Made by a program: the position numbers and the translations under genes. This document shows, in pieces, positions 1-64,000 of a DNA stretch of 64,000 bases. The DNA lies in IMG/VR virus record IMGVR_UViG_3300022744_000022, positions 62,001 through 126,000 of that record; one strand, given 5' to 3'. The notes beneath the pieces are model-generated. The model ran no database searches. It saw only the letters and a program-made list of their open reading frames with translations, and was not told the origin of the DNA. Each line of letters opens with the position of its first letter. Positions within the stretch are counted from its first letter, which is position 1.

Positions 1-543
1 ATGTGCCCGGGATCGTACCGTGTAGTGGTGAGTCGAGATCTCTTACGACAGACGGATGAACCGTGGTCTGGTTTGGAGCTTCGCGACACGCTGCTGATCT
101 TGACTTCGAGCAGAGTGCTGTATGGCTTTTTGTTTCGGGTGCCTCTCCGCGAGGACACTGTTGCCGATCAAATCGCAAAGACGGGCAGCGGTGCTTTGGC
201 GATCGATGCTTGTCGCGTGCTGGGGTCGGGACGCTGGCCGCCAAACCTTTTGCTGGTGCATCACACAACTTGTGGGTCTCAACCTGAGCAATGCCACCCG
301 ACTTGTCCGGTTCGTAAGCTTGACGCTCAAAGCGGCGTCATAACGAGCGGAAAGGTCGCACCCCACCATCGCCGTAATAACACTATGAACCCAGCAGACG
401 GCGGGTATCACGGCCACTTTGGGGACTCGCAACTCATCGGGTATGGTGACTCCGGGGGTGCGTCACGGTTTTACCCTCAGTTTAGATCTTTGGTTGAGTG
501 TGTGACCTGGTTGCAAACTTTGGTGGCTACGCCGCGCGTCTAG
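1..543 (+). CDS. DNA methyltransferase-related protein (probably 5'-truncated or degenerate)
   Basis: TGSGALAIDACRV, GRWPPNLLL, CHPTCPV and GDSGGASRFY resemble the insert region of phage N4/N6 DNA methylases; no catalytic DPPY or SAM-binding motif in the window. Confidence 0.5.
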   Translation: MCPGSYRVVVSRDLLRQTDEPWSGLELRDTLLILTSSRVLYGFLFRVPLREDTVADQIAKTGSGALAIDACRVLGSGRWPPNLLLVHHTTCGSQPEQCHPTCPVRKLDAQSGVITSGKVAPHHRRNNTMNPADGGYHGHFGDSQLIGYGDSGGASRFYPQFRSLVECVTWLQTLVATPRV

Positions 544-585
544 GCTTCACTTTCTCCTAATCAAATGTGGTTAGGGAGGTGTCGC

Positions 586-975
586 ATGGACGGTATTGCG
601 GAATTCATCAACACTAACGTACTCCCCCACTGGCCGTTCGTGGCTGCGATGGTGATCTTCATGATCATCGGCGAGGTCACGACGAAGAACATCTTCACGC
701 GAGATGCGCACAAGACCAACAAGCCCGTGTGGCTGTTCTGGTGGGGCCGTAAGACTCTGGCGCTCCACCCAATCATCGCGGGTATGGTTCTCGGGCTCAT
801 GTGGCGGAACCCCGAGGCAGGGGTGGATACGCTCGTGGAGTCCATGGCGTACTTTGCGATGGCGGGCGGCTTTTCAGTTTGGGCCTATGAATTTCTGAAA
901 GGCATGGCCAAGAAGGAAGGGATCGACATCGATCTTCCTGGCGTTGACGACTCAACACCCCCTCCGGCGAACTGA
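586..975 (+). CDS. small multi-pass membrane protein (holin-like)
   Basis: GGAGG at 575-579, ATG 586; three hydrophobic segments and a charged C-terminal tail. Confidence 0.55.
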   Translation: MDGIAEFINTNVLPHWPFVAAMVIFMIIGEVTTKNIFTRDAHKTNKPVWLFWWGRKTLALHPIIAGMVLGLMWRNPEAGVDTLVESMAYFAMAGGFSVWAYEFLKGMAKKEGIDIDLPGVDDSTPPPAN

Positions 976-976
976 G

Positions 977-1552
977 ATGCCCCAAGCGACCCCTCCCCCG
1001 CCAATGCCTCCGGAACCCACGGCTCCCCCCGAGCCTGGGTTCTGGCAGGTTGTGGGTGCCAAGCTAGCGGCATTTGCCAAGTGGGCAGCTCGGGTGCTTG
1101 TGGCCCCGGGGGTCGCGTTGCTCCTGATCGTGGGGGCCGTGATGCTGGTGGCCCTAGGGCTCAAGAACGTTCAGATCGGCGGCCTGCTCGGGATGCTCTT
1201 TGGTAAGAAAAAGCCCGAGCACACGGCGATCGACACCGCCAACTCGGTGCCTAAGGACCGAGTAGACGACAAGGGCAAGATCATTCCCATCGGTGAGCCC
1301 GACTCGAAGGGGATGACGCAAGCGGTCGTGGTGCCGATCCAGAACCCAGGTATTCTCTCCAATCCTGATCACGTTGTGTTCACGCCGCCGGGCGAGACCA
1401 AGCCGATTGAGATTCAGCTACCTGACGGCGTGAAGGCCAAGGATGTTGAGAAGGTGATCGTCGTGAAGCCCACGAAATTCGTTGTGACGGTGAAGGACAA
1501 GTCTGGGATCACCGGCAAGCATGTCGATGACCTCTTGAAGAAGTACGGCTGA
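977..1552 (+). CDS. membrane-anchored protein
   Basis: Pro-rich N-terminus, long hydrophobic stretch (VLVAPGVALLLIVGAVMLVALGL), then a soluble beta-rich domain. Confidence 0.6.
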   Translation: MPQATPPPPMPPEPTAPPEPGFWQVVGAKLAAFAKWAARVLVAPGVALLLIVGAVMLVALGLKNVQIGGLLGMLFGKKKPEHTAIDTANSVPKDRVDDKGKIIPIGEPDSKGMTQAVVVPIQNPGILSNPDHVVFTPPGETKPIEIQLPDGVKAKDVEKVIVVKPTKFVVTVKDKSGITGKHVDDLLKKYG

Positions 1553-1563
1553 TCGGGAGGCCC

Positions 1564-2205
1564 ATGATGCTGCACCTACTGCCTTGGTTGTTCCTGCTCC
1601 CGATGACGCCGATGCAGGCTGCGGGGCCAGATCAGGTCGTGGTGGTCGAGGAAGATCCGGCCCCCGCACAGCTCTGCCCTGAGGGCTTTATTTGCGTTCC
1701 GCCGGAGGACATGGCGGTGTTCGTTCAGCTCTTGCGGGACCAGAAGTGTCGGGCCGAGACAGAGCCTAAGATCATCGCTGACTCCGTGGTGATCATTGTG
1801 GACCGCCAGGGTCGGGTCTACGGATCAGGTACAGGACCCAAGCCCTACAAGCTGCACGTAGACTGGTGCAACTACCAGCTCGACGCCGAGTCCGAAATTC
1901 ATTTGGATGTGGCGCAACGAGTTGAGCCCACGTGGGGTTTTCGGCTGCGGGTCAAGGCCACCGCTGGTGTACTGGCGGTGGACGCCTTCACGGTCAACAA
2001 GCTCTACGAGGCTCTTGATGGGGGCATCCTGGTTGAGCCGTTTTTCATTCAATGGGCAAACCTCAATGCGTTCGTTGGGTTTCGCTCGTTTGGTGCCGGT
2101 GTTGGCGCTGATGTCACCACCAACATGGGGCTGTATCTGGGCTATGCGTTGACGTGGGGAACCTGGCGGTCCAACCCCTACTTGGGCGTATCGTTCGCCT
2201 TCTGA
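1564..2205 (+). CDS. secreted protein with outer-membrane beta-strand C-terminus
   Basis: GGGAGG SD; signal-peptide-like N-terminus; alternating beta-strands ending YLGVSFAF (terminal Phe). Confidence 0.6.
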   Translation: MMLHLLPWLFLLPMTPMQAAGPDQVVVVEEDPAPAQLCPEGFICVPPEDMAVFVQLLRDQKCRAETEPKIIADSVVIIVDRQGRVYGSGTGPKPYKLHVDWCNYQLDAESEIHLDVAQRVEPTWGFRLRVKATAGVLAVDAFTVNKLYEALDGGILVEPFFIQWANLNAFVGFRSFGAGVGADVTTNMGLYLGYALTWGTWRSNPYLGVSFAF

Positions 2206-2217
2206 GGTCTTGGTGAA

Positions 2218-2661
2218 ATGAAGTCATCTGCTGGTCTGCACCTGATCATGGACGGCTATGTGAAGGACCCTGGGGTGTTCACCCGGGAGAATCTGGCGCG
2301 GCTCTTTGCTCAGCTCATACAGGCTCTGGAGATGAAGGCCCTCGACGTGCCCAAGTTCTACGAGGTTGACGTAGACCCGGCGGTCTTGGAGCGCGTGAAG
2401 GCTACCGGCAAGTTCGAGGACGAGGGCGGGACAACTGGTTTCCAGGTGATCAGCACCAGTCACATGGCGCTGCACTCGTGGCCTCTACAGGCCTTCTTCA
2501 GCCTGGATGTTTTTTCCTGCAAGACGTTCAACGCGGACTTGGCAATTTCTCTCGTGAAAGAGTCGCTGGGCGTCTACACGGACAACACGGTTGTGTTGCA
2601 CCGCGAGAAGCCCGCCAATCGGGACGACAGCCTGTCCATAACTCACCACTTCAAATTCTAG
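2218..2661 (+). CDS. speD: S-adenosylmethionine decarboxylase proenzyme family
   Basis: GLHLIMD...GTTGFQVISTSHMALHSWP...LDVFSCK matches the pyruvoyl AdoMetDC signature. Confidence 0.85.
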   Translation: MKSSAGLHLIMDGYVKDPGVFTRENLARLFAQLIQALEMKALDVPKFYEVDVDPAVLERVKATGKFEDEGGTTGFQVISTSHMALHSWPLQAFFSLDVFSCKTFNADLAISLVKESLGVYTDNTVVLHREKPANRDDSLSITHHFKF

Positions 2662-2668
2662 GGTAGCG

Positions 2669-3796
2669 ATGGAACACGCGATACTTCTGCTTGCAATGTC
2701 GCTGGATGAAGCCAAGGCGAAACTTGGCTTTCCGCCCGGTAGCAACCCGAGCCCCCAAGAGGTCAAGGAAGCGTATCGGCGCAAGGCGCTTGAAGCGCAC
2801 CCTGATCGTGGTGGGGACGAGGAAGCCATCAAGGAGATCAACGTCGCGAAGGACATCCTGGACGGCAAGGCTCGGCCGACCTACGACCGTCGCCCTTCGT
2901 CTCCAGGCCCTTCCAGGACCCCCTGGCCCACTGAGGAACAGCAACGCGGCAAGCCGTACGAGCAGCCCAAGAAGAAGGAAGTCTCGTTCGATGCTGCTCA
3001 GGCCAAGGCTGGGATCCCGAGCGGTGTGGAATGGCAGTTTGTGACGCCGCCGCAGCGTGGCGTGGGCTACAGTTCGGACGAGTTCTACCGCAGTGACAAC
3101 TGCTTCGTGGCCTACGGGCGTACGGACAGCAAGCACTGCTTCGTGGCGGCTCGGCATTTCGAGTACCAACAGTCCTTCATTGGGGCGGGTCCTGGCGAGG
3201 ACACTTGGACCCTAAAGTCGTTCGAGTACCCCATCAAGGACGAGTCCAAGGAGAGCCAGAACCCTGCGTGGCTCTACGGGAACGTGGTGCGGGCGCTCAA
3301 GGGCATAGACTTCAAGGGTAAATTCAACTCGAAGGTGCTCGACGCCAAGGGTTGGAAGCTTGGGGACAGGTTGCCAAACGGGGCCGCCACCTCGATCAAG
3401 CACTGGCTTGTGGGTAGCGGTCAAGTTGCGGGAGACGCCCCGTCAGTGGCGGGACGCAAGCAAGTTGTGGAGTTCCAGGTCGATAGCACGTTCATCGAGA
3501 AGCCGGGTTACTACGCAAACCCGAAGGCGACCTACAGCAGCGACTTCTACAAGATGACGCTCATCATCAACGGTCGTCCTTTCGAGTTGAGTGAGCGGGA
3601 CACTTTGAAGTTCTTCACGGAGTTCAAGGGCGGCCTTCGCTGGATCTTCGGCGAGTATGCCTACCAAGGCGGCAAGAAGAACCTGACGCGCATGCCTAAG
3701 GGTAAGGCCACCCTTCAGTGGATGGCCCAGAACTTTAGCCTGCCCCCTGATGCCCTGGCCAGTTTGCAGGCCGCCTCTGATCAGATGAAGGGTTGA
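2669..3796 (+). CDS. J-domain (DnaJ N-terminal) protein with unknown C-terminal domains
   Basis: LG...EVKEAYRRKALEAHPDRGG...INVAKDIL, with HPD motif. Confidence 0.8.
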   Translation: MEHAILLLAMSLDEAKAKLGFPPGSNPSPQEVKEAYRRKALEAHPDRGGDEEAIKEINVAKDILDGKARPTYDRRPSSPGPSRTPWPTEEQQRGKPYEQPKKKEVSFDAAQAKAGIPSGVEWQFVTPPQRGVGYSSDEFYRSDNCFVAYGRTDSKHCFVAARHFEYQQSFIGAGPGEDTWTLKSFEYPIKDESKESQNPAWLYGNVVRALKGIDFKGKFNSKVLDAKGWKLGDRLPNGAATSIKHWLVGSGQVAGDAPSVAGRKQVVEFQVDSTFIEKPGYYANPKATYSSDFYKMTLIINGRPFELSERDTLKFFTEFKGGLRWIFGEYAYQGGKKNLTRMPKGKATLQWMAQNFSLPPDALASLQAASDQMKG

Positions 3797-3801
3797 CCCC
3801 G

Positions 3802-4437
3802 ATGACGAATCCCGCGAAAGCATTTCAAGAAGCTCTGGAGCGTCAGGCGGCCGAAGCGGCCGATCAACGTTGGCAGTACAACTTCATCGGCGGCCAAAAC
3901 CAGGTCACGATGATGGTGTCTGTTACCGCTGCCGAGGCCGACGGTTGGCGGGCAGACCTCGGTATTTCTGAGGGTGGTAAAGTGATCGATCACGGATCGA
4001 TCAAAAGCGAATGGGCTAGGACGTTCGAGGGTGCCGTTTCTCTCGCCAAGAGCATGGCGAAGAAGGCTAAAATTACTTGGTCGCCCAAGCACTATTCGAC
4101 CGCCAAGGATCACAAGCCAGGTGAGCCGCCTCCGGATGGGGTTAAGCGCCAAGCGTTCGAGCGGATCGCCAAGAACCTTGACCCCAAGGTCATCAAGCGT
4201 CTCCGCCGTATGACGCATGAGAACAACGCCTCGGAAGCCTACGTGGTGGGCGCTGAGGCGATTGGTGCGAAACACTTGGCCGAGAAGTTCAAGCTGATCC
4301 AGCAGCTCGTGAAGCTAGAGGGGCACAAGCCCTCAGGACTCAACGACTACCAGTACAGCTTGTACCAAGAGATGATGCACCAGGCGAAGCAGACGCTTGA
4401 CGAGGCGGACTTCCAGGAGTTCTACCAGTCGTTCTGA
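3802..4437 (+). CDS. hypothetical protein
   Basis: ORF tightly packed after the J-domain gene, phage-like codon usage. Confidence 0.65.
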   Translation: MTNPAKAFQEALERQAAEAADQRWQYNFIGGQNQVTMMVSVTAAEADGWRADLGISEGGKVIDHGSIKSEWARTFEGAVSLAKSMAKKAKITWSPKHYSTAKDHKPGEPPPDGVKRQAFERIAKNLDPKVIKRLRRMTHENNASEAYVVGAEAIGAKHLAEKFKLIQQLVKLEGHKPSGLNDYQYSLYQEMMHQAKQTLDEADFQEFYQSF

Positions 4438-4455
4438 GGGCGCACTTCGGAACTT

Positions 4456-4461
4456 GGTGTA
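4456..4461 (+). promoter_or_regulatory. GGTGTA motif (putative phage promoter element, leaderless start)
   Basis: 9 nt before ATG 4471, no SD; one of many equally spaced copies. Confidence 0.6.
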
Positions 4462-4470
4462 GACCGCCCC

Positions 4471-6276
4471 ATGGCGGCCCCCAAAGAAGATGTCGTAAGC
4501 AAGCACGAGAAGGCTTACGAGTTCCTAAAGCAGGTCCGGGCGAGCAAGACCGTTACGCTCAAGCCCACCGCTATGTTGCGGTCCGAGATCGTGGGGCTGG
4601 ACGGGACGAGTCGCCCGCTCAAGATCCGGTATTACCAGGTGCAGGCCATCATGCACCTCTTGACCATGAAGCGCATGGTCCTGGGGGACGCGACGGGCAC
4701 GGGTAAAACGCTCGTCCTGATCGCCTCGCTTTGCTACGCCTGGGACAAGGAGCCCACTAACAAGGGCGTGGTGGTGTGCCCCAAATCGGCGCTCCGGCAG
4801 TGGGAAGCTGAAATCCTGAAGTTCGCGGTGGGCATCAAGACCTTTTTGGTAGACGGCACACCGGCGGAACGCAAGGAAGTGTACGAGGCCTTTCAGGCCC
4901 ACCCCACGACCCCAGGGGGCGAGAAAGCGGTGCTCCTGATCGGATACGCCCCGTTGGTCCGGGACTGGAACCAGGGCTCTACTAGGCCCTTGCTGCCCAG
5001 CGGCCAGCCCAACATGAAGGTGCCCCAGACTCCCGGTTTGCTCTCGGGTATCATGGGGTCCATTCCGAACCTGACCGTTACGTTTGACGAGGCCACGGCG
5101 TTCAAGTCCACCAAGACCAAGACGTGGCAAGTCGCGAGCGAGCTGTCTGCGTACGCGAACCGTTGTTACGGCCTGACCGCGACCCTGTTGAAGAACAACC
5201 TGATCGAGGGCTTCGCGATTTTCAAGGTCATCTACCCGCAGGTCTTCACCACCGTCACGGCGTTCCACCGCGACTACTGCGTGACCAAAATGCAACCCGT
5301 GGGTGGGGGTCGGAAGATCCCCATCGTGGTTGGGTACCGGAATCTCGAAGCGTTCCGAGCCCGCATCGACATGTTCTTCTTGGGCCGGGCCAAACACCTG
5401 ATCTCGGACGAGTTGCCCAAGCTCATCACCAAAGAGGTTCAGGTTGACCTGTCCGAGGCCGAAGACGCCAAGTACGTTGAGGCGCTGACCGGGATCCTCC
5501 AGTTGGGGGACGGGCAGATCAAGGACTATGAGGAACACAAGAAGCTTGTGGCCCTCATTTACTGCCAGCAGACCGTCGATTCGCTTTCGTTGCTCAAGTA
5601 CAAGGAAGGCGACGCTCTTGAGCTAGGCCTCTACCACGACGAAATCGTCGAGGTGGCGGGCGTCGGCTCAAAAGAGCAGGCGTTGCTGGATCTTCTGGCC
5701 GAGGAATTCGATGACGAGAAGGTGATCGTGTACACACGCTTTGCCTCGCTTGTCCCGAGGCTCCAGGAGCTGTGCAAGAAGCAGGGGATTGAGTCGGTGG
5801 CGGTGACGGGCCAGGTGGTGGACACGAAGGCCAATCCGGCGCGTCAGAAGGCCCAGCAGGCCTTCCAGGACCTCAACTCGAAGGTCAGGGTCATCTTCAT
5901 CACGGATGCGGGCTCGGAGGCCATCAACCTTCAAGCCGCTTCGGCCATGATTTTCTACAACGCCCCGTGGAGCTGGGGCAACTACGTGCAGCTTTTGGGT
6001 CGCCCGATCAGGATCGGGTCACCTCACCAGCACGTGGTGGCGGTGCATCTTGTGGCCCAGCGCCCCAAAGCCAAGGGCAAAGAGCGGAAAACCATCGACC
6101 ACTACACGTTGGCGATCCTCCAGAAGAAGAAGGACTTGATCGACAAGGTGCTCGGGGAGTCCGCTGTAGGGGCCCTGGACTTCGATTCTGGCGAGAGTTT
6201 CGCCCATTTGCTCATGGACGAGCTACAGAAGTCGGTCAAGGGTCCGCGTGGTGTAGCTAAGCCCCGTGCCACCTGA
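4471..6276 (+). CDS. SNF2-family SF2 helicase
   Basis: LGDATGTGKT, VVCPKS, FDEAT, TATLLKNN, AGSEAINLQ, QLLGRPIRIG. Confidence 0.9.
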   Translation: MAAPKEDVVSKHEKAYEFLKQVRASKTVTLKPTAMLRSEIVGLDGTSRPLKIRYYQVQAIMHLLTMKRMVLGDATGTGKTLVLIASLCYAWDKEPTNKGVVVCPKSALRQWEAEILKFAVGIKTFLVDGTPAERKEVYEAFQAHPTTPGGEKAVLLIGYAPLVRDWNQGSTRPLLPSGQPNMKVPQTPGLLSGIMGSIPNLTVTFDEATAFKSTKTKTWQVASELSAYANRCYGLTATLLKNNLIEGFAIFKVIYPQVFTTVTAFHRDYCVTKMQPVGGGRKIPIVVGYRNLEAFRARIDMFFLGRAKHLISDELPKLITKEVQVDLSEAEDAKYVEALTGILQLGDGQIKDYEEHKKLVALIYCQQTVDSLSLLKYKEGDALELGLYHDEIVEVAGVGSKEQALLDLLAEEFDDEKVIVYTRFASLVPRLQELCKKQGIESVAVTGQVVDTKANPARQKAQQAFQDLNSKVRVIFITDAGSEAINLQAASAMIFYNAPWSWGNYVQLLGRPIRIGSPHQHVVAVHLVAQRPKAKGKERKTIDHYTLAILQKKKDLIDKVLGESAVGALDFDSGESFAHLLMDELQKSVKGPRGVAKPRAT

Positions 6277-7165
6277 GGTCAACAGTTCAAACTGCCCGCT
6301 CTGTAAAGGGGCCCAATGGTTGTACGAGACCAAGGGCGAGGAAGTGATCCCGACCCGGTGTCGGTGCTTGGAGCGGAAGCTTCTGCACGACTTCCTGGGC
6401 CCGGAAATCTATCGCGCTCCCTGGGTCCCGTCGTCCCTGTACAACATCACGACCAACGAGGCCGGGGAGGTCGCGGGGGACCGGACAGAGGAAAACCTGT
6501 TCCTCAAGGGTTCGTGGGCCGTGGTTTGCCAGCACCTTCATTGGGCGCTCTCAGCTAAGCGTCTGTATAGCCCTAGGTTCAACTTCAAGATCGTGGGCAA
6601 CGACAAGCTCATGACAGTGTGGCTGGGTCTGGAGTCCTACACGCAACGGTCAACGGCGACTCGCAACGAGATCGAGACCAACAACAGCCTGGACGATCTT
6701 CTCGGCAACGCCGCTCTCGTGATCATCCGCCTCGATGGCCTTGAGCACCAGAACAAAGCGGCGGCCAACGTTCTGAAAGAGGCGCTCAAGGTCCGGGAAT
6801 TTGGGTACAAACCTACGTGGCTTGCCGAGTGCGGCCGTCGGTTTGGGCCCGGGCACCCGTCCTACAATGAAGCGGTTGGGGACTACATCGAAGAACGCTT
6901 CGACATTGTGGATCTCAGCGACGAAGATCCTAAGACCAGAGCGCAGCAAGCAGCCCTGGATGCAGCGGCCCAAGACATTATGGAGTCCGGTGAGGTCTCG
7001 ATGGGGGCCGATGTGGAAACGCCGCGTCTCGTGGACCCGCCAACTTCCAAGGAGCGCTTTTTTGCAGACCCCGAACCGGACCCTGAACCTGATTCTAGGC
7101 GTTACGTGCCAGGCGGTAAGGGTAAAAAACGCAACAAGGGCAAAGGCCAAGCGGAGCTTGAATAA
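6266..7165 (+). CDS. helicase-loader (DnaC/IstB-like) related protein, degenerate ATPase
   Basis: N-terminal CPLCKG...CRC Zn motif; directly upstream of DnaB; no recognisable Walker A. Confidence 0.45.
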   Translation: MPPEVNSSNCPLCKGAQWLYETKGEEVIPTRCRCLERKLLHDFLGPEIYRAPWVPSSLYNITTNEAGEVAGDRTEENLFLKGSWAVVCQHLHWALSAKRLYSPRFNFKIVGNDKLMTVWLGLESYTQRSTATRNEIETNNSLDDLLGNAALVIIRLDGLEHQNKAAANVLKEALKVREFGYKPTWLAECGRRFGPGHPSYNEAVGDYIEERFDIVDLSDEDPKTRAQQAALDAAAQDIMESGEVSMGADVETPRLVDPPTSKERFFADPEPDPEPDSRRYVPGGKGKKRNKGKGQAELE

Positions 7166-9936
7166 TGCCTAAGCGTCTACTTCGTTCCATCATCGAGTTC
7201 GATTCTGAGATCTCCTCGGAGAACCTCGTCCGTAACTTCCAACGTCTGCGGAAGGCCGTGGACGTTGGGCAGCTCGATTGGGGTCGTCCCGAAGACGAGA
7301 AGCTCTACAAGTACGCTCTCGGCTTCTTCATCCAGCACTTCGAGCTGCCGTCGGCTCAGACCTGCCTCGACTACTTTCAGAGCGTCAACAACGTTGAAGT
7401 CATCGAGCGTCTCAAGGATGTTCAGGTCGAGAAGCCGTACGCCCGCACGAACTTCGTGCATCTCTTGCGGACCCTGCAAGAGGATCAGGCCCGCCTAAAG
7501 GCCGTCGCGTTGCTCAAAGAGACGCACGAGATCCTGGTCAAGGGGATTGAAGACAAGAAGTCTGGGGTGGTTCAGAAGGGCGTTGAAGACGCCATCCTGC
7601 ACTTCACCAAGCGTTCGCAAGAGATCAGGGTCAACGACCACAACGTTCAGATCCACGGTGACATCCGGCAGGACGCTGAGCGGATGAAAGAGGAATACGC
7701 GACCGCTGAGAACGACAAGGGTAAGGTCATTGGCGTCCTGTCGGGCATCAACGAGCTGGATGAGTCTTGCAAGGGTGCCAAAAAGGGCGAGCTGTGGATG
7801 CACGCTGCATTTCCGGGCGAACTCAAGTGCGTTGCCGGGGATGCTACCCTTTTCGATCACGCAACCGGCAGGCTACGGACAGTTCGTGAGCTATTCGAGT
7901 CCGGAGATCTGCCTATTGTGACTGCGCTTGACCGTGAAGGTGAAACCCACAAACTTGTGCAGGCCCAGACTTCGCACCTTGTTGAAAACGGGATCAGGGA
8001 TGTTTACGAGTTATCGTTATCGTCTGGTCGATCTCTTGGGGCGAGCAACAACCACAAAGTCTTCACCCCCAAGGGGTGGCAACAATTGGATGCGTTGAGT
8101 GTCGGTGATTGGGTGGCTGTGCCGTCCATCATGCGAGCCGAACCGCCCAGAGCCTTCACAGATAGTGAGGTCAAAGCTGTTGGTTACTTAATTGGGGATG
8201 GTGCAGTAGACTACTACATCACCCTCACGAACTCTTGCCAGGCTGTGCGAGAGGACTTCAAAGGCTGCCTTCGTGACTTTGGGCTGCAAGAAGGTGCGGC
8301 GGACTACATCACCCCTAACTTCACTGAGAACTTCCCGGAAGACAGGGCACCTTTCATCCGAGTTAGTCACAGCTCGGGGTTGGGGAGTGCCGCAGTCCCA
8401 ACCTCAAGCCTACGCACGCTTCTGGAAGAGCTGGGGGTTTGGGGTTGCACGTCTCGCACAAAGCAAGTCCCTCAAGCGTTCTTAGGGCTTCCGGATGATC
8501 AGGTGGCGCTCTTTCTAGGTGCCCTTTGGGCAACCGACGGATCGTGCCACACAGGGGATCATGAGCGTGAGGACCGGGAATCCTTGTGTTCGCGTAATGA
8601 CATTTCTTACGCCTCGGTTAGCCGGGCCTTGTGTCTTGGGGTTCAATCTCTACTTCTGCGCCTTGGCATCCAGTCTACGGTTACAACGGTACAGACAACC
8701 TATCGAGGGGAACCCTACACGTTTTATTGTGTTCGTGTGGTAACCAACCCCTCGAAGCGGGTATTCGTAGAGCGGATCCAGGTCGCGGGTAAGGAAGATC
8801 GGTTTGCCGAACTTCAGCGTAGATTGCCCTCGACAGACAACCGTCCTTTCCCAACTGACTTCATCCCGGAGGGTATGAAGATCCGCTGGGTTGGGGTGAA
8901 CGGGGAACGGTGGCGTTACGCCACTAACACCAAAAACCGCCCGTCGGCGCAAGCAGACACACTACGTCTTTTTGCCACTGATCCGACTGTAGCGAAAGCC
9001 TTGGACGGGGACTTGGCATGGGAACAGGTGGCGTCTGTGCGGCTCCGTGGGCAGGAGATGACCTACGACCTTTCGGTCCCAGGGCACCACTCGTTTGTGG
9101 TGAACGACATCGTGACCCATAACACGATGCTTGCCTCGAACTGGTGCTACAACGCGGTCACTCGGTTCAAGAAGAATGTCGTGTATGTCTCGTTCGAGAT
9201 GCCTCGCGATCAGATTCGCCGCAACATCTACACGATCCACACTTCCAACGCCCGCTTCCTCAACCAAGGGTACCAAGGACTCGACTACCGTAACATTCGT
9301 GACGGTAACCTGACGAAGGCCGAGAAGGAGTTCTACTTCGACGGGGTGATCCCGGACTTCACCACAAACCCCACGTACGGCACGTTCGAGGTCGTGACCC
9401 CGGACCGTGAGTGGACCATGGAGGATGTGCGGTCTGAGCTTGAGCTTCTCCACAAGGAATTCGAGGTTGGGCTCGTGGTGCTCGACCACGGTCAGTGGAT
9501 TGAGGCTAAGAAGACCAAGAAGAACAAGGACTACACGATTGAGTTGAATTCCGTAATCACGGACGCTAAGCGGTTGGCTCTGAACTTTGATCACAACTCG
9601 GGCGTTCCTGTCTTGATGTTGTTCCAGATCAACCGTACGGGCAAAACGGACGCGGACAAGAACGAGGGCGTCTACAAGATGAACGCCTTGACTTACGCGA
9701 ACAACGCGGAGAAGACCGCTGACGTGATCACCACCACGTACCTCAACACTGAGATGCGTGCCGCTGGGATGACCAAGTTCACGAACCTCAAGAATCGAGA
9801 CAACCCGCTCTTTGACCCGTTTTCAGCCAACGTGAACTTTGGGTGGCGTCGTATCTCTAGCGGCAAGCGCATGGAGCCCCAGGGTTTTTCGGTGGACCAC
9901 CATTCCTCGTATCTGGGCGCTACGGAACAGGTCTAA
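7165..9936 (+). CDS. dnaB: DnaB-like replicative helicase containing an intein
   Basis: SGINELD...GELWMHAAFPGELK|TML (Walker A), YVSFEM, VVLDH, LFQINR, ADV, KNRD. Confidence 0.85.
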   Translation: MPKRLLRSIIEFDSEISSENLVRNFQRLRKAVDVGQLDWGRPEDEKLYKYALGFFIQHFELPSAQTCLDYFQSVNNVEVIERLKDVQVEKPYARTNFVHLLRTLQEDQARLKAVALLKETHEILVKGIEDKKSGVVQKGVEDAILHFTKRSQEIRVNDHNVQIHGDIRQDAERMKEEYATAENDKGKVIGVLSGINELDESCKGAKKGELWMHAAFPGELKCVAGDATLFDHATGRLRTVRELFESGDLPIVTALDREGETHKLVQAQTSHLVENGIRDVYELSLSSGRSLGASNNHKVFTPKGWQQLDALSVGDWVAVPSIMRAEPPRAFTDSEVKAVGYLIGDGAVDYYITLTNSCQAVREDFKGCLRDFGLQEGAADYITPNFTENFPEDRAPFIRVSHSSGLGSAAVPTSSLRTLLEELGVWGCTSRTKQVPQAFLGLPDDQVALFLGALWATDGSCHTGDHEREDRESLCSRNDISYASVSRALCLGVQSLLLRLGIQSTVTTVQTTYRGEPYTFYCVRVVTNPSKRVFVERIQVAGKEDRFAELQRRLPSTDNRPFPTDFIPEGMKIRWVGVNGERWRYATNTKNRPSAQADTLRLFATDPTVAKALDGDLAWEQVASVRLRGQEMTYDLSVPGHHSFVVNDIVTHNTMLASNWCYNAVTRFKKNVVYVSFEMPRDQIRRNIYTIHTSNARFLNQGYQGLDYRNIRDGNLTKAEKEFYFDGVIPDFTTNPTYGTFEVVTPDREWTMEDVRSELELLHKEFEVGLVVLDHGQWIEAKKTKKNKDYTIELNSVITDAKRLALNFDHNSGVPVLMLFQINRTGKTDADKNEGVYKMNALTYANNAEKTADVITTTYLNTEMRAAGMTKFTNLKNRDNPLFDPFSANVNFGWRRISSGKRMEPQGFSVDHHSSYLGATEQV
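7828..9123 (+). mobile_element. intein (432 aa) with LAGLIDADG homing endonuclease
   Basis: Starts CVAGDA, block B SNNHKVF, VGYLIGDG and FLGALWATDGS, ends TYDLSV...DIVTHN, +1 Thr. Confidence 0.93.
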
Positions 9937-10580
9937 TGGCTCGGGACTATGAGCGTGAAGCGTATGCCGATCACGAGCGTGGTCTAGCGATCCAGGCATG
10001 GTTCAAGGCTCGTGTTGCCAACATCCACAAGCACGTCTCGGCAGCCGACGTGCTGTCCCGTAACGGGGTGTCGCTTCGTAAGAGCGGTGGGCAGGAGGAA
10101 CAGATCTCGTGTCCTTTCCACGGGGCTGACAAGAGGCCCTCGGCCCGCTACTTCCCAGAGCACGGGGACAGTCTCTCGCACGTTTGGTGCTTCGTGTGCC
10201 ACAAGCGGTGGGACGCTGTTGGGCTATGGAAGCAGTTCACGGGCGAGACCAAGTTCTCAACCCTGCTCTTCAACCTAGAGAAGGCGTTTGGGATCACGGC
10301 CCCCGAGTACAACATCGCTCCAAGTCCTGAGGATGAGTACGACCCGCTCAAAGAGGAAGTCGAGAAGTTGTTGGAGGCCTGCGAGAACCGGCTGCGTGAG
10401 TACAAGGATTCCTTTGACATGACCGCCCACTTGAAGGTCGGGTCCATCTTGGACCAGATCAGGTTCGGACTGGATCGGGGCGCAGTTACACTGCCGGAGG
10501 GTCGGGATCGGTTGCAGCAAGTTTTAGCGAAGATTGGTCAAAAAGTACGTGCCGCGAAGACTTCGACTCCCGAGCGTTGA
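9936..10580 (+). CDS. stand-alone CHC2 primase-type zinc-finger protein
   Basis: CPFHGADKRPS...WCFVC; no TOPRIM domain. Confidence 0.75.
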   Translation: MARDYEREAYADHERGLAIQAWFKARVANIHKHVSAADVLSRNGVSLRKSGGQEEQISCPFHGADKRPSARYFPEHGDSLSHVWCFVCHKRWDAVGLWKQFTGETKFSTLLFNLEKAFGITAPEYNIAPSPEDEYDPLKEEVEKLLEACENRLREYKDSFDMTAHLKVGSILDQIRFGLDRGAVTLPEGRDRLQQVLAKIGQKVRAAKTSTPER

Positions 10581-10977
10581 GATGGGTTTTCTGGAGCTGT
10601 ACCTCATTTACGATGAGGGCGGCGTCTGGGAGATGGAGTGGCGCGAGCTTCAAGGGGTGCTGGAGCTTCCGGTGGTGAGCAAGGAGAACATGGACCATGC
10701 ACTGCATGGTTGGACCCGACCCCTGGTAGACGCTTTGGGGCCGCCCCCCAAGGGCATGTTGTTGAAGCTTCCGAAGACTGCCCGGCGATGTGCGCACGAA
10801 GCGACCTGCCCGTTCTACGACAAACGGCGGTGCGAGATTTTCCACGCGAAACTTCCGTGGTGTTTTGAGGCGGCCGGTCTGGCGGCTCCGAAACTTGTGG
10901 CCGAAGTGATCAAGCTGTGGCGGCAAGAGGTGTACGTGATGCTCGTAAGGGAGCCGCCGGATGCCTCAAGTGGATGA
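10549..10977 (+). CDS. hypothetical Cys-containing protein
   Basis: ORF bridging the primase Zn finger and polA; start uncertain (10534/10549/10581). Confidence 0.55.
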   Translation: MPRRLRLPSVEMGFLELYLIYDEGGVWEMEWRELQGVLELPVVSKENMDHALHGWTRPLVDALGPPPKGMLLKLPKTARRCAHEATCPFYDKRRCEIFHAKLPWCFEAAGLAAPKLVAEVIKLWRQEVYVMLVREPPDASSG

Positions 10978-13975
10978 CGATGATGATCTCAGCGCCTTCT
11001 TGGCTTTGGCCATGTCGGACATGCCTGCGCCTAAAGCTGAGACGCCACCCCAAGCGGCCCCCGCTGCACCGGCGGTGGAGGCCTCTCTTGATGAGTTTCT
11101 GACAACCGCAGCGGTCCCTGAGTCCCCCGCAGCGGTTGAAGCGTCGATCGAAGAATTCCTATCCTCTAGAGAACCGGATTCAGAGCCTGAGGCCGTTGAG
11201 GCTGCCCCTACGGCAGAGCCCGAAGGGGATGATGCTCTATCGTTTCTAGCGAACTCTGGGCTCAAACGAGTCCGTGACGTTCCGGACATCATCAAGCCGT
11301 GGATGAAGCACCACACCTTCACTCAGGTGAAGACGCTTGCTGAGGTCAACCAGATCGTTGACGAGTGCATCAAGCGAGGCTTCTGCTCTCTCGATCTAGA
11401 GACGCAGGGTCTAGATAACCGCATCTACTACGACGCTGCTGGGAACCCGCAGACGGTCCACAAGATCGTAGGCTTCTGCATTTCCTACGACGGTATCGAG
11501 GGTTTCTACATCCCGGTCCGGCATCGACCCACAGATGGGGGTCCAGATCTCAACGTCACGCCCGTAGCAAGCGTGGAGCAGGCCATCTCTCGGCTTTGCC
11601 ATGCTGCGATCCCGGTCGGTACCCCCGAGGCTATCGAGAAGGACTTGCTCTCGTACGAGGCTCCGCGTCCACAGGTCGTCATTGCCATGTGGAACGCGCA
11701 GTTCGACCAAGAGTTTCTGTACCCCATCACGGGGATTGACTGGTGGCACCCCAGTTCCTTCGAGGACGGGATGTTGGCCGCTTTCACCAAATGGGCTGGC
11801 GACAAGGCACTCAGCCTCAAGAAGAAGGCGGTACAGCTTCTCAAGGATCCCGACGGCAACCCGTACGAGATGATCGAACTCAAGGAGCTGTTCGATAAGG
11901 GCCGGAAGATCCAGTTCGACACCTTGGCCCCTGATGAGCCCGGTGTGCTTCGTTACGCGGGTTCCGACGCTATCTGCACCTACAAGCTCTGCCAGATCCC
12001 GGATTTGGTACCGCTGTGTTTGGAGAAATACGGGTTCACGTACCGACTTGAGAAGCAGACGACTTGCGCTCTGCGGGTGATGGAGCGTAATCGGGTCTAC
12101 ATCACGCGGGACAGGGTTCGTGAAACGCTGCGTGAGCAAGAGGCTTTGCGTGATGACTTGCTCCAGAAGATCCGTGCGTTCGCTTGGGAGCAGAAGCAGG
12201 TTCGTCTAGATCCGAACTCCCCCAAGCAACTCGGGGAGTTTCTGTTCGGAACGGGCGCTCAGGGCATGGGGATCACTCCCGCTCCTGACAAGAACGAGGC
12301 ATCGGGGCAATACAAGACCGACGGTGACACGCTAGAGGAGCTGGCCAAGGCACCCAACGCTCCGACGATTCTCAAAGAGATCGTCACCTACCGCGAGCTG
12401 GAGAAGTACATCGGTACCTATCTGCTCAACCTTGCGAACAACCCAGACGAGAACTCTGAGTTGCGGTTCTGCTTCAAGCAGACCGGCGCGGCGTCGGGAC
12501 GTTTGTCAGCCCCCTCGGGGGATCCCGAGCAAGGGCAGTCGGGTGTTCCGGTCCACGGTATCCCGGGTGGCTCAGAAGTTCGGCGCAACTTCGAGGCCCG
12601 TAAAGGGTACACGATGGCCAAGTGTGACTACGCAGGCGAGGAGCTGCGTATCGCAACCAACATCACGAACGAGCCTGTTTGGATCAAGGAGTTCACGTAC
12701 GGCACTGGTGACCTGCACACCATCACGGCCCAGGCGTTCTTCAGCAAACAAGAGGTCACCAAGGAAGAACGTAACGCGGGTAAGATCGCTAACTTCTCGC
12801 TGCTCTACGGTGGCGGTCCCAAGGCTATCGTTCGTGCCACGGGCTGCGATGACATGGAGGCCCGTCGTCGTAAGCAGGCGTTCGACAAGTCGGTCCCGGT
12901 CTTTGCGAAGTGGATCAAGACCCAGCATGAGGCGGTCAAGAGGGATTTGGGGGTTTGGACGGCCTTCGGTCGTTGGCTCTCGATTCCAGATGCCCGGCAC
13001 ATGGATCAGGCGATTCGGGCAGCCTGCGAGCGGCACGCGGTCAACTACCAGATTCAGGGTGCTGGCGCTGACATCATGAAGATCTCGATGGTCACGCTGC
13101 ACAAGGCGTTCCATCGTAAGGGTTGGCTCCGGAACGGCGGCGACGATTCGATCCGAATGCTCTTGACCGTACACGACGAAATCGTCTTCGAGATCAAGCA
13201 CGAGCGGGTAGCTGAAGCGATCCCCTTGATTGTCGAGATCATGGAAGCCCCGTGGAGGCGTCCCAAGAAGCCGGAGTGGAAGGTGCCTCTCGTGGTGGAG
13301 CCTCTTGTGGGGTTCAACTGGGCCAGCGGGTACATGGTGGAGCGGGCCAAGCCTGGCCACAAGCTCAGCAATACCGAAGTCTTGATTAACGGTTTCGTGT
13401 ACCACACGACACGCAAGCCTAAGATTAAGAATGACGTGATTGTTGAGTCCCTTGACACCCAAGAGGTCGTGGAGGGTAAGAAGTTCCGGGTCGTGGATCC
13501 CCCGTGGTTGATGGGTCGTGTTCCTGGGGTTGAGGACCCCAACGAAACCACGCCTTCGGCGGCACCTGATCCGGCTCCGACCGCTTCTCCGGCAGCAGTG
13601 GAAATGCCCCCCGCCGACGGGGATCAGGCGGAGTTGGATCAGATGTTGGAGGGTCTTACGGAGTCGGGGCCGCTTGCAGCTCCAGCCCCTTCGGCACCTT
13701 CCCCAGCCCTTTCGGCACCCCCACCGGCGTCGGCTTCTCCAACGACTACCTCGCAATCTGAGGTGCTCAAGATTGCGATCAATCAGCTCAACGAGCAGAC
13801 CGCCGAACAGGTCTGCGACTTCCTTCTGAGCAGTGGCGACAACGACGCCGGGGTGGTGCTTCACCTCACGGATATTGTTGGGGAAACGTTGATCTCCCCT
13901 GACCGTGGCTGGATGGTCCTTAAGGATACGTTCATAGCCAAGCTACGTAAACACAACCTGTTGTGTGCCGAATGA
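10961..13975 (+). CDS. polA: family A DNA polymerase with 3'-5' exonuclease
   Basis: LDLETQG, WNAQFD, YAGSDA (exo); CDYAGEELR (A), RNAGKIANFSLLYG (B), LTVHDEI (C). Confidence 0.95.
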   Translation: MPQVDDDDDLSAFLALAMSDMPAPKAETPPQAAPAAPAVEASLDEFLTTAAVPESPAAVEASIEEFLSSREPDSEPEAVEAAPTAEPEGDDALSFLANSGLKRVRDVPDIIKPWMKHHTFTQVKTLAEVNQIVDECIKRGFCSLDLETQGLDNRIYYDAAGNPQTVHKIVGFCISYDGIEGFYIPVRHRPTDGGPDLNVTPVASVEQAISRLCHAAIPVGTPEAIEKDLLSYEAPRPQVVIAMWNAQFDQEFLYPITGIDWWHPSSFEDGMLAAFTKWAGDKALSLKKKAVQLLKDPDGNPYEMIELKELFDKGRKIQFDTLAPDEPGVLRYAGSDAICTYKLCQIPDLVPLCLEKYGFTYRLEKQTTCALRVMERNRVYITRDRVRETLREQEALRDDLLQKIRAFAWEQKQVRLDPNSPKQLGEFLFGTGAQGMGITPAPDKNEASGQYKTDGDTLEELAKAPNAPTILKEIVTYRELEKYIGTYLLNLANNPDENSELRFCFKQTGAASGRLSAPSGDPEQGQSGVPVHGIPGGSEVRRNFEARKGYTMAKCDYAGEELRIATNITNEPVWIKEFTYGTGDLHTITAQAFFSKQEVTKEERNAGKIANFSLLYGGGPKAIVRATGCDDMEARRRKQAFDKSVPVFAKWIKTQHEAVKRDLGVWTAFGRWLSIPDARHMDQAIRAACERHAVNYQIQGAGADIMKISMVTLHKAFHRKGWLRNGGDDSIRMLLTVHDEIVFEIKHERVAEAIPLIVEIMEAPWRRPKKPEWKVPLVVEPLVGFNWASGYMVERAKPGHKLSNTEVLINGFVYHTTRKPKIKNDVIVESLDTQEVVEGKKFRVVDPPWLMGRVPGVEDPNETTPSAAPDPAPTASPAAVEMPPADGDQAELDQMLEGLTESGPLAAPAPSAPSPALSAPPPASASPTTTSQSEVLKIAINQLNEQTAEQVCDFLLSSGDNDAGVVLHLTDIVGETLISPDRGWMVLKDTFIAKLRKHNLLCAE

Positions 13976-14604
13976 CCCAACGACACGATCTATACGGCGA
14001 ATGCAACACGGTGGGGGCCCCTAACGAGGTCTTTGCCGAGCAGTGCTGCAAACACTGCATCAACCCGGAATGCACCCGCAGCGCTTTTGGTAAGACCAAG
14101 TTCGACCAGAGGGTGAACACTTGGTACGACCGCTTGTTCGCGCATGTTCCGCGTATGGATCGGGGGGATCCGAGGTTCGAGGGCATTGCGGCTCAGCGGT
14201 TCATGCTGATCAATCCGGCGTTGACCGTCAATTCCCAAGCGTCCTGGGTGGATCCTCGTGACTTGTCGGATCAGGTTGCGGTGCCTAACCGGGCTCCAGA
14301 CCCGCCAGAACCCGTTCCTGAGCCGCCGCAAGTTCAGGAAGCCCCACAGGCTCCGGTTGCCGAAAGTCCGCCCGTAGAGGCCCCACAAGCGCCTTCCCTG
14401 CCTGTTGTTCCACCCCAGCAGTCTACGGGGCGTTTATCCCCGAATCTGGTGACCGCCAACACGGCCGTGCAACAGGGGCGAATGCTTCAACCGCCTCCGG
14501 GGGCCCCAAAACCGAGCAATTCCTGGGATGCCCCTGTCCCCACGACCGATACCGCTGGGGTCAAGGTTGTGAAATCGGGGGCTCGTGTAAAACTGGGCGG
14601 CTAA
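13972..14604 (+). CDS. hypothetical protein (Cys cluster, Pro-rich tail)
   Basis: ATGA overlap with the polA stop; CCKHCINPEC. Confidence 0.65.
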   Translation: MTQRHDLYGECNTVGAPNEVFAEQCCKHCINPECTRSAFGKTKFDQRVNTWYDRLFAHVPRMDRGDPRFEGIAAQRFMLINPALTVNSQASWVDPRDLSDQVAVPNRAPDPPEPVPEPPQVQEAPQAPVAESPPVEAPQAPSLPVVPPQQSTGRLSPNLVTANTAVQQGRMLQPPPGAPKPSNSWDAPVPTTDTAGVKVVKSGARVKLGG

Positions 14605-14632
14605 ACGGTGTAGCTAGAGGCCAGGAGGACAC

Positions 14633-14806
14633 ATGAAGGGTAAGACAACTATCAAGCCGGATGGCACGGTCGTCACTGAAGTTCTGGAGCGTGAGGGCCA
14701 GGACTGCAAAGAGGTCATGAAGTTGACCGAGCGGATCGGCCAGCAGATTGGCGAGGAGATCACGGGGCCCGATTGCGATACCAACAACGAAACCACCATC
14801 GGCTAA
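14633..14806 (+). CDS. DUF2997-like small protein (57 aa, absent from ORF track)
   Basis: AGGAGG SD; MKGKTTIKPDGTVVTEVLEREGQDCKEVMKLTERIG...; IxPDGxV and conserved Cys; adjacent to a DUF1257-like gene. Confidence 0.7.
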   Translation: MKGKTTIKPDGTVVTEVLEREGQDCKEVMKLTERIGQQIGEEITGPDCDTNNETTIG

Positions 14807-14830
14807 GTCCGAGAAAGAAGAAAGCACGCC

Positions 14831-15160
14831 ATGTCACGACGCATTTCTACGAAGACTTCGATCACGGACAAAGAGCTGGCTCTGCAAGCGTTGAAGCAGG
14901 CGGGCATTCAGTATCAGGATCAAGGCAACTCCATCCGTTTCACGTCAGGTGAGATGGCCAACGCCACCTTGGACTTGACCACGGGCACCATTTCCGGCGA
15001 TTCCGACTTCGGTCACACGAAGGAACGCTTGGTGGGGTTGCTTCGCCAACACTACTCCGAGGCTCAGATCAAGCGTGAGTACGCAAAGCTGGGCACGGTC
15101 ATCGATGAGCGTCTGACCGACAAGCAGGGCAACGTTGTGCTCATGTGGCACATGGCCTGA
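14831..15160 (+). CDS. DUF1257/Ycf35-like protein
   Basis: MSRRISTKTSITDKELALQAL...LRQHYS...G...G.VVL pattern. Confidence 0.7.
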   Translation: MSRRISTKTSITDKELALQALKQAGIQYQDQGNSIRFTSGEMANATLDLTTGTISGDSDFGHTKERLVGLLRQHYSEAQIKREYAKLGTVIDERLTDKQGNVVLMWHMA

Positions 15161-15162
15161 GT

Positions 15163-15432
15163 GTGACTCGCGACGAGATAGCAGATTTGCTTTCGACTGA
15201 GAACCCATCGGCGCTTTTGGCCGATGGGTTTGAAGACGCCTTTTTAGGTGTGGCACGTCGTTGCGGTCAACCAGCACTTGCCGTGTACGACTACCGTTTG
15301 GGCGTCAAGGTGTTGATGCAACGTGACGCCATGTCCTACGAGGACGCCGTGGAGTGGATGGCGTTCAACGTCTTGGGCGCGTGGGTTGGGGAACACACTC
15401 CAATGTGGCTTGTGACACCTGAGACGGTGTAG
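15163..15432 (+). CDS. conserved phage hypothetical protein
   Basis: DGFEDAFLGV...AVYD...MSYEDAVEW..FNVLGAWVGEHTP. Confidence 0.65.
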   Translation: MTRDEIADLLSTENPSALLADGFEDAFLGVARRCGQPALAVYDYRLGVKVLMQRDAMSYEDAVEWMAFNVLGAWVGEHTPMWLVTPETV

Positions 15433-15442
15433 TGGATCTACG

Positions 15443-16987
15443 ATGCTCCCTGAACTAGCGTTTCACATTAAGACGTTCACACGTCTCATCTACTTCGTCA
15501 CTCCCGAAGAGGACCGCTTCCTCGTCCAGCTCCGGGACGCAATGAAGACACAGGTGCCGCATGTGAAGGTCTACAACGCGGCGTTCGGCCTCGTTCCGTT
15601 GACGCAGCTCATTGGGGATTGGTCGAGCAAGGCTCATGCGTCGGATGGGCCTACGCAGGGCATTCACGACGCCCTCATTGCAATCTATAAAGAGCCGACT
15701 CCGACTGACGCCAAGATCTACATCATCACGGATCCTGATCGTTGGTTGAAGGACGAGCACGTTCAACGCCGCATCCTGAACATCTTGCATCAAGTCCATA
15801 ACGACACCAGCACTGTGAAGGTGCTGATCTGCGTGAGTAGCCGCCGCTTCGTTCCCGAGAAGCTTGCGAGGTACACGGAAGTCGTCCAAGACACCGGGCT
15901 GTCGTCGGATGAAATCCTGGAGATCGTAAGCTCAACGTGCGGCAGGCTCAAGATCGAGCCGCCTGAGGACACCGATCGAGTGTTTAAGGGCATGACGGGC
16001 TTCGAGGTCCAAGCGGCTCTCATTCAGACCAAGCGGAAGGCTCGGTTTGCTGATCCTAAGTTGCTGTCCGAGTATCGGTTCAAGCAGCTCCGCAAGACTG
16101 ACCTGGTGCAGTACATCGACACCTCAGACTACACTTTCGAGTCTGTGGGGGGCGCTGGGCGCTTCAAAAATTGGGTCGGAAAAATGAAATCGGCTTGGAC
16201 CCCTGAGGGCCGGGCGTTTGGTCTTGAGCCGCCCAAGGGGGTGTTGGCCGTCGGGGTTTGGGGCACGGGCAAGTCCCTGTCTATCAAGGCCTTGGGCAAC
16301 GCTTGGGGGCTGCCTGTTGTGCAACTGGACATGGGACGTTTGCGTTCATCGGGCGTGGGTGATTCCGAGTCCAACGTGTATCAGGCGATCAGGATCATCG
16401 AGGCGGTAGCGCCCTGCATCATCTGGATCGATGAGGCAGAAAAGAGCCTGTCCGGTGGGCAGTCCTCTGCTCAAACGGACTCAGGTACCACGAGCCGTAT
16501 GATTGGGGCACTCTCGACTTGGATGCAAGAAACCAAGTCACCCGTGTGCGTAGCGATGACTGCGAACTCGCTCAAGACTCTGCCTGTCGAGTTCGTGAAC
16601 CGCATGGACGAGCGGTGGTTCTTCGACCTGCCGTCCCAAGAGGATCGCATCGACATCCTCAAGATCCACCTGAAAAAGCGTAAGCAGGAGCCCCTCAACT
16701 ACAACCTTGCGTTGTTGGCTGAAAAGGCCGAGTCGATGGTGGGCCGCGAGATCGAGCAGTGCTTGAAGGCAGCGATGACCCTCAGCTTTGTGGAAGGGCA
16801 TTCTCACCTCGATGAAGCTATTTTTGTCAACGAGCTAGAGCATAAGCCTCGAATCGTTCGCACAATGGTGGATGAGATCAAGGAAACCCTCGACTGGGTG
16901 GGCTTTGACCCGAAGGTGGATGACGGGGTTCGGGCACGCTTTGCAGCCGACCCTAAAGGCCCCGACCGCAAGTTCTCGGTAGCGTGA
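15443..16987 (+). CDS. Ycf46-like AAA+ ATPase
   Basis: Degenerate N-terminal AAA (TPEEDR), then GVWGTGKS, IWIDEAEK, MTAN, RMDE. Confidence 0.85.
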   Translation: MLPELAFHIKTFTRLIYFVTPEEDRFLVQLRDAMKTQVPHVKVYNAAFGLVPLTQLIGDWSSKAHASDGPTQGIHDALIAIYKEPTPTDAKIYIITDPDRWLKDEHVQRRILNILHQVHNDTSTVKVLICVSSRRFVPEKLARYTEVVQDTGLSSDEILEIVSSTCGRLKIEPPEDTDRVFKGMTGFEVQAALIQTKRKARFADPKLLSEYRFKQLRKTDLVQYIDTSDYTFESVGGAGRFKNWVGKMKSAWTPEGRAFGLEPPKGVLAVGVWGTGKSLSIKALGNAWGLPVVQLDMGRLRSSGVGDSESNVYQAIRIIEAVAPCIIWIDEAEKSLSGGQSSAQTDSGTTSRMIGALSTWMQETKSPVCVAMTANSLKTLPVEFVNRMDERWFFDLPSQEDRIDILKIHLKKRKQEPLNYNLALLAEKAESMVGREIEQCLKAAMTLSFVEGHSHLDEAIFVNELEHKPRIVRTMVDEIKETLDWVGFDPKVDDGVRARFAADPKGPDRKFSVA

Positions 16988-18153
16988 TGCCCGACATATT
17001 AGCCAAAGTTGATGTATCGGTCTTGACCGTGGCGAACCCGGTTGCCGGGACGCTCTTGGCTGCCCGAACGGTCATCCGAACGGTTCCGGAGATCCAGGTG
17101 CTGTTCCAGGACGCTCGCGAAAAGGGGTGGACCGCTGGGCAGCTCGCCGATGCTCTGTACGTCCAGTTGCCCGAGCACCTTCTGGACCCGCAGGACCTCT
17201 GGGAAACCTGCCTGTACCTCGCGGACGAGTTCTTCCAACTGGGGGAGCACACGTTGCTCGTGTCCTCGGAAACTGGGCTCGCAATCGCCAGGGTCCAGGA
17301 GGACGACATCTACCTGCCTGCGCCCGTTTCCCGTGAAACAGAAGACGGGTCGGTACGGCTGGCTCAACCGCTGCCCCGTCTCCGGCCTGACCTGGAGGGG
17401 TTGATTGTCCAGTGGCAGTTTGACCGCGCCCAGGACCGGAAGGTGGTTCAAGGGCTCGCCGTCAAGCTACCCAGCTCTGCGCTGCTGGCTCAGGAAGGGG
17501 ACAACCGTCTTCTTCAAGTCACCCAAGACGGGCGGCGGCGAATTGTGGATCGTTTACGGGCAGATCTCCCCACGATTCTGCATGGAGACGTGCCGGGGGT
17601 GAGCGGAGCACTGCTCAAGCTGTGCAAGTTTAGTACAATCGGGGAAGTACCGTCCGGCTTCTTGCCTTGTGCCCCTTCGACGGCTCTGGTCCGAGTGACC
17701 CGTCCGGTGATTGACCCGTTGGCAGCCAATCTGAGACAAGATGCCTACACGGCGTTGCTTGGGCAGATCAGGTCGGGGTGGGTCCGAGACATCGCCCGAG
17801 TGTTGTCGGGGCTTGTGCATGGCTTACGGGAGGTCCAGGACGCCTCGGTGCTGGACGCCTTGCCGGGGAGTCTTTGGATCTGCGAGCCCAACACGGCGAT
17901 GGCTCTTCGTGGGAAGGTGGTGTTGCCAGTGCCTGGGGCGGCCACGACGTTAGTCCATGCGTGGCTCGATACCCCGGTGGCGTACATCTGCCCCCGAGAG
18001 GACTCGTACGCCTGCCAGTCCAGAGAGTTCTTGGGCCGCTGGGAGGTGGGGGCGAGCCTAGAGTTTGCGTTGCACCTGAACCCCCAAGCCTTCTCGGCTT
18101 ACCGCCTCAAGGATGTGTTGGAATCAGGGGTTTCGGTAGAGGTGGTGGCGTGA
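16984..18153 (+). CDS. hypothetical protein
   Basis: 389-aa ORF overlapping both neighbours. Confidence 0.65.
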   Translation: MMPDILAKVDVSVLTVANPVAGTLLAARTVIRTVPEIQVLFQDAREKGWTAGQLADALYVQLPEHLLDPQDLWETCLYLADEFFQLGEHTLLVSSETGLAIARVQEDDIYLPAPVSRETEDGSVRLAQPLPRLRPDLEGLIVQWQFDRAQDRKVVQGLAVKLPSSALLAQEGDNRLLQVTQDGRRRIVDRLRADLPTILHGDVPGVSGALLKLCKFSTIGEVPSGFLPCAPSTALVRVTRPVIDPLAANLRQDAYTALLGQIRSGWVRDIARVLSGLVHGLREVQDASVLDALPGSLWICEPNTAMALRGKVVLPVPGAATTLVHAWLDTPVAYICPREDSYACQSREFLGRWEVGASLEFALHLNPQAFSAYRLKDVLESGVSVEVVA

Positions 18154-18365
18154 AGCATTACTACTCTGTAGTGGCCTTCGCGACCACCTCTAGGCAGTAC
18201 CAGGACCCTATGATCTTCATCGAGCCCGGTCTCAACGTCTTCACGGTGACCACCGACGCGATTGATGCTCTTGTGTCTCGCCTAAAGGCAGACGGGCATC
18301 GTATCGATGAGGTGAACCAGCTTGACGGGTCGGAAGCACACGTCGTCAACCGACTTAGCTCGTGA
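18150..18365 (+). CDS. hypothetical protein
   Basis: GTGA overlap start, MKHYYSVVAF... Confidence 0.5.
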   Translation: MKHYYSVVAFATTSRQYQDPMIFIEPGLNVFTVTTDAIDALVSRLKADGHRIDEVNQLDGSEAHVVNRLSS

Positions 18366-18615
18366 GGCGTTACTTCAACACCTCCGACGGGATCCGTCAC
18401 GGATCCTGTACGCTGGCCCTATCACGCTTTGGTTACGGGGTGGGTACAGCTTGGAGCGCGTGGAAGCGCTTCTTGAGAATTTGGTGACCGAGGGTGTCCT
18501 CCGGTACGCCACCCCTCAGGAGCTTGCGACTGCTTCGCTGCGTCACGGGTATTTCTTGACCCCTGAGGGTGTTGCGAAGCTGCCTCCAGAAGATCGATCC
18601 TACGGAGTAACGTGA
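18322..18615 (+). CDS. hypothetical protein (possible winged helix)
   Basis: LENLVTEGVL...YFLTPEG pattern. Confidence 0.45.
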   Translation: MTGRKHTSSTDLAREALLQHLRRDPSRILYAGPITLWLRGGYSLERVEALLENLVTEGVLRYATPQELATASLRHGYFLTPEGVAKLPPEDRSYGVT

Positions 18616-18640
18616 CTCGGAACCTGGTGTATGCCGGGTC

Positions 18641-19021
18641 ATGTCCAAGCTTCGTGTGGTGATCGAGAGTCCCCTGAAAGGCGACTTTGAACGGAACAAG
18701 CGATATGCCCTGTGGTGTGGCTATCACTGTTTCACCCTGGGTGAGGCCGCCTACGCGAGCCACCTGTTCTACCCGCAGTTTTTGAACGACCTTGATCCTG
18801 AGCACAGGAAGTTCGGGATCGAAGCCGGGTACTGCTGGGCCCAAACAGCGGATCAGTTCGCTTTCTATACCGACCTTGGTTGGAGCGACGGGATGCTGCG
18901 GGCCAAGGACCGTTGGGCAGGCCGCGTAACGGTTGAGCGTCAGCTCCCTGCGGACATGCTGAGCGCTTTTGAGCGTGGTGAGCTTCCGGGTCAGACCCCT
19001 GGATTCGAGGCCACCCTATGA
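18641..19021 (+). CDS. nucleoside deoxyribosyltransferase-fold phage protein (DUF4406/DUF7768-like)
   Basis: VVIESPLKGD..RN..YA, ASHLFYPQFLND..PEHR..GI, DLGWSDGM; GGTGTA at 18626. Confidence 0.65.
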   Translation: MSKLRVVIESPLKGDFERNKRYALWCGYHCFTLGEAAYASHLFYPQFLNDLDPEHRKFGIEAGYCWAQTADQFAFYTDLGWSDGMLRAKDRWAGRVTVERQLPADMLSAFERGELPGQTPGFEATL

Positions 19022-19572
19022 GACGCAAACGCCTGCTAGTCGATGTTGATGAAGTTCTGGCGGACTTCCATACCCCCGTGTTTGATCTTGCCGCGAAGTT
19101 GTTCGGCAAGAAACTGACCTCAGAGGACTTCGACACTTGGGATCTCTTTGATCACTTCCCAAAGGCGGAGCGTAAGGCCCTCTTCAATGCGATGGAGCAG
19201 CCTGGCTACTGCACGTCTTTGCCGCCTCTGCCGGGAGCCCTTGAAGCGATCCAAGAGCTGCGGAACTACGTGGACGTGTACGTGGTGACGAGTCCGTTCC
19301 CGAGTCCCACTTGGGTCTCAGAGCGTTATGCCTGGTTGCATGAGCACTTCAACTTCAAGCCGAGTGAGGTGATCACTACCAGCTCCAAGTTCGTGGTCGC
19401 GGGGGACGCATTCTTGGATGACCGCCCCGACAACGTGGTGGATTGGCTGGAAGCCCACCCGCAGAAGACCGGGATGCTCTGGCACACACCCAACACGAAG
19501 ACGTTGGTCGAGCACGACTCTCTGCGGGTGTACTCGTGGGAACAGGTTATTCAGAAAGTGAAAGCACTATGA
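19018..19572 (+). CDS. 5'(3')-deoxyribonucleotidase (NT5C, HAD)
   Basis: LLVDVDEVLADF, VVTSP, WLHEHF, FLDDRP. Confidence 0.85.
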   Translation: MRRKRLLVDVDEVLADFHTPVFDLAAKLFGKKLTSEDFDTWDLFDHFPKAERKALFNAMEQPGYCTSLPPLPGALEAIQELRNYVDVYVVTSPFPSPTWVSERYAWLHEHFNFKPSEVITTSSKFVVAGDAFLDDRPDNVVDWLEAHPQKTGMLWHTPNTKTLVEHDSLRVYSWEQVIQKVKAL

Positions 19573-20852
19573 GCGACATCTACGTCAACGATGAACTGCA
19601 CCCCGAAGATAACGCGATGCTGCAAGCGTTGTACTCCCGTAGCCCGCAGTCAGTGACCAAGCACCTGGAAAAGGTGAAGCTCGCGGGTTCGGGCAACTTC
19701 ATGGGTCAATACTACGTTGGGTATGGGCACCAATCGATCGGGGACTGCGGCACTACCACGCTCTACGTGGAGTACGTTTCGATGCTTGCCGCCAAGGCCA
19801 TCCAAGACTCCCCGCTCTACAACGGTCAGGAAGCCTCGACGCGCTATCTAGACATGTCCAAGCAGCCCGTCTTGAATCCTATCGGGACACCCCGAGGGAA
19901 GGTGATTCAAGACCTCTGGATGGAGTTCTACACATCGTCGATGGCCCCGACCATCGAGCACTTGTACGCGACTTACCCGCTCAAGGAAGGCGAGGACGCC
20001 AAGCAGTACGAGAAGGCCATCAAGGCGCGGGCGTTCGATATTCTGCGAAGCTTCTTGCCTGCGGGGTGTACCACGCTTGTGTCTTGGCATACGACGCTTC
20101 GGCACGCCGCTGATCACCTGAGCAACCTCAGGCACTACCCGTTGGCTGAGGTCCGGGGGTTGGCGGATTCGATGTTGTCGAGCCTCCAAGAACGGTACCC
20201 GCACAGCTTCGGGCAGAAGCGCTACGAAGACACTGAACAGTACCTGGCTACGGTCGGGACTCAGTATCTGTATAATCCAAAGGGGTGTTCAACGCACGTT
20301 ACGTGCAAGGCTAATTTGGATGTCAGGCAACTGAATCAGCCGGTGATTCAAGGCCGACCTCCGAAGACACGTTTGCCTCATTACCTGGATGAACTCGGGC
20401 AAGTCACCTACGAGTTCCTTTTGGACTTTGGAAGTTTTCGCGACCTCCAGCGGCACCGCAACGGCGTTTGTCGAATGCCCTTGCTTTCTACTCAGTGGGG
20501 GTTCAACCCGTGGTACCTAGAGCAACTGCCCCCGAGTCTTCGGGATAGGGCCGAGATCTTGATTGGTCACCAAGCCTTAGCAATCGACCGTCTAGAGACT
20601 TCCCCTGAAGAAAAGCAGCACTATGTTGCGATGGGCTTCAACGTCCCGTGTAAGGTAACCCGGGGTTTGCCAGGGACACTCTACCTGATCGAGCTTCGCA
20701 CGAGCAAAACGGTTCACCCTACGATGCGTCGTGTGTCGCAGGAGATGGCACAGACACTCCAAGCCAAGTACCCTACGCTACCCGTTCACGCGGACATGAG
20801 CCCGGATGATTGGGATATCCGGCGTGGTGCTCAAGACATCGTGGCTCGGTAA
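19569..20852 (+). CDS. thyX: flavin-dependent thymidylate synthase, tandem-domain type
   Basis: YVGYGHQSIGD, QEASTRY, FDILRSFLP, DFGSFRDLQRHR, IELRT. Confidence 0.8.
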   Translation: MSDIYVNDELHPEDNAMLQALYSRSPQSVTKHLEKVKLAGSGNFMGQYYVGYGHQSIGDCGTTTLYVEYVSMLAAKAIQDSPLYNGQEASTRYLDMSKQPVLNPIGTPRGKVIQDLWMEFYTSSMAPTIEHLYATYPLKEGEDAKQYEKAIKARAFDILRSFLPAGCTTLVSWHTTLRHAADHLSNLRHYPLAEVRGLADSMLSSLQERYPHSFGQKRYEDTEQYLATVGTQYLYNPKGCSTHVTCKANLDVRQLNQPVIQGRPPKTRLPHYLDELGQVTYEFLLDFGSFRDLQRHRNGVCRMPLLSTQWGFNPWYLEQLPPSLRDRAEILIGHQALAIDRLETSPEEKQHYVAMGFNVPCKVTRGLPGTLYLIELRTSKTVHPTMRRVSQEMAQTLQAKYPTLPVHADMSPDDWDIRRGAQDIVAR

Positions 20853-20899
20853 GCAAGTGGTTTTTCTTCGATAGGCCCTCAAGGCTCGAATTCACAAGG

Positions 20900-21652
20900 A
20901 TGAACGTGGACAGCAAAGTGATTGCACCGCTCTCAGACGAGCGTCGTACCGAACTCTTGGCCAGACTCGCAACTGAGCCGTCTGACACCAAGCTATCGTT
21001 GGAATTCGGGATTTCACGCAAGGCTCTCTGGCGTATGCGCCAGAACTTGAAAAAGGATGCTGCACCTGTAGTGCCCGTACCTGTGATGACGCCCCCTGCC
21101 CCCGAGGCATCGAAGCCGTTGCCACCTGTAGTGATCCCGCCTGCTCCTGTTCCCAAGGTAGTGGTGCCCAAGGTTTTGAAAGCACCCCCACAGGCAGTCA
21201 CGACACCGACGTTAGTGCAACCGCCCCCAGCCCCGTTTCCTGAGGACCCGCGACCCAAGGTGGACGTAGAGCCCGTGCATTTGAGCACGTACTTTGCGGT
21301 CCAGCTCCTTCGAGGGGAGTCCCATAAGCAAGTGGCGAACGTCATTTTGACGGAGGCCGAAGCCAAGGGCATTCTGTTCCGCAAACTTCAAGTCTTGGAC
21401 ATCGTGTCGGTGGGCACTACGTCCTTCGTGCGGTTCCGTGGGGATCTGCCGGACGCTTTTGCGGTTTTGAAAGCCTTGCGGGATCGAGCGCTTATTGTGC
21501 CCGATTCCGTAGGGGCCTACACGGTGACCTTTCCGAACGGGCGAAGCGGTAAGTTCCCTGGGTCGTCCATGTGCAGCTCGCCCAAGATGGGGTTCGGGCA
21601 CACGTACGCGGGGACCAGAATCAAGAAGTGGAAGCAGCAATTCGCGGCGTGA
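20900..21652 (+). CDS. HTH protein with Pro/Val-rich linker
   Basis: SDTKLSLEFGISRKALWRMR HTH-like segment; start uncertain. Confidence 0.5.
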   Translation: MNVDSKVIAPLSDERRTELLARLATEPSDTKLSLEFGISRKALWRMRQNLKKDAAPVVPVPVMTPPAPEASKPLPPVVIPPAPVPKVVVPKVLKAPPQAVTTPTLVQPPPAPFPEDPRPKVDVEPVHLSTYFAVQLLRGESHKQVANVILTEAEAKGILFRKLQVLDIVSVGTTSFVRFRGDLPDAFAVLKALRDRALIVPDSVGAYTVTFPNGRSGKFPGSSMCSSPKMGFGHTYAGTRIKKWKQQFAA

Positions 21653-21696
21653 ACCATAGGTGAACACCGCTAAACTGTTTATCTGTGGGCTGTAGC

Positions 21697-22560
21697 GTGA
21701 TCGCAGAACGTCTACATGGTCTGAGGGCAACAGATGAGTACAGCATCTGGGCCACGATTAAAGATAAGTGCTCAAACCCGAGCAGTAAAGCCTACCCTCG
21801 TTTCGGTGGACGTGGGCTTACGATGTATGGCCCTTGGGCGAATGACTTTAGAGTTTTCATTCGGGATTTAGGGCACCGCCCGGCCCCCGGGTATCGGTTG
21901 GTACGAGCAGATAAAAACGGTAACTTTGAGCCGGGTAACCTTAGTTGGAGCCCCGGGTCATACGTGGAAGCCGCCCCCTCCAATAGGGGGCCCGACGCTA
22001 AAACGCTTGCTCTGGTAGGACAAGAGTTCAACAAGCTAACTGTAGTTGGGGTGGTGCGTTACATTCGTGGGGATACGACGCAGACTTGCTACAAAGCAAG
22101 GGTGCAGTGTTCTTGTGGTAGCGCCCCCTTCACTCTTTTCGTGCAGGCCTTAGGTAAAACCCAATCTTGCGGGTGCTCCGTTGACTACGGATCACGGACA
22201 GGTGCAAAGAGTTACAAGTTTAGTGGCTACCGTGAAATACGCGGTAGCTATTGGGCGCACGTTCAGCACGGTGCTGAGACACGCGGCTTGCCTTTCGAGA
22301 TTTCCATAGAGTACGTATGGGGGTTGTTCGAGCAGCAAGACCGCAAGTGTGCTCTTTCGGGTGTCCCGCTTTCCTTTGGCCCTTACCAATCTAGACGAAG
22401 AGGGCAGACAGCCTCCTTAGACCGTATTGATGCTTCGCTAGGGTACGTGATCGGCAACGTGCAGTGGGTACACAAGTCGATCAACCTCATGCGTATGGAT
22501 CTCTCAGTCGAGGAATTCGTGAGGCAGTGCCGTCTGGTGGCCGCTAATTGTCCTTTGTGA
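21697..22560 (+). CDS. HNH-type homing endonuclease
   Basis: RFGGRGL..W..F...DLG.RP module and CALSG...SLDRIDASLGYVIGNVQWV module; lower GC. Confidence 0.8.
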   Translation: MIAERLHGLRATDEYSIWATIKDKCSNPSSKAYPRFGGRGLTMYGPWANDFRVFIRDLGHRPAPGYRLVRADKNGNFEPGNLSWSPGSYVEAAPSNRGPDAKTLALVGQEFNKLTVVGVVRYIRGDTTQTCYKARVQCSCGSAPFTLFVQALGKTQSCGCSVDYGSRTGAKSYKFSGYREIRGSYWAHVQHGAETRGLPFEISIEYVWGLFEQQDRKCALSGVPLSFGPYQSRRRGQTASLDRIDASLGYVIGNVQWVHKSINLMRMDLSVEEFVRQCRLVAANCPL

Positions 22561-22571
22561 ACACGTTAGGT

Positions 22572-23336
22572 ATGCGCACTGCCGTGATCCAGTTTCGCCC
22601 GCTACTCAAGGACGTACAGGGCAACCTTCATCGTTTAGCGCTGCTTGCTATGAAAGCGGCGCAGGCGAACGCAAAGTTGATTGTGCTTCCGGAGCTTGCC
22701 CTCACTGGTTACAGCTTCATGTCTGCGGCTGAGGTTGAACCCCTGGCGGAGGTCATCACAGCTTTCAAACCCGGCAGTGGGGACAGGACATCTAGTATGG
22801 GCGTCTTCCATGCTATTGCGAAGAAGTATGGTACGCATATCGCATGGGGGTTGATTGAAAAAGATGCGGGTACAGGCAAGCTTTTCAATGCCCAAGTCCT
22901 AATGTGTCCTGACGGGACCTTTGAATCGTATCGTAAAATAAATCACTTTTCTGCGGATTTCCTATGGGCTGCTGAGGGCCGTGCCAACCCTCCTATCCGT
23001 AAGATTGAAGTCGGGGGTAAAACCTACAAGGTTGGGCTTCTGATTTGCCGCGACGTTCGGGACAAGAAAGACGACTCCTGGAAGTCCTTCTATGAGAAGG
23101 GGGATGCGGATGTGGTGGTCCTGTCCGCTAACTGGGGTAAGGGCGGCTTCCCCGCAACTGCTTGGATGGATTTCGTTAAAGACAACGACACCATCTTGGC
23201 TGTAAGCAACAGGTACGGCGCAGAGATCCCTAACGACTTCGGTGAGGGTGGGGTCTGCATCATCTACCCGGACGGCACCGTGCAGTGCGACGGCCTCGTG
23301 TGGGGGCAGGACTGCATCGTCTACGGGGAAGTCTAG
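22572..23336 (+). CDS. carbon-nitrogen hydrolase (nitrilase superfamily)
   Basis: Catalytic triad motifs LPELALTG, YRKINH, LICRD. Confidence 0.85.
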   Translation: MRTAVIQFRPLLKDVQGNLHRLALLAMKAAQANAKLIVLPELALTGYSFMSAAEVEPLAEVITAFKPGSGDRTSSMGVFHAIAKKYGTHIAWGLIEKDAGTGKLFNAQVLMCPDGTFESYRKINHFSADFLWAAEGRANPPIRKIEVGGKTYKVGLLICRDVRDKKDDSWKSFYEKGDADVVVLSANWGKGGFPATAWMDFVKDNDTILAVSNRYGAEIPNDFGEGGVCIIYPDGTVQCDGLVWGQDCIVYGEV

Positions 23337-24232
23337 TGCTTTCATCCCGAGTAGCGCGCCGCTTCCAAGCCGCCTTGTCCGATCAGCTTGAGGACAAGAT
23401 GCGGGCGCTGCTGGCTAAGCCTTTGGATGCCGCTGAGGGTAAAGAGATCGCCCGGTGGTTACAGGACAACTTCTTTTTCTTGGGGACTAAGACCCCCAAG
23501 GGGCAGAAAGACCTCAAGGAGTCGATCAACAAGCTGCACTGGTTTCTTGCGCACGGAATCAGTCAGTCTGTAGATCCCGAGCGCTTGCGGGACACCATTG
23601 AGGCTGAGTGGCAGGTGGTGCAAAAGCGCCTGGGCGACCTTGCCAAATACTTCTCCGAAGAAGGCGGCAAGTCGGTCCCGAAAGAGATCAAGCAGGGCGG
23701 CAACACGTACCTGAACGTCTCAGGCTTCTACGAGGCCGACCTGATGAAGTTCGTCAAGCGTCTTGAGGCCGTGTTCGACATGCTCAAGGGTTGGCGTAAG
23801 AAAGCGTTGAGCGGGGGTGTCACGGTCGCCTTGGCGGGTCCCAAGGATTTCCGGGGTACCTCTGGGGGTAAGTACAAATCCGCCGACGACGTGCTGTACG
23901 TGCGTGCCACCCCGGATGTGTTGAAGCGCTCCAGTGGGAACTACGGAAGCTTCGAGTACATCATTGTGCATGAACTGGGCCACCGTTACGATTACAAGGT
24001 TCACCGGCCTTCTGTGGACTTTGACAAGGCTGAGTGGTGGACCAGCCGCTACAGCCGCAATGAGGGTGAGTCGTTTGCCGAGTTGTTCGCCCTCAGCAAC
24101 TTCGGGATTACGGGCCAAGGGGATCCCTTGAAACTGGACCGTTTTGAGGCGTTGATGGCAGGCCGGGATGAGCAGCCGAAGCCTGAGATCCCTGAGCACT
24201 TGAAGAAGTACCGGACACAGCCGACTTTTTGA
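23336..24232 (+). CDS. zincin-like metallopeptidase-domain protein with N-terminal RVARRF tag
   Basis: IIVHELGHRY...SRYS...ESFAELF. Confidence 0.65.
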   Translation: MLSSRVARRFQAALSDQLEDKMRALLAKPLDAAEGKEIARWLQDNFFFLGTKTPKGQKDLKESINKLHWFLAHGISQSVDPERLRDTIEAEWQVVQKRLGDLAKYFSEEGGKSVPKEIKQGGNTYLNVSGFYEADLMKFVKRLEAVFDMLKGWRKKALSGGVTVALAGPKDFRGTSGGKYKSADDVLYVRATPDVLKRSSGNYGSFEYIIVHELGHRYDYKVHRPSVDFDKAEWWTSRYSRNEGESFAELFALSNFGITGQGDPLKLDRFEALMAGRDEQPKPEIPEHLKKYRTQPTF

Positions 24233-24277
24233 GGCGTTCTGGAAAGTCCCTCTTTGCCGGTGTAGTGTACCCGGGCC

Positions 24278-25552
24278 ATGCCGAGAGAGCCCCAGGTACC
24301 CCGCTGCAACTTCTGTGGTCGTCCCCGCAATGAGGTCAAGCACCTCATTGGAGCGCCGGATGGGGCGAACATCTGCAACGGCTGTATCACCGCGACCTCT
24401 CAGGCTATCGATGAGGCTGAGCGCAAGTCCCCCGGGGCCAAGAAGGCTCAGGGCCCGCTCAAGAAGCCCAAGGAAATCACGGCGTTCGTGGACGAGCACG
24501 TGATCGGCCAGGATGCGGCCAAGCGGGAAATCGCCATCGCGGTCTACGAGCACTACCGCCGCCGGGAAGTAGACAAGAGCAAGAACGGCGTGATCATGCT
24601 CGACGGGGAAGCGGTCGAGATTGAGAAGTCCAACATCTTGCTGCTCGGGCCTTCGGGATCGGGCAAGACGCACATTGCCAGGACGATTGCCCGGTTGCTG
24701 GATGTTCCGTTCTACGTCGGGGATGCCACGAAGCTCACGAGTGCAGGCTACGTCGGGGAGGACGTGGAGTCGTTGCTTCAGGGGCTCTTGGCGGACGCTC
24801 AGAACGACATCGAGAAGGCACAGTGGGGCATCATCTTCCTGGACGAGTTTGACAAGCTGGCCCGCAAGGCTGGCTACGGGGCTTCCGGGATGCGGGATGT
24901 GACCGGCGAGGGTGTCCAGCAGGCCTTGCTCAAGCTTATTGAGGGTGGGCAGGTCGCGGTCCCCCGGGGCATGGGTTCCCGAGCGGTGTCCGGGATGATG
25001 CCTTCTGACGTGGTGGACACCCGGAACATCCTGTTCATCTGTGCCGGGTCCTTCGCAGGGATCGAGCCCGTGATCGAACGCAGGCTCAACAAGTCCACGG
25101 GCCTCGGGTTCGGCAAAGAGCACCGGAAGCAGCACGCCAAGTCCGACCTGTATCGAGAGGTCACGGTCGAGGACATTGAGGAATTCGGGTTGATTCCGGA
25201 GATCGTGGGCCGTCTGCCTGTGATCACCAGCACCTTGGAGTTGACCGAGGACGAGCTGATCCGCATCCTGACCGAGCCCAAGAATGCGATCTGCAAGCAG
25301 TTCCGGGCCTTGTTCTCGTTGGATGGGATTGACCTCCAGTTCGACCCTGAGGCATTGCGGGCGGTGGCTCAAAAGGCTCGGAAGCGGTCCACGGGTGCCC
25401 GAGCATTGCGAGCAATTCTCAAGGAAGTGCTCAAGCCTTACTCCTACGAGGCCCCGGATAACCTGGACATCTCGGCCATCCGCATTACCCCGGAGGCTGT
25501 CGAGACTCCTGGAAAGGCCCTCGTGATGCGAAAAGGCGTTGGGACGGCTTAG
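24278..25552 (+). CDS. clpX: ATP-dependent Clp protease ATP-binding subunit ClpX
   Basis: CNFC...ICNGC Zn domain, GPSGSGKT, GYVGEDVE, LDEFDK, RDVTGEGVQQALLK, LGF loop, TGARAL. Confidence 0.95.
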   Translation: MPREPQVPRCNFCGRPRNEVKHLIGAPDGANICNGCITATSQAIDEAERKSPGAKKAQGPLKKPKEITAFVDEHVIGQDAAKREIAIAVYEHYRRREVDKSKNGVIMLDGEAVEIEKSNILLLGPSGSGKTHIARTIARLLDVPFYVGDATKLTSAGYVGEDVESLLQGLLADAQNDIEKAQWGIIFLDEFDKLARKAGYGASGMRDVTGEGVQQALLKLIEGGQVAVPRGMGSRAVSGMMPSDVVDTRNILFICAGSFAGIEPVIERRLNKSTGLGFGKEHRKQHAKSDLYREVTVEDIEEFGLIPEIVGRLPVITSTLELTEDELIRILTEPKNAICKQFRALFSLDGIDLQFDPEALRAVAQKARKRSTGARALRAILKEVLKPYSYEAPDNLDISAIRITPEAVETPGKALVMRKGVGTA

Positions 25553-25576
25553 AGTTTTTGTGCTTTCTCGTAAGGC

Positions 25577-26257
25577 ATGGATGCTCTTTCGTTGCGTGTC
25601 GCCGCCCGGTTCGGGAGGATCGCTTTTGGCCAAGAAGGTAAGTTCTTGGGTCGAGACTGCCGCCTGACTTGGAGCAGGCACGGCTGGACCCTGGAAGAGC
25701 TGCCGGTCAAGGGCAAGAAAAAGTGCAAGGTGGCGGAGTTGCAGAACCCCGGGACTAGGGGTTGGGCAAACTTTGACGCTTACATCGACGGGAACATCCT
25801 GCGAGATGCGAAGCTGAGCGCTTCGGATTCGTACGAGACTATCAAGCAGAAGATGCTTGACGCTTACGAGTTGGCAGCGGAGCTGACCATCAACAAGATG
25901 ACGCCCGACGAAGCCAAGCATGCCTTGTGGCTCCGTGATCTCAAGTGGTACGAGAACGAGGTCCATTACCTCAAGATCACCCCTGAGAACACGGAACCCT
26001 TCGAGGCTGAGGGCAAGGACTACACGATCAAGGTCACGTGGACCAAGTTCTCAGTCTACTCCCCCGACTCGGACTTTCAGCAAAGTGACCCGTACTACAC
26101 GCAGTACGCGGAGTCCTCGGCCCAAGGGGCACGTAAGCTGTACCAGACTTTGAAAGCGGATCCGAACGCGCTCAAGAGCGTTCCTTGGTCCAAGCTGGGC
26201 GATTGGTTCATCAAGAACAAGATCCCCTACAAGACCAACTTCTCCCAGTGGACCTGA
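25577..26257 (+). CDS. hypothetical protein with N-terminal RVAARF tag
   Basis: MDALSLRVAARFGRIA... Confidence 0.7.
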   Translation: MDALSLRVAARFGRIAFGQEGKFLGRDCRLTWSRHGWTLEELPVKGKKKCKVAELQNPGTRGWANFDAYIDGNILRDAKLSASDSYETIKQKMLDAYELAAELTINKMTPDEAKHALWLRDLKWYENEVHYLKITPENTEPFEAEGKDYTIKVTWTKFSVYSPDSDFQQSDPYYTQYAESSAQGARKLYQTLKADPNALKSVPWSKLGDWFIKNKIPYKTNFSQWT

Positions 26258-26267
26258 GGCTAAACCG

Positions 26268-29147
26268 ATGACAAATCAAATTAGGACTGCGGGCCAGCTC
26301 AGGGCTGCTAGGTACCGCCTTCAGTGGCAAGGGGTTTTGGGCGATGGCCCTGTAACAGCTAAGCACCCAGAGCAGGAAGGTGTTTACGAAGTTACCGAGT
26401 ACGCTAATGGCGGCGCGGGGTGGCTGCTTAAAAAGAAGGCTACTGATCCCTCCGGTATTAGTGGCGGCCGTTTTCGTAGTCTAGAGTCCGCTATCAAGGA
26501 CGCTGAAGATCACGCTTTTGGAACTGGGCGTTGGCGGCACAAGACGGCTACAACAGCCGAACGAGTCCTGTCCCGCTTTGAGGAAGGCAAACCTGCCGAC
26601 CCCACGGAGAACATGAGTCCTGAGGACGCCAAGAAGTGGCGTGAGCAGACGGACGAGCACAAGGACGAGTTCAAGTCTGCGGCTGACAAGACGGCCACCA
26701 AGGTCGAGATCAAGCTACAGTACGACAGCCCTACGAGTGTCGGTAAGATCGTGTCGCCTTCGGGGCGAGCTGAATACTACTACACCCTCGGGAACGGCGC
26801 GAAGATGAGCTATTCCGACCGGGAGAAATTCCGGTACCAACTACGCAACCAAGCAAACGTGCGTGAAGCTGAGAAGTTGGTGAAGGAATTGGATCAGAAG
26901 GTGCCGTCCAAGACGGCCGCTGCAAAGAAGCCCTCGCGTCCCTCGGTTGAGGAAACCCCTGAGGAAAAGCGTTTCACGCAGGAACGTGAGAAGGTCGAGA
27001 AGGCGCTTGAGGACTTGCGGGAAGAGATCGCGGATCGCTTCCCTATCCCAGAGGATCGTCGGCATCCGCCGGAAGCACGCGAAGTCCTCAACCACTACCT
27101 TCTTGCGGATCGCCTGCAACACAAGGCGTTCATGCAGTCCGTGGGTGGTAACTCGGACGAGCCCTCAGTTCTCCGAGAAATGTTTGGGCTCTTGGCCAAG
27201 TCGGAAGCAGAGATCAAGAAGGCCAAGCGCTTGCTGGCTGAGGCGGCTGCTATGGAAAAGCGGAAGTCTGCTTCATCGGTTAGTGTGTTGACCCGCTTCC
27301 TGACAGCGGATCAGGACAAAGCGGCCCCCGAGCAGGTGGACAAGTATTTCAAGCAGGTCAAGAAGGACAACCCGTCCTACAGTGACTCGCAGGCCTACGC
27401 GACCGCGTGGTCCATCTACTGCAAGCACAAGAATCCTGGCTCGGAGTCGTGCCACCAGGACGAGTACCTGACGGGCAAGACGGCCGCTTGGAAGGCTCCC
27501 GCGATCAATCAGGCTCTCGCCAAGTTGATCGCCAAGAAGGTAGACCGCCATTTCGTCACGGACCTCTTGAACGAAAAGCTGTCGGGGCGTAGCTGGGAAG
27601 CCAAGCTGAAAGAGGCCATTGGGAAAGCCGTGGCCCCCACGCAAATGCGTGATCAGGTTGAAGCACAGCCCGCGATCAAGAAGTGGCTGGCGGACCTTTC
27701 GGATTCGGAGCTTTCCAAGATCCGTGACTTGCTAGAGGAAACCCTCAACCACGGCAAGAGTGAGCAGTACAAGGCCAAGCCCGACGCTTGGAAGACGGCC
27801 TCAAGCCCTCAAGAGCTGCATGAGATGCGCAAGATGTTGGAGCGTTCCGGGTACGACCCCGATGACGCCCAGGTCTTGCAAGAAGAGGGTATGGGCCCCG
27901 ATGAGCTGGCGGAGCGTCTTCGGGTTCGCCCCGGGGCCCCCGGCAGCCTTGGCTACTCGCACCGGCTCAAGTTGATGCTGGAGAAGAAGGCGCTGCAAGC
28001 CATCGCGTGGATGGAGCGCAACGGCTATCGTGAGGACCCCCTGCTGCGTGAGCTGCAACAGCAGCTTCGGCGCGGGACGCCGAGTGCCCTGGCAGGTGCC
28101 CAAGAGATCTTGGAATCCGCGATCGAGGCGTACGACATCCCGATCAAGTTGGCCTCGGATGTGACGGCGGCTCGTAAGCCCAAGAGCATCGCCGAGAAGA
28201 AGGACCTTCAACTGCTCATCGATCAGTTGAAGCGCAACCCGAAGGACGGGGACGCAGAGCGTGCTCTGCGTGGGGATTGGGAGTACCGAGACGCGGACAT
28301 CGCGAAGGTCAAGGCGCAGACCAAGACAGCGGGTGCTGGGGAGGACATGATCCCGCAGATCATTCAAGATCTATCCCGGATTCATGGCTTGGGTGCGGTC
28401 GAGGTCAACGATTTCTCCCGCCCCGGCGCATCTACAGTAGATTTTTCGGTGTTCGCTGATCTCAAAGTCACGGCTTCGGGGAGTGTTCAAACACGGCGTA
28501 ACGGACCTTACGAGAAGAAACCGTTGGAGTTTCAGGCTGATCTACGCAGTGTCAAAAACACGATCTTAAGTCTGTTGAAGAAGCACCGAGCATACGACGT
28601 GATGGTGGTGATGCCTCTGCGTAAGAATTCAGCGCAAGATCGCCTTTCTGAGCCGGGGCCAAAGTTTTATGACGATTCGATCGTGCGAATTTCATTTTCA
28701 CTCGCTTTACAAGCAAAGACCGCTGGGCACAGCTATGCCGTAGATAGCATGTCGGTCTTGTTCGTTGAGGGCCGTCGCATGACCCCGTTCAACCGCGACA
28801 CGATTGACGATATCAACCACACTTCGATCGAGGTTGTGGCTGACGATGGGGAGCTGCACGAGGCTAACCTGAAGTTTCTAGGCTACCAGTCTTCTGGGAT
28901 TTTGACGCGCATTGATGAGCAGAACGGTCTACGTCGTGAGACTCGCGTGGATGTCCAGTACCCGGTAGACGAGGGTGGGTCGTCCCAGACTTCGGCACGT
29001 ACGGCACTCTCGGCTTTGGTCCGCCTGGGTAAGAAACTCGACTTCCTCGTAGAGCCCGTAGCCCGTGGGTACCAACCCCAGCACCGTCAAACCAGCTTCG
29101 TAGCCAAACCGAAGGGACCTAAGAGCCCCTTCGGTAGGTTCCGGTGA
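26268..29147 (+). CDS. modular polyprotein-like protein with repeated KTA junctions
   Basis: 959 aa; seven KTA motifs separate short unrelated segments. Confidence 0.75.
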   Translation: MTNQIRTAGQLRAARYRLQWQGVLGDGPVTAKHPEQEGVYEVTEYANGGAGWLLKKKATDPSGISGGRFRSLESAIKDAEDHAFGTGRWRHKTATTAERVLSRFEEGKPADPTENMSPEDAKKWREQTDEHKDEFKSAADKTATKVEIKLQYDSPTSVGKIVSPSGRAEYYYTLGNGAKMSYSDREKFRYQLRNQANVREAEKLVKELDQKVPSKTAAAKKPSRPSVEETPEEKRFTQEREKVEKALEDLREEIADRFPIPEDRRHPPEAREVLNHYLLADRLQHKAFMQSVGGNSDEPSVLREMFGLLAKSEAEIKKAKRLLAEAAAMEKRKSASSVSVLTRFLTADQDKAAPEQVDKYFKQVKKDNPSYSDSQAYATAWSIYCKHKNPGSESCHQDEYLTGKTAAWKAPAINQALAKLIAKKVDRHFVTDLLNEKLSGRSWEAKLKEAIGKAVAPTQMRDQVEAQPAIKKWLADLSDSELSKIRDLLEETLNHGKSEQYKAKPDAWKTASSPQELHEMRKMLERSGYDPDDAQVLQEEGMGPDELAERLRVRPGAPGSLGYSHRLKLMLEKKALQAIAWMERNGYREDPLLRELQQQLRRGTPSALAGAQEILESAIEAYDIPIKLASDVTAARKPKSIAEKKDLQLLIDQLKRNPKDGDAERALRGDWEYRDADIAKVKAQTKTAGAGEDMIPQIIQDLSRIHGLGAVEVNDFSRPGASTVDFSVFADLKVTASGSVQTRRNGPYEKKPLEFQADLRSVKNTILSLLKKHRAYDVMVVMPLRKNSAQDRLSEPGPKFYDDSIVRISFSLALQAKTAGHSYAVDSMSVLFVEGRRMTPFNRDTIDDINHTSIEVVADDGELHEANLKFLGYQSSGILTRIDEQNGLRRETRVDVQYPVDEGGSSQTSARTALSALVRLGKKLDFLVEPVARGYQPQHRQTSFVAKPKGPKSPFGRFR

Positions 29148-29204
29148 AGGCAAACTGCGTTTTTTCTAGCCCAAAGTCTTGGCCAAATGGTGTAGTCTGC
29201 GTTC

Positions 29205-30026
29205 ATGCCTTTCAGTGGTGTCGCAGAACGCATCCCCTACAGTCTGTCTCGTTGGACTGACGTTCCAAGCTCGAAGTGGTCTTGGTTCGAGGCGTGCCTC
29301 GATTCCAAGAAGATGGTGGCGTTTGACCCCCGGACCAGTGCCCCGGGGGTCTGGTCCCTGTCCCCTGAGGACACGTTGGGCCTCGTCTTCTGGACTAAGA
29401 ACCCGACTGCTTTGCTCCAAAGCCGGGCTCGCCTCGCTCCCTACGATGTGACGGTCCATGTGACGGCCACGGGTTGGCATGAAGTCGAGAAGGGTACCCC
29501 ATCTCTGGATGAAGCGGGCCGCTTGCTCGTACGGACAGCCAGGGTCTTCCCCAAGACCTACTGGCGATTCAGCCCCATTCCGATCCTACCCGATGCTGAG
29601 CTGTTCCGCCGGTTCCAGAGGCTTCTCGGGTTTGCGGCTATCGCGGGCATCCAACAATGCTTCGTCTCGTTCCTGCAAGAGAACGACAAGGTGCCGGAAT
29701 CTCGGACTCCGAAGTCCAGGTTCGCTCTCCTGAACACCTTGGCGGACGAGGCTCATGCTTTCGGGGTGCAGGTGGTGCTGTGTAAGGACGACCACACTTT
29801 TGATGGGTGGCCTGGCGCACGATTCACTACCGAAGCATGTGTACAGCCTGTGGACTTCGGTGGCCAAGATCGTGTACACCTGGAAGATTGTGGCTGCGTC
29901 CTGATGGTGGACCCTTTTACCATGAATGAGTCCTGCCATTTTGGCTGCCACTACTGCTACGCCTCAGACAAGAGTCTGTCCCCCAAGAAGCGGAACACGA
30001 CCCGCAGCTTGAACGTGGTGCGATGA
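29205..30026 (+). CDS. DUF1848-family (radical-SAM-like, C-terminal Cys cluster) protein
   Basis: SLSRWTDVP, VFWTKNP, WRFSPI, CGC...SCHFGCHYCYA. Confidence 0.75.
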   Translation: MPFSGVAERIPYSLSRWTDVPSSKWSWFEACLDSKKMVAFDPRTSAPGVWSLSPEDTLGLVFWTKNPTALLQSRARLAPYDVTVHVTATGWHEVEKGTPSLDEAGRLLVRTARVFPKTYWRFSPIPILPDAELFRRFQRLLGFAAIAGIQQCFVSFLQENDKVPESRTPKSRFALLNTLADEAHAFGVQVVLCKDDHTFDGWPGARFTTEACVQPVDFGGQDRVHLEDCGCVLMVDPFTMNESCHFGCHYCYASDKSLSPKKRNTTRSLNVVR

Positions 30027-30295
30027 TCGAGATTCCCGCAGAGCTTGGTGACGACTCCGAGGACTTCTCTGATGAAGAAGTTGCTCTCGCGGTGGCGTTG
30101 CCCTCTGTGGATCGCGTGATTGCTCATCTGCGTGACCTTCGTTGTCCGCAGTGCGAGCAAGGCATGGCTGCGATTGAGCATGCGTTACGTCGGCGAGTTC
30201 CTTCACTGTACTGGCGAATGCGTGTGCAGTGTGCGGCCCATCACGATCCCGTGCTGGTGATCATTCGTGCCGATTGGCTGCACGAATCCTCTTGA
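30023..30295 (+). CDS. small Zn-ribbon protein
   Basis: CPQC...CAAH; ATGA overlap. Confidence 0.55.
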   Translation: MIEIPAELGDDSEDFSDEEVALAVALPSVDRVIAHLRDLRCPQCEQGMAAIEHALRRRVPSLYWRMRVQCAAHHDPVLVIIRADWLHESS

Positions 30296-30321
30296 GCTTC
30301 CGCTACAGGTGAGGTGTCCCG

Positions 30322-30714
30322 ATGTCTTGCGGTTGCCAAAGTTCTCCGTGTTCATGCGCTGGTGAGTGTCCGACGCCGCCAACCACGAAGTGTGATCGCT
30401 ACGTCCCGGGCTCGAAGAACGTCTGGGTGGAACGTGGCAACAGCCCGAACGATGTGAACGCCCCAGGGGTCTGCATGCTCGATACGATGACCGAGGAACA
30501 AGTCATCTACAGCCTTGAGCGAGATGAGCAGGCTCGTGCGGATCTGCTGCAAATCACGTCTGATCCGCATCTGCTGGAGTTGGCCAAGACGATCCCACGC
30601 TTGCCCACCGTGGAACAGACCGACGTGGAGCAGGCGGAACTCAACCAGCCGAACAACTCGGGCTCGATCCCCTTCTACTCCATCTTCCGGGGTCAGCCTC
30701 CGTTCGCTCAATGA
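30322..30714 (+). CDS. hypothetical protein, Cys-rich N-terminus
   Basis: GAGGTG SD; MSCGCQSSPCSC. Confidence 0.65.
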   Translation: MSCGCQSSPCSCAGECPTPPTTKCDRYVPGSKNVWVERGNSPNDVNAPGVCMLDTMTEEQVIYSLERDEQARADLLQITSDPHLLELAKTIPRLPTVEQTDVEQAELNQPNNSGSIPFYSIFRGQPPFAQ

Positions 30715-30742
30715 TTGATTGCGCACTGAGGTGCGACGCTCC

Positions 30743-31138
30743 ATGAACCGTCACGCACGTCGAAGCCAAGCAGCACAAGCTCCGAAACTACCGGCGGCTG
30801 TGGACGTGTCGAAAGCTCTGTCAACGATCCAGTCGTTGCAAGAGCTTTCGTCCGTTGTGGAGAGGCTCAACCTGTTTCTCTCTGAGGCCGACAAACTCGA
30901 AGTGCGGCTTGCAGACGCGCAGTCGGCAGTACAGGCGGCTCAAACCGAAAACACGCTGCTTCGTGGCGCATTGGAAACACAGCGCCAAACGTTCTTGCGT
31001 ATGTTCGCTCAGGGCATGGGTATCTCTCTGGAGGATGTTCTTTCGATGGAACAGGCCATACAGGGACAGCTCGCCGATGCCAATACGTCTTCTGAATCAG
31101 TCGAACCCGTCATCCGCGAAACGGATCCAGGCACCTGA
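30743..31138 (+). CDS. coiled-coil hypothetical protein
   Basis: GAGG SD; heptad pattern. Confidence 0.6.
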   Translation: MNRHARRSQAAQAPKLPAAVDVSKALSTIQSLQELSSVVERLNLFLSEADKLEVRLADAQSAVQAAQTENTLLRGALETQRQTFLRMFAQGMGISLEDVLSMEQAIQGQLADANTSSESVEPVIRETDPGT

Positions 31139-31322
31139 TCGCCGCGAGGACTGGAAACAGCTCCTCGTCAAGGCAATCCAGCGGGCCGAAGCCACCGGGG
31201 ACCGGAGACTCGAAGGGTTGAAACGCGCCCTTGTGGATGGTCAAGCCGAACGACATCTGCGCCGTTTGGGGATCATTCATGACGTGGACTTGAGTCGTGA
31301 ATTCCCCGTCTTGACTCCATAA
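31077..31322 (+). CDS. hypothetical protein
   Basis: MPIRLLNQ... 81 aa; start inferred. Confidence 0.5.
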   Translation: MPIRLLNQSNPSSAKRIQAPDRREDWKQLLVKAIQRAEATGDRRLEGLKRALVDGQAERHLRRLGIIHDVDLSREFPVLTP

Positions 31323-31348
31323 CGTAATGTTTTCGATAGTTTACGCTA

Positions 31349-31553
31349 ACCTGATCTGACCCTACGCCAGTGGTCAAAGTGATCAGGTCCGTAAAAATCG
31401 ACATTAGGTCAGGGGTCTTGTGTTGATTTTGACCTAATGTCGGTTGCAGCCCCTAACCTAAAGAGTTAGGTTGGGCTCGTTAGTCAAAGAAACGGCCCGG
31501 AGGTGACTACCGGCCTTTGAGGCACTCGCCTCAAAACATCGGATGTTGAGGAG
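31349..31553 (+). ncRNA. candidate structured 5' leader RNA
   Basis: Consecutive stem-loops including a perfect 13-bp stem 31399-31411/31430-31442, and competing pairings over the SD. Confidence 0.5.
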
Positions 31554-31559
31554 AAAACT

Positions 31560-32378
31560 ATGCAAATCGAATTGAACAAGCTTCGTACGGCTGTGACGGC
31601 CAACCTGAGCAAGACCCAGAAGGCCAAGCAGGCTGCTGAGGCTGCCTTCCTGAAGGCCAAGGCGGCGTACGATGCTGCTCACGCTGAGCATGCCAAGGCG
31701 ACGGAGGACCACGCGAAGATCGCGCAGCTTTTCCCCGTCGAGACCGCTGCGAAGGTCAAGAGCAAGCCGGGTCCCAAGGCCAAGGTGAAGGCGGCTGCTG
31801 TGGCGGCGGCCCCCAAGGGCAAGCCGGGTCCCAAGGCGAAGGCGAAGCCGGGTCCCAAGGCGAAGGCGGCCCCCAAGGCAGTGGCAGCCCCGAAGGCGAA
31901 GGCGGCCCCCAAGGCAAAGACGGGCCCGAAGAAGACCCGCAAGAAGGCCGACGGCAGCATGACCATGGTCGAGCGCCTCGTGGCCGTGATCGGCAACAAG
32001 ATCCTGACCGCTGGTGAGATGGCTCAAGGCCTCATCGCCGCCGGTAACCCCCCGACCAGCAAGAACCTGCCCGCGTACATCAGCTCGGTGCTGTCGAGCA
32101 CGGTGGACGAACAGGGCAACAAGGTCTTCGAGGCCGTGGAGCGCGGTAAGTATTGCGTGGCTGCCAACCGCAAGACCGCAACGGCAACGACCAAGACGGC
32201 AGCGGCCCCGAAGGCTGCTCCGAAGGCCGCTGCTCCGAAGGCCGTGGCGGCTGCTGTCGCTGCCCCGACCCCAGCTCCGGAGGCCGCATCCGACGGCCAG
32301 AGCCCGGCGGACAAGCTCTTGGCGGATATGGGCCTGGGCGATCAGTTCGGCGGTTCCGCTGCGGCTCCGCTGTCCTGA
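31560..32378 (+). CDS. histone H1-like Lys/Ala/Pro-rich protein with winged-helix domain
   Basis: KPGPKAK and AAPKA repeats; VERLVAVI...YISSVLSS...FEAVERGKY wHTH-like segment; strong codon bias; GAGGAG SD. Confidence 0.75.
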   Translation: MQIELNKLRTAVTANLSKTQKAKQAAEAAFLKAKAAYDAAHAEHAKATEDHAKIAQLFPVETAAKVKSKPGPKAKVKAAAVAAAPKGKPGPKAKAKPGPKAKAAPKAVAAPKAKAAPKAKTGPKKTRKKADGSMTMVERLVAVIGNKILTAGEMAQGLIAAGNPPTSKNLPAYISSVLSSTVDEQGNKVFEAVERGKYCVAANRKTATATTKTAAAPKAAPKAAAPKAVAAAVAAPTPAPEAASDGQSPADKLLADMGLGDQFGGSAAAPLS

Positions 32379-32424
32379 AGAAAAGCTTGCACCTAGCAAG
32401 CTAGACAGTCTACATACGCTGCCC

Positions 32425-32490
32425 GGCGACGGCAGAACGCGGAAACGGACCCTCCTGAAATCCTTTCGCGTTCTGCCGCTCGCCTTTAAA
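32425..32490 (+). terminator. long stem-loop downstream of the histone-like gene
   Basis: CGGCAGAACGCG 32430-32441 pairs with CGCGTTCTGCCG 32467-32478, extended by GGCGA/TCGCC, followed by TTTAAA. Confidence 0.5.
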
Positions 32491-32544
32491 CTGCTCGGGA
32501 CTGCCGATAAAGACCCTACGAGCCGCCTGGTGTAGAGCCAAGCA

Positions 32545-33054
32545 ATGGACGTAGGCGACTTACTTGAGGGTCAGGGCAAGTTCTGGTTGGTGCGCAAGGT
32601 CGAACCGGCTTTGCGCACGGCCTTTGTTGAAGATCAGGCTACCCACGTCCAGCAGTTGAGTTTTGATACCTTGGAGGGGTTCACGCGACTGTGTAACCCA
32701 ACGCTGGATTGGCCTACCGCAACATTGCCCCAGGTGCGGCACGGGCGTCTGGTGACTGTCATCCGAGCCGATCTGGCCGACCCTCAACTTCTAGCCCGCT
32801 TCAAGGATTGGGTCCGGATGGACGAGTTTCAGATTGGGGGCGCGTTGTACCTGAATCCAGAGTTGCGGCTAGGGTTCCGTGACCGCCTCTTGGTGACTTA
32901 CCAGGATGGTACTTGTGCCTCCGTCGATATCCCGAGGGATTTCCACCCCCTCAAGGAAAAAGCGGCCCGCTTGACCCCCACTGCCCCGGTTGCCCCGAAA
33001 CCGCCTCCAGTATCGTTGCTTGATCGGTTGCTGGACGAAGGGGATGACGAATGA
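32545..33054 (+). CDS. hypothetical protein
   Basis: GGTGTA at 32529, 10 nt before ATG. Confidence 0.65.
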   Translation: MDVGDLLEGQGKFWLVRKVEPALRTAFVEDQATHVQQLSFDTLEGFTRLCNPTLDWPTATLPQVRHGRLVTVIRADLADPQLLARFKDWVRMDEFQIGGALYLNPELRLGFRDRLLVTYQDGTCASVDIPRDFHPLKEKAARLTPTAPVAPKPPPVSLLDRLLDEGDDE

Positions 33055-33662
33055 AGCGACAACTCCCCATCATGGTTGAGCGAGCGGTCGCTGAGGTGAA
33101 AGCGCTCCAAACCGAAGTCGGGGCCGACTTCGAGGGCCGCGTCAGGCAGGAACGTGCTGTCTCTTGCAAAATCGGCTGCTCGAACTGCTGTCATCACCCG
33201 TTCCTGATCACACTCCCCGAAGGGCTGTTGTTATACCGCTGGCTTGCAGCCCACGGGCGTTGGACCCCTTCTCTACGTAAGAGGGTTGAGCAGACCCGCG
33301 ACAAGACCTTGGGGCTGGCGTTTCGGGTCTGGTTGTTGAGCAACATCCCGTGCCCTCTCTTGGAGGATCGTAAGTGCGTGGCGTACGATGCTCGACCTCT
33401 GCATTGCAGGGCGACCTTCTCAAGGGGTGCTCCCGAGATGTGCCACCCGCATGAACTCGGATCCGGAACGGGCCTTGTGCCCAACACAGAGGTCATCGTG
33501 GGGTACAACAGCCAAGTGCGGGCGCTGTTCAAACGCATCGGCATCCCAGGCGCTCTCATGCCCCTTGCTGAGGCCGTCTTGTTGGGGGAGGCCATCGATT
33601 CCGGTCAAATCGAAATCGAGGACTCTGCGCTCCAGCATGCGAAGGATCTGTTCAGTGCCTAA
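33051..33662 (+). CDS. YkgJ-family Zn/Fe cysteine-cluster protein
   Basis: CKIGCSNCC, CPLL, CVAYDARPLHCR. Confidence 0.8.
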   Translation: MKRQLPIMVERAVAEVKALQTEVGADFEGRVRQERAVSCKIGCSNCCHHPFLITLPEGLLLYRWLAAHGRWTPSLRKRVEQTRDKTLGLAFRVWLLSNIPCPLLEDRKCVAYDARPLHCRATFSRGAPEMCHPHELGSGTGLVPNTEVIVGYNSQVRALFKRIGIPGALMPLAEAVLLGEAIDSGQIEIEDSALQHAKDLFSA

Positions 33663-33945
33663 CACATGTTGCATCTGCGAGAACGCCTTTGTGGGTGGCA
33701 AGTCCTTCACGCTGACTCCCGAGGAATTGGCGGTAGCGGGTCCCGACGCCCCTCAAGAAGTCCACTATTGCAAGCACTGCATCAAGGTGATGGAGGACCG
33801 CGAGTCTGGGGCTCAGTTGCTCAAGGGGCTCTACGAGATGCAGTTGACGGCCCGTGGTGTACCTAACGCCAGAGCGATCTCAGAACGCTTTCACGCTCAA
33901 CTGCTCGCCAAGGCGAAACAGGGCACGGTAAGGAAGATGCACTGA
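33655..33945 (+). CDS. small Zn-finger protein
   Basis: CCIC...YCKHC; GTG start inferred. Confidence 0.55.
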   Translation: MPNTCCICENAFVGGKSFTLTPEELAVAGPDAPQEVHYCKHCIKVMEDRESGAQLLKGLYEMQLTARGVPNARAISERFHAQLLAKAKQGTVRKMH

Positions 33946-34629
33946 ATGGAAACGACCGTTGAACACCACTTGAAGACCTTTCGTGAGCTACACGGCGAAG
34001 AAGCGTGGCGCAGTGAAGTGCAGCGCCTAGCCTTGGCGGGGATCTGTACCAGCCCCAAGCACGAAGCTTTTTGGCAAGAGTTCACCAAGGACTTCGAGTG
34101 GCTCGATTGGGCGGCCTTGAAGCAACAGGCGGTGGGGCAGGCTTCTCCCAGGAGTCCCGGCTCCGGTCCTATGCGCCCCGATCAGATGATGGCGGAGATG
34201 CTCCGCAAACAAATGCCGGGGATCAAGACGCAAGCCCAGTACGATGCGGTGGTGGGCTCTCTCGACGCCGTACGGCTCGTGGTCAATGCCATCCTGGAGG
34301 GCGGGGGCACCAAAGAGGCAGAGGCTCGCCGGGCTCTTGAGATGACCTTCACGGTGCTGGCGAAAGCCACCGAGGTCACCGACAAGCTCCAGGACAGCCC
34401 CGAGGCCGCCTCAAGCCCCGAGGCTGAGAAGTTCAAGACCCCGCCCGCACAGTTTCACGAGCATGACGTGCATGCCAAGCTCATGGGTGAGCTTGCAACG
34501 CTAGGAACGCTGGACGCCTTGAACACTTGGTACGCACAGACCAAGCCTGAACGTGATCGTGTGGTGACCCAGAGTCTCCGGAACTCCCTCTTGGACTCGA
34601 TCCGGGCGAAGCGGAACGGTCTGGTGTGA
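33946..34629 (+). CDS. hypothetical protein
   Basis: 227-aa helical ORF abutting its neighbours. Confidence 0.65.
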   Translation: METTVEHHLKTFRELHGEEAWRSEVQRLALAGICTSPKHEAFWQEFTKDFEWLDWAALKQQAVGQASPRSPGSGPMRPDQMMAEMLRKQMPGIKTQAQYDAVVGSLDAVRLVVNAILEGGGTKEAEARRALEMTFTVLAKATEVTDKLQDSPEAASSPEAEKFKTPPAQFHEHDVHAKLMGELATLGTLDALNTWYAQTKPERDRVVTQSLRNSLLDSIRAKRNGLV

Positions 34630-34997
34630 AGGTTCTGGTTTTCGGATCCCGTGAGTGGGTCTGGGATGGCATCATCTTCCGCGTGCTTTCCCGGCTCCCC
34701 AAAGACACCATCTTGGTGAACGGGTACGCCCCTGGGGCGGACAAGATCGCCGACACCATCGGTCGCCAGCTCGGATTCGAGGTCAGGCCCTACCCGGCTG
34801 ACTGGACCAAGTTGGGACCAGCAGCGGGCCCGATCCGAAACGCAGAAATGCTCGCCAAAGAGCACCCGGACCCGCAGGGCATTCGGATCGACAAGGGGTT
34901 CGGTTTCTCAACGGGGCGGCAGAACAAGGGCACCCACGACATGGCCGAGAAGCTGTGGGGTGCCCGGATCAGGTTTGAGATCATCTTTCCGCCATGA
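34626..34997 (+). CDS. YspA-like SLOG family protein (DUF2493)
   Basis: KVLVFGSR, GYAPGAD, AAGPIRNAEM, KGTHDM. Confidence 0.85.
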   Translation: MKVLVFGSREWVWDGIIFRVLSRLPKDTILVNGYAPGADKIADTIGRQLGFEVRPYPADWTKLGPAAGPIRNAEMLAKEHPDPQGIRIDKGFGFSTGRQNKGTHDMAEKLWGARIRFEIIFPP

Positions 34998-35191
34998 GTC
35001 TGAAAATGAACACACGTGATCAAGTCTTCGAGAGCCTCGACAACGCTGTGGCGAACGGTTACGCCATGTCTCAGATGACGGCGGAGCAGATCGTCCTCGA
35101 CCTCTGCACGTACGACGCTGACCTGGAGAAGTTAGAGCCCGAGGTCTTGGTGCCGCACGTCAAAGAATGGTTGGGTCAAGCAGCACTCTAA
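34994..35191 (+). CDS. hypothetical protein
   Basis: 65-aa ORF, ATGA overlap. Confidence 0.55.
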   Translation: MSLKMNTRDQVFESLDNAVANGYAMSQMTAEQIVLDLCTYDADLEKLEPEVLVPHVKEWLGQAAL

Positions 35192-35201
35192 CGACACCGA
35201 C

Positions 35202-35486
35202 TCAGGGCCGTCGGTACGTGGGTGGATTTTCTCGTAGGAAGCGGTCTACGATCCGCTGACTCATTCGGTCCGCGATGGTCTGCTCGATGTGCCGCTGCCG
35301 GGCCTTTTCGCTCGTGAAGGCGAGATGCCACAGGGGTTTGTCCCCCTTCTTGGCGAACACGATGGCGTAAGGTCGGCCCCCGGCCTCGTACTCCCAGACC
35401 AGCAGGTCAGAGCCCTTGGGCGTGTAGGGCTTCATGCCCCGCGTCTTGGGCGGCAGGTAACTCCGGTCGAGGCTCAGCACGTTCAC
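35202..35486 (-). CDS. hypothetical protein with C-terminal RIVDRF tag
   Basis: Lone minus-strand ORF; ...MSQRIVDRFLREN. Confidence 0.6.
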   Translation of the reverse strand: MNVLSLDRSYLPPKTRGMKPYTPKGSDLLVWEYEAGGRPYAIVFAKKGDKPLWHLAFTSEKARQRHIEQTIADRMSQRIVDRFLRENPPTYRRP

Positions 35487-35532
35487 ATCCTACCGTGGTA
35501 CAAATAGTCTCGCCGATGGTGTACTAAGGTAG

Positions 35533-35784
35533 ATGGTCGAGCCTTTACGCCGAGGGAATCTTCCGCACGGTCGTGTTCACTTGCAAAAAGAGTCCCTGGC
35601 TCCTGTCACCGCGTGCGGTAAGCCTCACCAAGGGACTGGGCTTGTGGTGGTCACACGGTTAGACCTCGTGACCTGTGGCCGGTGTCGTCAAACCTTGGAC
35701 TTCACCAAAAGCTCGCGCACTAACTCAATGCAAGTGGGCTTCGAGACGGCATACGGGATTCAACGTCCCATTGAGTCAGAATGA
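35533..35784 (+). CDS. small Cys/His protein
   Basis: VH...TACG...VTCGRC; GGTGTA at 35518. Confidence 0.55.
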   Translation: MVEPLRRGNLPHGRVHLQKESLAPVTACGKPHQGTGLVVVTRLDLVTCGRCRQTLDFTKSSRTNSMQVGFETAYGIQRPIESE

Positions 35785-36296
35785 TCCAGTACCTCAAAGG
35801 CGATGCCACCCTCCCCCAAGGCGCAGGCCCTAAGCTGATCGTCCATGTTTGCAACTCGTTGGGTGGTTGGGGTCGCGGGTTCGTCCTCGCGATCTCGAAC
35901 CGTTGGCCATACCCCGAGCGGGAGTACCGGCGTTGGCACCGAGAAGGCCACGACTTGTTGGCTGGGAAGTTCCAGCTCGGGGCCATTCAGGTTGTCCCAG
36001 TGCAGGGTGATCCGCCGCTCTCTGTGGTCAACATGATCGCCCAAGAGGGCTACGGGAAGGGCAACCTGAATCGGCACCGCACCAGTGAGCCGGACTCCCG
36101 ACCCCCGATCAGGTATGACGCTTTGGAGCAGTGCTTGACTGAGGTCGGGTACCTGGTCAAGAGTGGTCCGGCCCAGGGGGCGAGCATTCACATGCCCCGG
36201 ATCGCAACGGGCCTTGCGGGTGGGACCTGGGGTGAAGTCGAGCCCATCATTGAGCGAACCCTGAGTCACGCTCAGGTGACCGTGTACGATTTATGA
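35781..36296 (+). CDS. macrodomain protein (Poa1p/TARG1-like ADP-ribose processing)
   Basis: YLKGDAT, IVHVCNSLGGWGRGFVLAI, HMPRIATGLAGGTW. Confidence 0.85.
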   Translation: MIQYLKGDATLPQGAGPKLIVHVCNSLGGWGRGFVLAISNRWPYPEREYRRWHREGHDLLAGKFQLGAIQVVPVQGDPPLSVVNMIAQEGYGKGNLNRHRTSEPDSRPPIRYDALEQCLTEVGYLVKSGPAQGASIHMPRIATGLAGGTWGEVEPIIERTLSHAQVTVYDL

Positions 36297-36835
36297 GTGC
36301 CCCGCACAACAAGCAACGGTACGGTGAGACTTGGGATCAGCAGCACATCAATCTGTGCCGTGGGATCCTGGAGGCTATACGCACTCAAGTTGTACTCTCC
36401 GGCGGTTGGGCATGGCATTTCATGTCGCCCAAGGGCCACGTGGAGTTGAAGCACGCTCACGACCACAAGGACATTGACCTCTTCGTGCCCCCGCAGGAGG
36501 TACCAGAAGTGGTGGCGTTTTTGAAGCGCGCAGGGTTCGAGCGAACGTGGACTAAGTATGATCGGCTGGAGAGCAAAGAAGACTTCCGACGCTATGAGAA
36601 GACCAGCCAACTCCCGGGGCTAAAGACCCGTCGAGTCACCATCGACTTCTTTGTCCGAGCTGTGCCCGAGCGGTTGGTGCAGGGGTTCCGCGTTGTGGAG
36701 CCCGCAACCTTACTCACGTTCTACTCGAACATTCACACGAGCGACAAGTGCTTCGCGGTGAAGGCTGCTTCACGTTTACTGGCCCAGGGTATTGACCCTG
36801 AGGGGCATCCTGATCTCGTGGCGATCCCCGCCTAA
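36293..36835 (+). CDS. nucleotidyltransferase-fold protein
   Basis: VLSGGWAWH, HDHKDIDLFV, TIDFF. Confidence 0.7.
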   Translation: MSAPHNKQRYGETWDQQHINLCRGILEAIRTQVVLSGGWAWHFMSPKGHVELKHAHDHKDIDLFVPPQEVPEVVAFLKRAGFERTWTKYDRLESKEDFRRYEKTSQLPGLKTRRVTIDFFVRAVPERLVQGFRVVEPATLLTFYSNIHTSDKCFAVKAASRLLAQGIDPEGHPDLVAIPA

Positions 36836-36866
36836 ACAGGGCCGGGAGAATCCCGGCCCTGTTTAG
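36832..36866. terminator. bidirectional terminator-like hairpin
   Basis: Perfect 16-bp inverted repeat CTAAACAGGGCCGGGA-GAA-TCCCGGCCCTGTTTAG between convergent genes. Confidence 0.75.
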
Positions 36867-36876
36867 CACAACACTC

Positions 36877-37629
36877 TTACTCAGCGGCGACCGCCATTTG
36901 AGCAGTACCCAACGGAGAGGGGTTGGCCAACTGCTCAGTGGGCAATCGCATGAAGTCGTAGTCCTTAGCGGAAGGCACAAGCGTCCCTACGATCTTGCGA
37001 ATGTGCGCCATGGTCAGATCTGCTTGATCAAAGGACAACTGGACGGTCACCGTTTGTTGTGGACCGACGGCAATCACCAGGGTGTTGGGCTTGGGCATGT
37101 CATCCTCTGCTTGGGTTTCTGAGTTAGACGGCTCTGCGTTCAACTCATTGGGGACCACCGGAGTGCCCTCTGAGACGGCCACCGAATTCGCTGTGGTGAC
37201 AGCCGGGGCCGCTGTACGGGTCGTTCGCAGCGAGTCAGCTTGGTACTTTGCCCACCTCTTGGTCGGAACGAAGGTCGTAATGTTCACACAGCGATCCGTG
37301 TAGTCCGCCGCCAGATCCCTGACCTTCTTGGCATAGTTGTCAGCGGATCGAGCGTCGCCGTGTTCTTTGTTGATCCACCGCTTCTGGAATTCCTCCACGA
37401 GGGCTCCGATCCCCTGGACCGAGATATCCTCGCCTTCTTGAGCGACACGCACTAGAGAACGGACGGCTGTAACGACCTGCTTGGCACGCTTCTGCGTTAA
37501 GTTGCCAGCGTCAGCCTCGCGTAAGATCCAACGACACGCCGCCCAGATAGGGTCCGTCACCTGATAGGTGATCGGGGTGTTCGCAACAAGATCCTTGGCA
37601 GTTGGTGGAGTTTCGAGTATAGTGGTCAT
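36877..37629 (-). CDS. hypothetical protein (possible DNA-binding), atypical composition
   Basis: AAGGAGG SD; lower GC; long structured upstream region. Confidence 0.7.
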   Translation of the reverse strand: MTTILETPPTAKDLVANTPITYQVTDPIWAACRWILREADAGNLTQKRAKQVVTAVRSLVRVAQEGEDISVQGIGALVEEFQKRWINKEHGDARSADNYAKKVRDLAADYTDRCVNITTFVPTKRWAKYQADSLRTTRTAAPAVTTANSVAVSEGTPVVPNELNAEPSNSETQAEDDMPKPNTLVIAVGPQQTVTVQLSFDQADLTMAHIRKIVGTLVPSAKDYDFMRLPTEQLANPSPLGTAQMAVAAE

Positions 37630-37686
37630 AGTTGCCCCTCCTTAAGGGGTAGCTGAGCGCCCGAGGTTTCGAGTCGAGGACGCTTT

Positions 37687-37722
37687 GAAAGAGGGGCTGG
37701 CTTGATCGCCAGCCCCTCTTTC
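37687..37722. terminator. 15-bp hairpin in the leader of the 36877-37629 gene
   Basis: GAAAGAGGGGCTGGC-TTGATC-GCCAGCCCCTCTTTC. Confidence 0.6.
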
Positions 37723-37766
37723 GCTTTTCTAGCTACGTAGATCCGGCACCGCAACCAAATAAAGGA

Positions 37767-37802
37767 TCGTGGCTATCGAATTCTGATTTCGTGGCTGTCG
37801 AA
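37767..37802. repeat. 14-bp direct repeat pair, 22-bp period
   Basis: TCGTGGCTATCGAA (37767) and TCGTGGCTGTCGAA (37789). Confidence 0.65.
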
Positions 37803-38033
37803 CTGCGCGGCGGATACTTCGCTTATACTGGATCTAGCCTGGAAACTCTTTTAGAACCAAGGACTTAGGCATCACTGGTGGGGCCAGCCGCACGATAAGG
37901 GCACTCGGATGCTCTCCCGGTGCGAAGGGTTGCGCGATAGGGCGCACTTACCTCGACGGTCCACAGGGCTTCACGATGCATCATGAAGTTTCCAATGCCA
38001 TTCGGCGTTCGTTCGCTGGTGTAGGCGTGCAGA

Positions 38034-38222
38034 ATGCCGTCTGACCTTGACTGTCCCCGCTGCCATCACCCGATGACCCAGCACTACGTGGGTGAGGGGT
38101 GAGGTGACAAGTGCTGGGAGCGTGATCACCCGCATGACAGCGGGCGCTGCGGGTGTCGGTACAAGCCCCCTGAAAAACCGAGTCCCGTGAGGGACCTGTG
38201 GGATCACCTGCTCAAAGACTAA
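38034..38222 (+). pseudogene. Cys/His Zn-binding mini-gene with internal in-frame TGA
   Basis: GGTGTA 10 nt upstream; MPSDLDCPRCHHPMTQHYVGEG*GDKCWE...RCGCRY...LWDHLLKD; TGA at 38100-38102. Confidence 0.55.
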
Positions 38223-38250
38223 CTGTTTTGTGCGGCCCGTAAGTAAACCC

Positions 38251-38763
38251 ATGTACGCCTACCGCCGGACAGCAGCAACGCGACCCTCGCAACCGGAGTT
38301 GACCGCGTTGCTTGAGAAAGCCGTCGATGTTCACTCTCAGTTACAGAGGTGGATCGATCGTTTTCCCGCCATCCTGAAAGAGGCGCGGAAAGAAGCCCAA
38401 GACCTCCCTGAGGGTCTTGTGTGGCAGGACCGTTTTGTCCCGTACTGGAGCGAACTAGACGCCTGGGAAAAAGAGCTGTCGGAACTCTCGTACCAGGCTG
38501 AGGGTCTAGAGTACCCCAAGGGTTCCGCCAACGTGGCGTTACGCCGGACGATTGAGAACACCCTTAGCAAGCACTCTACCCCCGATAAGGCCAGGCTTAC
38601 GTATGCCATCGATAGGGTGCATTTCGAGTTCTCCACGAAGCTGAACCGAAAAGACCACATTGCCTACGAGATCTCTCGCTTGGAGACATGGGCCAGGGCC
38701 TTTGAAGCGTGGACCCACGAAGCCAAACGCACTCTCCTGGCCTCAATCAAGTTCACTCGTTAG
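38251..38763 (+). CDS. hypothetical protein with N-terminal YRRTA motif
   Basis: MYAYRRTAA... Confidence 0.6.
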   Translation: MYAYRRTAATRPSQPELTALLEKAVDVHSQLQRWIDRFPAILKEARKEAQDLPEGLVWQDRFVPYWSELDAWEKELSELSYQAEGLEYPKGSANVALRRTIENTLSKHSTPDKARLTYAIDRVHFEFSTKLNRKDHIAYEISRLETWARAFEAWTHEAKRTLLASIKFTR

Positions 38764-38788
38764 CTCCGAGTTGGTGTAGCCGCCTTTC

Positions 38789-39772
38789 ATGGCGCTACCC
38801 CTCGAAAAACTCCTGGCAGTCAAAATCATCATCTCGCATCAGAACTGTGCTGATGGCACGGCGGCTGCGATGTTCCTGCACGACGTTCTCCCTGACGCCC
38901 AGATCCGGTTCTTGCAGTATGGGACCGAAGCGTATCGGACGTTGCAGGCGGAGCCCGGAATGCTCTTTCTGGACTTCTCGCCTTCCCCCGAGACATACCA
39001 GCAGTTCATCGCCCAGGGGGCGCTCATCCTGGACCACCACAAGGGTGCTCAAGCCATCGTAGAGGCGTTCGGGGAGTCCGGGGTATTCGGAGATGAGGTC
39101 AAGGACCCGGGGGTCTGCGGGGCCTTCCTGGCGTACCGTGAGGCCTGGTTTAGGCTCAAGCACACGGACGGCAAGCCCGGGCCCTCTCCGGAAGAAGCAG
39201 GGTTTGGCGGCCAGATTGCTCGTTTGGCTGGGATCCGGGATACCTGGCAGCGCCAGGACCCCACGTGGGACGAGGCTTGCGTGCTCGCTGAGGCGATGCG
39301 GTTTTACCCTGCCGAGTCCTGGCTGATTGACCGACCATTTGCCCCGGAGAATCGAGCTTGGTGGGACGCTCGCCTGGCTACCGGCCGTATCTTGGTTGAG
39401 CGCAACGTCAGGTCCGTGAAGAAGGCAGTTGATGGGGCGTACCGCTTCACGACTTCGCGAGGCACCCGTGTCTGCCTGTTTTCGGGGGTCCCATTGTCGA
39501 GCGACGCCGCCGAGTTGGTGGACCATGATGCGGACCTTGTGGTCGGGTTCGACTACTACGCGATGGAGCAGGGTGTGGCACCCTTGGTCTTCTCAACCCG
39601 CTCCCACACAACCTTCAACTGCCTGGAATTCTGCAAAGCGCACGGCGGGGGCGGCCACACCAAAGCGGCAGGCTTCTCGGTCAAGTTCGATCCGAAGGTG
39701 GGGGCACAGGATCCCTACTCGGTGTTCGAGGGCTTGTTGGAACGCTACGAAGCGTCGGTTCAACCGGGCTGA
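38789..39772 (+). CDS. DHH/DHHA1 phosphoesterase (oligoribonuclease NrnB-like)
   Basis: SHQNCADG, FLDFS, LDHH, STRS, GGGGHTKAAG. Confidence 0.85.
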   Translation: MALPLEKLLAVKIIISHQNCADGTAAAMFLHDVLPDAQIRFLQYGTEAYRTLQAEPGMLFLDFSPSPETYQQFIAQGALILDHHKGAQAIVEAFGESGVFGDEVKDPGVCGAFLAYREAWFRLKHTDGKPGPSPEEAGFGGQIARLAGIRDTWQRQDPTWDEACVLAEAMRFYPAESWLIDRPFAPENRAWWDARLATGRILVERNVRSVKKAVDGAYRFTTSRGTRVCLFSGVPLSSDAAELVDHDADLVVGFDYYAMEQGVAPLVFSTRSHTTFNCLEFCKAHGGGGHTKAAGFSVKFDPKVGAQDPYSVFEGLLERYEASVQPG

Positions 39773-39830
39773 TAATTCATGCGTGACGGGGGTTTAACGA
39801 ACCGCTCACTCTGAGCGCCGTGGAGCCCCT

Positions 39831-40796
39831 TTGGACCAAGCCCTGCACTCTGAGCGTGTAGCTCACCGCTTCCTGATCGCCTCGTTCAAGCCGGGCGACT
39901 ACATCTTGTTCGGCAAGTTCCGGAACAAGCGTGGGCGCGTGGTCCGCATCTTCAACGATGAGCGGGACATCCCGTACATCGAGATTCAGCCGGTGCCCAA
40001 GGGCCGCAAGAAGAACAGGATTTTTGGGCTCTACACGATCCGCCAGATGACCCCTGAGGCCATCCAGGAAGCGCAGCAGTTGGAGGCGGCGGAACGGGCT
40101 CTCGTCCACAAGGTGGCGGCCCGTTACCTGGAAGCCACTCAGATGCCGCCTGGGTGGGTTGAGCACAAAGGGTCTGCGGGGCGTTCCTTTTGGATCAGCC
40201 CCGACGGTAAGGCGGAGATCAGCGACACGGGTCGTAAAGGCAGCCCGCAGCGCTTCCAGGTCTTCTTTCTTCAGGACGGGAAACGGCACGAGGACATCGG
40301 CTGGCCGTCCCTCAAGAAGGCGCTCCAGTACCTGAGTGGCGAAGTGGGGTTGAGTGCCCACCCAATGGCCAAGCGGGAGGGCGGCAACCTGGAGAACTTC
40401 CTGGACGGCTTCGCACGACGGCACTCTAGGCTTGGGCGGCTTCTCCCTAAGGTCGTGGAGAAAGCTCAAGGATCCAGCTCGGGGCACGGAGAAGCTCGCC
40501 AACACGGTAACGAGATCTGGCTGTTCCCGAAGTTCTGGGACCTCGATCTCAAGACCCAAGATTTCGTACTGGCTCACGAGATCGGGCACTATGCGTTGAG
40601 TCGGAAACCCGGCACCTGGTTGATGGACCTCGGGAAAGAGCTGGGCGTTGACGTGTGGGACACGGGCAGCCTACCCTTCGGACAGTTCAATCAAGACGAG
40701 GCGTTCGCGGATTCCTTTGCTAGTTACTTCTTAGAGCCGGGTGAACTGCGGAGACGCTACCCTGCTTGGGTTACTTTCGTTGAGGCCGTCCTGTGA
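39831..40796 (+). CDS. multi-module protein: KOW-like, unknown and zincin HExxH modules, two RVAxRF-type tags
   Basis: RVAHRFLIA, FKPGDYILFGKFRNKRGRV, KVAARYLEA, LAHEIGH...EAFADSFA. Confidence 0.7.
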   Translation: MDQALHSERVAHRFLIASFKPGDYILFGKFRNKRGRVVRIFNDERDIPYIEIQPVPKGRKKNRIFGLYTIRQMTPEAIQEAQQLEAAERALVHKVAARYLEATQMPPGWVEHKGSAGRSFWISPDGKAEISDTGRKGSPQRFQVFFLQDGKRHEDIGWPSLKKALQYLSGEVGLSAHPMAKREGGNLENFLDGFARRHSRLGRLLPKVVEKAQGSSSGHGEARQHGNEIWLFPKFWDLDLKTQDFVLAHEIGHYALSRKPGTWLMDLGKELGVDVWDTGSLPFGQFNQDEAFADSFASYFLEPGELRRRYPAWVTFVEAVL

Positions 40797-43700
40797 ACAC
40801 CATGCAAACACGATTGGTCGAACGCTTCACACGGGTAGGGGCCTACTCCGAGGACACCCTAGAGATTGTTGCGGCCGGTCTTGCTCTACTGATCGCGCAG
40901 AACTACATCGTCACCAACCCCTTCTTCGATGAGAAGGAGATCCGAAACTACCTGCTGTTGCGCAAGCAGTTTCACGGGGACTTCGTTCAAGCGTGCCTGG
41001 ACTTGGCAGACGCCTTTGAAGAGGGGCAGTTCGGTCAGGCGGTTCTACCCGCTGTCCCAGCCTTGCGGGCCATCGGGCATCTCGGGGTCAAGCAGGATCA
41101 GCAAGCAATCCGCCAACTCGCAAGAGCGTTCCGAGGGCTCAAGCACCTCAAGTACCGGGATGTCGAAAACCCGAAGCTCATGCGTCTCATCATGATGGCG
41201 CGTAAACTTGATGTCACCACCGGGGCAGATGGTAGGGACATCAAGGACTTCTTGGAGAATCTTGTTAAGATCCAGGCGGTGCCGACAAGACTCCGGACCC
41301 TTCTTCGCAAAGTCATCAAGTTGCCCGTCCCGGGCAGGACGCTCACCGAGAATGCCGATCCAGGCGCTTGGTTCGAGATGCCCGAGGACAAGAAACAAAG
41401 CCTTCGCGAGCTGACCGAGAAGGTTGAGCAAGAGCAGCTTGGGATCTGGGAGAAGTACAAAGACGCCAGTGACGATGAGCGGATGGCGGCTTACCAGAGT
41501 GCTGCCCGTCGCCTACAGAAGATTCAGAGCATCGCAGGCGTGAACCTGGGTGTTATCAAGCGTGACGATGAGGTCCCGCTTGACACGCTTTTGAAGAAGG
41601 AAACGCGACTCGAATCCGACGGACCGACGGAGTACACACGACTCAAAATTGAGGACTACCTCAAAAAGACAGGGGCGTACCGCTTCCAGCGCAAGGAAGG
41701 TGATCCGCTACCTCGTGAGGTCAGCAAGCTGCTCACATTGTTGCGCAAGGCCAAGACCTTCTCGACAATGCAGCGCGTGATCAAGGATGCTGTGGATCGT
41801 CAGGTGTTGGGCAGGGCGTCCACCGAAGATGTCGATCACATCATCACGCAAGCGAACAAGAACCGGGCGTTGAAAGAGGGGAAACCTCTCACGCCTCTAC
41901 AGTTCGAGCCTAAGAGCGTAGAGCAGTTTCAGGTGGACCACGATACGGGCCCCGTGGCGTTCGACCCTGAGTACACGGATGACGAAAAGAAGCAGTTGCT
42001 GGGTCGTGTCTCCCGTGCTTTGAGTGATCTAGAGAGTGTCTACGGAAAAGGCTTCTGTGGTAAGCATGCCAAGAAGCTCGCGTTCCGTTTCAACAAGGGG
42101 TACAGCGGGACCGCTTCCGCTCACTACTTCGTTTGGGATGACCGTCGGACGTGGCAACCCAGGGTAACGTTTGGTCCGGAGTTCGAGGGCCTCTTGGCTC
42201 ACGAACTCTCGCACTACCTGGAAGACTTGCTGGCGTACCAGATTCAGAAGCAGGACGAACCAGAGCGCATCGAGGCCCTCCTGGGTAAAGGGATCGAGGG
42301 AGGACCAGGCGTCCTGTTCTCCAACACGGGGGTGTCCCTGAGGCTCTTCGCTGAGGGTGGTGCCCTGGAGAGTTACCGAGGACACCTAAGTAAGTCGGTC
42401 CCGGAGTTCGTTGAGTTCATCGACGCCGTGCTTGCAACCCCGGACTACAAGCGCTGGGAGGACAAGCTTGGATCAGCGTACGACACCGCACTGCCCATGG
42501 CCATCAAGGCGCTGACAGGGATGAGCTACTACGACTTGCCCAAAGAGCACCCGTACTACGGTTTGATCGACAAGGCGCAATACCGCTCGGACCTGCCCCC
42601 GGAAGTGAACGACGAGACTCAGAAGCAGTTCAAGAACCTGATGGATGGGGATGGGCGCAAGCTCAACTACTACAACAGCTCCACCGAGGTCTGGGCCCGG
42701 ATGTGCGAGCAGTACGTGTACAACCGGCTGATCGATGCGGGGATCTCGAACCCCTGGCTCACACAGATGAACTACGAGGAAGATGTCTTCATGAACGAGA
42801 AGACCTTCGATACGCAGTTACGTCCGATTATGGACAAGATCTTCGCCAAGCTGAAAGGCCGCAAACTCATTGCCAGTGTGCCCATGAGCCCCTTGCGTGA
42901 ACGTCTGGCAGACCGCTTCTTGCTCATCAATCGGGTAGCTGCTCGTTACAAAGAGAAGAAGCAGGTAAAGTCGGAGGACGGCGGCAAGACTACCGTCTAC
43001 GTCTACTCTGAGCGGCAGATCGCCAATCGGAACAAGGCGAAGGCTGAGCGAGTCCAAAAGCTCAGCGGCGCTATCAAGAAGCTGAGGGCCAAGGTCAAGA
43101 AGGACTTGGGGTCCAAGGATCCTGAGACGGCTCGTACAGCACTCGCGGTGGCCCTCATGGATCATACCTATGAGCGAGTTGGCAACGAGAGTTCTGCCAA
43201 GGACGGGCACTTCGGGGTCACGGGGTGGCAGCGTAAGCACGTGAGCTTCGGCAAGGACGGGGCGTTCATCAAGTACGTGGGCAAGTCCGGGGTCAAGCAC
43301 GAGAAGAAGGTCACGGACTCGGCGATCCGTAGTGCGTTGAAGGCTGCTTACGACTCCCTGGAAGGTGATGACACGGGCGTTCTGGAGTGGGACGGGGGCA
43401 AGGTCACGGCCGAGAAGGTGAACCAGTACCTGGAGCCCTTTGACGTTACGGCCAAGGACATCCGTGGCTTCCACGCCAACGACCAGATGCGGGTCAACCT
43501 CAAGAGCGTGCGCTCGAAGGGCGGCTCGCTTCCTGAGGACAAGAAGAAGCGTGAGGACAAGCTCAAGAAGGAGTTCGCGGAAGCTCTTGAAGCGACCGCA
43601 GAGTGCGTGGGGCACGAGGCCGCTACACTCAAGAATCAGTACCTTGTCCCCGGCCTAGAGGACTCGTTTCTCAAGGATGGGACGGTCATCGACAAGCTCG

Positions 43701-43906
43701 GGAGCCAACACGAAGACGAGATCCCCGGCGGCTTGGCGGACAAGAAAAAGCCAAGCGACTTTGACCCCAAGCAACTCGCCAAGGGAATCAAGGTCGAGCT
43801 GGAGCACACCGATGATCGAAATCTCGCGCAAGAGATCTCGATGGATCACTTGACCGAAGATCCGGATTACTACAGCAAGCTTGAGAAGATGGAGTCGGAA
43901 AAATGA
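40793..43906 (+). CDS. large polyvalent protein: HExxH/LPD1-like, type IB DNA topoisomerase and DUF5661-like domains
   Basis: HELSH; STEVWARMCEQYV; RVGNE, YVGKSG, TAKDIR, VGH...NQY; GIKVELEHT...DHLTEDPDYYSKL. Confidence 0.85.
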   Translation: MNTMQTRLVERFTRVGAYSEDTLEIVAAGLALLIAQNYIVTNPFFDEKEIRNYLLLRKQFHGDFVQACLDLADAFEEGQFGQAVLPAVPALRAIGHLGVKQDQQAIRQLARAFRGLKHLKYRDVENPKLMRLIMMARKLDVTTGADGRDIKDFLENLVKIQAVPTRLRTLLRKVIKLPVPGRTLTENADPGAWFEMPEDKKQSLRELTEKVEQEQLGIWEKYKDASDDERMAAYQSAARRLQKIQSIAGVNLGVIKRDDEVPLDTLLKKETRLESDGPTEYTRLKIEDYLKKTGAYRFQRKEGDPLPREVSKLLTLLRKAKTFSTMQRVIKDAVDRQVLGRASTEDVDHIITQANKNRALKEGKPLTPLQFEPKSVEQFQVDHDTGPVAFDPEYTDDEKKQLLGRVSRALSDLESVYGKGFCGKHAKKLAFRFNKGYSGTASAHYFVWDDRRTWQPRVTFGPEFEGLLAHELSHYLEDLLAYQIQKQDEPERIEALLGKGIEGGPGVLFSNTGVSLRLFAEGGALESYRGHLSKSVPEFVEFIDAVLATPDYKRWEDKLGSAYDTALPMAIKALTGMSYYDLPKEHPYYGLIDKAQYRSDLPPEVNDETQKQFKNLMDGDGRKLNYYNSSTEVWARMCEQYVYNRLIDAGISNPWLTQMNYEEDVFMNEKTFDTQLRPIMDKIFAKLKGRKLIASVPMSPLRERLADRFLLINRVAARYKEKKQVKSEDGGKTTVYVYSERQIANRNKAKAERVQKLSGAIKKLRAKVKKDLGSKDPETARTALAVALMDHTYERVGNESSAKDGHFGVTGWQRKHVSFGKDGAFIKYVGKSGVKHEKKVTDSAIRSALKAAYDSLEGDDTGVLEWDGGKVTAEKVNQYLEPFDVTAKDIRGFHANDQMRVNLKSVRSKGGSLPEDKKKREDKLKKEFAEALEATAECVGHEAATLKNQYLVPGLEDSFLKDGTVIDKLGSQHEDEIPGGLADKKKPSDFDPKQLAKGIKVELEHTDDRNLAQEISMDHLTEDPDYYSKLEKMESEK

Positions 43907-44160
43907 GCTACGATCGTCGCACAGCCAGCTTATTCGATCAGAAGCTGGCTCGCGCTGTCTCTAGGGCTAAAGCTCATTGGGGGTCGGGCTGGGCGAACCT
44001 CACACCCAACATGCAAAACGCTTATGTTTGTCAAGGCGTGGTTGCGGAGCTTGGTTCCATGGATTGGGATCACCTGGACTCCGCTGATCCTGAGGTCCAG
44101 AAGGTCGTAGATCGGCTGAAAGCAATTTCTGAGTTGTGTTTGGATGCGACTCGAAGTTGA
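43903..44160 (+). CDS. hypothetical protein with N-terminal YDRRTA motif
   Basis: MSYDRRTASLF... Confidence 0.6.
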   Translation: MSYDRRTASLFDQKLARAVSRAKAHWGSGWANLTPNMQNAYVCQGVVAELGSMDWDHLDSADPEVQKVVDRLKAISELCLDATRS

Positions 44161-44165
44161 GGCGA

Positions 44166-44483
44166 TCAAACTTCATCGCACTTGACGGGACAGCTCGGGC
44201 CTCGCGGTGAAGATCCGCAAGTAGGACACGGGGACGTGGGCTTGACGTAATCAGGGATCGTGTGGACTGGGGCGGTGGCTTCGACCCACACGACTCGGGT
44301 CCTGTTGTCGTGCCCGTGGATCGCCACCACGTCATCGATGGTGGCGTACATACCCATGGAGGAACGCTTGGCGAGCCAGTGAATCACGCATTCACGGTTC
44401 GTGAACTCCACTCCTTCGGCTACGACACCTGTACCACTGACACCCGAGGAATCTTCGTCACGATGAAGCTGAAAGAGGCGCAT
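44166..44483 (-). CDS. conserved phage hypothetical protein
   Basis: FQLHRDEDSSGVSGTGVVAEGVEF...IHGHD; GGAG SD. Confidence 0.7.
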   Translation of the reverse strand: MRLFQLHRDEDSSGVSGTGVVAEGVEFTNRECVIHWLAKRSSMGMYATIDDVVAIHGHDNRTRVVWVEATAPVHTIPDYVKPTSPCPTCGSSPRGPSCPVKCDEV

Positions 44484-44488
44484 TGGAT

Positions 44489-45448
44489 TTACTCCTGGAT
44501 ACGGGTCGAACCGCACCCGCACACAATCTCAGCGGAACTATAGAAGGCTCCGCAATCGGCACATTCAAGTGGGAACATGTCCGGCATATAGGTGTGGACC
44601 GGGACATCGATCTTTAGGTGCTTGGGTTGCCCAACTATGACTAGCTCGTTGACCTTACCCCGCTTGTCGCCCTTCGAGTTGACGTTCCGCTTAGCGCCCA
44701 CGGTGTGCAGATCGAAGCCCTCGTACAGCTCATGAACCAAGGGGGCGTCCGAGTTGGACTGCACGCACATGACACCGCGATCCACAAGTTTGCGAAACAG
44801 CTCGGCAAGTTCCCGTTGTTCCTCGGGCCCGAACTGCCCTGCGTAGGCTGTAAAGCTGGCGGTTTCTGAGACAGGGACGTAGGGCGGATCGAAGTACACG
44901 AGGTCGCCCGCTTGGGCGTCGTGGACCGCCTCAGCAAAGCCGCCGACCCGTAGGGTAGCGAAGCGTTGAAGGGTTTCTTGACACGCCTCGATGTTGTGGC
45001 GGTCATAGAGGCTGGGGTTGTCGTACTTGCCGTAGGGGGCGTTGAACTTCCCCGAGCGGTTGACCCGGTAGAGGCCATTGAAGCAGGTGCGGTTCAGGTA
45101 GAGGGTGCGGGCCGCCTTCTCAACAGGCCCCTCGTGCTCCGCCGCTCGAACGCGCTTGAATTGGGCTTCCGTGTTCCAGTCCTCGTCTAGTTTGTATTGG
45201 TCCAGACGGCGCAGTAGCTCGGGAAGTTGATCGCGGACCACCTGGTAGCAGTTGATCAGCTCGGGGTTGAAATCGTTAAGGACGGCTTGGCGGAAACGCC
45301 GCCGGTCAGCGAAGTAGAAGAACGTGGCTCCGCCGCCGATGAAGGGCTCGTAGTACGTCAAGCTCTTGTGGGTGATGAGTCGGGATAGGACGCGGAGCAA
45401 CTGGCTCTTGCCTCCGACCCACTTGAGAAACGGCGCTGTCCTTGTCAC
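44489..45448 (-). CDS. dam: Dam-family DNA adenine methyltransferase with C-terminal Cys tail
   Basis: KWVGGK, EPFIGGGA, FNGLYRVN, DPPY. Confidence 0.92.
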   Translation of the reverse strand: MTRTAPFLKWVGGKSQLLRVLSRLITHKSLTYYEPFIGGGATFFYFADRRRFRQAVLNDFNPELINCYQVVRDQLPELLRRLDQYKLDEDWNTEAQFKRVRAAEHEGPVEKAARTLYLNRTCFNGLYRVNRSGKFNAPYGKYDNPSLYDRHNIEACQETLQRFATLRVGGFAEAVHDAQAGDLVYFDPPYVPVSETASFTAYAGQFGPEEQRELAELFRKLVDRGVMCVQSNSDAPLVHELYEGFDLHTVGAKRNVNSKGDKRGKVNELVIVGQPKHLKIDVPVHTYMPDMFPLECADCGAFYSSAEIVCGCGSTRIQE

Positions 45449-45822
45449 TCGTCCTCAGCATCGGCCAACGTCTCGGCCTCAGCGGTCACTGCTTGGATGA
45501 AGTCTTGGAAGAAAGCCTGCCAGGCACGTACCGTAGGGATTTCCCCACGCTCTTTAGCCCAGGCTTCGTAGGCAGTGATGACCTCGGGACCCACCGCTTG
45601 AAAGAACAAGGCACGCAAAGGGTTGTCGGAAGCAAGGGACCGTTTCAGGACAGTTTGGGCAGCCTCAAGGAACAACGCGGTAGACTCGCCACCGACTTCG
45701 CAACCCTTCTCGAAGGCATCCTTCGCGAGAGCCAACAGGGCCTCTTGGGCCTGTGCCGGGGGGATGTGGGCTCCCACCATGAGCTGGTACGCGGGATCGA
45801 AAGCAGGTAGGTCGGTGGTCAT
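45445..45822 (-). CDS. hypothetical protein
   Basis: Overlaps both neighbours by 4 nt. Confidence 0.6.
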   Translation of the reverse strand: MTTDLPAFDPAYQLMVGAHIPPAQAQEALLALAKDAFEKGCEVGGESTALFLEAAQTVLKRSLASDNPLRALFFQAVGPEVITAYEAWAKERGEIPTVRAWQAFFQDFIQAVTAEAETLADAEDE

Positions 45823-46490
45823 GAATCGATGGCCTCGAAAAGGGCGAATAGGTCTTGCGGGGCTGCGTCCCTGGGCTTCATGTCGGACATCGGGGAATAG
45901 CTCAGGCGATGCACGGGGGATACACCGAGCCGGTCCAAGGCTTCCCGGTGTTTGGGTGTGCCGTACCCCGAGTTCTTGGTGAGCCCGTAACCCGGGTGCA
46001 GGCGGTCCAGCTCCGCCATGATGCGGTCGTGGAACACCTTGCCGATGACCGAGGCAGCGGAAACCGCCGGAATCAGAGCATCGGCTTTGGGTAACGCCAC
46101 GGCCCCCTGGACGCCCCGGCTGCCGTCGATGATGACCAAGGGTGTCTGCGTGTGCCCTTTGGCCCGGTGAGCACCCAAGGCCCCCTGAATGGCCCTGGAG
46201 TGAGCCTCAAGCAATACCTCACCAACGCCCCGTCGGTCGATCTCGTCCGGGTCCACCCGGATGATGCAGTGCGAGAGCACCGTCAGGCTCTCGTAGAGCC
46301 GCTCCCGAACCGCTCCCGTGAGCTTCTTGGAATCCTGGACCCTGGGATCCGACCACCCTCTTGGCGCTACAGCAGCACAGACGATCAACGGCCCGGCCCA
46401 GCTCCCGTACCCGCACTCATCCGAACCACATACGAAGTCGTATGTGGGCAGATCTCGGGCCAACGCAGGGGGAATTTCACCGGAGGCCAT
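45819..46490 (-). CDS. rnhB: ribonuclease HII
   Basis: GSDECGYGSWAGP, DSKKL, IIDG, KAD...AASV.GKV..D, GYGT..H. Confidence 0.9.
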   Translation of the reverse strand: MASGEIPPALARDLPTYDFVCGSDECGYGSWAGPLIVCAAVAPRGWSDPRVQDSKKLTGAVRERLYESLTVLSHCIIRVDPDEIDRRGVGEVLLEAHSRAIQGALGAHRAKGHTQTPLVIIDGSRGVQGAVALPKADALIPAVSAASVIGKVFHDRIMAELDRLHPGYGLTKNSGYGTPKHREALDRLGVSPVHRLSYSPMSDMKPRDAAPQDLFALFEAIDS

Positions 46491-46806
46491 GGAGGATCCT
46501 TTCCGCTCGGTTGGGTTCTCGTTTGCGGAGTTCGGCCTCGACTCGGTTGTAGAACGCGGCTCGATTCAGCATTCGGTATCGCACGGTGGAAACCATGCCG
46601 CCGCCCATCCGGAGGGCACTGAACGTAATGGTCAGGAACGAAACCATGGCCAGCGTGCTCAGGCGTTCGACCTGGAGCTTGGCGAGGATCAGGTCCGCAT
46701 CGGGGGCGAGTTCCCCAAGCTCGGGGCTCATCCGTTCGTAGATGGCATCGACCAACGAGTCGTCGGACCCTTGCCACGTGTAGATCGTTTCGAGCCACGA
46801 CTCCAT
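46477..46806 (-). CDS. hypothetical protein
   Basis: GGTGTA (46822-46817) 10 nt before ATG. Confidence 0.6.
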   Translation of the reverse strand: MESWLETIYTWQGSDDSLVDAIYERMSPELGELAPDADLILAKLQVERLSTLAMVSFLTITFSALRMGGGMVSTVRYRMLNRAAFYNRVEAELRKREPNRAERILHGLR

Positions 46807-46832
46807 GTGGGGTGATTACACCACGCGGAGGA

Positions 46833-48422
46833 TCAACCGCTCAATGTGTGATTGTGCCCGTTTTGCGTATGATTGTGCCCGGAATCGGTCGTGCCATGGG
46901 TGTGCCCGGAGTCAGTTACTGAGATCCCTGTGGCGCTGGACCCTAAGGTATGGGTGTGCGAGGTCTGGTTTAGGTTCAACGTGTAGGTGTACCACACATC
47001 AACTCCGTGGTTACCATGATGAAGACCTACGACATCAAAGGTACCGTTCACGAGGTCCGTTGCCGAGAAGGTCCTGACTGCCCCGTCAACACTGACCTTT
47101 AGAAATGCCGTAACGTTGTCGTTAGGTACGCCATAGAGCGACCCCAAAGCGATAGTTACGCTAGCGCCCCCACCCACAGGGGCACTGTTCACGTAGTCGG
47201 TGACGAAAAAGAAGGGTTTGGCACCTGGCACGACTCCACCGCCGATTGGTTTGGTGAAGACCTCAGACAAAGCGCTACCGTTGCGGCCTGTGCCGTTGAT
47301 TGTGATTGTGCCACCTATCCAACCCGCTGGGAACGTCACGTCCATGGTGCGGGGCACCCCGGGCTGTGCAGTGGGGACGCTACTGGCGGCAGGTTGCGCG
47401 ATAGAACCCTGAGCCAAGCCGTCTATCTCTAGAGAATCCAGGGCATACCAGCCCGTCAATGTGATCGCGGTGTTTACAGCAGTCGTTGCCCCCACCGTAT
47501 GAGCGTGTCCGGGGTCTGAAACAGTGGTGTTAGCCGTACCACTGTTGACTGCGAGGCCTGTGGTACTTGAGTTGTTCGTGGGTGTGGTTGAGTCAACCGT
47601 GAGAGGGTCCGCGCCGCCTGCGTGCGTTGCAGCATGGTTGGTGGGGGTACGGGCGTCAGAAAGTCGGGGATCATTTCCTGCCGTAACCGTGTTGGCCGCT
47701 GCGCCGTATGGGACTTCTTCCCACGCTGTGTTCGTAGCGTTCCGTTTGAGAAAGCCGTTCGCGAGCTTGGCAGGAAGCGCGTCTGCTTGCAGACCAGCTA
47801 CTGACGGGGCCGGGTAAACGCCTGCCAAGTCGCCACTGGCTGGACCTACGGGTGGCCCCCCACCGAAGACGATGGGAGCATGCGTCCACTGGTTCAGGAA
47901 GGAATCAAAAATGAGAGTGTCCCCGTTACTCGGGGGCGGGACTTCAATCGGGATCCCCTCAAGGCCTACAACCGTGGGATTCGGGTATGTCCCCGAGAGG
48001 TCGCCACCTGCGGGGCCAGTTGGGGGGCTCCCTGAGATCCAGTTGGTGCCGTCGGACCAGTTGGGTCCATTTTCCGTTGTGTTCCAGACTACGGTCCCTG
48101 AGGGGTATCCCGCAGCATCCGGAAGGGTCAACGTCGTGTACACCTCTGGGGTGACAAACATCTGGGCGATGATGACGCCCACTTGATGGAACTTCCGAAT
48201 CGTGCCTGCCTCAAACGAGAGCAACGAACGGCTAGATCCCGCGATGTCGATGAAGCCGCCCACCGGGACATAGCAGGCGACTTTACGATTCTGGTTCTCG
48301 TACCCCACGTCCAGATCGTTGATCAGGACCGGATTCGTGTTGGGACGCCCATCGGCCAGCAAGCCCGTGTGGGTCAGCCGGATCAGAAGGACCGGGCGGG
48401 GGGCTGGGTTCGGCGTGGGCAT
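46833..48422 (-). CDS. virion fibre-like protein
   Basis: Two GPAxGDLxGxYPxPxV repeats, GNDPRLSDAR, HAATH, and DPGHAH/HTH/HNH repeats typical of trimeric fibres. Confidence 0.65.
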   Translation of the reverse strand: MPTPNPAPRPVLLIRLTHTGLLADGRPNTNPVLINDLDVGYENQNRKVACYVPVGGFIDIAGSSRSLLSFEAGTIRKFHQVGVIIAQMFVTPEVYTTLTLPDAAGYPSGTVVWNTTENGPNWSDGTNWISGSPPTGPAGGDLSGTYPNPTVVGLEGIPIEVPPPSNGDTLIFDSFLNQWTHAPIVFGGGPPVGPASGDLAGVYPAPSVAGLQADALPAKLANGFLKRNATNTAWEEVPYGAAANTVTAGNDPRLSDARTPTNHAATHAGGADPLTVDSTTPTNNSSTTGLAVNSGTANTTVSDPGHAHTVGATTAVNTAITLTGWYALDSLEIDGLAQGSIAQPAASSVPTAQPGVPRTMDVTFPAGWIGGTITINGTGRNGSALSEVFTKPIGGGVVPGAKPFFFVTDYVNSAPVGGGASVTIALGSLYGVPNDNVTAFLKVSVDGAVRTFSATDLVNGTFDVVGLHHGNHGVDVWYTYTLNLNQTSHTHTLGSSATGISVTDSGHTHGTTDSGHNHTQNGHNHTLSG

Positions 48423-48468
48423 ACCAAGAGCCCCGCACTAAAGGATCCCCTAATCGTTCTCGTAGGGC

Positions 48469-48831
48469 ATGGCGCTCAATGACCTGGACCGTTGGAACCG
48501 CAAGCAAGCGGCATACATTCGCCGGAAAGCCCTGCAAGAGCGGGCCATCAACCATCTGGGCGGTAAGTGCCGGATTTGCGGCTACGACAAATGCATGGCG
48601 GCCCTGGACTTCCACCACACCGATCCTCAAGGCAAAGACTTCAACATCTCGTCGGGCCTGACTTCGTGGGAACGGATCAAACCTGAGCTTGAGAAGTGCG
48701 TGCTCTTGTGCTCGAACTGCCACCGTGAAGTTCACGACGGGTTGCACCCGGGGTACCTCGAACTCGATGGCGCTTGGGGCTCACAGTACGACACGGGTGT
48801 AGAGGATGAGCTGGAGTTGATGGACTCATGA
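48469..48831 (+). CDS. HNH endonuclease-like protein
   Basis: LGGKCRICGY...LDFHH...LCSNCHREVH. Confidence 0.8.
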   Translation: MALNDLDRWNRKQAAYIRRKALQERAINHLGGKCRICGYDKCMAALDFHHTDPQGKDFNISSGLTSWERIKPELEKCVLLCSNCHREVHDGLHPGYLELDGAWGSQYDTGVEDELELMDS

Positions 48832-49262
48832 GAGCCTATTGGTTAGACGCAAAAGAGTGCCTGGATCTCCCTCTTGAGGAGTTGCAACGGCACGGGGTTC
48901 TGTACGAATTGATCCCAGTTAACGACCCTTGGCCCCACCTGAATCGAATCAAGGCGGAGCGAGGGTACGTTGCTGAGGACTTGGTGGACCTGAACGCAAC
49001 GCGGCCGGATTTCGAGAAGCTGGGCCAGGCGTTCAAGCGTGAGCATTCTCACGATGAGGACGAGGTTCGCTTCATCCTCTCGGGCGGCGGGACCTTCGAC
49101 ATCCGGTCAAACGATGACTGCTGGATGCGCGTCTGGGTTGAGCCCGGGGACCTGATCATCATCCCGGCGGGTCGCCACCACCTGTTCCACTTGACCAGCG
49201 AAGGCATCGAGGCCATCCGGCTGTTCAAGAACGAGGCGGGCTGGGTGCCTAGCTACCGTTAG
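48828..49262 (+). CDS. mtnD: acireductone dioxygenase (ARD, cupin)
   Basis: EHSHDEDEVRFILSGGGTFDIR...PGDLIIIPAGRHHLF. Confidence 0.88.
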   Translation: MRAYWLDAKECLDLPLEELQRHGVLYELIPVNDPWPHLNRIKAERGYVAEDLVDLNATRPDFEKLGQAFKREHSHDEDEVRFILSGGGTFDIRSNDDCWMRVWVEPGDLIIIPAGRHHLFHLTSEGIEAIRLFKNEAGWVPSYR

Positions 49263-49263
49263 A

Positions 49264-50106
49264 TCAACGGGGAACAGCACCGACCATCGCCAGGGGCTCG
49301 TTTGAAAGCTCGAACCGCATCACCTGCTCAAACCCGACAGGGACCCGAAGGAAGGGCCCGTCGAGATACAGGGTGGCATCGGTCGTGAGGCTGGTGAATA
49401 TGAACTCGTCCCCCAGCCAGACCAAGGAGCCCGTCTCGGTTTCAGAGCAGACCTCACGCACAACGGTTTGAAGCCGCTTCGAGCGAAGGGGCAGCACTGT
49501 TCCGCCCGAAGACCTGATGGCCCCCGTGGAGCCCGCTCCAGTGCCCACCCAAAGCCCTGAGCAGGCATAACGAATCTTCCCTGGGGGTGCCACGCGGGTC
49601 ATGGCTGCCGGGCACGTGTGGCTGAACAGGGCCTCGTTGAGCACTCGGCGGCTCACCACCTGTTTGTCCACCGTCACGGACATCCGGGGGATCAGGGTGA
49701 CCTTACGTTCGTCTGAGAGCGCTTTCTTGAGCGCCTTGGTCAACAGGTGCTTTCTCTCGAAGATCTGGCAGAAGCGGCCCTTACTGAGCACTGGGTCACT
49801 GTTGATCGCGAACAGGAAAGCCTTAGGGCCGATGTTGTGGCTCGCCGACAAGACCGTGCCATCCCCGCCCACGGTGATCACGAGGTCCCCGTGCCCCGCC
49901 TTGAAGCTCTGCCCCGCACCTTCCACGACCCACGGCTTCACCTTGAGTTCGTGCAAGACGGTCGAGACGAGATTCACGGTACGCATGTGACGCTCGTGAG
50001 AGCCCTCCATGCGGAGCCTCGATACAGGGCTGAGCTTACCGAACTGATCGGGGCTCATGAGGTACTGCTCCCAAGTGGATTGCTTTTTGACGAGGATCAC
50101 CCTCAT
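49264..50106 (-). CDS. nadK: NAD kinase
   Basis: VGGDGT, LNEA, SGLWVGTGAGSTG, YLDG. Confidence 0.88.
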   Translation of the reverse strand: MRVILVKKQSTWEQYLMSPDQFGKLSPVSRLRMEGSHERHMRTVNLVSTVLHELKVKPWVVEGAGQSFKAGHGDLVITVGGDGTVLSASHNIGPKAFLFAINSDPVLSKGRFCQIFERKHLLTKALKKALSDERKVTLIPRMSVTVDKQVVSRRVLNEALFSHTCPAAMTRVAPPGKIRYACSGLWVGTGAGSTGAIRSSGGTVLPLRSKRLQTVVREVCSETETGSLVWLGDEFIFTSLTTDATLYLDGPFLRVPVGFEQVMRFELSNEPLAMVGAVPR

Positions 50107-50351
50107 CGGATGTCCATTTTGGTGTTGTCCCCAAACTTGATGGCCTTACCCACGGCCTTAGAGAGAGGGATCTCCAGCATCACCGCCAGCATCCCGAAGA
50201 TACGGGATGCATTGTAGAGGGAGCATTCGATGGTTTGGCAGGTCTCCCCCTCCCCACACACGATCATGAGTCGTTCACGTCCCTGATCGTCGGTCACACG
50301 GCGGACCGCAACTTGACCATCATCTGGTTCTCGGAGAGCTTGCTTGAACAT
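50103..50351 (-). CDS. hypothetical protein
   Basis: Tightly packed minus-strand ORF. Confidence 0.55.
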   Translation of the reverse strand: MFKQALREPDDGQVAVRRVTDDQGRERLMIVCGEGETCQTIECSLYNASRIFGMLAVMLEIPLSKAVGKAIKFGDNTKMDIR

Positions 50352-50361
50352 TGTGTCACCT

Positions 50362-50604
50362 CTACCAAGTTGCCCGCTCGGAAGGTTTCCCCACCGGCAT
50401 TACCGTCAACTGTACATCGTCATCGAGGTTCCAGTCGCGTAGCGCTTCGAGCGGGGAGAACTCATCGGACTCTTTGATCGCTGCAATCACATCGGCGGCT
50501 GTCGGGTTCTCAGGGGCATCCCCGTCAGGCCAGATCTGCTGGATCGAAAGAGTAACGCTCAGGTTCATGTCCAAGATGAACCGCTTCTCGTTGTCTGCCA
50601 TCAC
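50362..50604 (-). CDS. hypothetical protein
   Basis: IWPDGDAPENPTAADV...DWNL. Confidence 0.6.
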   Translation of the reverse strand: MMADNEKRFILDMNLSVTLSIQQIWPDGDAPENPTAADVIAAIKESDEFSPLEALRDWNLDDDVQLTVMPVGKPSERATW

Positions 50605-51068
50605 TTCACCGCGTCCCTTGCATCCCCTACGATTTGATCGAGACTCACGAGCACGTCACTCGCCTCCCCCAGGGGGTACGTGGGGCGGAACTTAGGCAGC
50701 ACTTCCAACGTGTACCCCAGACCCCCTGCGGAGCCATCCACGATGTACTCGGTGGGCCCCCGTTTGGACGCCTCAGCGGCGGCTTTCTGGGAAGCTGCGC
50801 TTGTGCGACAACCGTTGGGGCACTCGAAACGCTTGTAGAGCGCCTTGCCGACCCCATTCGCGCCTTCGTTGAAGACCAAGCCCTCACAGCACTCGCTGCA
50901 CAGAGCGGTGCCCCGAGATGCGGAGGGACCTAAGTTCAAGGGTTGATCCGTCACGAGCATCCCGACGATGGCGTAGCGGTAGACGGGCTTGCCGTCCTTG
51001 TCCTTGGCTTCGGTGGGGTGGTCTTCTGTCTGCCGTGGCCAGATGACGGCCCGTAGGTGTTCACGCAT
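50601..51068 (-). CDS. hypothetical protein with Cys pairs
   Basis: Start inferred at MREHLRAV; CSECC, CPNGC. Confidence 0.55.
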   Translation of the reverse strand: MREHLRAVIWPRQTEDHPTEAKDKDGKPVYRYAIVGMLVTDQPLNLGPSASRGTALCSECCEGLVFNEGANGVGKALYKRFECPNGCRTSAASQKAAAEASKRGPTEYIVDGSAGGLGYTLEVLPKFRPTYPLGEASDVLVSLDQIVGDARDAVK

Positions 51069-51255
51069 TGCTAGCTCCAGGTTTCCGAGGCCAGTGGATT
51101 GACAAGATCCAATACACCTCAGTGTCACGCTTCTCTCGGGAGAACGTGAGCACCCAAGCCAAAGGGTTAATAGGGTGGTTCCACTTAGGGGCGAGCCACA
51201 CCGTCAAAAAGATGCCTGCCCACAAGGCAGCGAACGCCCAAACCAAAGTCACCAC
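51061..51255 (-). CDS. small membrane protein
   Basis: N-terminal hydrophobic helix. Confidence 0.45.
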   Translation of the reverse strand: MVTLVWAFAALWAGIFLTVWLAPKWNHPINPLAWVLTFSREKRDTEVYWILSIHWPRKPGASNA

Positions 51256-51257
51256 TT

Positions 51258-51749
51258 TCAGCTCCTGCGTGCCGAACCTTGGAAATGTGCGTTGGGGTGC
51301 AGCCGGGCACCATCGAGCAAGATAGGCTTTTCGTCGGGCATGACCTTGTAAAGAGGAAGCCCGAGATGAGCGCTGTCATGGATTGCGTGGGCACCATCTC
51401 GGAACGGGAGATCCTCAGCGCCCTCTGGCCGTCGGCCCGAACCGCCCTGTGTGACCGTTTGACCCAAGGGGTAACCCAAGAGCTGCCCCAACAGGTGCCG
51501 CACGACCAAACGGTACACGACCTTGAACTCCCGCCACTCGTTGATCGAAACGTAGGCTAGCTCCAACCGAGGGACCGGAAGCTCGGGGTCGTCTTGCAGC
51601 TCTTGGGCACACCGCCAACCATCCTTGGACCCCTCCAAAGCCTGCTGGAGTTCCTCGATGGTTTCACGAGCTTCCTCCAGCTCCTGATCCTTGGCTTCAA
51701 GGAGGTCTTCGAGACGCTCTAGAGCTGCTTCGACTTTTTCAGAAGACAT
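51258..51749 (-). CDS. hypothetical protein, N-terminal coiled coil
   Basis: Heptad acidic N-terminus. Confidence 0.6.
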   Translation of the reverse strand: MSSEKVEAALERLEDLLEAKDQELEEARETIEELQQALEGSKDGWRCAQELQDDPELPVPRLELAYVSINEWREFKVVYRLVVRHLLGQLLGYPLGQTVTQGGSGRRPEGAEDLPFRDGAHAIHDSAHLGLPLYKVMPDEKPILLDGARLHPNAHFQGSARRS

Positions 51750-51750
51750 G

Positions 51751-52848
51751 TCAGCCCATCCCCAGGATGATGCTCATGCAGACCTGATCGAGTTTCTTGC
51801 GGTCCGGCTGCTTGGGCAACCCCGAGGTCTTGACCAACTCGTTCAGCTCTGCGTCTTGCTTGTCCGAGTACGCCACGAGTTCTTCGTAGGTCCACTTGCC
51901 GTGACGGATCTCCAGAAGCTCTTGAGCATCGGGACGACGCACGCGGATCACGCCGTCGGTCAAGATCTCACGGCACATGCGAGAGAGCCGGACGAGGTGC
52001 ATCGCATGCTTGGTGTCGTAACCCCACTTGGCCTCAAGCTCAGCACGAGCCGGGTTGCGGGTCTTGACCCAGGTCTGATAGTTCTGCCACTCCCTGAGAC
52101 GGCCCGTGTAACGACGCTCCAGGTCCAGCAGGTGGATGAAGTTGGTATCGAACCCGACGGCCCGAGAGGCGGCGGTCCAAACCCGCTCATCCACCTGATC
52201 TTCACCCCACTGCGTGATCTCAAGCAAGCGACGGCTGAACTCGTCCTGCATCGCTTGACGCAACGCGGGATCCAAGTGCTCCATCTCGTGCCACGACCAC
52301 TGGTCGATCTGCTTCTGGATGGCCGCCTGAGCCGCCGCAAGCTGATCTGCGGGGATCACGGTCCGCTCGGGCAGGTCGAACTCAGCCCGGGTGGGCGGAG
52401 CCTTGGGAGGGTCCTTGAGCCAGCGGTAGTGGGCGTTGATACGCTTCATCTGGGCACGGCTGTACCCAGAGAAAGTGTGCTTGGCCTTCTGGCTGATGAA
52501 AGCCTGACGGGCCTCAAACAGCTTCTCCATGAGCGGGTGGACCAGCAGGTGGTCACTGGGGTCCGTGAAGATGATCTCTAGAGCGTTCGGGTTGGCGTCA
52601 GCCGCCAAGTGCATGAACTTCCGGAGGTCGAAAATCGTGAGATCCACCGGCTGGCTTTGGACCGCCTGCTCGAAGACCTCGGAGATCCCGAGGTAGTAGT
52701 GGATGGGCGCTACCGCGATACCCCGGATGTCCATGTCGCTGGTGGGCAACGATGTTCCGTACGCATGACTGCCGTGGCGAGTCATAAAGAGCGTGCGCTC
52801 GGGGAGCCACTTGAGATTGCCTGTGTACTGCGTCCAGTCGAAAGTCAT
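51751..52848 (-). CDS. Pol-beta superfamily nucleotidyltransferase (YcgL/T4 NrdC.11-like)
   Basis: HGSHAYGTSLPTSDMDIRG, NPNALE, FSGY, YDTKHAMHLVRL. Confidence 0.85.
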   Translation of the reverse strand: MTFDWTQYTGNLKWLPERTLFMTRHGSHAYGTSLPTSDMDIRGIAVAPIHYYLGISEVFEQAVQSQPVDLTIFDLRKFMHLAADANPNALEIIFTDPSDHLLVHPLMEKLFEARQAFISQKAKHTFSGYSRAQMKRINAHYRWLKDPPKAPPTRAEFDLPERTVIPADQLAAAQAAIQKQIDQWSWHEMEHLDPALRQAMQDEFSRRLLEITQWGEDQVDERVWTAASRAVGFDTNFIHLLDLERRYTGRLREWQNYQTWVKTRNPARAELEAKWGYDTKHAMHLVRLSRMCREILTDGVIRVRRPDAQELLEIRHGKWTYEELVAYSDKQDAELNELVKTSGLPKQPDRKKLDQVCMSIILGMG

Positions 52849-52878
52849 AGGGTTCTTTCTACACTACTACACCGAAAC

Positions 52879-53502
52879 TCACCAGCCGTAGCGGCTGTCC
52901 TGACGCTTTTCACGACGCTTCTGGCTCTTGAGCTGATCCCGGCACCACGAGTCCATCCAACCGCCTTGGACAAGGCTGGAGCGGAACCGGCGGTGAAGCG
53001 TGGTCATCTCGGGCAGGTTGTCCGTGGTGATGTTGGGCCAGATATCGAAGTAGATGCAGTCGAACTTGGTGCCCTTCGCGGGCTTGTACTCGAAGATGTC
53101 CCCCTGGATCACCTCCACCTTGGCCGGGAGCGTGCCCTTCACGAGATCGATGACGCCTTGGCTCTTTTCGAGCACGGTGATCTTGGTCACCTCGGGCTTG
53201 GCCGCGATGGGGTGCAAGATCATTCCGATCCCGAGGCCCGCGATGAATACATGGCCGTGAGCGTTCCAGACCACTGCACGGTTGGTCCGCTTCTCGTTCT
53301 GGGTGTCGGTCATCATGAGGGTCCGACCGACCGTCAGTTGAGCGTAGGAGCCTTCGGGGACATAGGATCCAGGGTGCTGGAAAGCCCGCATCGCGGTGAA
53401 CTTGGAGTCCGCTTCGCTCACGGTGAAGTGCGTGATTTCAGCGTCCCCGCTCTTACCCGGCGGGAGGATTTCGACCATCTTGGGGAACGTCAGAGTTGTC
53501 AT
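52879..53502 (-). CDS. class I SAM-dependent methyltransferase, spermidine-synthase-like fold
   Basis: MMTDT..E, FIAGLGIG, VLEKS, IQGD, YFDIW. Confidence 0.75.
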   Translation of the reverse strand: MTTLTFPKMVEILPPGKSGDAEITHFTVSEADSKFTAMRAFQHPGSYVPEGSYAQLTVGRTLMMTDTQNEKRTNRAVVWNAHGHVFIAGLGIGMILHPIAAKPEVTKITVLEKSQGVIDLVKGTLPAKVEVIQGDIFEYKPAKGTKFDCIYFDIWPNITTDNLPEMTTLHRRFRSSLVQGGWMDSWCRDQLKSQKRREKRQDSRYGW

Positions 53503-53536
53503 GCCGGTACTACAACCAGGGTCCGGGAAACTCTAG
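53503..53536 (-). promoter_or_regulatory. bipartite promoter-like motif CTAGAGTTT-N15-TA
   Basis: CTAGAGTTTCCCGGACCCTGGTTGTAGTACCGGC-ATG; same spacing as copies at 54475, 59203 and 37851. Confidence 0.6.
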
Positions 53537-53971
53537 CTATCTAGTGACGATTTCACCTGACGACACTAGGGTTGCCTTGCTCATCAGGGTCTTGTTGGAC
53601 ACTACCCAACGATCAGCGTTGGCCGGGATGTCGGAGAAGTAACTGTTGGCTTCCCAACTGTCCTTGAACATGTCGTACACGATGCGTGGTGTGTCTTTCC
53701 CGCACCCAAAGGCTTCTGCTACCTGCTGGATCAAGTCCGGAGTCGAGGGCTGGAGCACCGATTTGCGTTCCTCCAGGCAGAAGAACCACTCGTGTGGGTC
53801 GCTCTTTACCCTGAAGCAGTACATGATCTCGTAGAGCTGCTTCTCAACCCTAACCAAGGAGCCGGGCTGCCACCGTAGCTTGGGCGGCTTGCCTGCCTGC
53901 ACGACCATGCGGCCCCTAGCTTCGGGGCCGCGAAGCCCCGTCATAGGGGGCACCTGAATGCTCTTTTTCAC
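53537..53971 (-). CDS. hypothetical protein
   Basis: 144-aa ORF in the minus-strand array. Confidence 0.6.
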   Translation of the reverse strand: MKKSIQVPPMTGLRGPEARGRMVVQAGKPPKLRWQPGSLVRVEKQLYEIMYCFRVKSDPHEWFFCLEERKSVLQPSTPDLIQQVAEAFGCGKDTPRIVYDMFKDSWEANSYFSDIPANADRWVVSNKTLMSKATLVSSGEIVTR

Positions 53972-54216
53972 TGAGTCGCTCCGGGGCCTCGAAAGAGCTT
54001 CTTGGCCGCTTGGTTCTTGGCCGCCGCAACGAGACTGGCTTGCGTGGCCTCGGAACGGAACGCGATCTGGGGGTAGCGCCCCTCCAGCTTCTCGAAATGC
54101 TGCATGTAGGTCTGGTACGCCCGTTCCTGAACTCGGATGTGGGATCCGTCCGTGAGGATGTAGCGAGCCAGCAGGCTCACGAGCTTGCGCTTGTCCGCCG
54201 ACTTTACTTTAGGCAT
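53968..54216 (-). CDS. hypothetical basic protein
   Basis: GGAG SD; 82 aa. Confidence 0.55.
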   Translation of the reverse strand: MPKVKSADKRKLVSLLARYILTDGSHIRVQERAYQTYMQHFEKLEGRYPQIAFRSEATQASLVAAAKNQAAKKLFRGPGATQ

Positions 54217-54219
54217 GAC

Positions 54220-54441
54220 CTACTCCCTTTCGCCTCTGGTCAGCACCTCGATCTGCGAAGCCAGTGGGTCCAGGGGCCACGGCTTGCCATTGAAGTGGGT
54301 TACCACAAGCCGTAGTGATCCCGTGTCGGCATCGTGGTAGCAGTCGCGTACGTCACCCAGCAGGCGCATGGTGCCGATGTCGCAGACGATCTGCGCATGG
54401 ATGTAGTTGGGCTCAGATGCCTGGAACTTGGTATTTGGCAT
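54220..54441 (-). CDS. hypothetical protein
   Basis: Preceded by the bipartite motif at 54475-54442. Confidence 0.6.
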   Translation of the reverse strand: MPNTKFQASEPNYIHAQIVCDIGTMRLLGDVRDCYHDADTGSLRLVVTHFNGKPWPLDPLASQIEVLTRGERE

Positions 54442-54475
54442 GCCGGTACAACACCTGAGCCCGGAGAAACTCTAG
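54442..54475 (-). promoter_or_regulatory. bipartite promoter-like motif
   Basis: CTAGAGTTTCTCCGGGCTCAGGTGTTGTACCGGC-ATG, near-copy of the 53536 site. Confidence 0.6.
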
Positions 54476-54516
54476 GGATGGTACTTCGAGCGGCACTCGT
54501 TGCACTGCGGCTGGTT
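54472..54516 (-). pseudogene. C-terminal fragment of split Zn-finger gene (NQPQCNECRSKYHP*)
   Basis: Supplies the second CxxC pair missing from the 55878 ORF. Confidence 0.7.
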
Positions 54517-54539
54517 CGCATTCGTTGCTTTGCACGAAC

Positions 54540-54830
54540 TCACGATTCGTCCCCCGGAAACGCGAGCCTGCACAGGACACCCACGCCAAAGGCATTTGCC
54601 CGCTCCTCGTTAGCGAGTCGAACGCGGAGGGCCTCGCGGCCTGCTCGCTCGGAGGCGAGGCATCGGCGCGCCCGACGCAGATCGCGCTCCAGTGCGGCGA
54701 CCAGCTCACGCAACCTGGAAACCTCGTCTTTTCGGGCCTGCCTGTCCGCATGGGACAAAGCCGCCGGCATGCGCTCATCTGCCTCGCTGGACAAGAGGCG
54801 CGAGCCTCGTCTGTACGCCGCCGCGCTCAC
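54540..54830 (-). CDS. hypothetical coiled-coil protein (element cargo)
   Basis: GGAG SD; 4-nt overlap with the upstream cargo gene. Confidence 0.5.
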   Translation of the reverse strand: MSAAAYRRGSRLLSSEADERMPAALSHADRQARKDEVSRLRELVAALERDLRRARRCLASERAGREALRVRLANEERANAFGVGVLCRLAFPGDES

Positions 54831-55471
54831 GACTTCTCCTCTTGGTCGTAGAACCAGATTGCAGTGCTCAGCTCTCTCGAATCGTGCTTCGCGGCGTCGC
54901 TGACCTCGCAGTCTTCCAGGCGATCCTCCCAGCTGTAGGCTGTCAACTGACGGGCCAGCATCACGACCTCTTCGGCCTTTTTGAGTCTCCGTTCGGCAGC
55001 GCCGGCCCTAGCGATCCACTCGTCCATCTCGTCGAGCAAGTGCGTCACACGCACCCCCAGGCCGTCGAAGATGACTGCGCGCCCGTCGAGCGCATCGAGC
55101 ACCTCGCGCAGCCTCACGTCCTCCGGCTTGGCCAGCTCCTCAGCGAGACTCTCGATGCGCATCGCCATCGACTCGACCTGTCTGGCTAGCGAGGCGTTTT
55201 CGGAACTGAGGTGATCGCTGTTCGAGCGCAGGACTTCGTTTTCACGAAGCAACTCACGGTTCCGCTCCTCCCAGTGCCGATTACAGCCCGGAGAAAGCTT
55301 GCACACGCCATCCTGGCCGCAGTCCTCGATCTCGCTGCGCTGCCGGATCTTCGGCAACGCGCCGCTGCATGTCATCGTCTCGCGGTCGTAGTTGCGCACC
55401 ATGCCGCAATGCGAGCAGACAGACCAACCCTCGCGCTCGTGTTTCGTCCACTCGTGCCCGGGGCTGCTCAC
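54827..55471 (-). CDS. Zn-ribbon and coiled-coil hypothetical protein (element cargo)
   Basis: GGAGG SD; HEW...CSHCG...C, CKLSPGC..HWEERN, heptads. Confidence 0.6.
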   Translation of the reverse strand: MSSPGHEWTKHEREGWSVCSHCGMVRNYDRETMTCSGALPKIRQRSEIEDCGQDGVCKLSPGCNRHWEERNRELLRENEVLRSNSDHLSSENASLARQVESMAMRIESLAEELAKPEDVRLREVLDALDGRAVIFDGLGVRVTHLLDEMDEWIARAGAAERRLKKAEEVVMLARQLTAYSWEDRLEDCEVSDAAKHDSRELSTAIWFYDQEEKS

Positions 55472-55677
55472 GACACACCTCCGCTGTTAACCGCGCGCTT
55501 CGTTCGCGCGGTGTAAAATTTCGGGTCGCGGAGTTTGTGAGCCAGCCTGTGAGCCTCAGCCTTGCTCAAAGGGCTCTCTCCGAGGTGGGTTTTGGTCCAA
55601 GCGCGGCGTCCGTCGAACACGTCAACGGCCCAGCCTTGCTTGTCATCTCGCGGTCTTACGTGGATACAGAGTTTCAT
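55468..55677 (-). CDS. hypothetical protein (element cargo)
   Basis: 69-aa ORF inside the insertion. Confidence 0.5.
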   Translation of the reverse strand: MKLCIHVRPRDDKQGWAVDVFDGRRAWTKTHLGESPLSKAEAHRLAHKLRDPKFYTARTKRAVNSGGVS

Positions 55678-55713
55678 GGCTCGTTAAATTCTCCGGCTGT
55701 TAACTTCGCGGAT

Positions 55714-55878
55714 TCAAACGAATCCCTTCCTGATCTCGCCGCCCTTCATGCGGCGGAGCCCGAAGTGCTTGGCACCCTTCCACTCCCCGCAATCGGTGCA
55801 GTGAAACTTGGCATTGGTCAGCACGACCTTGCCGGTGCGGTGGCGTACCGTTGTGTTTGCATCTTCATCTTTGCCCAT
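55714..55878 (-). pseudogene. N-terminal fragment of split Zn-finger gene
   Basis: AGGAG SD; MGKDED...FHCTDCGEWKGAKHFGLRRMKGGEIR, then runs into the element and stops after 4 codons. Confidence 0.7.
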
Positions 55879-55885
55879 AAGTCTC

Positions 55886-56524
55886 CTACAGTTCGGTGAT
55901 CAACCTCCGGATGTTCCGACGGGCCTGCGCCTCGAAGCGGTCCTGGAAGTACGGAGTCAGGAAGATGCTCTGCTTGGCCAGCAGGCCCCCAAGGAACGCC
56001 TTGCGGCCGACCTTGATTTGCTCTGGGGTGAACTTCTGGAGCAGCTCCAGGGTGATGTTCTGATCGTTCCAGACCGCGATCTCCCAGCGGGGTTCACCGA
56101 AGCTGGCGATGTCGCAATCCATGAACAGAGCGGTCTCGAAGGGCACGTCGGTAGCCTCCAGCTTGCCGTGCTGTGCCGTCGCGAGGATGATCTTCTCTGC
56201 CTTGTAGTACCGCCCAATGTACGAACACTGGTCCGCCAAGAAAGCGACGCTGGCTTCTTCGTTTTTGGGGGAACCCTGCGTCGTGTAAACCACGTCGTGG
56301 AACAAGGCCGCGATCCCCAGCTCGTGCTTTGTCGAAGGTGAGATGCTGTCCTGGTACACGTCGCAGCAGTGGTTGACCCAGCTCAGAACCGACAAGGCAT
56401 GGTTCCAGTCATGGTAGTGCCGGTGGGGCTCCTGGTACTTGGCCTTGACCTGTTCAAGACACGGGAGGTCCTGGAGCCCAGCACGAGTCAAGATGTGGGT
56501 TTCTTCTGAGGGTGTGAAGTGCAT
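55886..56524 (-). CDS. HD-superfamily metal-dependent phosphohydrolase
   Basis: RHYHDWNH, ALFHDVVY, NEEAS, ILAT..H, DCDIA. Confidence 0.85.
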   Translation of the reverse strand: MHFTPSEETHILTRAGLQDLPCLEQVKAKYQEPHRHYHDWNHALSVLSWVNHCCDVYQDSISPSTKHELGIAALFHDVVYTTQGSPKNEEASVAFLADQCSYIGRYYKAEKIILATAQHGKLEATDVPFETALFMDCDIASFGEPRWEIAVWNDQNITLELLQKFTPEQIKVGRKAFLGGLLAKQSIFLTPYFQDRFEAQARRNIRRLITEL

Positions 56525-56525
56525 G

Positions 56526-56897
56526 CTATTCTCCGAACAGAGCCTTCTTGAGGGCGGCTCGGGCCTCGGGGTTGCTGTCGATCACCGGCCCGAAGATACA
56601 CCTGAGCTTCTCCCCAAGATAGGCCATGTCGTGACCCTCGCAGGGCAACGCCACCCCGGAGTGCTCGTTGATCAGGTGCGGGTCGATCCCTTGCTCCGCA
56701 GCTCTGGCCAACAAATCCACGTACTTGCTCATGAGTCCGTTGAACTCGATGAAGGCGTGTGCCTCGCTTCCGACCTTGGCCACGAAGCACATCCAGTAGA
56801 ACTTCTCGTTCAGGGCCCGAAGGGTCCTGATGATCTCCGGCTTGTGCCGGACCACCTCATCGTCAGGACCCACGAGTTCGAGATCAGCGTTTTGCAT
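56526..56897 (-). CDS. hypothetical protein
   Basis: HAFIEFNGLMSKYVD...YLGEKLRCIFG. Confidence 0.65.
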   Translation of the reverse strand: MQNADLELVGPDDEVVRHKPEIIRTLRALNEKFYWMCFVAKVGSEAHAFIEFNGLMSKYVDLLARAAEQGIDPHLINEHSGVALPCEGHDMAYLGEKLRCIFGPVIDSNPEARAALKKALFGE

Positions 56898-56937
56898 AGG
56901 GCTCCAGGTTACACCGAAAGTCAGCGGTCAGCGTCCA

Positions 56938-57387
56938 CTACGGAACAATAGGGGCTTCAAACGTGTAACCCTCGTACTCGTAGTCACGCCGGGCCTCCAG
57001 AATCAAGAAGGCCAGGTTACCATCCTTGGCTTTGACGGCTTTCTTCGCGTTCTCGAAAAGCTCGACAGCTTCAGCCCACTCGGCTCGACGCTTGGCGTTC
57101 TCTTTGATGACGTTGAGGGCCTGCTTGCGGTAGGGCTCAGGAAGCGCCTCGGCAGCTTCCTTGGTCAGCTCCTCTTGGAGCCCGTAAATCTCGCTTTCGG
57201 ATCCCGGGTGTTGGATGTAGCCGCAGCGCGGATCAAGCCGTTCCTTAAGGACCATGAGGCAAGCTCGCCCCAGCGCGTCCTGGTCCGCACACAGGTAGTG
57301 GCTGGTGGAGTGCTTGTCTTTGAAGATCATGAGTTGGGGCCAACTCATGCGTTGGAGGTACTTGGGCAACTGCTTTTGAGTGTCCAT
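56938..57387 (-). CDS. hypothetical protein
   Basis: 149-aa ORF ending RRDYEYEG. Confidence 0.65.
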   Translation of the reverse strand: MDTQKQLPKYLQRMSWPQLMIFKDKHSTSHYLCADQDALGRACLMVLKERLDPRCGYIQHPGSESEIYGLQEELTKEAAEALPEPYRKQALNVIKENAKRRAEWAEAVELFENAKKAVKAKDGNLAFLILEARRDYEYEGYTFEAPIVP

Positions 57388-57391
57388 AAGG

Positions 57392-58063
57392 TTACACCGA
57401 ACCGTCGTTGATCGCCGCGTCGTAGGCCTCGCTCTCCAATTTCGTGATACGGGCCCGGTTGATACTGTGGCTGATCCCGCCGCCGTAGTAGGTGTCGAGG
57501 TACTTGTAGAGATGGTTGAACCCGTCGTCGTCCCGGGAGTGGGGCTTGAGGCCCTTGGCCCGCTTGCGTAGGATCTCGTCGAGCTTGGCGATGCGTTCTT
57601 CGAGTGGGGCGTCGCCTTTCAAGAAGGCTGCCACCTCGGTACGCTCGTCCTTGGCTTTCTGCACCCGTGCTTTATGGTCAGCTTCGGCTTGCTCGCGAGC
57701 CCTGCGCTTCTCGTGGATCTTCTGGTTGATCTCGTCGGGATCGATGTCGCAGGCCCGGATCAACCCGTGGAGGTAGGCAAAGAACGAACGAGCCGTGTCC
57801 TTCGAGCCGAACAGCGGGTAGACCCAGGACTGCGATCCGAAAAACGGCCGTTGGAAGATCTGTTCGAGCGTTTCGTCGTCGTCGATCCAGCCTTCCTTAC
57901 GTCCGGCGGCCTCGAAGGCTTTGTCGAGTTCCTCGCTCGCAAAGCCGTGGGTCTCGGGCACCCAGCTCAGGAGGCTGATCACCGCCTGCTTGATGGAGCC
58001 GTGGCAGTGGTGGCGAACCGTGTCGCCGCAGTCGGGGCATAGAACTCGTACTCCGTTGCTCAT
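57392..58063 (-). CDS. hypothetical protein
   Basis: GGAGG SD; N-terminal CPDC..HHC. Confidence 0.65.
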   Translation of the reverse strand: MSNGVRVLCPDCGDTVRHHCHGSIKQAVISLLSWVPETHGFASEELDKAFEAAGRKEGWIDDDETLEQIFQRPFFGSQSWVYPLFGSKDTARSFFAYLHGLIRACDIDPDEINQKIHEKRRAREQAEADHKARVQKAKDERTEVAAFLKGDAPLEERIAKLDEILRKRAKGLKPHSRDDDGFNHLYKYLDTYYGGGISHSINRARITKLESEAYDAAINDGSV

Positions 58064-58353
58064 TGGGGGCCTCCGATGATGCTTTGCATGATGTGGTTGA
58101 AGCCCGCGATACAGCGAGCCCGCGTGGCCAACACCTTCTCAACCAGCGTGGGGCTCTCGGTCCGGGCGATCTCCATGAGCCGCTTACCCGCGAGGTAGCT
58201 GATGATCGAGGGGTGTTGCGCCCCGGTGTGGGGCAGGGCCGCCCGGACAAGAGTCTCGACCACCAGCTCGTCCGCCTGGGCTTGCCAATAGCTCAGGGGC
58301 TTGCCGTTGAAGTTCTTGCGCTTGCGAATGATCTCGTCAAATTGGTGGGTCAT
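58060..58353 (-). CDS. hypothetical protein
   Basis: Start inferred at MTHQFDE. Confidence 0.5.
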   Translation of the reverse strand: MTHQFDEIIRKRKNFNGKPLSYWQAQADELVVETLVRAALPHTGAQHPSIISYLAGKRLMEIARTESPTLVEKVLATRARCIAGFNHIMQSIIGGPQ

Positions 58354-58408
58354 GGGGATCCCAAAACGGGGGAGGCCGGAAGGGCCGACCCTCCCCGTTG
58401 GTTGAGGT

Positions 58409-59131
58409 TCAGTTGGAGAGCGCCACGAAGTAGTCGTGGGCCTTGGCGTGGCGGTCGATGACCGTGGCCGGGCTGCCCTTCTTGAGACCCTCGGTGACGG
58501 CGTTGTAGAGGCCCCAGATGTTGCGATCCGCGAACTCCTCGTGACGGGGCGTCTCCCAGTCACCGAAGGCCACCGAAGCCTGGTGGGGCGTCAGGAGGCC
58601 CCGGCCGATCGCGACACCCAGGAGGGCGAAGCCGCGATCCTTGTGGCAGGGCTTGGCCTTCATGGCCTCGACCTCGTGCTGGACCTTCTCGAAGCTCTGC
58701 ATCGCCGTGCCGACCTGCTCGATCACGAGGCGCTGGAAGTCCTCCCAGACGTTCGCGGTGTTGCGGCGAACCACGCGGAAGGCGTCGCCCGAGAAGCAGA
58801 GGTTGTCGCACACGAAGACGTTGGCACCACCGACCAGACCGAGCGCAAGGCTCTTGTCGTAGGACTGGCGCATACCGATCGAGAGGCCCTTCTCGGAGTC
58901 GCCGGTGTCCAGGGTGATGCGGCCGAACAACTGGTGCCCCGACTTGTTGAGGCCGTACGACTCGCTCTTGACCTCCAGGCCCAGGCGTTCCCGTGCCGTG
59001 TCCTTCAGGAAGTTGATGGCGTCGCCGTACGAGACGGGCTTCCAGGTGTCGGTCGCCTCGGGAGGCGTCACGGCCAAAACCTGAGCCAAGGTCGTCTGTT
59101 CCGAACCGCAGTGAAGAATGAGGCCGTTCAT
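58409..59131 (-). CDS. DUF932-like phage/plasmid protein
   Basis: RQSYDKS...VFVCDNL, IWGLYNAVTE; GGAG SD. Confidence 0.7.
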   Translation of the reverse strand: MNGLILHCGSEQTTLAQVLAVTPPEATDTWKPVSYGDAINFLKDTARERLGLEVKSESYGLNKSGHQLFGRITLDTGDSEKGLSIGMRQSYDKSLALGLVGGANVFVCDNLCFSGDAFRVVRRNTANVWEDFQRLVIEQVGTAMQSFEKVQHEVEAMKAKPCHKDRGFALLGVAIGRGLLTPHQASVAFGDWETPRHEEFADRNIWGLYNAVTEGLKKGSPATVIDRHAKAHDYFVALSN

Positions 59132-59170
59132 GTGTTGCTCCGTTTCGAGGGGGTGTTGTTTCGAGGTCCC

Positions 59171-59203
59171 TAACTACTACACCGACGAGAACGAAAACTC
59201 TAG
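59171..59203 (-). promoter_or_regulatory. bipartite promoter-like motif driving the minus-strand array
   Basis: CTAGAGTTTTCGTTCTCGTCGGTGTAGTAGTTA; divergent from GGTGTA at 59288. Confidence 0.6.
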
Positions 59204-59302
59204 ACCTAATTGCAAAAAAGAGCGTCGCGATTACGTGGGCCCAAACCAAACCCGCAGAAACTCAGGCAAATTGCCGGAGAAAAAGTTGGTGTAGGGGGTT
59301 GC

Positions 59303-60469
59303 ATGATCCCCATCTATGCCCGTGAGCCCCTGCCGACCAAGATGGTCAAGTCGATTTTTCTGGCCGGTCCGACCCCTCGAAGCCCTGAGGTTGAGAGCTG
59401 GCGTCGGGACGCCCTAGGGATTCTTGAGTCCCTAGGGTACGATGGACACGTTTTCATCCCCGAGCCCGCCGACGGGGTTTGGGCCTCGGATTACGACGGC
59501 CAGATCGAATGGGAGGAACAGGCGCTCAATCAAGCGGACCTGATCGTGTTCTGGCTGCCTCGGAATCTAGAAACGCTTCCGGGATTCACAACGAACGATG
59601 AGTGGGGCGTGTGGAAGGCTTCTGGGAAGGTCCTATTTGGGGCTCCCGAGGGGGCGGCCAAGGTCAGGTACCAGCAACACTACGCGGAGAAGCACAGGGT
59701 TCCGCAACACGACACCCTGCGGGGGCTGCTGCGGGCCGCAGTGACCCGCCTGGGTCCAGGGCGTCTCCGACAAGGGGGCGAGGTCAAGGTGCCGCTCTAC
59801 GTCTGGGAACAGCCGTCTTTTCAGAGCTGGTACAGCTACCAGCAGCACGCGGGTAACGTGCTCAAGGCCGCAGAGGTTTTGTGGACCTTCCGGGTTGGTC
59901 CGAAGCTCGACAAGATGTTCTGCTGGGTGCTCAGGGTGTCCGTGTACGTCACGTCCGAGGACAGAGTTAAAAAGGCTGAATTCGTATTAGGCCGCCCCGA
60001 TACCTCATCGGTGATCTTGTGGCACCGAGCCCCGACGCTCGCAGAGACCCGAGTCGTCCTGATTAAGGAGTTTAGGAGTCCTGCAAGAACTCTTGACGGC
60101 TTCCTGCGTGAAGCCCCCGGTGGCTCTGCAAAACTTGGTACTGTGTCTACGGATCCTATGCAGACGGCACTGTCCGAACTCAAGGAAGAAACAGGGTTCG
60201 CAATTGCTCGTGAACGTCTTCGCGATCATTCCTTGCGACAAGTTTTTGGCACACTGACCTCAGTCGGGTCTTTCGTATATTCGGCGGAGATTACGGACGA
60301 GGAACTTGGCTTCTTCGAGGAACAAAAGGGTCAAGTTCACGGAATCGAAGAAGACTCTGAGCGTACCTTTGTCGAAGTCCACAAGGTTGGGGACTTACTG
60401 GCACAACCGTTGACAGACTGGGTAACGCTCGGGATGATCTTTGTCGCGTTAGCTGATGCGATGCGGTAG
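59303..60469 (+). CDS. nucleoside 2-deoxyribosyltransferase-like / NUDIX fusion
   Basis: SIFLAGPTPR...QIEWE...TTNDEWG; EAPGGS...ALSELKEETG; start set by GGTGTA at 59288. Confidence 0.8.
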   Translation: MIPIYAREPLPTKMVKSIFLAGPTPRSPEVESWRRDALGILESLGYDGHVFIPEPADGVWASDYDGQIEWEEQALNQADLIVFWLPRNLETLPGFTTNDEWGVWKASGKVLFGAPEGAAKVRYQQHYAEKHRVPQHDTLRGLLRAAVTRLGPGRLRQGGEVKVPLYVWEQPSFQSWYSYQQHAGNVLKAAEVLWTFRVGPKLDKMFCWVLRVSVYVTSEDRVKKAEFVLGRPDTSSVILWHRAPTLAETRVVLIKEFRSPARTLDGFLREAPGGSAKLGTVSTDPMQTALSELKEETGFAIARERLRDHSLRQVFGTLTSVGSFVYSAEITDEELGFFEEQKGQVHGIEEDSERTFVEVHKVGDLLAQPLTDWVTLGMIFVALADAMR

Positions 60470-61268
60470 TGACCCTACATCCGACCTACCCAATACTCGC
60501 TTTGTGTTTTTGGCAGATATGACCAAAACGACGACTTGTGCTTGTGGTAGCCCTGCGAAGGTTGGCCGCACCCTCTGTAGGTCTTGTACGAATGCACGAA
60601 GACGGGAACGGTACGCTACTGACGATGAGTTTCGTAAGGATCTGATCAATAGGGCCAAAGAAAACTACGACATTGAGCACAAGAAAAAGCTGTACCATCA
60701 CCACAGACGAAAAGCGTTTGAAGTTCTTGGTGGGTACCTTTGTAAGAAGTGCGGCTTTGACGATCCCAGAGCCTTGCAGATTGACCATTTGGGGGATGAT
60801 GGGTACCTAAAGCGCAAAGGTGGGGAGTTAGGTCAAACGCTATACCGTAGAGTCCTTAAGATGGGTGGGGTGGGTTTTCAAGTGTTGTGCGCTAACTGTA
60901 ACTGGATTAAGAAAGCTGAGTCTGAGGGGCGCACCATCGAATACTACTGGGAAGAAGCGTCAGAAGGTTTTCGCCCTCGCCAACCAAATCAGCAGTGTGT
61001 CGTTAGCCCAGAAGACGCCTTCGCCGCGTTCGCTACAGGGGAGTCTGCCAGCTCTGTAAGGTCAAGACTTCATGTGTCCGCTGTTACTTTACGCAACTGG
61101 TGGGTTGGCAAGTTTGGGGAGGAGGCCGTGAGGCTCCGTGCTCGAACAATTCAGGCTAAGGCAGTGACTCAGACGGGGCACCAAAACAGGGGTAGAGTCG
61201 TAACCCCAGAGGTCCGGGCCAGAATTTCAGCTACCCAAACGGGGAAACCTAAGCCACGACGCTCGTAA
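60456..61268 (+). CDS. HNH-like homing endonuclease with NUMOD3-like tail
   Basis: CKKCG...LQIDH...QVLCANCNWIK; TPEVRARISATQTGK; lower GC; start may be 60519. Confidence 0.75.
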   Translation: MRCGSDPTSDLPNTRFVFLADMTKTTTCACGSPAKVGRTLCRSCTNARRRERYATDDEFRKDLINRAKENYDIEHKKKLYHHHRRKAFEVLGGYLCKKCGFDDPRALQIDHLGDDGYLKRKGGELGQTLYRRVLKMGGVGFQVLCANCNWIKKAESEGRTIEYYWEEASEGFRPRQPNQQCVVSPEDAFAAFATGESASSVRSRLHVSAVTLRNWWVGKFGEEAVRLRARTIQAKAVTQTGHQNRGRVVTPEVRARISATQTGKPKPRRS

Positions 61269-61286
61269 GTGGTGTAGCCGCCAGGT

Positions 61287-62003
61287 ATGTTGCTCGGAAT
61301 TTCTGGTTTCGCGGGTTCAGGAAAAGACGCGGCGGCGAACTTCCTGGTTGAGGATCACGGCTTCACCAAGGTTGCGCTCGCAGACCCCTTGAAGCGCATA
61401 GCCCGCGACGTGTATGCCTTCACAGACGAACAGCTCTGGGGGCCGAGTCAGTTCCGCAACACTCCCGACAAACGGTATCCGAGGCCCTGCAAGACTTGCC
61501 GTGGGCAAGGGGACCGCGTAGATGCCGATGGGGCGTTCGAGCCCTGCCTGGGGTGCCACGGGGCTCGGGTCACGCACCTGACGCCTCGTGAGGCTCTCCA
61601 GAAGCTCGGGACCGAGTGGGGCCGCGAGTGCTACCCAGACACGTGGGTTGACCTTTGCATCCGAACCTCAGCCCACTTGCTGGACAACATCTACGCCCGT
61701 TACGATCAACAACGCGGGGCGTACCAAGCGATGGTGGATACCCAGAGCGCCCTCAACTACCGGATCAAGGGTGTCGCAGTCCCAGATGTACGGTTCCTCA
61801 ACGAGATCCGAGCCATCAAACAAGCGGGCGGTAAGGTGATCAGGATCTCGCGTCCTGGGGCTGGGCTCGACGGTGCGGGTGCTCTCCATGTGTCCGAGAC
61901 AGAGCAGGCCGGGTTACCCGACTCGATGTTCGATGCTGTGATCCAGAACACGGGGACCCTCGAAGACCTGAGGGCTGCGGTTCAAGCGTTCCTCAGCGAT
62001 TAA
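61287..62003 (+). CDS. deoxynucleoside monophosphate kinase
   Basis: GISGFAGSGKD, ADPLK, TPREALQKLGTEWGR, DVRFLNE, HVSE. Confidence 0.88.
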   Translation: MLLGISGFAGSGKDAAANFLVEDHGFTKVALADPLKRIARDVYAFTDEQLWGPSQFRNTPDKRYPRPCKTCRGQGDRVDADGAFEPCLGCHGARVTHLTPREALQKLGTEWGRECYPDTWVDLCIRTSAHLLDNIYARYDQQRGAYQAMVDTQSALNYRIKGVAVPDVRFLNEIRAIKQAGGKVIRISRPGAGLDGAGALHVSETEQAGLPDSMFDAVIQNTGTLEDLRAAVQAFLSD

Positions 62004-62041
62004 AAAGCAAGAGGCTGTGGGACGGATCCCACAGCCTCTTG
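62002..62041 (-). terminator. intrinsic terminator between convergent genes
   Basis: 15-bp stem CAAGAGGCTGTGGGA/TCCCACAGCCTCTTG with a U-tract on the minus strand. Confidence 0.8.
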
Positions 62042-62060
62042 GCTCAACCGTTGAGACGTT

Positions 62061-62399
62061 TCAATCGTCGCTGGGCTCGTCCTCGTCATCACCGGCGTCA
62101 TCGGAATCGTCGTCCTTCTTGGACTTCTTTTTCCGAGACTTCGGCGCTTCTTTGACGACCGGCGGAGCAACGGCGACCGGGGCAGCCTTCGCTTCGCCCG
62201 AACGCACACGCAGCACCTTGTCCACGAGAGCGATCAGGTGATCCGTCGAGTGCTTGGCAGCACCCTCCGGAATAGCAACGGGGCCTGCTTCTGCTTCCAG
62301 CTCAGCACAATACCCTGCCGCATTGGCGATCTGTCTGCCGTACTGCTTGGCAGTCTGGCATCGGGCCCGGAACTCAGTCAACGCTTGTGGTGTCATCAT
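62061..62399 (-). CDS. hypothetical protein with basic/acidic tail
   Basis: GAGG SD before MMTPQAL; ends KKKSKKDDDSDD. Confidence 0.55.
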   Translation of the reverse strand: MMTPQALTEFRARCQTAKQYGRQIANAAGYCAELEAEAGPVAIPEGAAKHSTDHLIALVDKVLRVRSGEAKAAPVAVAPPVVKEAPKSRKKKSKKDDDSDDAGDDEDEPSDD

Positions 62400-63252
62400 C
62401 CGCCTCTTGCTTCTGTTGGGGGATAAGAGAATTCTCGCCCAAGAGCTGCGGGATCCTGTGACGGCGCTGAGCCCTACCCCCTGCAATTGCAGCAGAGAGC
62501 AACTTGCTCTTGGTGACCTTCGTCTCGTCAATGGGAAGACACGCCCCTGCGTTAGCGAGATCCCGGGGATCCGCCCAGTATGTGTTTCGCATAGGGCCGC
62601 CCACGTTCAGAGGACAGAAGTTACGAGCCTCACCACGCCAGTAATCCATGTCCCCGCCCCACTGGATCGGTTTGCCTGGAAGGGTCTGAGGGACAACACC
62701 ACTAAAGTAGAGTTCGCGAGCTTGACTGCGAAAGGCCGTCCACCCCTTGACCGTGGATGCCCAGTTGCCTGTGCAACCCTCTGGCGTCGGCCTCTTAGTT
62801 GTCGGGTCTTTACCCGTACACTCTACCCAACCCTTCTCAGGCGGCTCTGTGCCTTGCATAGGCAGGTAGCTGACCCAGATTTGGCGGGTGTCCGTGAAGG
62901 GTTCACGTCGCGTAATCTTCGAGGACTGCGCGTACATGGCATTGAGCAGAGACTTGTCGCTCCGCATCTCTCGCATGTTCTCCAACGTCTGGAGCAACTT
63001 CTGGGCTTCTTCAATACTGAATCCGCCCTCGCTCACGCAGATCTTGGTGAACCACTCACTCTCAAGGCGGCTTGTCCGAATAGCCTTCCTAGGTTCGGGA
63101 ACCTTGGGCTGCGCTTCGGCTACCACTACCGTGCTAATGGTCTGAACGACCGCTTGAGGGGCAGCCGTCAAATTAGGTACGCTATCTTGCGCCACCGAAG
63201 TTGAGCAGGCCACCATCGCGAAAGAGATGCTTACGAGCTTCAAACTTTTCAT
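62374..63252 (-). CDS. putative lipoprotein (possible cell-wall hydrolase-like)
   Basis: MKSLKLVSISFAMVA-C lipobox-like; AGGAG SD; KICVSE loosely recalls SleB-type catalytic Glu context. Confidence 0.6.
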   Translation of the reverse strand: MKSLKLVSISFAMVACSTSVAQDSVPNLTAAPQAVVQTISTVVVAEAQPKVPEPRKAIRTSRLESEWFTKICVSEGGFSIEEAQKLLQTLENMREMRSDKSLLNAMYAQSSKITRREPFTDTRQIWVSYLPMQGTEPPEKGWVECTGKDPTTKRPTPEGCTGNWASTVKGWTAFRSQARELYFSGVVPQTLPGKPIQWGGDMDYWRGEARNFCPLNVGGPMRNTYWADPRDLANAGACLPIDETKVTKSKLLSAAIAGGRAQRRHRIPQLLGENSLIPQQKQEADDDTTSVD

Positions 63253-63571
63253 TTCCTGTCTCCTAGTTAGATCGCATCACTCTGAGTGCATGAGCCGTGG
63301 GCATGCCTTTCTTCGGACTCAGATCAGCCACGCTGGTTGGCGTTGTGATTAACGCCTGGACCTGTTGACTACGTTTCTGAGTTCATTGGCTCAAGTTAGA
63401 GATCTTTACACTCATCTGGATGCTGTGAAGTTGACCTTGTAACACTGTGACAAGAGAACTATCGTTTAGGGGTTGAAGTTGGCACAGCATTTGCAAGACA
63501 GCACTTAGAAGTGCGCCCACTCTATTACACCAGCCGCACAGGTTTTTGTTGGGCCCGGTGTATGTACCCCC

Positions 63572-64000
63572 ATGGCATCGACTCCCACGATTTCTACTTC
63601 ACAGAATGTTGAGCGTCACCGGACCTTGTTGGGCAAGGAGCCCACTGGGATTCAGGTCCGCCTGTACGAAAACTTCCCTACGTTCCGAGGCTTCTCGGAT
63701 AAGACCCTAAACCCCGAGGTCTTGGAGGCCGTGATCGTTTTGGGTCTGACCTTCGGTACGGCGCAGGATCGAGTCTTTGTGCTAGCCCCTGTAGCGCATG
63801 AGGACTGGGTGCTCGAAGAGTTCAACAAGGTCACGGACCTTGTGTTCAACGAGTGCAAGAAGCACCCGCACCGAGCCCGAGTCGCCAAAGCTTACGGCAC
63901 GCTGTTCAAGAAGATGGCCATCATGGGTCGGCTGTTGCAGTTCAAGGAGGAGCCTGTTCGTTGGGTTTCGTTCGGTTTCTCCGCAGAAGATCCGATCCCT
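63572..64000 (+). CDS. hypothetical protein, 3'-truncated by window end
   Basis: GGTGTA at 63557, 9 nt before ATG; open to the end (MASTPTISTSQNVERH...). Confidence 0.6.
   Translation, partial: MASTPTISTSQNVERHRTLLGKEPTGIQVRLYENFPTFRGFSDKTLNPEVLEAVIVLGLTFGTAQDRVFVLAPVAHEDWVLEEFNKVTDLVFNECKKHPHRARVAKAYGTLFKKMAIMGRLLQFKEEPVRWVSFGFSAEDPIP

What the first reader, a model, noticed from the sequence alone, without database searches (positions are those of the whole stretch)
31349..31562. Switch-like structured leader upstream of the histone-like gene
Seen: the 237-nt intergenic region is almost fully paired: ACCTGATC/GATCAGGT with TGACC/GGTCA (31349-31388); a 13-bp perfect stem (31399-31442); AGCCC-CTAAC/GTTAG-GGGCT (31448-31477); a CCGG-AG-GTGA-CT-A-CCGG stem with GNRA loop, closed by TCAAAG (31484-89)/CTTTGA (31515-20). 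CCTCAA (31529-34) can pair either with TTGAGG in the hairpin TTTGAGGC-ACTC-GCCTCAAA (31516-35) or with TTGAGG (31546-51), which overlaps the SD. TCAAAG competes for the first partner. Inference: an anti-SD/anti-anti-SD architecture, i.e. an undescribed riboswitch-like or autoregulatory translational control.
Basis: partly seen in the sequence, partly recalled or inferred. Interest (0 to 1): 0.68.

Follow-up and report, generated by a model that had tools for sequence, protein, structure and literature searches.

The report
Promoter plus short hairpin leader
The hairpin-rich spacer in front of a huge phage's linker-histone-like gene is real and conserved, but it looks like terminator- or operator-type inverted repeats, an ordinary promoter and an ~80-base two-hairpin leader, not a ribosome-site-hiding RNA switch.

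Summary
The 237-nt spacer (31323-31559) is the third most structured of 532 windows (z about -6.5).

The window comes from a 208-kb uncultivated huge-phage contig. I recovered 8 alignable homologous spacers and 3 more distant ones.

- **Switch not conserved.** The proposed anti-SD pairing (CCUCAA with UUGAGG) gives -8.3 kcal/mol in the window but only -0.3 to -4.5 in the 8 homologues. In the window it lies 4-8 kcal/mol above the open state.
- **Overall structure not conserved.** Homologue z-scores range from -0.9 to -8.3.
- **Likely promoter.** The only elements invariant in all 12 members are TTGC, exactly 17 variable nt, then GT-TAG(G/A)TT. In the window these are TTGCAG (31444-49) and TAGGTT (31467-72).
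- **Short leader.** The mRNA leader is therefore probably about 81 nt. It holds hp4, which is sequence-invariant with a GGAGGUGA loop. It also holds hp5, where all five scored pairs change on both sides.
- **Upstream stems.** Stems 1-3 are inverted repeats built from a clustered GTTAG motif.

There is no Rfam match. The case is of moderate-to-low interest.

The parts
31077..31322 (+). Upstream small ORF (81 aa, 'p80'). It overlaps the end of the 139-aa ORF (30719-31138) by 62 nt. Its TAA stop at 31320-22 is the left border of the spacer.
   Evidence: ORF list. The same 80-81-aa overlapping gene is called in every homologous contig. tblastn hits.
31340..31395 (+). hp1: stop-proximal hairpin or inverted repeat (base TTTACG/CGTAAA, inner ACCTGATC-TGACC / GGTCA-GATCAGGT). 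No U-tract follows on either strand.
   Evidence: Every homologue has a hairpin starting in the same conserved block but with different arms: TTTACG/CGTAAA, GTTAGAG/CTCTAAC, TTAGA/TCTAA, TAGTC/GACTA.
31399..31442 (+). hp2: perfect 13-bp inverted repeat CGACATTAGGTCA / TGACCTAATGTCG with an 18-nt centre. An alternative family-wide pairing joins 31393-31402 with 31421-31430.
   Evidence: The 13-bp form decays without compensation in L003, L007 and L016. The alternative AAAAUCGACA/UGUUGAUUUU-type helix is kept in most members, with an A-U to U-A swap.
31417..31433 (+). Conserved block CTTGTGTTGATTTTGAC, at about -62 to -46 from the inferred start. It is A/T-rich and could be an UP-element or activator site; it also forms the 3' strand of hp2.
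   Evidence: Near-invariant in 7 of the 9 close members: L050 carries a variant and L058 lacks the block (alignments). Its spacing to TTGC is fixed at 22-23 nt. It does not recur elsewhere in the window.
31444..31449 (+). -35-like hexamer TTGCAG.
   Evidence: TTGC is invariant in all 12 family members.
31450..31466 (+). 17-nt spacer, variable in sequence and fixed in length.
   Evidence: Information profile: high at TTGC and at G.GTTAG.TT, near zero between. The length is exactly 17 in 12 of 12 members.
31467..31472 (+). -10-like hexamer TAGGTT (TAGATT in 8 of the 12 members), preceded by an invariant GT. The transcription start is inferred near 31479.
   Evidence: The strict pattern TTGCNN-N16-18-TANNNT occurs at 0.014 per 190 nt in background sequence. 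It is also found upstream of the orthologous gene in two non-alignable relatives, L022 and L056.
It could be an operator.
   Evidence: the inner helix is 87% paired, with one pair switching U-A (4 sequences) to C-G (3 sequences). The 5' arm is not complementary in L021 and L025, and is mismatched in L007.
31479..31559 (+). Inferred 5' UTR of about 81 nt: G-poor C/A-rich start, hp4, hp5, AACAUCGGAUG, SD.
   Evidence: Inferred from the promoter position. The covariance model R1 of this segment finds all 9 close members (E 1e-13 to 1e-29) and nothing else convincing in 271 kb.
31494..31515 (+). hp4: conserved hairpin (family consensus CGGCUCGG-AGGUGAnnA-CCGAGnCCG). It displays an SD-like GGAGGUGA at the stem/loop junction.
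   Evidence: 95% of cells paired, 4 of 7 pairs never vary, and there is no covariation, so conservation is at the sequence level. GGAGGU is present in 7 of 9 members; L007 has GGAGUU and L050 lacks it.
31516..31535 (+). hp5: GC-rich 8-bp hairpin with a 4-nt loop, 12 nt upstream of the SD.
   Evidence: Nine different stem sequences at the same place. All 5 scored pairs change on both sides, 91% of cells pair, and 0 of 500 shuffles reach the observed score.
31535..31553 (+). Conserved single-stranded AACAUCGGAUG (31535-45) followed by the SD GAGGAG (31548-53). The start codon is at 31560.
   Evidence: AUCGGA is conserved in 8 of 9 members (L007 has AUGGAU), and the full AUCGGAUG in 7 (L016 reads AUCGGAG). 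Predicted probability unpaired for the SD region is 0.57, against 0.30 for the spacer as a whole.
31560..32378 (+). Gene for a 272-aa basic protein: N-terminal long helix, Lys/Ala/Pro repeat linker, winged helix, Ala/Pro/Lys tail. It is linker-histone-like.
32425..32484 (+). Conserved ~20-bp hairpin after the gene, followed by TTTAAA, so terminator-like. Its apical loop displays CGGACCCUCCUG.

Best explanation
The 237-nt spacer is a composite control region of a monocistronic gene for a linker-histone-like DNA-binding protein in a clade of uncultivated huge phages. It is not a single RNA switch.

Reading left to right:
(a) One or two strong inverted repeats sit just after the upstream ORF (hp1, hp2). 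They most likely act as transcript-end or processing hairpins for the upstream genes, as protein-binding operators, or both. This role is inferred.
(b) A sigma70-type promoter follows: TTGCAG (31444-49), a 17-bp spacer, then GT-TAGGTT (-10 at 31467-72). The conservation pattern is shown here; promoter activity is inferred.
(c) The leader is about 81 nt. It begins with a G-poor unstructured stretch, then the sequence-invariant hairpin hp4, whose loop presents GGAGGUGA. Next comes the covarying GC hairpin hp5, then AACAUCGGAUG and an exposed Shine-Dalgarno sequence.

Translation is predicted to be open by default. The two leader hairpins most likely serve mRNA stability, ribosome loading or protein recognition (inferred). 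The inverted repeats are built from a locally clustered GTTAG(G/A) motif, which is why the region looks almost fully paired on both strands.
For: Provenance and homologues. The window lies on a 208-kb viral contig. Eight alignable and three distant homologous spacers were recovered.

Promoter. TTGC and G.GTTAG.TT are the only invariant blocks in 12 members. Between them lies a sequence-variable spacer of exactly 17 nt. The strict pattern has a background rate of 0.014 per 190 nt, yet it reappears upstream of the orthologous gene in two non-alignable relatives, L022 and L056. It is the only such site in a sizeable intergenic region of the window. The 5' arm of 'stem 3' is not complementary in L021 and L025.

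Leader. All 5 hp5 pairs are compensatory and 0 of 500 shuffles reach the score. hp4 is 95% paired but invariant. The SD is more accessible than the spacer average.

Switch. The anti-SD duplex is -8.3 kcal/mol in the window against -0.3 to -4.5 elsewhere. The closed states lie +3.9 to +8.4 kcal/mol above the minimum.

DNA-level repeats. Both strands give equal z-scores. GTTAG/CTAAC occurs 29 times against 5.6 expected across the 12 spacers. The spacer is the densest GTTAG cluster in the 64 kb, and 4 of the 19 TTAGGT sites fall within 68 nt.

Monocistronic unit. A conserved long hairpin followed by a U-rich stretch lies after the gene.
Against: No transcript ends were mapped. The only RNA-library contig lies inside the coding region (31877-32073) and may even be DNA.

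The host and its RNA polymerase specificity are unknown. TTGCAG matches only 3 of 6 positions of the E. coli -35 consensus, and TAGGTT only 3 of 6 of the -10 (TAGATT 4 of 6), though the key T-12, A-11 and T-7 are present.

The motif does not recur at other genes in the window. A gene-specific protein or RNA motif with fixed spacing is therefore not excluded.

Stem 3 and the family-wide hp2 helix show some compensatory change, and G-U pairs that work only on the + strand. That would fit RNA structure in a read-through transcript.

hp1 and hp2 lack U-tracts, so they are not canonical intrinsic terminators. The 12 sequences are related, so their conservation counts are not independent.
Confidence: 0.5

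Rival explanations
1. The whole 237 nt is transcribed, either from an upstream promoter or as an operon spacer, and acts as one multi-hairpin RNA. hp1-hp3 would be RNase III/E processing and stabilising structures, or a folded cis-regulatory domain. On this view the TTGC...GTTAGRTT signature is an RNA- or protein-recognition motif rather than a promoter.
For: A hairpin is kept at each of five positions in most close homologues. Compensatory changes occur in the hp1 base, in the family-wide hp2 helix (A-U to U-A, with a conserved G-U that pairs only on the + strand), and in the hp3 inner and outer helices. The + strand minimum free energy is lower than the - strand in 5 of 7 homologues. Hairpin insertions are tolerated at one linker site (L050, L057, L021). 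Perfect 13-16-bp stems resemble phage RNase III sites (general knowledge of T7 early mRNA processing).
Against: Strand z-scores are equal or favour the - strand in 4 of 7 homologues. Overall structure is not conserved, with z of -0.9 and -1.3 in L050 and L016. The partners of the conserved block differ between lineages. hp3 is absent in L021 and L025 while its 3' arm stays invariant. The shuffle statistics for hp3 are weak, with 8-11 of 500 shuffles reaching the score, a level the tool warns is reached by related sequences that have no structure. The wider family has spacers of only 50-115 nt.
Confidence: 0.2
2. The leader hairpins form a translational operator for a protein. One candidate is the basic linker-histone-like product itself, acting in autoregulation as T4 gp32 does. 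The other is a CsrA/RsmA-type regulator that recognises GGA motifs presented in hp4 (CGGAGG), in AACAUCGGAUG and in the SD.
For: hp4 is conserved in sequence, loop included, far beyond what a stabilising stem needs. Three GGA motifs lie 10-50 nt apart in 7 of the 9 close members (L050 lacks the one in hp4, and L016 has no SD separate from its AUCGGAG). ACAUCGGAUGU resembles the CsrA SELEX consensus RUACARGGAUGU (recalled knowledge, not tested). Chlamydial histone-like Hc1 is tightly controlled at translation (recalled knowledge). H1-like proteins have been noted in other large phages (PMC12619734).
Against: The spacing in the CsrA-like site differs by one nucleotide from the consensus. Whether the host or the phage has a CsrA is unknown. 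hp4 is replaced by unrelated hairpins in the distant members L021, L025 and L026.
Confidence: 0.15
3. This is an SD-sequestering switch in which CCUCAA (31529-34) pairs either within hp5 or with UUGAGG at the SD, and UCAAAG/CUUUGA competes for the 5' arm of hp5. The result would be riboswitch-like or autoregulatory control.
For: All three pairings exist in the window. A 6-bp anti-SD duplex of -8.3 kcal/mol is possible. There is no Rfam family here, so it would be undescribed.
Against: The anti-SD duplex is absent in all 8 homologues, at -0.3 to -4.5 kcal/mol. hp5 covaries freely without keeping any SD complementarity. The closing helix is not conserved. The closed conformers lie 3.9-8.4 kcal/mol above the minimum-energy fold. 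The SD is predicted open. No conserved multi-helix ligand pocket is evident.
Confidence: 0.05
4. A minus-strand element. Read on the - strand, hp4 is a GC hairpin followed by a U-rich run. It would be an intrinsic terminator for an antisense RNA covering the ribosome-binding site, or a barrier to antisense transcription.
For: On the - strand hp4 is followed by GUUUCUUUG in the window, GUUUUUUUG in L003 and GGUUUUGUGUUG in L016 (sequences). The same 'A-run then hairpin' layout on the + strand recurs right after the gene, where it is flagged as a - strand terminator at 32402-32384.
Against: The U-run is weak or absent in L052, L054, L057 and L050. No promoter or gene lies on the - strand in this region. 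The G-poor C/A-rich tract is equally explained as an unstructured + strand linker.
Confidence: 0.04

Closest known systems
Sigma70-type promoter with an overlapping inverted-repeat operator (for example lambda PR/OR or lac)
   Same: Two conserved hexamer-like blocks sit 17 bp apart. T, A and T occupy the key -10 positions, with a G at -14. An A/T-rich block lies upstream. An inverted repeat covers the spacer and the -10. The position is 75-123 nt before the start codon.
   Different: The -35 is TTGC(A/G)N rather than TTGACA. The conserved -10 block is longer than usual (G.GTTAGRTT). No start site has been mapped, no repressor identified, and the host is unknown.
5'-UTR stem-loops of highly expressed bacterial and phage mRNAs (ompA leader; T4 gene 32 translational operator)
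   Same: Stable hairpins lie between the transcript start and an exposed SD of a nucleic-acid-binding protein gene. One hairpin is kept by structure only (hp5).
   Different: About 14 unpaired nt precede hp4, so there is no classic 5'-terminal protection. No pseudoknot or AU-rich cooperative binding tract like that of gene 32 is present.
SD-sequestering RNA switches (riboswitch expression platforms, ROSE and fourU thermometers)
   Same: In this one phage, a 6-nt anti-SD can pair alternatively within a hairpin or with the SD.
   Different: The alternative pairing is not conserved, is energetically disfavoured, and has no conserved sensor domain. The SD is open in all predicted ensembles.
CsrA/RsmA-repressed leaders (glgC, hcnA)
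   Same: There are several GGA motifs. One is in a short hairpin-like ACAUCGGAUGU, one is in the SD and one is in an upstream hairpin.
   Different: The resemblance is recalled rather than tested. The spacing is off by one nucleotide, and no regulator has been identified.
Histone H1-like proteins of bacteria and large phages (Chlamydia Hc1; moraphage H1-like proteins, PMC12619734)
   Same: The product is a basic Lys/Ala/Pro-rich protein encoded by a large phage. A winged-helix domain is predicted, and one orthologue passes Pfam Linker_histone.
   Different: The window's own protein has no Pfam hit above threshold. The fold matches are weak (Foldseek E 0.2-0.4). The phage lineage is different, with about 59% GC.

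Membership tests
Riboswitch or other described structured RNA family | Match to a curated covariance model | tested here: not met
   Rfam 15 gave 0 hits at gathering score in the whole window. The best sub-threshold hit in the spacer was 18.7 bits against a 115-bit threshold, E 2.2.
Riboswitch or other described structured RNA family | Conserved multi-helix sensor domain supported by covariation across homologues | tested here: not met
   Only hp5 covaries clearly. hp4 is invariant. Pairing partners for hp2 and hp3 differ between lineages, and hp3 is lost in distant members. Whole-spacer z ranges from -0.9 to -8.3.
SD-sequestering switch or RNA thermometer | SD paired in the default or an energetically accessible alternative fold | tested here: not met
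   The closed forms are +3.9 to +8.4 kcal/mol. Probability unpaired for the SD region is 0.35-0.74, at or above the spacer mean in all 9 members.
SD-sequestering switch or RNA thermometer | Anti-SD complementarity conserved in homologues | tested here: not met
   -8.3 kcal/mol in the window against -0.3 to -4.5 in 8 homologues.
Sigma70-type promoter | -35 and -10 hexamers separated by 17 +/- 1 bp, conserved while the spacer sequence varies | tested here: met
   TTGC-N17-GT-TAGRTT is present in 12 of 12 members, and the information profile is bipartite. The strict pattern is also present in L022 and L056.
Sigma70-type promoter | Transcription start 5-9 nt after the -10 and dependence on the hexamers | not testable with these tools
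   The only RNA-library data is one assembled contig inside the CDS. Raw reads were not available.
Intrinsic (Rho-independent) terminator, for hp1 and hp2 | GC-rich stem immediately followed by a U-tract on the transcribed strand | tested here: not met
   No terminator-like site was called in 31323-31559. hp1 is followed by AAAAATCG and hp2 by GTTGCAG. By contrast, the hairpin after the gene is followed by TTTAAA.
CsrA/RsmA target leader | At least two GGA motifs, one overlapping the SD and one in a hairpin loop, 10-63 nt apart | tested here: inconclusive
   GGA occurs in hp4, in AUCGGAUG and in the SD, a set complete in 7 of 9 members: L050 lacks the hp4 motif and L016 has no separate SD. The consensus comparison is from memory, and the presence of a CsrA is unknown.
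Linker histone H1/H5-like protein (the downstream gene) | Winged-helix globular domain plus Lys/Ala/Pro-rich basic tails | tested here: inconclusive
   Composition is 50% K+A+P with pI 10.1. The AF2 model has a winged-helix-like unit at 136-211 with pLDDT 75-89. The best fold matches are Rok, FOXA2 and GH5, at E 0.2-0.4 and TM up to 0.64 on the target. Pfam Linker_histone scores 26.0 bits against a 22.4 cutoff, but only in the L058 orthologue and in a different segment.

The most novel reading that the evidence does not exclude
The gene is bracketed by two conserved RNA hairpins that display complementary ribosome-mimicking loops. hp4 in the leader shows GGAGGUGA, an SD mimic, and the long hairpin after the gene shows ACCCUCCUG, an anti-SD or 16S-3'-end mimic. 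Together with the GGA-containing AACAUCGGAUG, these could form a previously undescribed translational control for a phage linker-histone-like protein. Possible modes are loop-loop contact between the 5' and 3' ends of the mRNA, titration of the true SD, or a protein operator.
Probability: 0.1. Interest if true: 0.6.

Novelty: new member of a known kind. Interest (0 to 1): 0.3.

Why it matters
Almost nothing is known about how uncultivated huge phages (200-530 kb) control their genes. This locus offers a concrete, testable promoter signature (TTGC-N17-GTTAGRTT). It also offers a compact conserved leader in front of a linker-histone-like protein that sits in a gene block shared across this phage group. 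If the promoter is confirmed, it says these phages use a host-type sigma70 polymerase for this gene and hints at a high-GC host. The leader hairpins would be a small new RNA motif. As a cautionary case, it shows that a spacer that folds 'almost completely' can owe this to DNA inverted repeats of a short motif rather than to an RNA switch.

Tried and rejected
**Known RNA families.** Rfam at gathering and at permissive thresholds gave nothing. tRNA/tmRNA scans gave none.

**Recurrence of the motifs in the window.** The 13-mer stem arm, the conserved block, the hp4 core, AGTTAGRTT, and a weight matrix of the promoter all occur only at the one site, with counts at chance level.

**Exact-pattern scans.** Scans of viral contigs and of 185,579 genomes found only the two known viral contigs, plus an unrelated 21-mer match in L006. 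No isolate genome matched, so there is no host clue.

**Profile searches on wider relatives.** An nhmmer profile and covariance model R1 were run on 25+ wider relatives. The spacer is not alignable beyond the clade, and R1 gave one weak hit in L026, E 0.12.

**RNA evidence.** The one metatranscriptome run holds a single 197-nt contig inside the CDS. It says nothing about the leader.

**Motif readings rejected by eye.**
- Sigma54: no GG at -24.
- Sigma32: CCCC is not conserved and the spacing is 21.
- CRP, FNR or IHF sites in the conserved block: poor matches.
- An earlier assignment of TTGACC as the -35, abandoned because it is not conserved.
- T4 MotA box.
- SPO1 late-type CGTTAGA promoters: no conserved partner hexamer.

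**Upstream leader peptide.** A TTG codon after GGAGGTGA could start one, but this was rejected because the reading frame relative to the conserved AUCGGAUG differs between the window and L003.

**Strand of the structure.** Using + versus - strand folding energy to decide the strand was inconclusive once shuffles were used.

**Protein searches.** A PDB sequence search with the protein profile gave only a low-complexity hit. A Foldseek PDB search gave no match at E <= 0.001.

**Not attempted.** Complex prediction was not used. No protein-protein claim is made, and it cannot test RNA or DNA binding.
Full report
**1. The observation**

The spacer between the TAA stop at 31320-22 and the ATG at 31560 is 237 nt. 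It folds far better than shuffled sequence: z -5.8 on each strand, with 0 of 200 shuffles as good, and z -6.5 for the spacer alone.

In a scan of the whole window in 240-nt steps, it ranks third of 532. First place goes to the spacer immediately after the same gene. Second goes to a bidirectional terminator between convergent genes at 36835-36877.

The equal score on both strands already warns that the signal is one of DNA inverted repeats.

**2. Context**

The window is part of IMG/VR contig UViG_3300022744_000022, 208 kb. It carries a replication and nucleotide-metabolism module:
- an SNF2 helicase;
- an intein-containing DnaB;
- a family A polymerase;
- ThyX and ClpX;
- a topoisomerase IB fusion.

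The gene downstream of the spacer encodes a 272-aa protein that is 50% Lys+Ala+Pro with pI 10.1. AlphaFold gives a long N-terminal helix, a disordered KAP-repeat linker and a winged-helix-like unit at 136-211. Its weak best fold matches are the nucleoid protein Rok, forkhead domains and the histone H5 globular domain. One orthologue (L058) passes Pfam Linker_histone. 'Histone-like' is thus reasonable but not proven. H1-like proteins have been reported in another lineage of large phages (PMC12619734).

The block DUF1848 - p90 - Cys-rich p130 - p139 - overlapping p80 - this gene - p169 - CxxCxxCC protein is syntenic in about 30 viral contigs of 87-529 kb.

**3. Homologous spacers**

Protein-anchored searches gave eight distinct alignable spacers. 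These are L003, L007, L016, L050, L052, L054, L057 and L058.

A motif search added three distant ones: L021, L025 and L026. In the wider family the spacer is not alignable, and its length varies from about 50 to 240 nt.

**4. The switch**

The 3' arm of hp5 can pair with the SD region at -8.3 kcal/mol in the window. In the eight homologues the figure is only -0.3 to -4.5 kcal/mol.

hp5 itself is kept with nine different stem sequences. All five scored pairs change on both sides, 91% of cells pair, and no shuffle of 500 reaches the observed covariation (the alignment was model-fitted, which favours the structure). Selection is thus for a hairpin at that place, with no constraint to stay complementary to the SD.

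Forcing the anti-SD helix in the window costs 3.9-5.4 kcal/mol. Forcing the competing UCAAAG/CUUUGA helix costs 7.6, and forcing both costs 8.4. The SD region is predicted more open than the spacer average in the window (0.57 against 0.30) and at or above it in all nine members.

The global 'almost fully paired' character is also lineage-specific, with these z-scores:

| Member | z-score |
|---|---|
| window | -6.5 |
| L003 | -8.3 |
| L054 | -3.7 |
| L007 | -3.6 |
| L052 | -3.0 |
| L016 | -1.3 |
| L050 | -0.9 |

**5. What is conserved**

The distance from TTGC to GTTAG is identical in all members. Across 12 sequences, the information content is high only at TTGC(A/G) and at G.GTTAG(G/A)TT. It is close to zero in the 17 nt between them. 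In the window these blocks are TTGCAG at 31444-49 and TAGGTT at 31467-72, with G at -14.

Two blocks at fixed spacing across a variable spacer are the signature of a sigma70-type promoter. The strict pattern TTGCNN-N16-18-TANNNT has a background rate of 0.014 per 190 nt. It is found in all 12 members, always with a spacer of 17. It also appears upstream of the orthologous gene in two relatives whose spacers cannot be aligned, L022 (TTGCTG-17-TAATCT) and L056 (TTGCCT-17-TAGGGT). Read by eye, L019 and L055 have TTGCCG-16-TATAAC and TTGCCA-16-TATACC.

The -10 lies 75-123 nt before the start codon. Its 5' arm is variable and is not complementary in L021 and L025. Within the close clade, however, the inverted repeat is kept (87% of cells) with one U-A to C-G exchange. 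That would suit an operator over the -10.

A TTGCGA-like -35 is what I recall for high-GC Gram-positive SigA promoters. This is memory, not a test.

**6. Upstream of the promoter**

hp1 starts in a conserved block just after the stop codon, and its arms differ between lineages while remaining complementary.

The perfect 13-bp hp2 of the window decays without compensation in L003, L007 and L016. Most members instead keep a helix between an (A/T)-rich CGACA segment and the conserved block CTTGTGTTGAWTTTGAC. That helix includes an A-U to U-A exchange, seen in the window and separately in L054/L057, and a conserved G-U. The pairing partner of that block nevertheless changes from lineage to lineage (L050, L054, L057, L058).

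None of these hairpins is followed by a U-tract.

The short motif GTTAG/CTAAC occurs 29 times in the 12 spacers against 5.6 expected. In the window, the spacer is the densest GTTAG cluster in 64 kb. Four of the 19 TTAGGT sites lie within 68 nt, arranged as two inverted pairs that form the arms of hp2 and hp3.

I therefore read stems 1-3 mainly as inverted copies of a recognition motif, acting as operators and/or transcript-end structures. Which of these roles applies cannot be decided from sequence.

**7. The leader**

If transcription starts near 31479, the leader is about 81 nt. It has five parts in order:
- a G-poor C/A-rich start;
- hp4;
- hp5;
- AACAUCGGAUG;
- the SD.

hp4 is nearly invariant, loop included. 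It is 95% paired and shows no covariation. It exposes GGAGGUGA, a full complement of the 16S 3' end by general knowledge. A covariance model of this segment finds all nine close members (E 1e-13 to 1e-29) and nothing else in 271 kb, including the rest of the window.

In the distant members, hp4 is replaced by unrelated hairpins, while AACAUCGA/GGAU-like sequence and a GC hairpin persist. Its function is inferred to be mRNA stability, ribosome loading or a protein operator.

**8. After the gene**

The downstream spacer is likewise conserved. A small hairpin (32384-32402) is followed by a ~20-bp hairpin (32425-32484) and then TTTAAA, which is terminator-like. Its apical loop carries CGGACCCUCCUG in six of seven homologues.

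The gene thus looks like a self-contained unit with its own promoter and terminator. The complementary GGAGG (hp4) and CCUCC (3' hairpin) loops are noted as a speculative lead. Their co-occurrence is imperfect: L016 and L050 each lack one of them.

**9. Verdict**

The feature is real and conserved in a clade of huge phages, and it is absent from Rfam. The most economical reading is a promoter/operator region plus a short two-hairpin leader, not a riboswitch-like SD switch.

No transcript ends could be examined. The single RNA-library contig lies inside the CDS. The promoter assignment therefore rests on comparative sequence evidence only, and I give the composite model a confidence of about 0.5.

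Noticed in passing
window 32379-32544 (hairpins 32384-32402 and 32425-32484): The spacer after the histone-like gene is the most structured 240-nt window of the 64 kb (z -7.2). It is conserved in homologues. The apical loop of its ~20-bp hairpin shows CGGACCCUCCUG (CCUCC at 32451-55), an anti-SD-like sequence complementary to GGAGG in leader hairpin hp4 and to the SD. TTTAAA follows the stem.
   Followed up: partly
window 30719-31138 and 31077-31322: The 139-aa ORF and the 81-aa ORF overlap by 62 nt in different frames. Both are conserved, and both are called as overlapping genes in every homologous contig. The 81-aa ORF has no visible SD, so translational coupling or frameshifting is possible.
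   Followed up: partly
window 29205-34997 and loci L019-L059: A syntenic block is shared by about 30 huge-phage contigs of 87-529 kb. It runs DUF1848, p90, Cys-rich p130, p139, p80, histone-like, p169, CxxCxxCC protein, then a YspA/SLOG-like protein. p130 alone has 229 relatives in the protein database.
   Followed up: partly
L006 3226-3246 (IMGVR_UViG_3300020577_009788): The exact 21-mer CCCCTAACCTAAAGAGTTAGG (window 31449-31469) also occurs in an unrelated, AT-richer 18-kb viral contig. No tRNA is present there. I estimate it is borderline for chance in a collection of this size.
   Followed up: partly
window 7165-9936: The DnaB-like replicative helicase is interrupted by an intein with a LAGLIDADG homing-endonuclease domain.
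   Followed up: no
window 40793-43906: A 1037-aa protein combines a eukaryotic-type topoisomerase IB catalytic core with LPD1 and DUF5661 domains.
   Followed up: no
window 36835-36877: A perfect 14-bp GC-rich hairpin with a flanking A-run and T-run lies between convergent genes. It is a canonical bidirectional terminator, which shows that U-tract terminators do exist in this genome.
   Followed up: no
window 31458-32399, minus strand: A 313-aa antisense ORF spans the histone-like gene. It is most likely an artefact of the GC-rich Ala/Lys/Pro codon repeats, not a gene.
   Followed up: no
protein P0002 (contig of L003) and L058 3742-4788: The relative's 116-kb contig carries a 436-aa paralogue with the same winged-helix segment (74% identity) plus a MarR-like C-terminal wHTH. 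The L058 orthologue (348 aa) carries an extra segment that passes Pfam Linker_histone.
   Followed up: partly
window 31404-31415 with 31450-31461: Because TTAGGT/ACCTAA occurs four times, a 12-nt alternative pairing (TTAGGTCAGGGG / CCCCTAACCTAA, 92%) competes with hp2 and hp3. The complementary segments are unchanged in the close relative L003 (by eye), but the pairing is not possible in L007.
   Followed up: partly

Follow-up and report, generated by a model that had tools for sequence, protein, structure and literature searches.

Genomic Setting of a Modular Huge-Phage Gene

The DNA analysed here, a window of 64 kb, is part of a 208-kb fragment of an uncultured huge phage that is about 44% complete. 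On its forward strand, a single uninterrupted frame of 1,037 codons runs from position 40793 to 43906. It encodes P0001, a protein of 1,037 aa in which an N-terminal module (N-module) is followed by a type IB topoisomerase (TopoIB) cassette and a DUF5661 module. The JGI gene call has ends identical to those of this ORF. The start codon is a GTG at 40793 that overlaps the stop of the upstream gene (GTGA), and an ATG at 40802 is an equally plausible alternative.

Separate genes do carry these modules elsewhere, as would be expected if the ORF were an artefact of assembly or gene calling that fused neighbouring genes. Against this, the frame is stop-free, both tags at the seam between the modules stay in frame, and assemblies made independently by ENA, JGI, and Logan contain the identical architecture (87, 76, 70, and 65% identity). 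Because the full-length architecture recurs at 87% identity in separate ENA and JGI assemblies (P0002 and P0003), P0001 is not considered an artefact, and a spurious joining of adjacent genes is extremely improbable.

The gene directly upstream (39831–40796, forward strand; 321 aa) is translationally coupled to P0001 and was overlooked in the earlier note on this DNA. It shares the module set of P0001, and its modules occur as TopoIB fusions in other proteins. An RVAHRF tag (39855–39872) precedes a KOW-like barrel (about 39885–40046), which is followed by a KVAARY tag (40110–40127) and a small zincin with the motif HEIGH (40575–40589); the KOW and M78 Pfam matches of this gene lie below the cut-offs. 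Of 207 TopoIB proteins, 41 have the KOW-like module, which often directly precedes the cassette, and P0175 is a KOW-TopoIB protein of 344 aa. In the set, 24 proteins have the HEIGH module; of these, 22 carry TopoIB as well.

A DHH phosphoesterase gene in the same direction (38789–39772, forward strand; phrog_4771, E 1e-27) is a conserved upstream companion, preceding TopoIB in 17 of 80 related loci. Besides this gene, the neighbours within ±10 kb encode a Dam methylase, RNase HII, a CxxCxxCC protein, and YAcAr. The order CxxCxxCC ... TopoIB ... Dam, RNase HII is kept in 15–18 of the 80 loci, down to 32–50% protein identity. The fusion partner at the syntenic slot varies, i.e., N-module–TopoIB–DUF5661 in P0001, N-module–TopoIB in locus L004, and TopoIB–HD in locus L089.

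The N-Terminal Module and Its Zincin

The N-module of about 700 aa comprises two parts. The first, an all-alpha region spanning approximately residues 17–365 (40841–41887, forward strand), is modelled by AlphaFold with a pLDDT of 86 and has no structural relative in PDB, AFDB, or Atlas. The second is a predicted zincin domain (approximately residues 374–698; 41912–42886, forward strand), supported by invariant residues and structure comparison. It contains HELSH, the zincin HExxH (residues 470–474; 42200–42214), where the earlier note had placed it, and a Pfam LPD1 match (PF18796; residues 622–688; 42656–42856) that scores 32.4 bits against a cut-off of 27. Both STEVWARMCEQYV (residues 630–642) and GISNPWL (residues 650–656), which had been read as LPD1-like, fall within this match. 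In the structural model, LPD1 is not a separate domain; it corresponds to the C-terminal helices of the predicted zincin fold. H470, E471, H474, E632, and E639 are invariant among 36 homologues.

Residues 374–698 resemble the catalytic domain of anthrax lethal factor (1yqy; VIA-align Z 9.2) and Pro-Pro endopeptidases (Z 7.5–7.8). The fold, the HExxH, and downstream conserved Glu residues are shared with lethal factor/M34 and with PPEP-2/3. In contrast to these zincins, the P0001 domain is only 11–17% identical to them and has about 150 residues between the HExxH and the conserved ExxAR...EQ helix. The likeness is by fold alone, as the Pfam family ATLF (PF07737) does not match P0001; a weak ATLF match was obtained in one of 36 large relatives. 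The AFDB matches over the zincin span are "large polyvalent protein-associated domain" proteins. The helical region and the lethal factor/M34-like zincin form one conserved unit, which is also present as a stand-alone gene of about 700 aa in many huge-phage contigs. The former description of an unknown N-terminal region thus holds for the all-alpha part, which has no known relative, but not for its separateness, as it belongs to one module with the zincin and LPD1.

The TopoIB Cassette

Residues 714–969 (256 aa; 42932–43699, forward strand) constitute a minimal TopoIB catalytic cassette, as supported by Pfam, phmmer, Foldseek, and a cassette alignment. The Pfam family Topoisom_I (PF01028) matches residues 744–948 with an E-value of 1.2e-22 and a score of 80.8 bits (85.2 in a scan of the genome), the cut-off being 23.7, and phmmer aligns residues 731–985 with variola/vaccinia TopIB (2h7f; E 5.8e-11). 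In this alignment, R795 (ERVGN; 43175–43177), K831 (GKSG; 43283–43285), R891 (KDIRG; 43463–43465), H941 (VGHE; 43613–43615), and Y950 (KNQYL; 43640–43642) coincide with the five catalytic positions of 2h7f. The five columns are invariant among 207 homologous cassettes, with one Q at R891 as the sole exception. The AlphaFold model covering TopoIB (pLDDT 82.8) matches variola TopIB–DNA structures with an E-value of 5e-11 and TM scores of 0.54–0.60; the Foldseek matches 3igc, 2h7f, 3m4a, and 1a35 (E 5e-11 to 1e-8, TM 0.5–0.6) point to a tyrosine-recombinase-like catalytic fold. All five expected catalytic residues and an apparently intact enzyme, as proposed from the sequence, are therefore borne out by Pfam score, aligned pentad, and variola TopIB fold. 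The catalytic tyrosine had been assigned to an NQY string; it is indeed present in one, but there are two such strings, and Y950, not Y879, is the catalytic residue.

As the catalytic fold is common to tyrosine recombinases, and XerH, lambda Int, and Cre are weaker Foldseek matches, the cassette might instead be a site-specific recombinase or resolvase acting in concatemer or telomere resolution and not as a swivel. This is very improbable: the best matches in both sequence and fold are all to TopIB, with E-values 8–9 orders of magnitude better; the GKSG-hairpin Lys, whose aligned counterpart in variola TopIB is the catalytic Lys, never varies; the cassette has no second DNA-binding or tetramerisation domain; and in two of five near-complete relatives the genome ends are direct terminal repeats and not hairpins.

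Variola residues 1 to about 57 form an N-terminal domain that makes up half of the DNA clamp. No counterpart of this N-terminal DNA-binding domain was found in the cassette, as its alignment begins at variola residue 57–66; the earlier note had overlooked this lack. The cassette thus resembles the TopIB enzymes of vaccinia/variola virus and Deinococcus radiodurans in catalytic-domain fold (TM 0.54–0.60 to 3igc/2h7f), in catalytic-domain size, and in the R-K-R-H-Y pentad at aligned positions, whereas it lacks their N-terminal domain of about 60–80 aa and keeps only its last beta-hairpin, with which the cassette opens directly after the tag. In addition, identity to solved TopIB enzymes is only about 20%, and the cassette sits in a 1,037-aa fusion behind an RVAARY-K-x-KKK leader. 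Altogether, residues 714–969 are predicted to be a catalytically competent TopoIB of the poxvirus type, consisting of the catalytic domain only, and a partner may be needed for full activity.

TopoIB has been noted in the jumbo phages PaBG, Motura, Lu11, and phiRSL1 (Iyer et al., 2021; PMC7824862), and of these, the PaBG and Motura proteins match the cassette in fold; the cassette also has approximately 30% identity to the Xanthomonas phage PhiXhv-15 ("topoisomerase")/Ep032 group. Like the cassette, the enzymes of cultured jumbo phages are phage-encoded and have extra sequence flanking the catalytic domain. However, those proteins are 541–668 aa long and are described as a repair/topology component, whereas the cassette forms a separate tight clade (>50% identity) that has been shuffled through hundreds of architectures.

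Distribution and Partners of the Cassette

The cassette is matched by 2,177 representative clusters, 559 of them at E ≤ 1e-30; for the best 150 of these 559 strong-match clusters, identity is 51–77% over about 255 aa. Carrier proteins range from 272 to 3,381 aa and have the cassette at any position (of 207 proteins, 122 have it internally, 41 at the N-terminus, and 41 at the C-terminus, and 3 consist of it alone). Both N-module–TopoIB and TopoIB–N-module orders exist. Each of five near-complete relatives (448–619 kb, 92–100% complete) has one copy, and searches with PF00521 and PF01131 detected no type IA or IIA topoisomerase in them. The cassette is therefore the conserved, single-copy, and apparently only topoisomerase of the lineage, "only" referring to two Pfam models in five genomes, which divergent phage type II enzymes could escape.

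In P0001, the cassette is followed by a DUF5661 module (residues 977–1037; 43721–43903, forward strand; IPGGLADKK...ELEHT...DHLTEDPDYY), for which three helices are predicted. Its Pfam match (PF18905; residues 993–1035) scores 46.7 bits against a cut-off of 27, in agreement with the DUF5661-like C-terminus previously suggested, so that all three proposed HMM checks (Topoisom_I, LPD1, and DUF5661) exceed the Pfam cut-offs. The closest Atlas clusters are viral DUF5661 proteins of 63–86 aa. In all, 24 TopoIB proteins contain DUF5661, and about half have it no more than 15 residues away from the cassette, before or after it. Elsewhere, the cassette is combined with InPase, 2H, GNAT, NUDIX, ParB, ART, and RNA-repair enzymes.

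A relaxase pilots conjugative DNA, and by analogy a 3′-phosphotyrosyl bond trapped at a nick or end could tie effector modules to the travelling phage genome. The presence of one cassette per genome, its occurrence mostly within proteins of up to 3,381 aa with many effector-like modules, and the strict conservation of the catalytic Tyr would fit such a covalent anchor. However, in three of the five complete genomes the cassette is in an ORF of 346–393 aa with little or no cargo, all five catalytic residues are conserved, including those for religation, and none of the present data support a suicide substrate, which makes an anchor quite improbable.

RVAARY-Type Tags

Short peptides of the RVAARY type punctuate P0001. 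A degenerate tag, RLVERF (residues 7–12; 40811–40828, forward strand), lies near the N-terminus, at the position of RVVARF, RIVSRF, or RVAARF in homologous N-modules. At the junction, residues 704–719 (42902–42949, forward strand) form a tandem pair of low pLDDT in both AlphaFold models, in which RLADRF (42902–42919) closes the N-module and RVAARY (residues 714–719; 42932–42949), as already noticed at 42932, opens the TopoIB cassette. A further tagged gene in the window (25577–26257, forward strand; 226 aa; MDALSLRVAARF...) matches no family.

Hexapeptides of this type were observed 162 times at module junctions and protein termini, versus 0.64 expected from shuffling. In the 80 loci the motif occurs 112 times, versus 5 for the reversed motif, and about half of the tags are located within 15 aa of ORF starts; in genome G002 the tag is C-terminal. 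The synonymous sites of the tag are free, i.e., the peptide is conserved and the DNA is not. Approximately 2–8 unrelated proteins per genome bear the tag, at the N- or C-terminus, and one of them is a DRAT-like ADP-ribosyltransferase. Its position and its hydrophobic/basic pattern suggest that this shared terminal and junction peptide behaves like a sorting signal. As a functional analogy, the capsid-targeting sequence of T4 and the cargo-loading peptides of encapsulins are likewise short, terminal, transferable, and found on unrelated proteins. Unlike these, the RVAARY tag, which has no sequence similarity to them, is present at either terminus and between modules.

Possible Roles: Virion Delivery or Resident Swivel

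Polyvalent proteins of phages and conjugative elements bring together several unrelated domains in a single chain, among them HExxH metallopeptidases and LPD1 (Iyer et al., 2017; PMC5512222). P0001 was proposed to be such a protein, and it does combine at least two unrelated domains (zincin/LPD1, TopoIB, and DUF5661) in one phage polypeptide from an IMG/VR virus record, with the HExxH of the zincin intact. Sequence and model evidence thus support a polyvalent-type architecture with a predicted intact TopoIB. In the main text of PMC5512222, "topoisomerase" appears solely in the title of a reference, so that TopoIB is not discussed there as a polyvalent constituent; the searched portion of that text likewise has no description of RVAARY punctuation.

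Poxviruses package TopIB, which supports early transcription, and T4 Alt belongs to the same class, ADP-ribosyltransferases, as the DRAT-like tagged protein. In a comparable way, P0001 might be made late, packed into the capsid, and injected along with the DNA, after which TopoIB would relax the incoming genome and the zincin would cut the protein into working units. The union of zincin, LPD1, and enzyme follows the polyvalent syntax for which packaging has been proposed, and the partners InPase, 2H, ParB, GNAT, and NUDIX are phage-type polyvalent domains (PMC5512222). The presence of the tag on an ADP-ribosyltransferase, its resemblance, at the termini of several unrelated proteins, to a capsid-targeting or cargo-loading peptide, and the DUF5661 embedded in a Vibrio phage VPs20 head maturation protease, whose gene lies between terminase and capsid genes, point in the same direction. 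On the other hand, no head, tail, or packaging genes are recognisable within ±10 kb of P0001 or at the syntenic loci L004 and L089, and P0001 is surrounded by DNA-metabolism genes. Moreover, the tagged proteins examined match no PHROG head/tail family, MuF/portal fusions, which like a virion-gene neighbourhood are grounds for predicting encapsidation of polyvalent proteins, are absent among 36 large relatives, and the PaBG paper gives no virion evidence for the TopoIB of that phage. The single-copy, sole-topoisomerase pattern in the five near-complete relatives also speaks against delivery; an injected swivel explains it no better than a resident one serving replication/transcription. Virion delivery is accordingly a possible but rather unlikely function.

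In known TopIB enzymes, a Tyr attacks one strand to form a 3′-phosphotyrosyl intermediate, and once the duplex has swivelled it is resealed; neither ATP nor Mg is needed. Given this chemistry, Y950 would attack the DNA, and relaxation would be independent of ATP and Mg. On balance, P0001 is somewhat more probably than otherwise a modular huge-phage fusion whose minimal TopoIB, as the apparently sole topoisomerase, relieves torsional stress. Its basic job would be to do so in a phage genome of about 450 kb during transcription, replication, and/or packaging. Domain shuffling would have joined the lethal factor/M34-like N-module in front of the cassette and DUF5661 behind it, with the usual companions, the KOW-like barrel and the small HEIGH zincin, placed in the coupled upstream gene. 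Accessory modules probably replace the missing N-terminal clamp, and DUF5661 and the KOW-like barrel are candidates because both recur next to the cassette. The amphipathic RVAARY-type peptide on each module may serve as a common signal for docking or sorting, and the tandem tags at residues 704–719 may form a seam at which the fusion protein could be cleaved. Against a torsional-stress role, the partners ART, InPase, 2H, NUDIX, GNAT, and RNA-repair enzymes look like conflict effectors and not like replication factors; such partners are odd for a housekeeping enzyme and favour delivery.

A bolder and doubtful proposal is a new cargo system of huge phages in which the RVAARY-type peptide, as a portable sorting signal, selects about 2–8 unrelated proteins in each genome to be loaded and co-injected. 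If so, the tagged proteins would be received by one compartment, most plausibly the capsid, and the cargo would include TopoIB, zincins, an ADP-ribosyltransferase, and a Dps-like DNA binder. The giant multi-enzyme proteins of these phages would then be concatenated cargo modules in which the tags are kept as seams.

Architecture of the fusion protein

The open frame at 40793-43906 (+) encodes a protein of the polyvalent type, with a minimal type IB topoisomerase (TopoIB) as its constant part. Three Pfam models match it above their curated cut-offs: LPD1 (residues 622-688, 32.4 bits against a cut-off of 27), Topoisom_I (residues 744-948, 80.8 bits against 23.7) and DUF5661 (residues 993-1035, 46.7 bits against 27). 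This bears out the architecture that the earlier note had read from the sequence, and the motifs it quoted are all in place. PHROGs has no family for the 1,037-aa protein and NCBIfam offers nothing meaningful. The gene is one uninterrupted frame of 1,037 codons with the same ends as the JGI gene call, and little weight is given to the fusion being an artefact. Its GTG start at 40793 (+) overlaps the stop codon of the upstream gene (GTGA), and an alternative ATG start lies at 40802 (+).

The source IMG/VR record, of which the window covers bases 62001-126000, measures 208,486 bp and is estimated by CheckV to be 44% complete, so the whole genome should span about 450-500 kb. A megablast search with 38000-47000 found no close DNA relative in the GenBank phage collection. 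Accessory metabolism typical of huge phages is represented in the window by an RlaP-like RNA-repair nucleotidyltransferase (51751-52848, -), a nucleoside 2-deoxyribosyltransferase-like protein (59210-60469, +) and an ARD/cupin protein (48828-49262, +).

A minimal topoisomerase IB

TopoIB is rare in bacteria and, among viruses, best known from poxviruses and giant viruses. Residues 731-985 align to the variola and vaccinia enzymes (phmmer, E 5.8e-11), with R795, K831, R891, H941 and Y950 at the five catalytic positions. In an alignment of 207 related catalytic units, here called cassettes, this pentad is invariant apart from a single Q at the position of R891. A structural model of residues 700-1037 (pLDDT 82.8) matches variola TopIB-DNA complexes best (E 5e-11, TM 0.54-0.60), followed by bacterial, archaeal and human TopIB; tyrosine recombinases trail by at least eight orders of magnitude, and a role as a recombinase is considered improbable. 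The same is held of a role as a covalent anchor. The alignment starts at variola residue 57-66, and of the N-terminal DNA-binding domain only the last hairpin is left, which makes this a catalytic-domain-only enzyme. The earlier note's claim of an intact TopoIB thus stands on the Pfam match, the aligned pentad and the fold, and residues 714-969 are predicted to be active. The cassette is also alike in fold to the TopoIBs of the jumbo phages PaBG and Motura, both of which were matched in the fold search. TopoIB has been noted in a few cultured jumbo phages (Iyer et al., 2021; PMC7824862). The literature searched describes it neither in polyvalent proteins nor in huge phages like these, and links it to neither.

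The N-terminal module

Residues 1-700 form one conserved unit, the N-module, that is found alone as a gene of about 700 aa in many huge-phage contigs or placed after the cassette. Across 36 homologues, H470, E471 and H474 are invariant, and so are, inside 'LPD1', G619, D620, R622, Y626, E632, W634, A635, R636, E639, Q640 and Y641. With the model of the whole module (pLDDT 86), Foldseek returned no PDB match at E≤0.001, and its matches among AFDB clusters, which cover residues ~335-700, are all 'large polyvalent protein-associated domain' proteins. The zincin fold was revealed only by a Foldseek-independent aligner, which placed the catalytic domain of anthrax lethal factor (LF) at the top (Z 9.2, residues 374-698), ahead of Pro-Pro endopeptidases and other zinc peptidases. 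As modelled, the HExxH region and LPD1 each supply half of a single LF/M34-like zincin, in which a long insert separates the zinc-binding helix from the helix bearing the conserved Glu. Residues 17-365 are helical in the model, and neither the Atlas feature search nor the Foldseek-independent fold search found a relative for them.

A 335-kb JGI huge-phage contig carrying one of the collected proteins (P0025) has a stand-alone N-module gene that precedes a type I-C-like CRISPR-Cas effector set (Cas5d, Csd1, Cas7 and a helicase) by about 2 kb, with an Acb1/2H-like phosphoesterase nearby.

Spread of the cassette and its partners

An exhaustive HMMER search with residues 705-975 retrieved 2,177 representative clusters, of which 559 reach E≤1e-30; among the top 150, identity is 51-77% across about 255 residues, although the proteins that carry the cassette range from 272 to 3,381 aa. 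Of the 207 proteins collected, 122 have the cassette in an internal position, 41 at the N-terminus and 41 at the C-terminus, and three consist of little else. Its boundaries are sharp, with RVAARYK.KKK at the start and YLKDGTV at the end. Most partner sequence has no Pfam match; the partner domains found include HD, GNAT, PAP2, 2H/LigT, a poly(A) polymerase head, RNA ligase, HAD_SAK_1, InPase, NUDIX, ParB, superoxide dismutase, carbonic anhydrase and ATLF. Present in hundreds of different giant proteins, the cassette is among the most promiscuously shuffled domains met in this analysis. In IMG/VR, 146 stretches encode a relative, and contigs longer than 100 kb (up to 619 kb) carry most of the 80 loci retained.

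The gene directly upstream (39831-40796, +; 321 aa) joins a KOW-like module, a barrel of about 65 aa, to a small HEIGH zincin with weak M78/ATLF matches. The former gives sub-threshold KOW matches in two independent members and is shared by 41 of the 207 TopoIB proteins, where it often immediately precedes the cassette, as in the 344-aa KOW-like-TopoIB protein P0175. The zincin is present in 24 proteins of the set, together with TopoIB in 22 of these, and often sits directly behind the cassette and before the N-module (P0011-P0014). Since both modules recur fused to TopoIB, the two adjacent, translationally coupled genes represent a set that is held in one polypeptide elsewhere. The KOW-like module was also considered as the missing TopoIB N-domain; the PDB profile search (Spt5 KOW, E 0.35) and Pfam KOW gave sub-threshold matches only. 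A complex prediction of the module with TopoIB-DUF5661 scored 0.03, which speaks neither for nor against this role. Further upstream, 38789-39772 (+) encodes a DHH phosphoesterase (phrog_4771, E 1e-27), for which Pfam has nothing and which precedes TopoIB in 17 of the 80 loci.

DUF5661, which is not mentioned in the literature searched, is present in 24 TopoIB proteins; in about half of them no more than 15 residues separate it from the cassette, which it may precede or follow. A DUF5661-KOW-TopoIB triad recurs among the collected proteins.

The RVAARY tag

The most interesting lead is a recurring hexapeptide, the RVAARY tag, found at module junctions and protein termini and not described in the literature searched. 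Under the strict pattern R-[VI]-[AVS]-[AS]-[RK]-[YFW], it occurs 162 times in 248 collected proteins, against 0.64 in shuffles, and 68 of these copies do not precede a TopoIB cassette. The open frames of the 80 IMG/VR loci contain 112 tags, against five for the reversed motif; all except four are on the TopoIB strand, and roughly half are no more than 15 residues away from the first start codon. Five complete genomes hold 28 copies, against four for the backwards pattern, scattered at two to eight per genome. Within the tag, third codon positions and Arg codon families are as variable as the background, so the constraint acts on the peptide; a DNA-level recombination site or TopoIB target site is excluded on the same grounds.

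The tag is N-terminal in most genomes (M-x-D-x-L-x-L-RVAARY...). In G002, a complete relative (IMG/VR contig of 536,053 bp), five of seven matches (loci L096, L098, L099, L100 and L102) instead close an open frame, with 1-10 residues left before its stop codon; a Dps/ferritin-like DNA-binding protein and a SWIM-finger protein each bear one of them. N-modules are tagged at both ends. In the protein studied here, the RLADRF that closes the N-module (704-709) forms a tandem pair with the RVAARY that opens the cassette (714-719), in a part of the model where confidence is low. The same phage has further tags at or near the N-terminus, or about 95 residues in: at 25577-26257 (+), as a degenerate copy at 26268-29147 (+), twice in the upstream gene 39831-40796 (+) and, outside the window, at 134981-135703, 160377-161456 and 168871-169479 of its own genome (all -). 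Among the products of these last genes are a SprT-like HEMVHH zincin and a protein in which a long low-complexity region is rich in Pro and Lys. In other phages, DRAT-like ADP-ribosyltransferase, Dps/ferritin-like DNA-binding, SWIM-finger, Peptidase_Mx-like and poly(A)-polymerase-like proteins are tagged; none of the recognisable tagged proteins matches a head or tail PHROG. The N-module zincin is ruled out as a universal reader or protease of the tag: five complete genomes have tags but lack the N-module. Judged from its sequence, the tag as a putative helix would have L(-3), V(+1) and Y(+5) on one face and the two Arg on another, an arrangement that would suit a docking helix.

Resident swivel or delivered protein

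Five relatives of 448-619 kb, with completeness of 92-100% and, in two cases, terminal repeats, contain exactly one cassette each, in open frames of 346, 347, 393, 1,808 and 2,026 aa. Neither the type IIA (PF00521) nor the type IA (PF01131) topoisomerase model matches in these five, and each model detects 12-14 of 14 control genomes. A large group of phages of 0.25-0.6 Mb apparently has TopoIB, conserved and in single copy, as its sole topoisomerase. Locus order is kept in 15-18 of the 80 loci, even where the proteins are no more than 32-50% identical, with a CxxCxxCC gene upstream on the same strand and Dam and RNase HII downstream on the opposite strand. The fusion at this conserved slot is N-module-TopoIB-DUF5661 in the present phage, N-module-TopoIB in a 398-kb relative and TopoIB-HD in another. 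Sample 3300022744 also holds a second, complete huge phage (IMGVR_UViG_3300022744_000001, 447,761 bp, direct terminal repeats). Its cassette, 64% identical, occupies a frame of 346 aa and hence stands outside any large fusion.

We lean slightly towards a TopoIB that would act as a resident swivel and would have been drawn into modular fusions. Packaging of the fusion protein in the virion and its injection, as supposed by the earlier note, is a less probable reading by analogy. It draws on the effector-like company of the cassette, which in giant proteins adjoins RNA-repair, nucleotide-signal-degrading and protein-modifying enzymes, and on the resemblance of the tag to a sorting peptide. DUF5661 also occurs in the middle of a head maturation protease (DUF2213, phrog_530) of the 54-kb Chaseviridae phage vB_VpaM_VPs20 of Vibrio (OP056089.1, 5338-6606), between the terminase and a DUF2184 capsid gene. 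However, the sole-topoisomerase distribution speaks against delivery, as does a DNA-metabolism neighbourhood with no recognisable structural gene; elsewhere in the window, replication and nucleotide genes encode an SNF2 helicase, DnaB, a family A polymerase, ThyX, Dam and RNase HII. The PaBG proteome paper does not report the TopoIB of that phage in virions.

The DnaB-like replicative helicase (7165-9936, +) is split by an intein with a LAGLIDADG homing endonuclease (Intein_splicing, LAGLIDADG_3, DnaB_C). A small gene at 44166-44522 (-), convergent with the fusion gene and adjoining Dam and RNase HII, has a precomputed match to PF26761 (Acb5), from its name presumably an anti-CBASS family. For the 529-aa product of 46833-48422 (-), PHROG matches to minor tail proteins are weak and short (E 6e-6, ~55 residues). 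Nothing else close to the TopoIB gene hints at a structural gene, and the similarity may reflect a shared repeat instead.

Implications

The polyvalent-protein concept is extended here to huge phages, with TopoIB as a constituent that is absent from the main-text discussion of the founding survey (PMC5512222). As a naturally minimal TopIB, the cassette is useful for enzymology. The tag offers a concrete handle on how polyvalent proteins are sorted or cut, and its six residues are open to mutation, reporter fusion and use as bait. An apparently sole TopoIB bears on how phage genomes of 0.25-0.6 Mb manage supercoiling.

Follow-up and report, generated by a model that had tools for sequence, protein, structure and literature searches.

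A small mobile cassette without a recognisable recombinase splits a phage gene

Insertion sequences of the IS607 family have a GG overlap dinucleotide that stands at both junctions and once in the target with no other duplication, a circular form with joined ends that is the proposed donor, and flanks that differ at every site with little pattern (PMC4058570). Members of this family encode a serine transposase (TnpA) with an N-terminal DNA-binding domain. MPME1 and MPME2, the ultra-small mobile elements of mycobacteriophages, are a fixed 439-440 bp, have short imperfect inverted ends (11-bp inverted repeats), one ORF of about 123 aa of unknown function and no recognisable transposase, add 6 extra bases at IR-L, can land inside genes, and are recognised by their presence or absence between close relatives (PMC3029335). 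Integron gene cassettes are promoterless, compact and co-oriented with upstream transcription, form head-to-tail arrays with exact junctions, lack an internal recombinase, and are recombined by IntI from an attI platform at an imperfectly palindromic attC site (R''/L''/L'/R' structure, GTTRRRY core, crossover in the R' box), with some use of weakly matching secondary sites. Large serine integrases act on an imperfectly palindromic attP around a 2-bp non-palindromic core and on one specific attB of about 40-50 bp, and gene-interrupting elements such as skin restore the interrupted gene by precise excision. Promoter-stem-loop (PeSL) bounded cassettes of T4-type phages are small gene cassettes bounded by repeated short regulatory sequences, and are thought to be shuffled between genomes by homologous recombination between the repeats in intergenic regions.

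The locus analysed here is an insert that splits a small zinc-ribbon gene in a jumbo-phage genome, and lies in a 64,000-nucleotide stretch (the window; positions 62,001 to 126,000 of IMG/VR record IMGVR_UViG_3300022744_000022). A first-pass annotation, made from sequence alone, had described a 1.2-kb element without an integrase that interrupts a CxxC gene, and had read its joined ends as a serine-integrase-like attP; the features that it described were all confirmed at the stated coordinates. The 5′ ORF reads M...FHCTDCGEWKGAKHFGLRRMKGGEIR followed by KGFV and a stop codon, and the 3′ fragment encodes NQPQCNECRSKYHP followed by a stop codon (Table 1). Removal of the 1212-bp insert joins ATC AGG to AAC CAG and restores the gene. 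The annotation had set continuation of homologues into an NQPQCxxC-like sequence as a test, and a search using the N-terminal fragment alone found five intact relatives of 61-68 aa that carry CxxC...CxxC and continue RNQPQCxxC exactly at the predicted position, showing that the reconstruction is not due to chance. The closest relative (P0002, 64 aa, 92% identical) ends in GGEIRNQPQCNECRSKYHP, matching the predicted junction residue for residue, and its DNA has one AA at the site (GAGATCCGGAACCAACCG in locus L003 and GAGGTCAGGAACCAGCCG in loci L004-L009). Both junctions are supported by an independent assembly of the probable source run, at the same depth as the flanks.

Table 1 Features of the interrupted gene and the inserted cassette (positions of the 64-kb window)
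Position	Strand	Feature	Description
54517..55728		Insert	1212 bp
55714..55878	-	Called 5′ ORF	Runs past the native codons through four element-encoded codons (KGFV) and a TGA inside the left end
55729..55878	-	5′ fragment of the zinc-ribbon gene	50 native codons, M...GGEIR, with the first CxxC
55727..55729		TTC at the left junction	GAA on the gene strand
55727..55728	-	AA at the left junction	TT on the + strand; one of the two copies of the single AA of the empty site
55678..55728	-	Left end (LE)	51-nt non-coding leader starting AAGGGATTCGTTTGAATCC; stop codons in all three frames (TGA at 13, TAA at 27 and 43, TGA at 53), then GGAG and the ATG of p69
55468..55677	-	p69	Constant first gene of the family; 69 aa here, 69-78 aa in the family
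54827..55471	-	p214	Cargo gene, 214 aa
54540..54830	-	p96	Cargo gene, 96 aa, function unknown
54515..54539	-	Right end (RE)	25 nt directly after the p96 stop codon, GTTCGTGCAAAGCAACGAATGCGAA; its last two bases (54516-54515) are the second AA
54515..54517		TTC at the right junction	GAA on the gene strand
54472..54516	-	3′ fragment of the zinc-ribbon gene	Second CxxC; first codon AAC uses the right-junction AA; no start codon in frame
40793..43906		Phage protein with a Topoisom_I domain	1037 aa

The insert is one copy of a widespread family of tiny gene cassettes, for which no earlier description was found. Nucleotide homology to unrelated contigs starts and stops at 55728 and 54515, and the two ends recur, base for base, in 36 different left and 41 different right flanking contexts in phage-like contigs from sludge, soil, sediment and water, with the left end identical or nearly so in 14 sequence variants. 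A probe from inside p69 found the left end intact at the same base in about 15 of 18 informative loci, the other 3 being truncated at scattered positions. About 20 complete members were recovered, of 0.25-1.75 kb (247-1748 bp), each with the fixed left end, p69, variable cargo (0-4 genes) and the fixed right end, the minimal 247-bp member being just LE-p69-RE. Copies 99.4-99.5% identical sit in other flanks in sludge and soil runs, and a 94.6% identical copy sits between unrelated genes in locus L010, indicating recent spread. Orientation relative to upstream genes is strongly biased, whereas a count of how often upstream genes run into the left end was too noisy in this GC-rich DNA to be used. 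Megablast, blastn and tblastn searches of 50,697 phage records found no cultured relative of the phage or the element, and a scan of bacterial genomes returned only eight MAG contigs of inconsistent taxonomy, probably binned phage DNA.

AA stands at both junctions in every copy and once in the only empty site recovered, and tandem members share a single AA; empty sites for three other insertions (loci L016, L029 and L036) had no exact match in IMG/VR. Preferred targets (AAYSSS-AA-GSSR) mirror the joined ends (AATGCG-AA-GGGA) at all ten tested positions, for example S at -1 in 34 of 36 (p=3e-5), G at +1 in 26 of 41 (p=7e-5), and Y at -4, A at -5 and R at +4 (p<1e-3). In the window copy the joined ends are more self-complementary than expected by chance (28 of 48 positions; 4 of 20,000 arm shuffles reach that number), although the 7-bp inverted arms (AACGAAT/ATTCGTT) are not kept in a variant left end that is also found in at least four contexts. 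Boundaries are sharp, with no variable coupling bases, and GCG precedes the left AA in only 3 of 34 contexts, which argues against a tyrosine-type overlap of 6-8 bp. Neither a contig with the empty site (GAGATCAGGAACCAGCCG) or the joined ends (ACGAATGCGAAGGGATTCG) nor a circle was seen in the source run, where the search covered Logan contigs, which drop rare forms. In metagenomes, all seven contigs with joined ends are tandem arrays and none has a terminal overlap; in two other contigs found, the joint likewise lies only within tandem arrays.

The three ORFs of the insert overlap at start and stop codons and have no significant Pfam or PHROG match. Searches of p69 and p214 using Pfam, PHROGs, PADLOC, PDB sequences, the ESM Atlas, and Foldseek against PDB and BFVD gave only a small DUF2188/DUF1508-like fold for p69 and a zinc ribbon plus coiled coil for p214. 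The predicted fold of p69 is three strands plus a helix, its invariant residues are R8, D11, G15, W16, D19, D22 and W27, and it is under purifying selection (dN/dS about 0.19). The p214 protein is predicted to consist of an N-terminal Cys-rich ribbon plus a long helical hairpin with no recombinase fold, and is mosaic, with interchangeable N- and C-terminal modules.

No recombinase was found in any member. Within the 64 kb analysed of the 208-kb contig, 70 ORFs (roughly all those of about 120 aa or more) gave no Resolvase, Phage_integrase or DDE family, and no window protein was shared with other element-bearing loci apart from three weak matches unrelated to recombination. In the few kb of flank sampled per locus, clustering of 630 ORFs showed nothing recurrent except cargo, and the top Pfam families of 199 representative proteins were RecT, YqaJ, helicases and methylases, plus two tyrosine integrases and one IS1595, with no serine recombinase. 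Two integrase candidates picked by a sequence-motif scan, and not confirmed by Pfam, lie several kb from the elements, and neither they nor the IS1595 gene is adjacent to one. Three IMG/VR scans with end or internal probes returned only short members, with no autonomous relative or transposase-bearing element with the same ends.

Compared with IS607, the family uses AA instead of GG at both junctions and once in the target, without further duplication, and its flanks differ at every site; however, no TnpA or TnpB is present, a constant 69-aa gene is carried with swappable cargo, the non-coding ends are very short, targets weakly mimic the joint, and the family was found only in phage-like contigs. 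Like the MPMEs, these are tiny phage-borne elements with short imperfect inverted ends, a small ORF of unknown function and no recognisable transposase, which can land inside genes and are recognised by presence or absence between close relatives, but there is no DNA or protein similarity to any of the phage records searched, no bases are added at the junction, AA is always used, and size varies with cargo. The cassettes resemble integron cassettes in being promoterless, compact, co-oriented with upstream transcription, arrayed head to tail with exact junctions and devoid of an internal recombinase, in the use of weakly matching sites and, in the window copy, in an imperfectly palindromic recombination site, but the junction (AATGCG-AA-GGGATT) has no attC architecture or GTTRRRY, the crossover is central, the end sequences rather than only their structure are conserved, every cassette starts with the same gene, and no intI/attI platform was found in the flanks sampled. 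As in large serine integrase systems, a 2-bp non-palindromic core sits in a roughly 48-bp imperfect palindrome in the window copy, although the 7-bp arms are lost in the variant left end, which is also mobile, and precise excision would restore the gene; in contrast, there is no integrase, insertion sites are unrelated apart from AA and about 10 weakly preferred positions, the size is 1.2 kb rather than tens of kb, and there is no evidence of regulated excision. Unlike PeSL cassettes, insertion here is into a coding sequence with no homology beyond 2-3 bases.

The interpretation offered by the first-pass annotation was partly supported. A discrete, non-autonomous mobile cassette without an integrase, with a shared 2-bp core and cleanly removable from the gene, is supported, whereas a large-serine-integrase attP, which implies one conserved attB, is not supported as stated, the behaviour being transposon-like and closest in anatomy to IS607. 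Nothing supports the suggested on/off switch, with no empty-site or circle form seen among the source-run contigs, which drop rare forms, and the alternative of a deleted remnant of a larger element is not supported either.

The best explanation, held with moderate confidence, is that the insert is a recent insertion of a small, promoterless cassette, one of a large family that lives in tailed-phage genomes, that enters DNA at an AA dinucleotide in the orientation of the upstream genes, no bases being gained or lost apart from the AA. The left end would stop incoming translation in every frame and supply a ribosome-binding site. The most likely chemistry is conservative, reciprocal recombination through a 2-bp overlap between a form in which the right and left ends are joined (a circle or a tandem junction) and a target that loosely resembles that joint, as serine recombinases and, among transposons, the IS607 family work. 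As the element encodes no recognisable enzyme, the enzyme would have to act in trans, and p69 is probably a small nucleic-acid-binding accessory or payload protein rather than the catalyst, although its retention in every member, even the minimal one, is not expected of a purely passive cassette. The insertion presumably inactivated the 64-aa zinc-ribbon gene. The split gene, the discrete ends, the AA rule, the target preference, the tandem arrays, the spread among unrelated phages and the absence of a known recombinase in the sequences searched are demonstrated by this analysis, whereas the 2-bp overlap rather than a 2-bp duplication, the joined-end intermediate, the enzyme class and action in trans are inferences.

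Of the alternatives, two are unlikely but survive best, and to an equal degree. The first is a cargo-carrying MITE-like element moved in trans by a DDE transposase that makes a 2-bp target duplication at AA (compare IS30 and IS630, which make 2-3 bp duplications). A duplication explains the junctions equally well, the termini without AA form an imperfect inverted repeat (GGGATTCGTT against CGCATTCGTT, 8 of 10 matching), and an IS1595 DDE gene lies 1.8 kb from the minimal member (locus L071). However, the dinucleotide and target consensus are asymmetric and copy the joined ends, whereas DDE transposases usually prefer palindromic targets; no transposase-bearing element with these ends turned up in the three IMG/VR scans; and the terminal repeat is weakened in the variant left end. 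The second is that the element is autonomous and p69, alone or with host factors, is a new kind of very small mobility protein that acts on the two ends. It is the only gene present in every member, is under purifying selection, has three invariant Asp and several invariant basic residues, and no other enzyme could be found, but it has a simple predicted fold, no Ser, Tyr or His is conserved to serve as a nucleophile, and distant relatives of about 40% identity sit in a locus without these ends (L076).

A single-strand transposon of the IS200/IS605 type (PATE-like), cut next to end hairpins by an HUH transposase in trans and inserted 3′ of AA, is very unlikely. No duplication would be needed, orientation is biased, and a 6-bp hairpin lies 3 nt inside the left end with another hairpin near the right end, but these are no more stable than shuffled sequence (z of -0.9 and -0.1), are unlike each other, and the left hairpin is broken without compensation in the mobile variant end; a two-base target is also shorter than the 4-5 nt of this family. 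A remnant of a larger integrative element is equally improbable: the lack of a recombinase and the palindromic joint of the window copy would fit, but none of the about 20 complete members recovered has an integrase or exceeds 1.75 kb, and the same short form sits in dozens of unrelated sites, so the short form itself moves.

Ordinary phage mosaicism by illegitimate or short-homology recombination of a popular gene module is suggested by many chimeric ORFs with breakpoints scattered through p69, some loci with only a right end, a recurring GTTAACAG boundary motif and common nearby RecT and YqaJ genes, but is highly improbable because random breakpoints cannot give the same first and last base in 36 and 41 independent contexts, and the window target has no homology to the ends beyond GAA. 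Cleavage of the left end by a poxvirus-type topoisomerase IB, a class that prefers CCCTT, is suggested by AAGGG at the boundary in all but one left-end variant (its complement, CCCTT, ends exactly at the boundary), by the TopIB domain encoded by the window phage and by right flanks that favour G at +1 and +2 (CCTT-like on the other strand), but is highly improbable because the window's own target reads TGGTT, the right end has no such site on either strand, no TopIB homologue appeared in the other element-bearing loci, and one-strand cleavage does not explain a reciprocal insertion. An intron or ribozyme was rejected as there was no Rfam match at E<=1, only 51 + 25 nt are non-coding, the exon does not end in U and the element does not start with GUGYG; Xer/dif-type modules were dropped, by inspection only, as targets have no dif-like 28-bp site.

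A more far-reaching possibility, which remains doubtful, is that this is a new class of phage-borne mobile element, a kind of cassette system for viruses, in which promoterless cassettes, defined by the 51-nt left end, the constant 69-aa leader gene and the 25-nt right end, would be moved between unrelated phages either by the 69-aa protein itself or by an external recombinase not yet linked to any cassette system, and would ferry accessory genes; DNA methyltransferases and a possible Lar-like protein are among the cargo. Phage genomes are mosaic, but very few dedicated vehicles for moving genes between unrelated phages are known, among them MPMEs, homing endonuclease genes and a few insertion sequences. 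As the ends total under 80 bp, finding the enzyme would give a compact, low-specificity DNA insertion system, and would also test whether a 69-aa protein can direct mobility. For genome annotation, the family explains a recurrent class of split or chimeric small ORFs in viral metagenomes. Given its exact ends and simple AA insertion rule, its interchangeable cargo, and the occurrence of nearly identical copies in sludge, soil, sediment and water, the family may be an active route by which accessory genes, including DNA methyltransferases, spread among phages, from 20-kb siphovirus-like contigs to a jumbo phage of more than 200 kb.

In order to determine whether the zinc-ribbon gene is genuinely interrupted, the sequence on either side of the putative insert was first examined on the minus strand. 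The 5′ ORF encodes 50 residues of a protein with a single CxxC (CTDC) before running on into four further codons and a TGA, and the remainder of the gene, carrying the second CxxC, lies beyond three tightly packed ORFs of 69, 214 and 96 aa with overlapping stop and start codons, none of which has a significant Pfam or PHROG match. GAA (TTC on the + strand) stands at both junctions, and removal of the intervening 1212 bp joins ATC AGG to AAC CAG. The coordinates of these and other features are listed in the table.

Coordinates of the split gene, the insert and other features of the window and of related loci (L numbers denote loci recovered in the searches)
Sequence	Position	Strand	Feature
Window	55878..55714	-	5′ ORF of the split zinc-ribbon gene; native part ends ...GGEIR, followed by KGFV and TGA
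Window	54516..54472	-	3′ fragment of the split gene, NQPQCNECRSKYHP, then stop
Window	54517-55728		Segment whose removal restores the gene
Window	54521..54300	-	73-aa frame opened by the ATG inside the right end (AATGCGAA), reading across the 3′ gene fragment and into the next gene
Window	55699-55704 and 55486-55491		GTTAAC(AG) motif in the left end and at the 3′ end of p69, where it encodes the conserved ...VN
Window	55340-55512		Break in Logan's assembly of the source run (173-bp contig)
Window	7165-9936	+	DnaB-like helicase gene interrupted by an intein with a LAGLIDADG homing endonuclease domain
Window	21685-22560	+	291-aa ORF without a Pfam hit
Window	40793-43906	+	1037-aa polyvalent-type protein with LPD1, a type IB topoisomerase catalytic domain and DUF5661
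L002 (IMGVR_UViG_3300036760_000306)	6885-7283		Uninterrupted zinc-ribbon gene lacking one C at the insertion point
L024	1611-1814		Homologue of the N-terminal domain of the 291-aa ORF
L036	5672-5890		Homologue of the N-terminal domain of the 291-aa ORF
L071	2241-3218		IS1595-type DDE transposase gene
L071	4994-5246		Minimal member of the family
L076	340-580		GTTAAC(AG) motifs, four occurrences, around a distant p69 homologue

The two pieces of the gene were searched separately. The 54-aa N-terminal ORF alone found five intact relatives of 61-68 aa, all of which continue ...R-NQ(P/A)QC-x-(E/D)-C. The relative P0002 (64 aa, 92% identical) ends ...GGEIRNQPQCNECRSKYHP, exactly as reconstructed in the first-pass annotation, whose observation of a split gene is therefore confirmed and passes the test that had been set for it. 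The DNA of these relatives is uninterrupted and has one AA at the site (GAGATCCGGAACCAACCG in locus L003 and GAGGTCAGGAACCAGCCG in loci L004-L009), and the flanking genes are syntenic, with an HD phosphohydrolase upstream and the 143-aa and RlaP genes downstream. In the relative at L002, the single missing C (AGGAACAGCC instead of AGGAACCAGCC) shifts the frame and fuses the gene to the next ORF, whereas P0003 has the same downstream sequence without the deletion; this could be an assembly error, a mutation or a footprint. The insertion is not an assembly artefact, as in Logan's independent assembly of the probable source run one 55.8-kb contig crosses the right junction and one 82-kb contig crosses the left junction, both at the depth of the flanks. 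This assembly breaks within the insert, where depth rises to about 13 against 10.5-11 in the flanks, suggesting that other copies of the boundary between the 69-aa (p69) and 214-aa (p214) genes exist in the same sample. The window is part of a 208-kb IMG/VR contig and encodes a family-A DNA polymerase, a DnaB helicase, ThyX, methyltransferases and similar functions; this is a jumbo phage with no close cultured relative.

The 214-aa cargo protein has more than 420 relatives, many of them 80-96% identical, on many unrelated contigs. Contexts retrieved for three of these show the same gene set between quite different neighbours, such as a DNA methylase and a DEAD helicase in locus L010. A blastn comparison of the window region with these loci showed that similarity begins at 55728-55731 and ends at 54513-54515, the ends of the insert, and nowhere else. 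The left end always starts AAGGGATTCGTTTGAATCC and the right end always finishes ...GCAACGAATGCGAA, while the sequence outside differs each time. Scans of IMG/VR with either end returned 25 and 22 loci, and a genome scan returned eight MAG contigs. In total, 36 different left flanks and 41 different right flanks were counted. Since this sample was selected by the ends themselves, the analysis was repeated using a probe located inside the first gene. Of about 18 loci with enough upstream sequence, 15 have the left end intact at the same base and three are truncated, at element positions 97, 166 and 169, indicating that the ends are a sharp hot spot and not an ascertainment effect. Runs from activated sludge, soil and wastewater hold copies 99.4-99.5% identical to the window copy, on contigs that diverge into other sequence exactly at 54515 and at about 55728-55739.

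Complete members of the family are 247 bp to 1748 bp in size. The first 51 nt, which form the left end, are non-coding and more conserved than synonymous sites in the gene that follows, and contain stop codons in all three frames (TGA at 13, TAA at 27 and 43, TGA at 53) followed by GGAG and the start codon. The first gene is always p69 (69-78 aa), which evolves under purifying selection (median dN/dS 0.19, dS 0.18). The AlphaFold model of p69 (pLDDT 76) is three strands plus a helix and resembles small proteins of unknown function, namely 2k7i (TM 0.59-0.64) and DUF1508-like phage proteins, and the Pfam match to DUF2188 is weak (E 0.13). The invariant residues of p69 are R8, D11, G15, W16, D19, D22 and W27, and no Ser, Tyr or His is conserved. 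The cargo is variable and includes the mosaic ribbon-plus-coiled-coil protein, the 96-aa protein, Cys-rich proteins of 121/143 aa, proteins of 79 and 85 aa (the latter with a weak Lar-like match), an N6_N4 DNA methylase (locus L054) and a D12 methylase fused after a p69 fragment (P0155). The minimal member, in locus L071, consists only of the left end, p69 and the right end, and has the IS1595-type gene 1.8 kb upstream. The right end comprises 25 nt placed directly after the last stop codon. Upstream genes lie on the same strand as the element in about 31 of the 33 contexts where a call could be made, whereas downstream genes are mixed, and no promoter-like site lies in the window copy. The members therefore look like promoterless cassettes that ride on the transcripts of the host phage.

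Every copy has AA at both junctions, and the only empty site available has one AA. Where two members are adjacent (loci L015, L019, L078 and L081) they share a single AA, and no other bases are added or lost. When tested against the composition of the outer flanks, the targets are otherwise diverse but not random, with a preference for G/C at position -1 (34 of 36, p = 3e-5), pyrimidine at -4 (27 of 36, p = 5e-4), A at -5 (16 of 36, p = 8e-4), A at -6 (14 of 36, p = 7.5e-3), G at +1 (26 of 41, p = 7e-5) and purine at +4 (33 of 41, p = 3e-4). The resulting consensus, AAYSSS-AA-GSSR, agrees at all ten positions with the sequence made by joining the right end to the left end, AATGCG-AA-GGGA. Targets thus look like weak copies of the joint, which also explains why members pile up head to tail. 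The joint in the window copy is significantly self-complementary (28 of 48 positions, reached by 4 of 20,000 shuffles) and has perfect 7-bp arms 3 bp from the AA.

The sharp boundaries and the single shared dinucleotide point to exchange through a 2-bp overlap. With a tyrosine-type overlap of 6-8 bp, the three bases before the left AA should often be the GCG of the element; however, they are GCG in only 3 of 34 contexts, and no variable coupling bases are seen in the window. A non-palindromic 2-bp overlap flanked by inverted half-sites is the hallmark of serine recombinases, and a fixed overlap dinucleotide combined with almost arbitrary targets has been proposed for the IS607-family serine transposases, for which the dinucleotide is GG, a circular form has been reported and flanks show little pattern (PMC4058570). 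Conservative recombination between a joined-end form and an AA-containing target is therefore taken as the most likely mechanism. The enzyme is not encoded in the element, as none of the cargo proteins matches a recombinase family or fold. No Resolvase, integrase or DDE domain was detected among 70 ORFs of the 64-kb window, roughly all those of about 120 aa or more. About 200 representative proteins from the flanks of other members, taken from loci mostly a few kb long and with some family lists covering only the top 25 families, gave mainly replication and recombination functions (RecT, YqaJ, PD-(D/E)XK, DnaB, helicases and methylases), together with two tyrosine integrases and one IS1595 transposase; neither the two integrase candidates picked by a motif scan nor the IS1595 gene is adjacent to an element. 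That the insert is a discrete mobile cassette inserted at AA can be stated with high confidence. Its movement by a serine-type enzyme supplied in trans is a more tentative proposal, since action in trans is inferred from the absence of a recombinase and the enzyme class is inferred from anatomy.

The first-pass annotation interpreted the joined ends as a serine-integrase-like attP and the element as a non-autonomous cassette mobilised in trans that might act as an on/off switch, and this interpretation is only partly supported. A variant left end (AAGGGTGACGTTT...) occurs in at least four different contexts (L015, L019/L054, L021 and L071), changes three bases of the ATTCGTT arm and destroys the 6-bp left hairpin, with no compensating change in the right end. 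The end hairpins are no more stable than shuffled sequence. No circle was found among the assembled contigs examined, in which all joined-end hits are arrays, and no second empty site could be found. In addition, p69 is kept in every member, which a purely passive cassette would not need, so that either its coding DNA holds cis-acting sites, or the protein helps mobility, or it is the payload that keeps the element in phages. Distant p69 relatives of about 40% identity sit in a locus (L076) without these ends, which has four copies of a GGTTAACAG motif that is also present in the left end and at the 3′ end of p69 and may be a module boundary or a binding site. The complement of the first five bases of the element is CCCTT, ending exactly at the boundary, which is the cleavage motif of poxvirus-type TopIB, and the window encodes a protein with a type IB topoisomerase domain, but the window's own target (TGGTT) does not fit. 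By eye, the 291-aa ORF of the window has an HNH-like C-terminal motif (SLDRID...GNVQWV) and an AP2-like N-terminal domain, and homologues of the N-terminal domain lie 157 nt downstream of an element in L024/L025 and 1.9 kb upstream of one in L036/L064.

Besides precise insertions, the family is heavily reshuffled. Representative p69 hits include dozens of ORFs (among proteins P0127-P0205) in which only the N-terminal or only the C-terminal part of p69 is fused to unrelated sequence, at breakpoints spread along the gene, and several loci keep the right end and cargo but not the left end. This ordinary mosaic recombination is superimposed on the site-specific behaviour and does not explain it.

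In the window, the zinc-ribbon gene is truncated after its first CxxC, and the second CxxC has no in-frame start, as the ATG inside the right end reads out in another frame. The gene fragments are undecayed, at 92% and 100% identity to P0002, and the element is 99.4-99.5% identical to copies elsewhere, so the insertion is recent. Nothing indicates reversible switching. In anatomy the family is closest to IS607, but it does not encode TnpA, the defining feature of that family. In lifestyle it is closest to the MPMEs of mycobacteriophages, but it shares no sequence, size or junction features with them. In organisation it recalls integron cassettes, although no attC or intI was found. No description of the family was found in the phage record collection, Pfam, PHROGs, PADLOC, Rfam or the literature searches. 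The family is placed with the small mobile elements of phage genomes whose transposase is unknown, and there is a real chance that the mechanism by which it moves is new.
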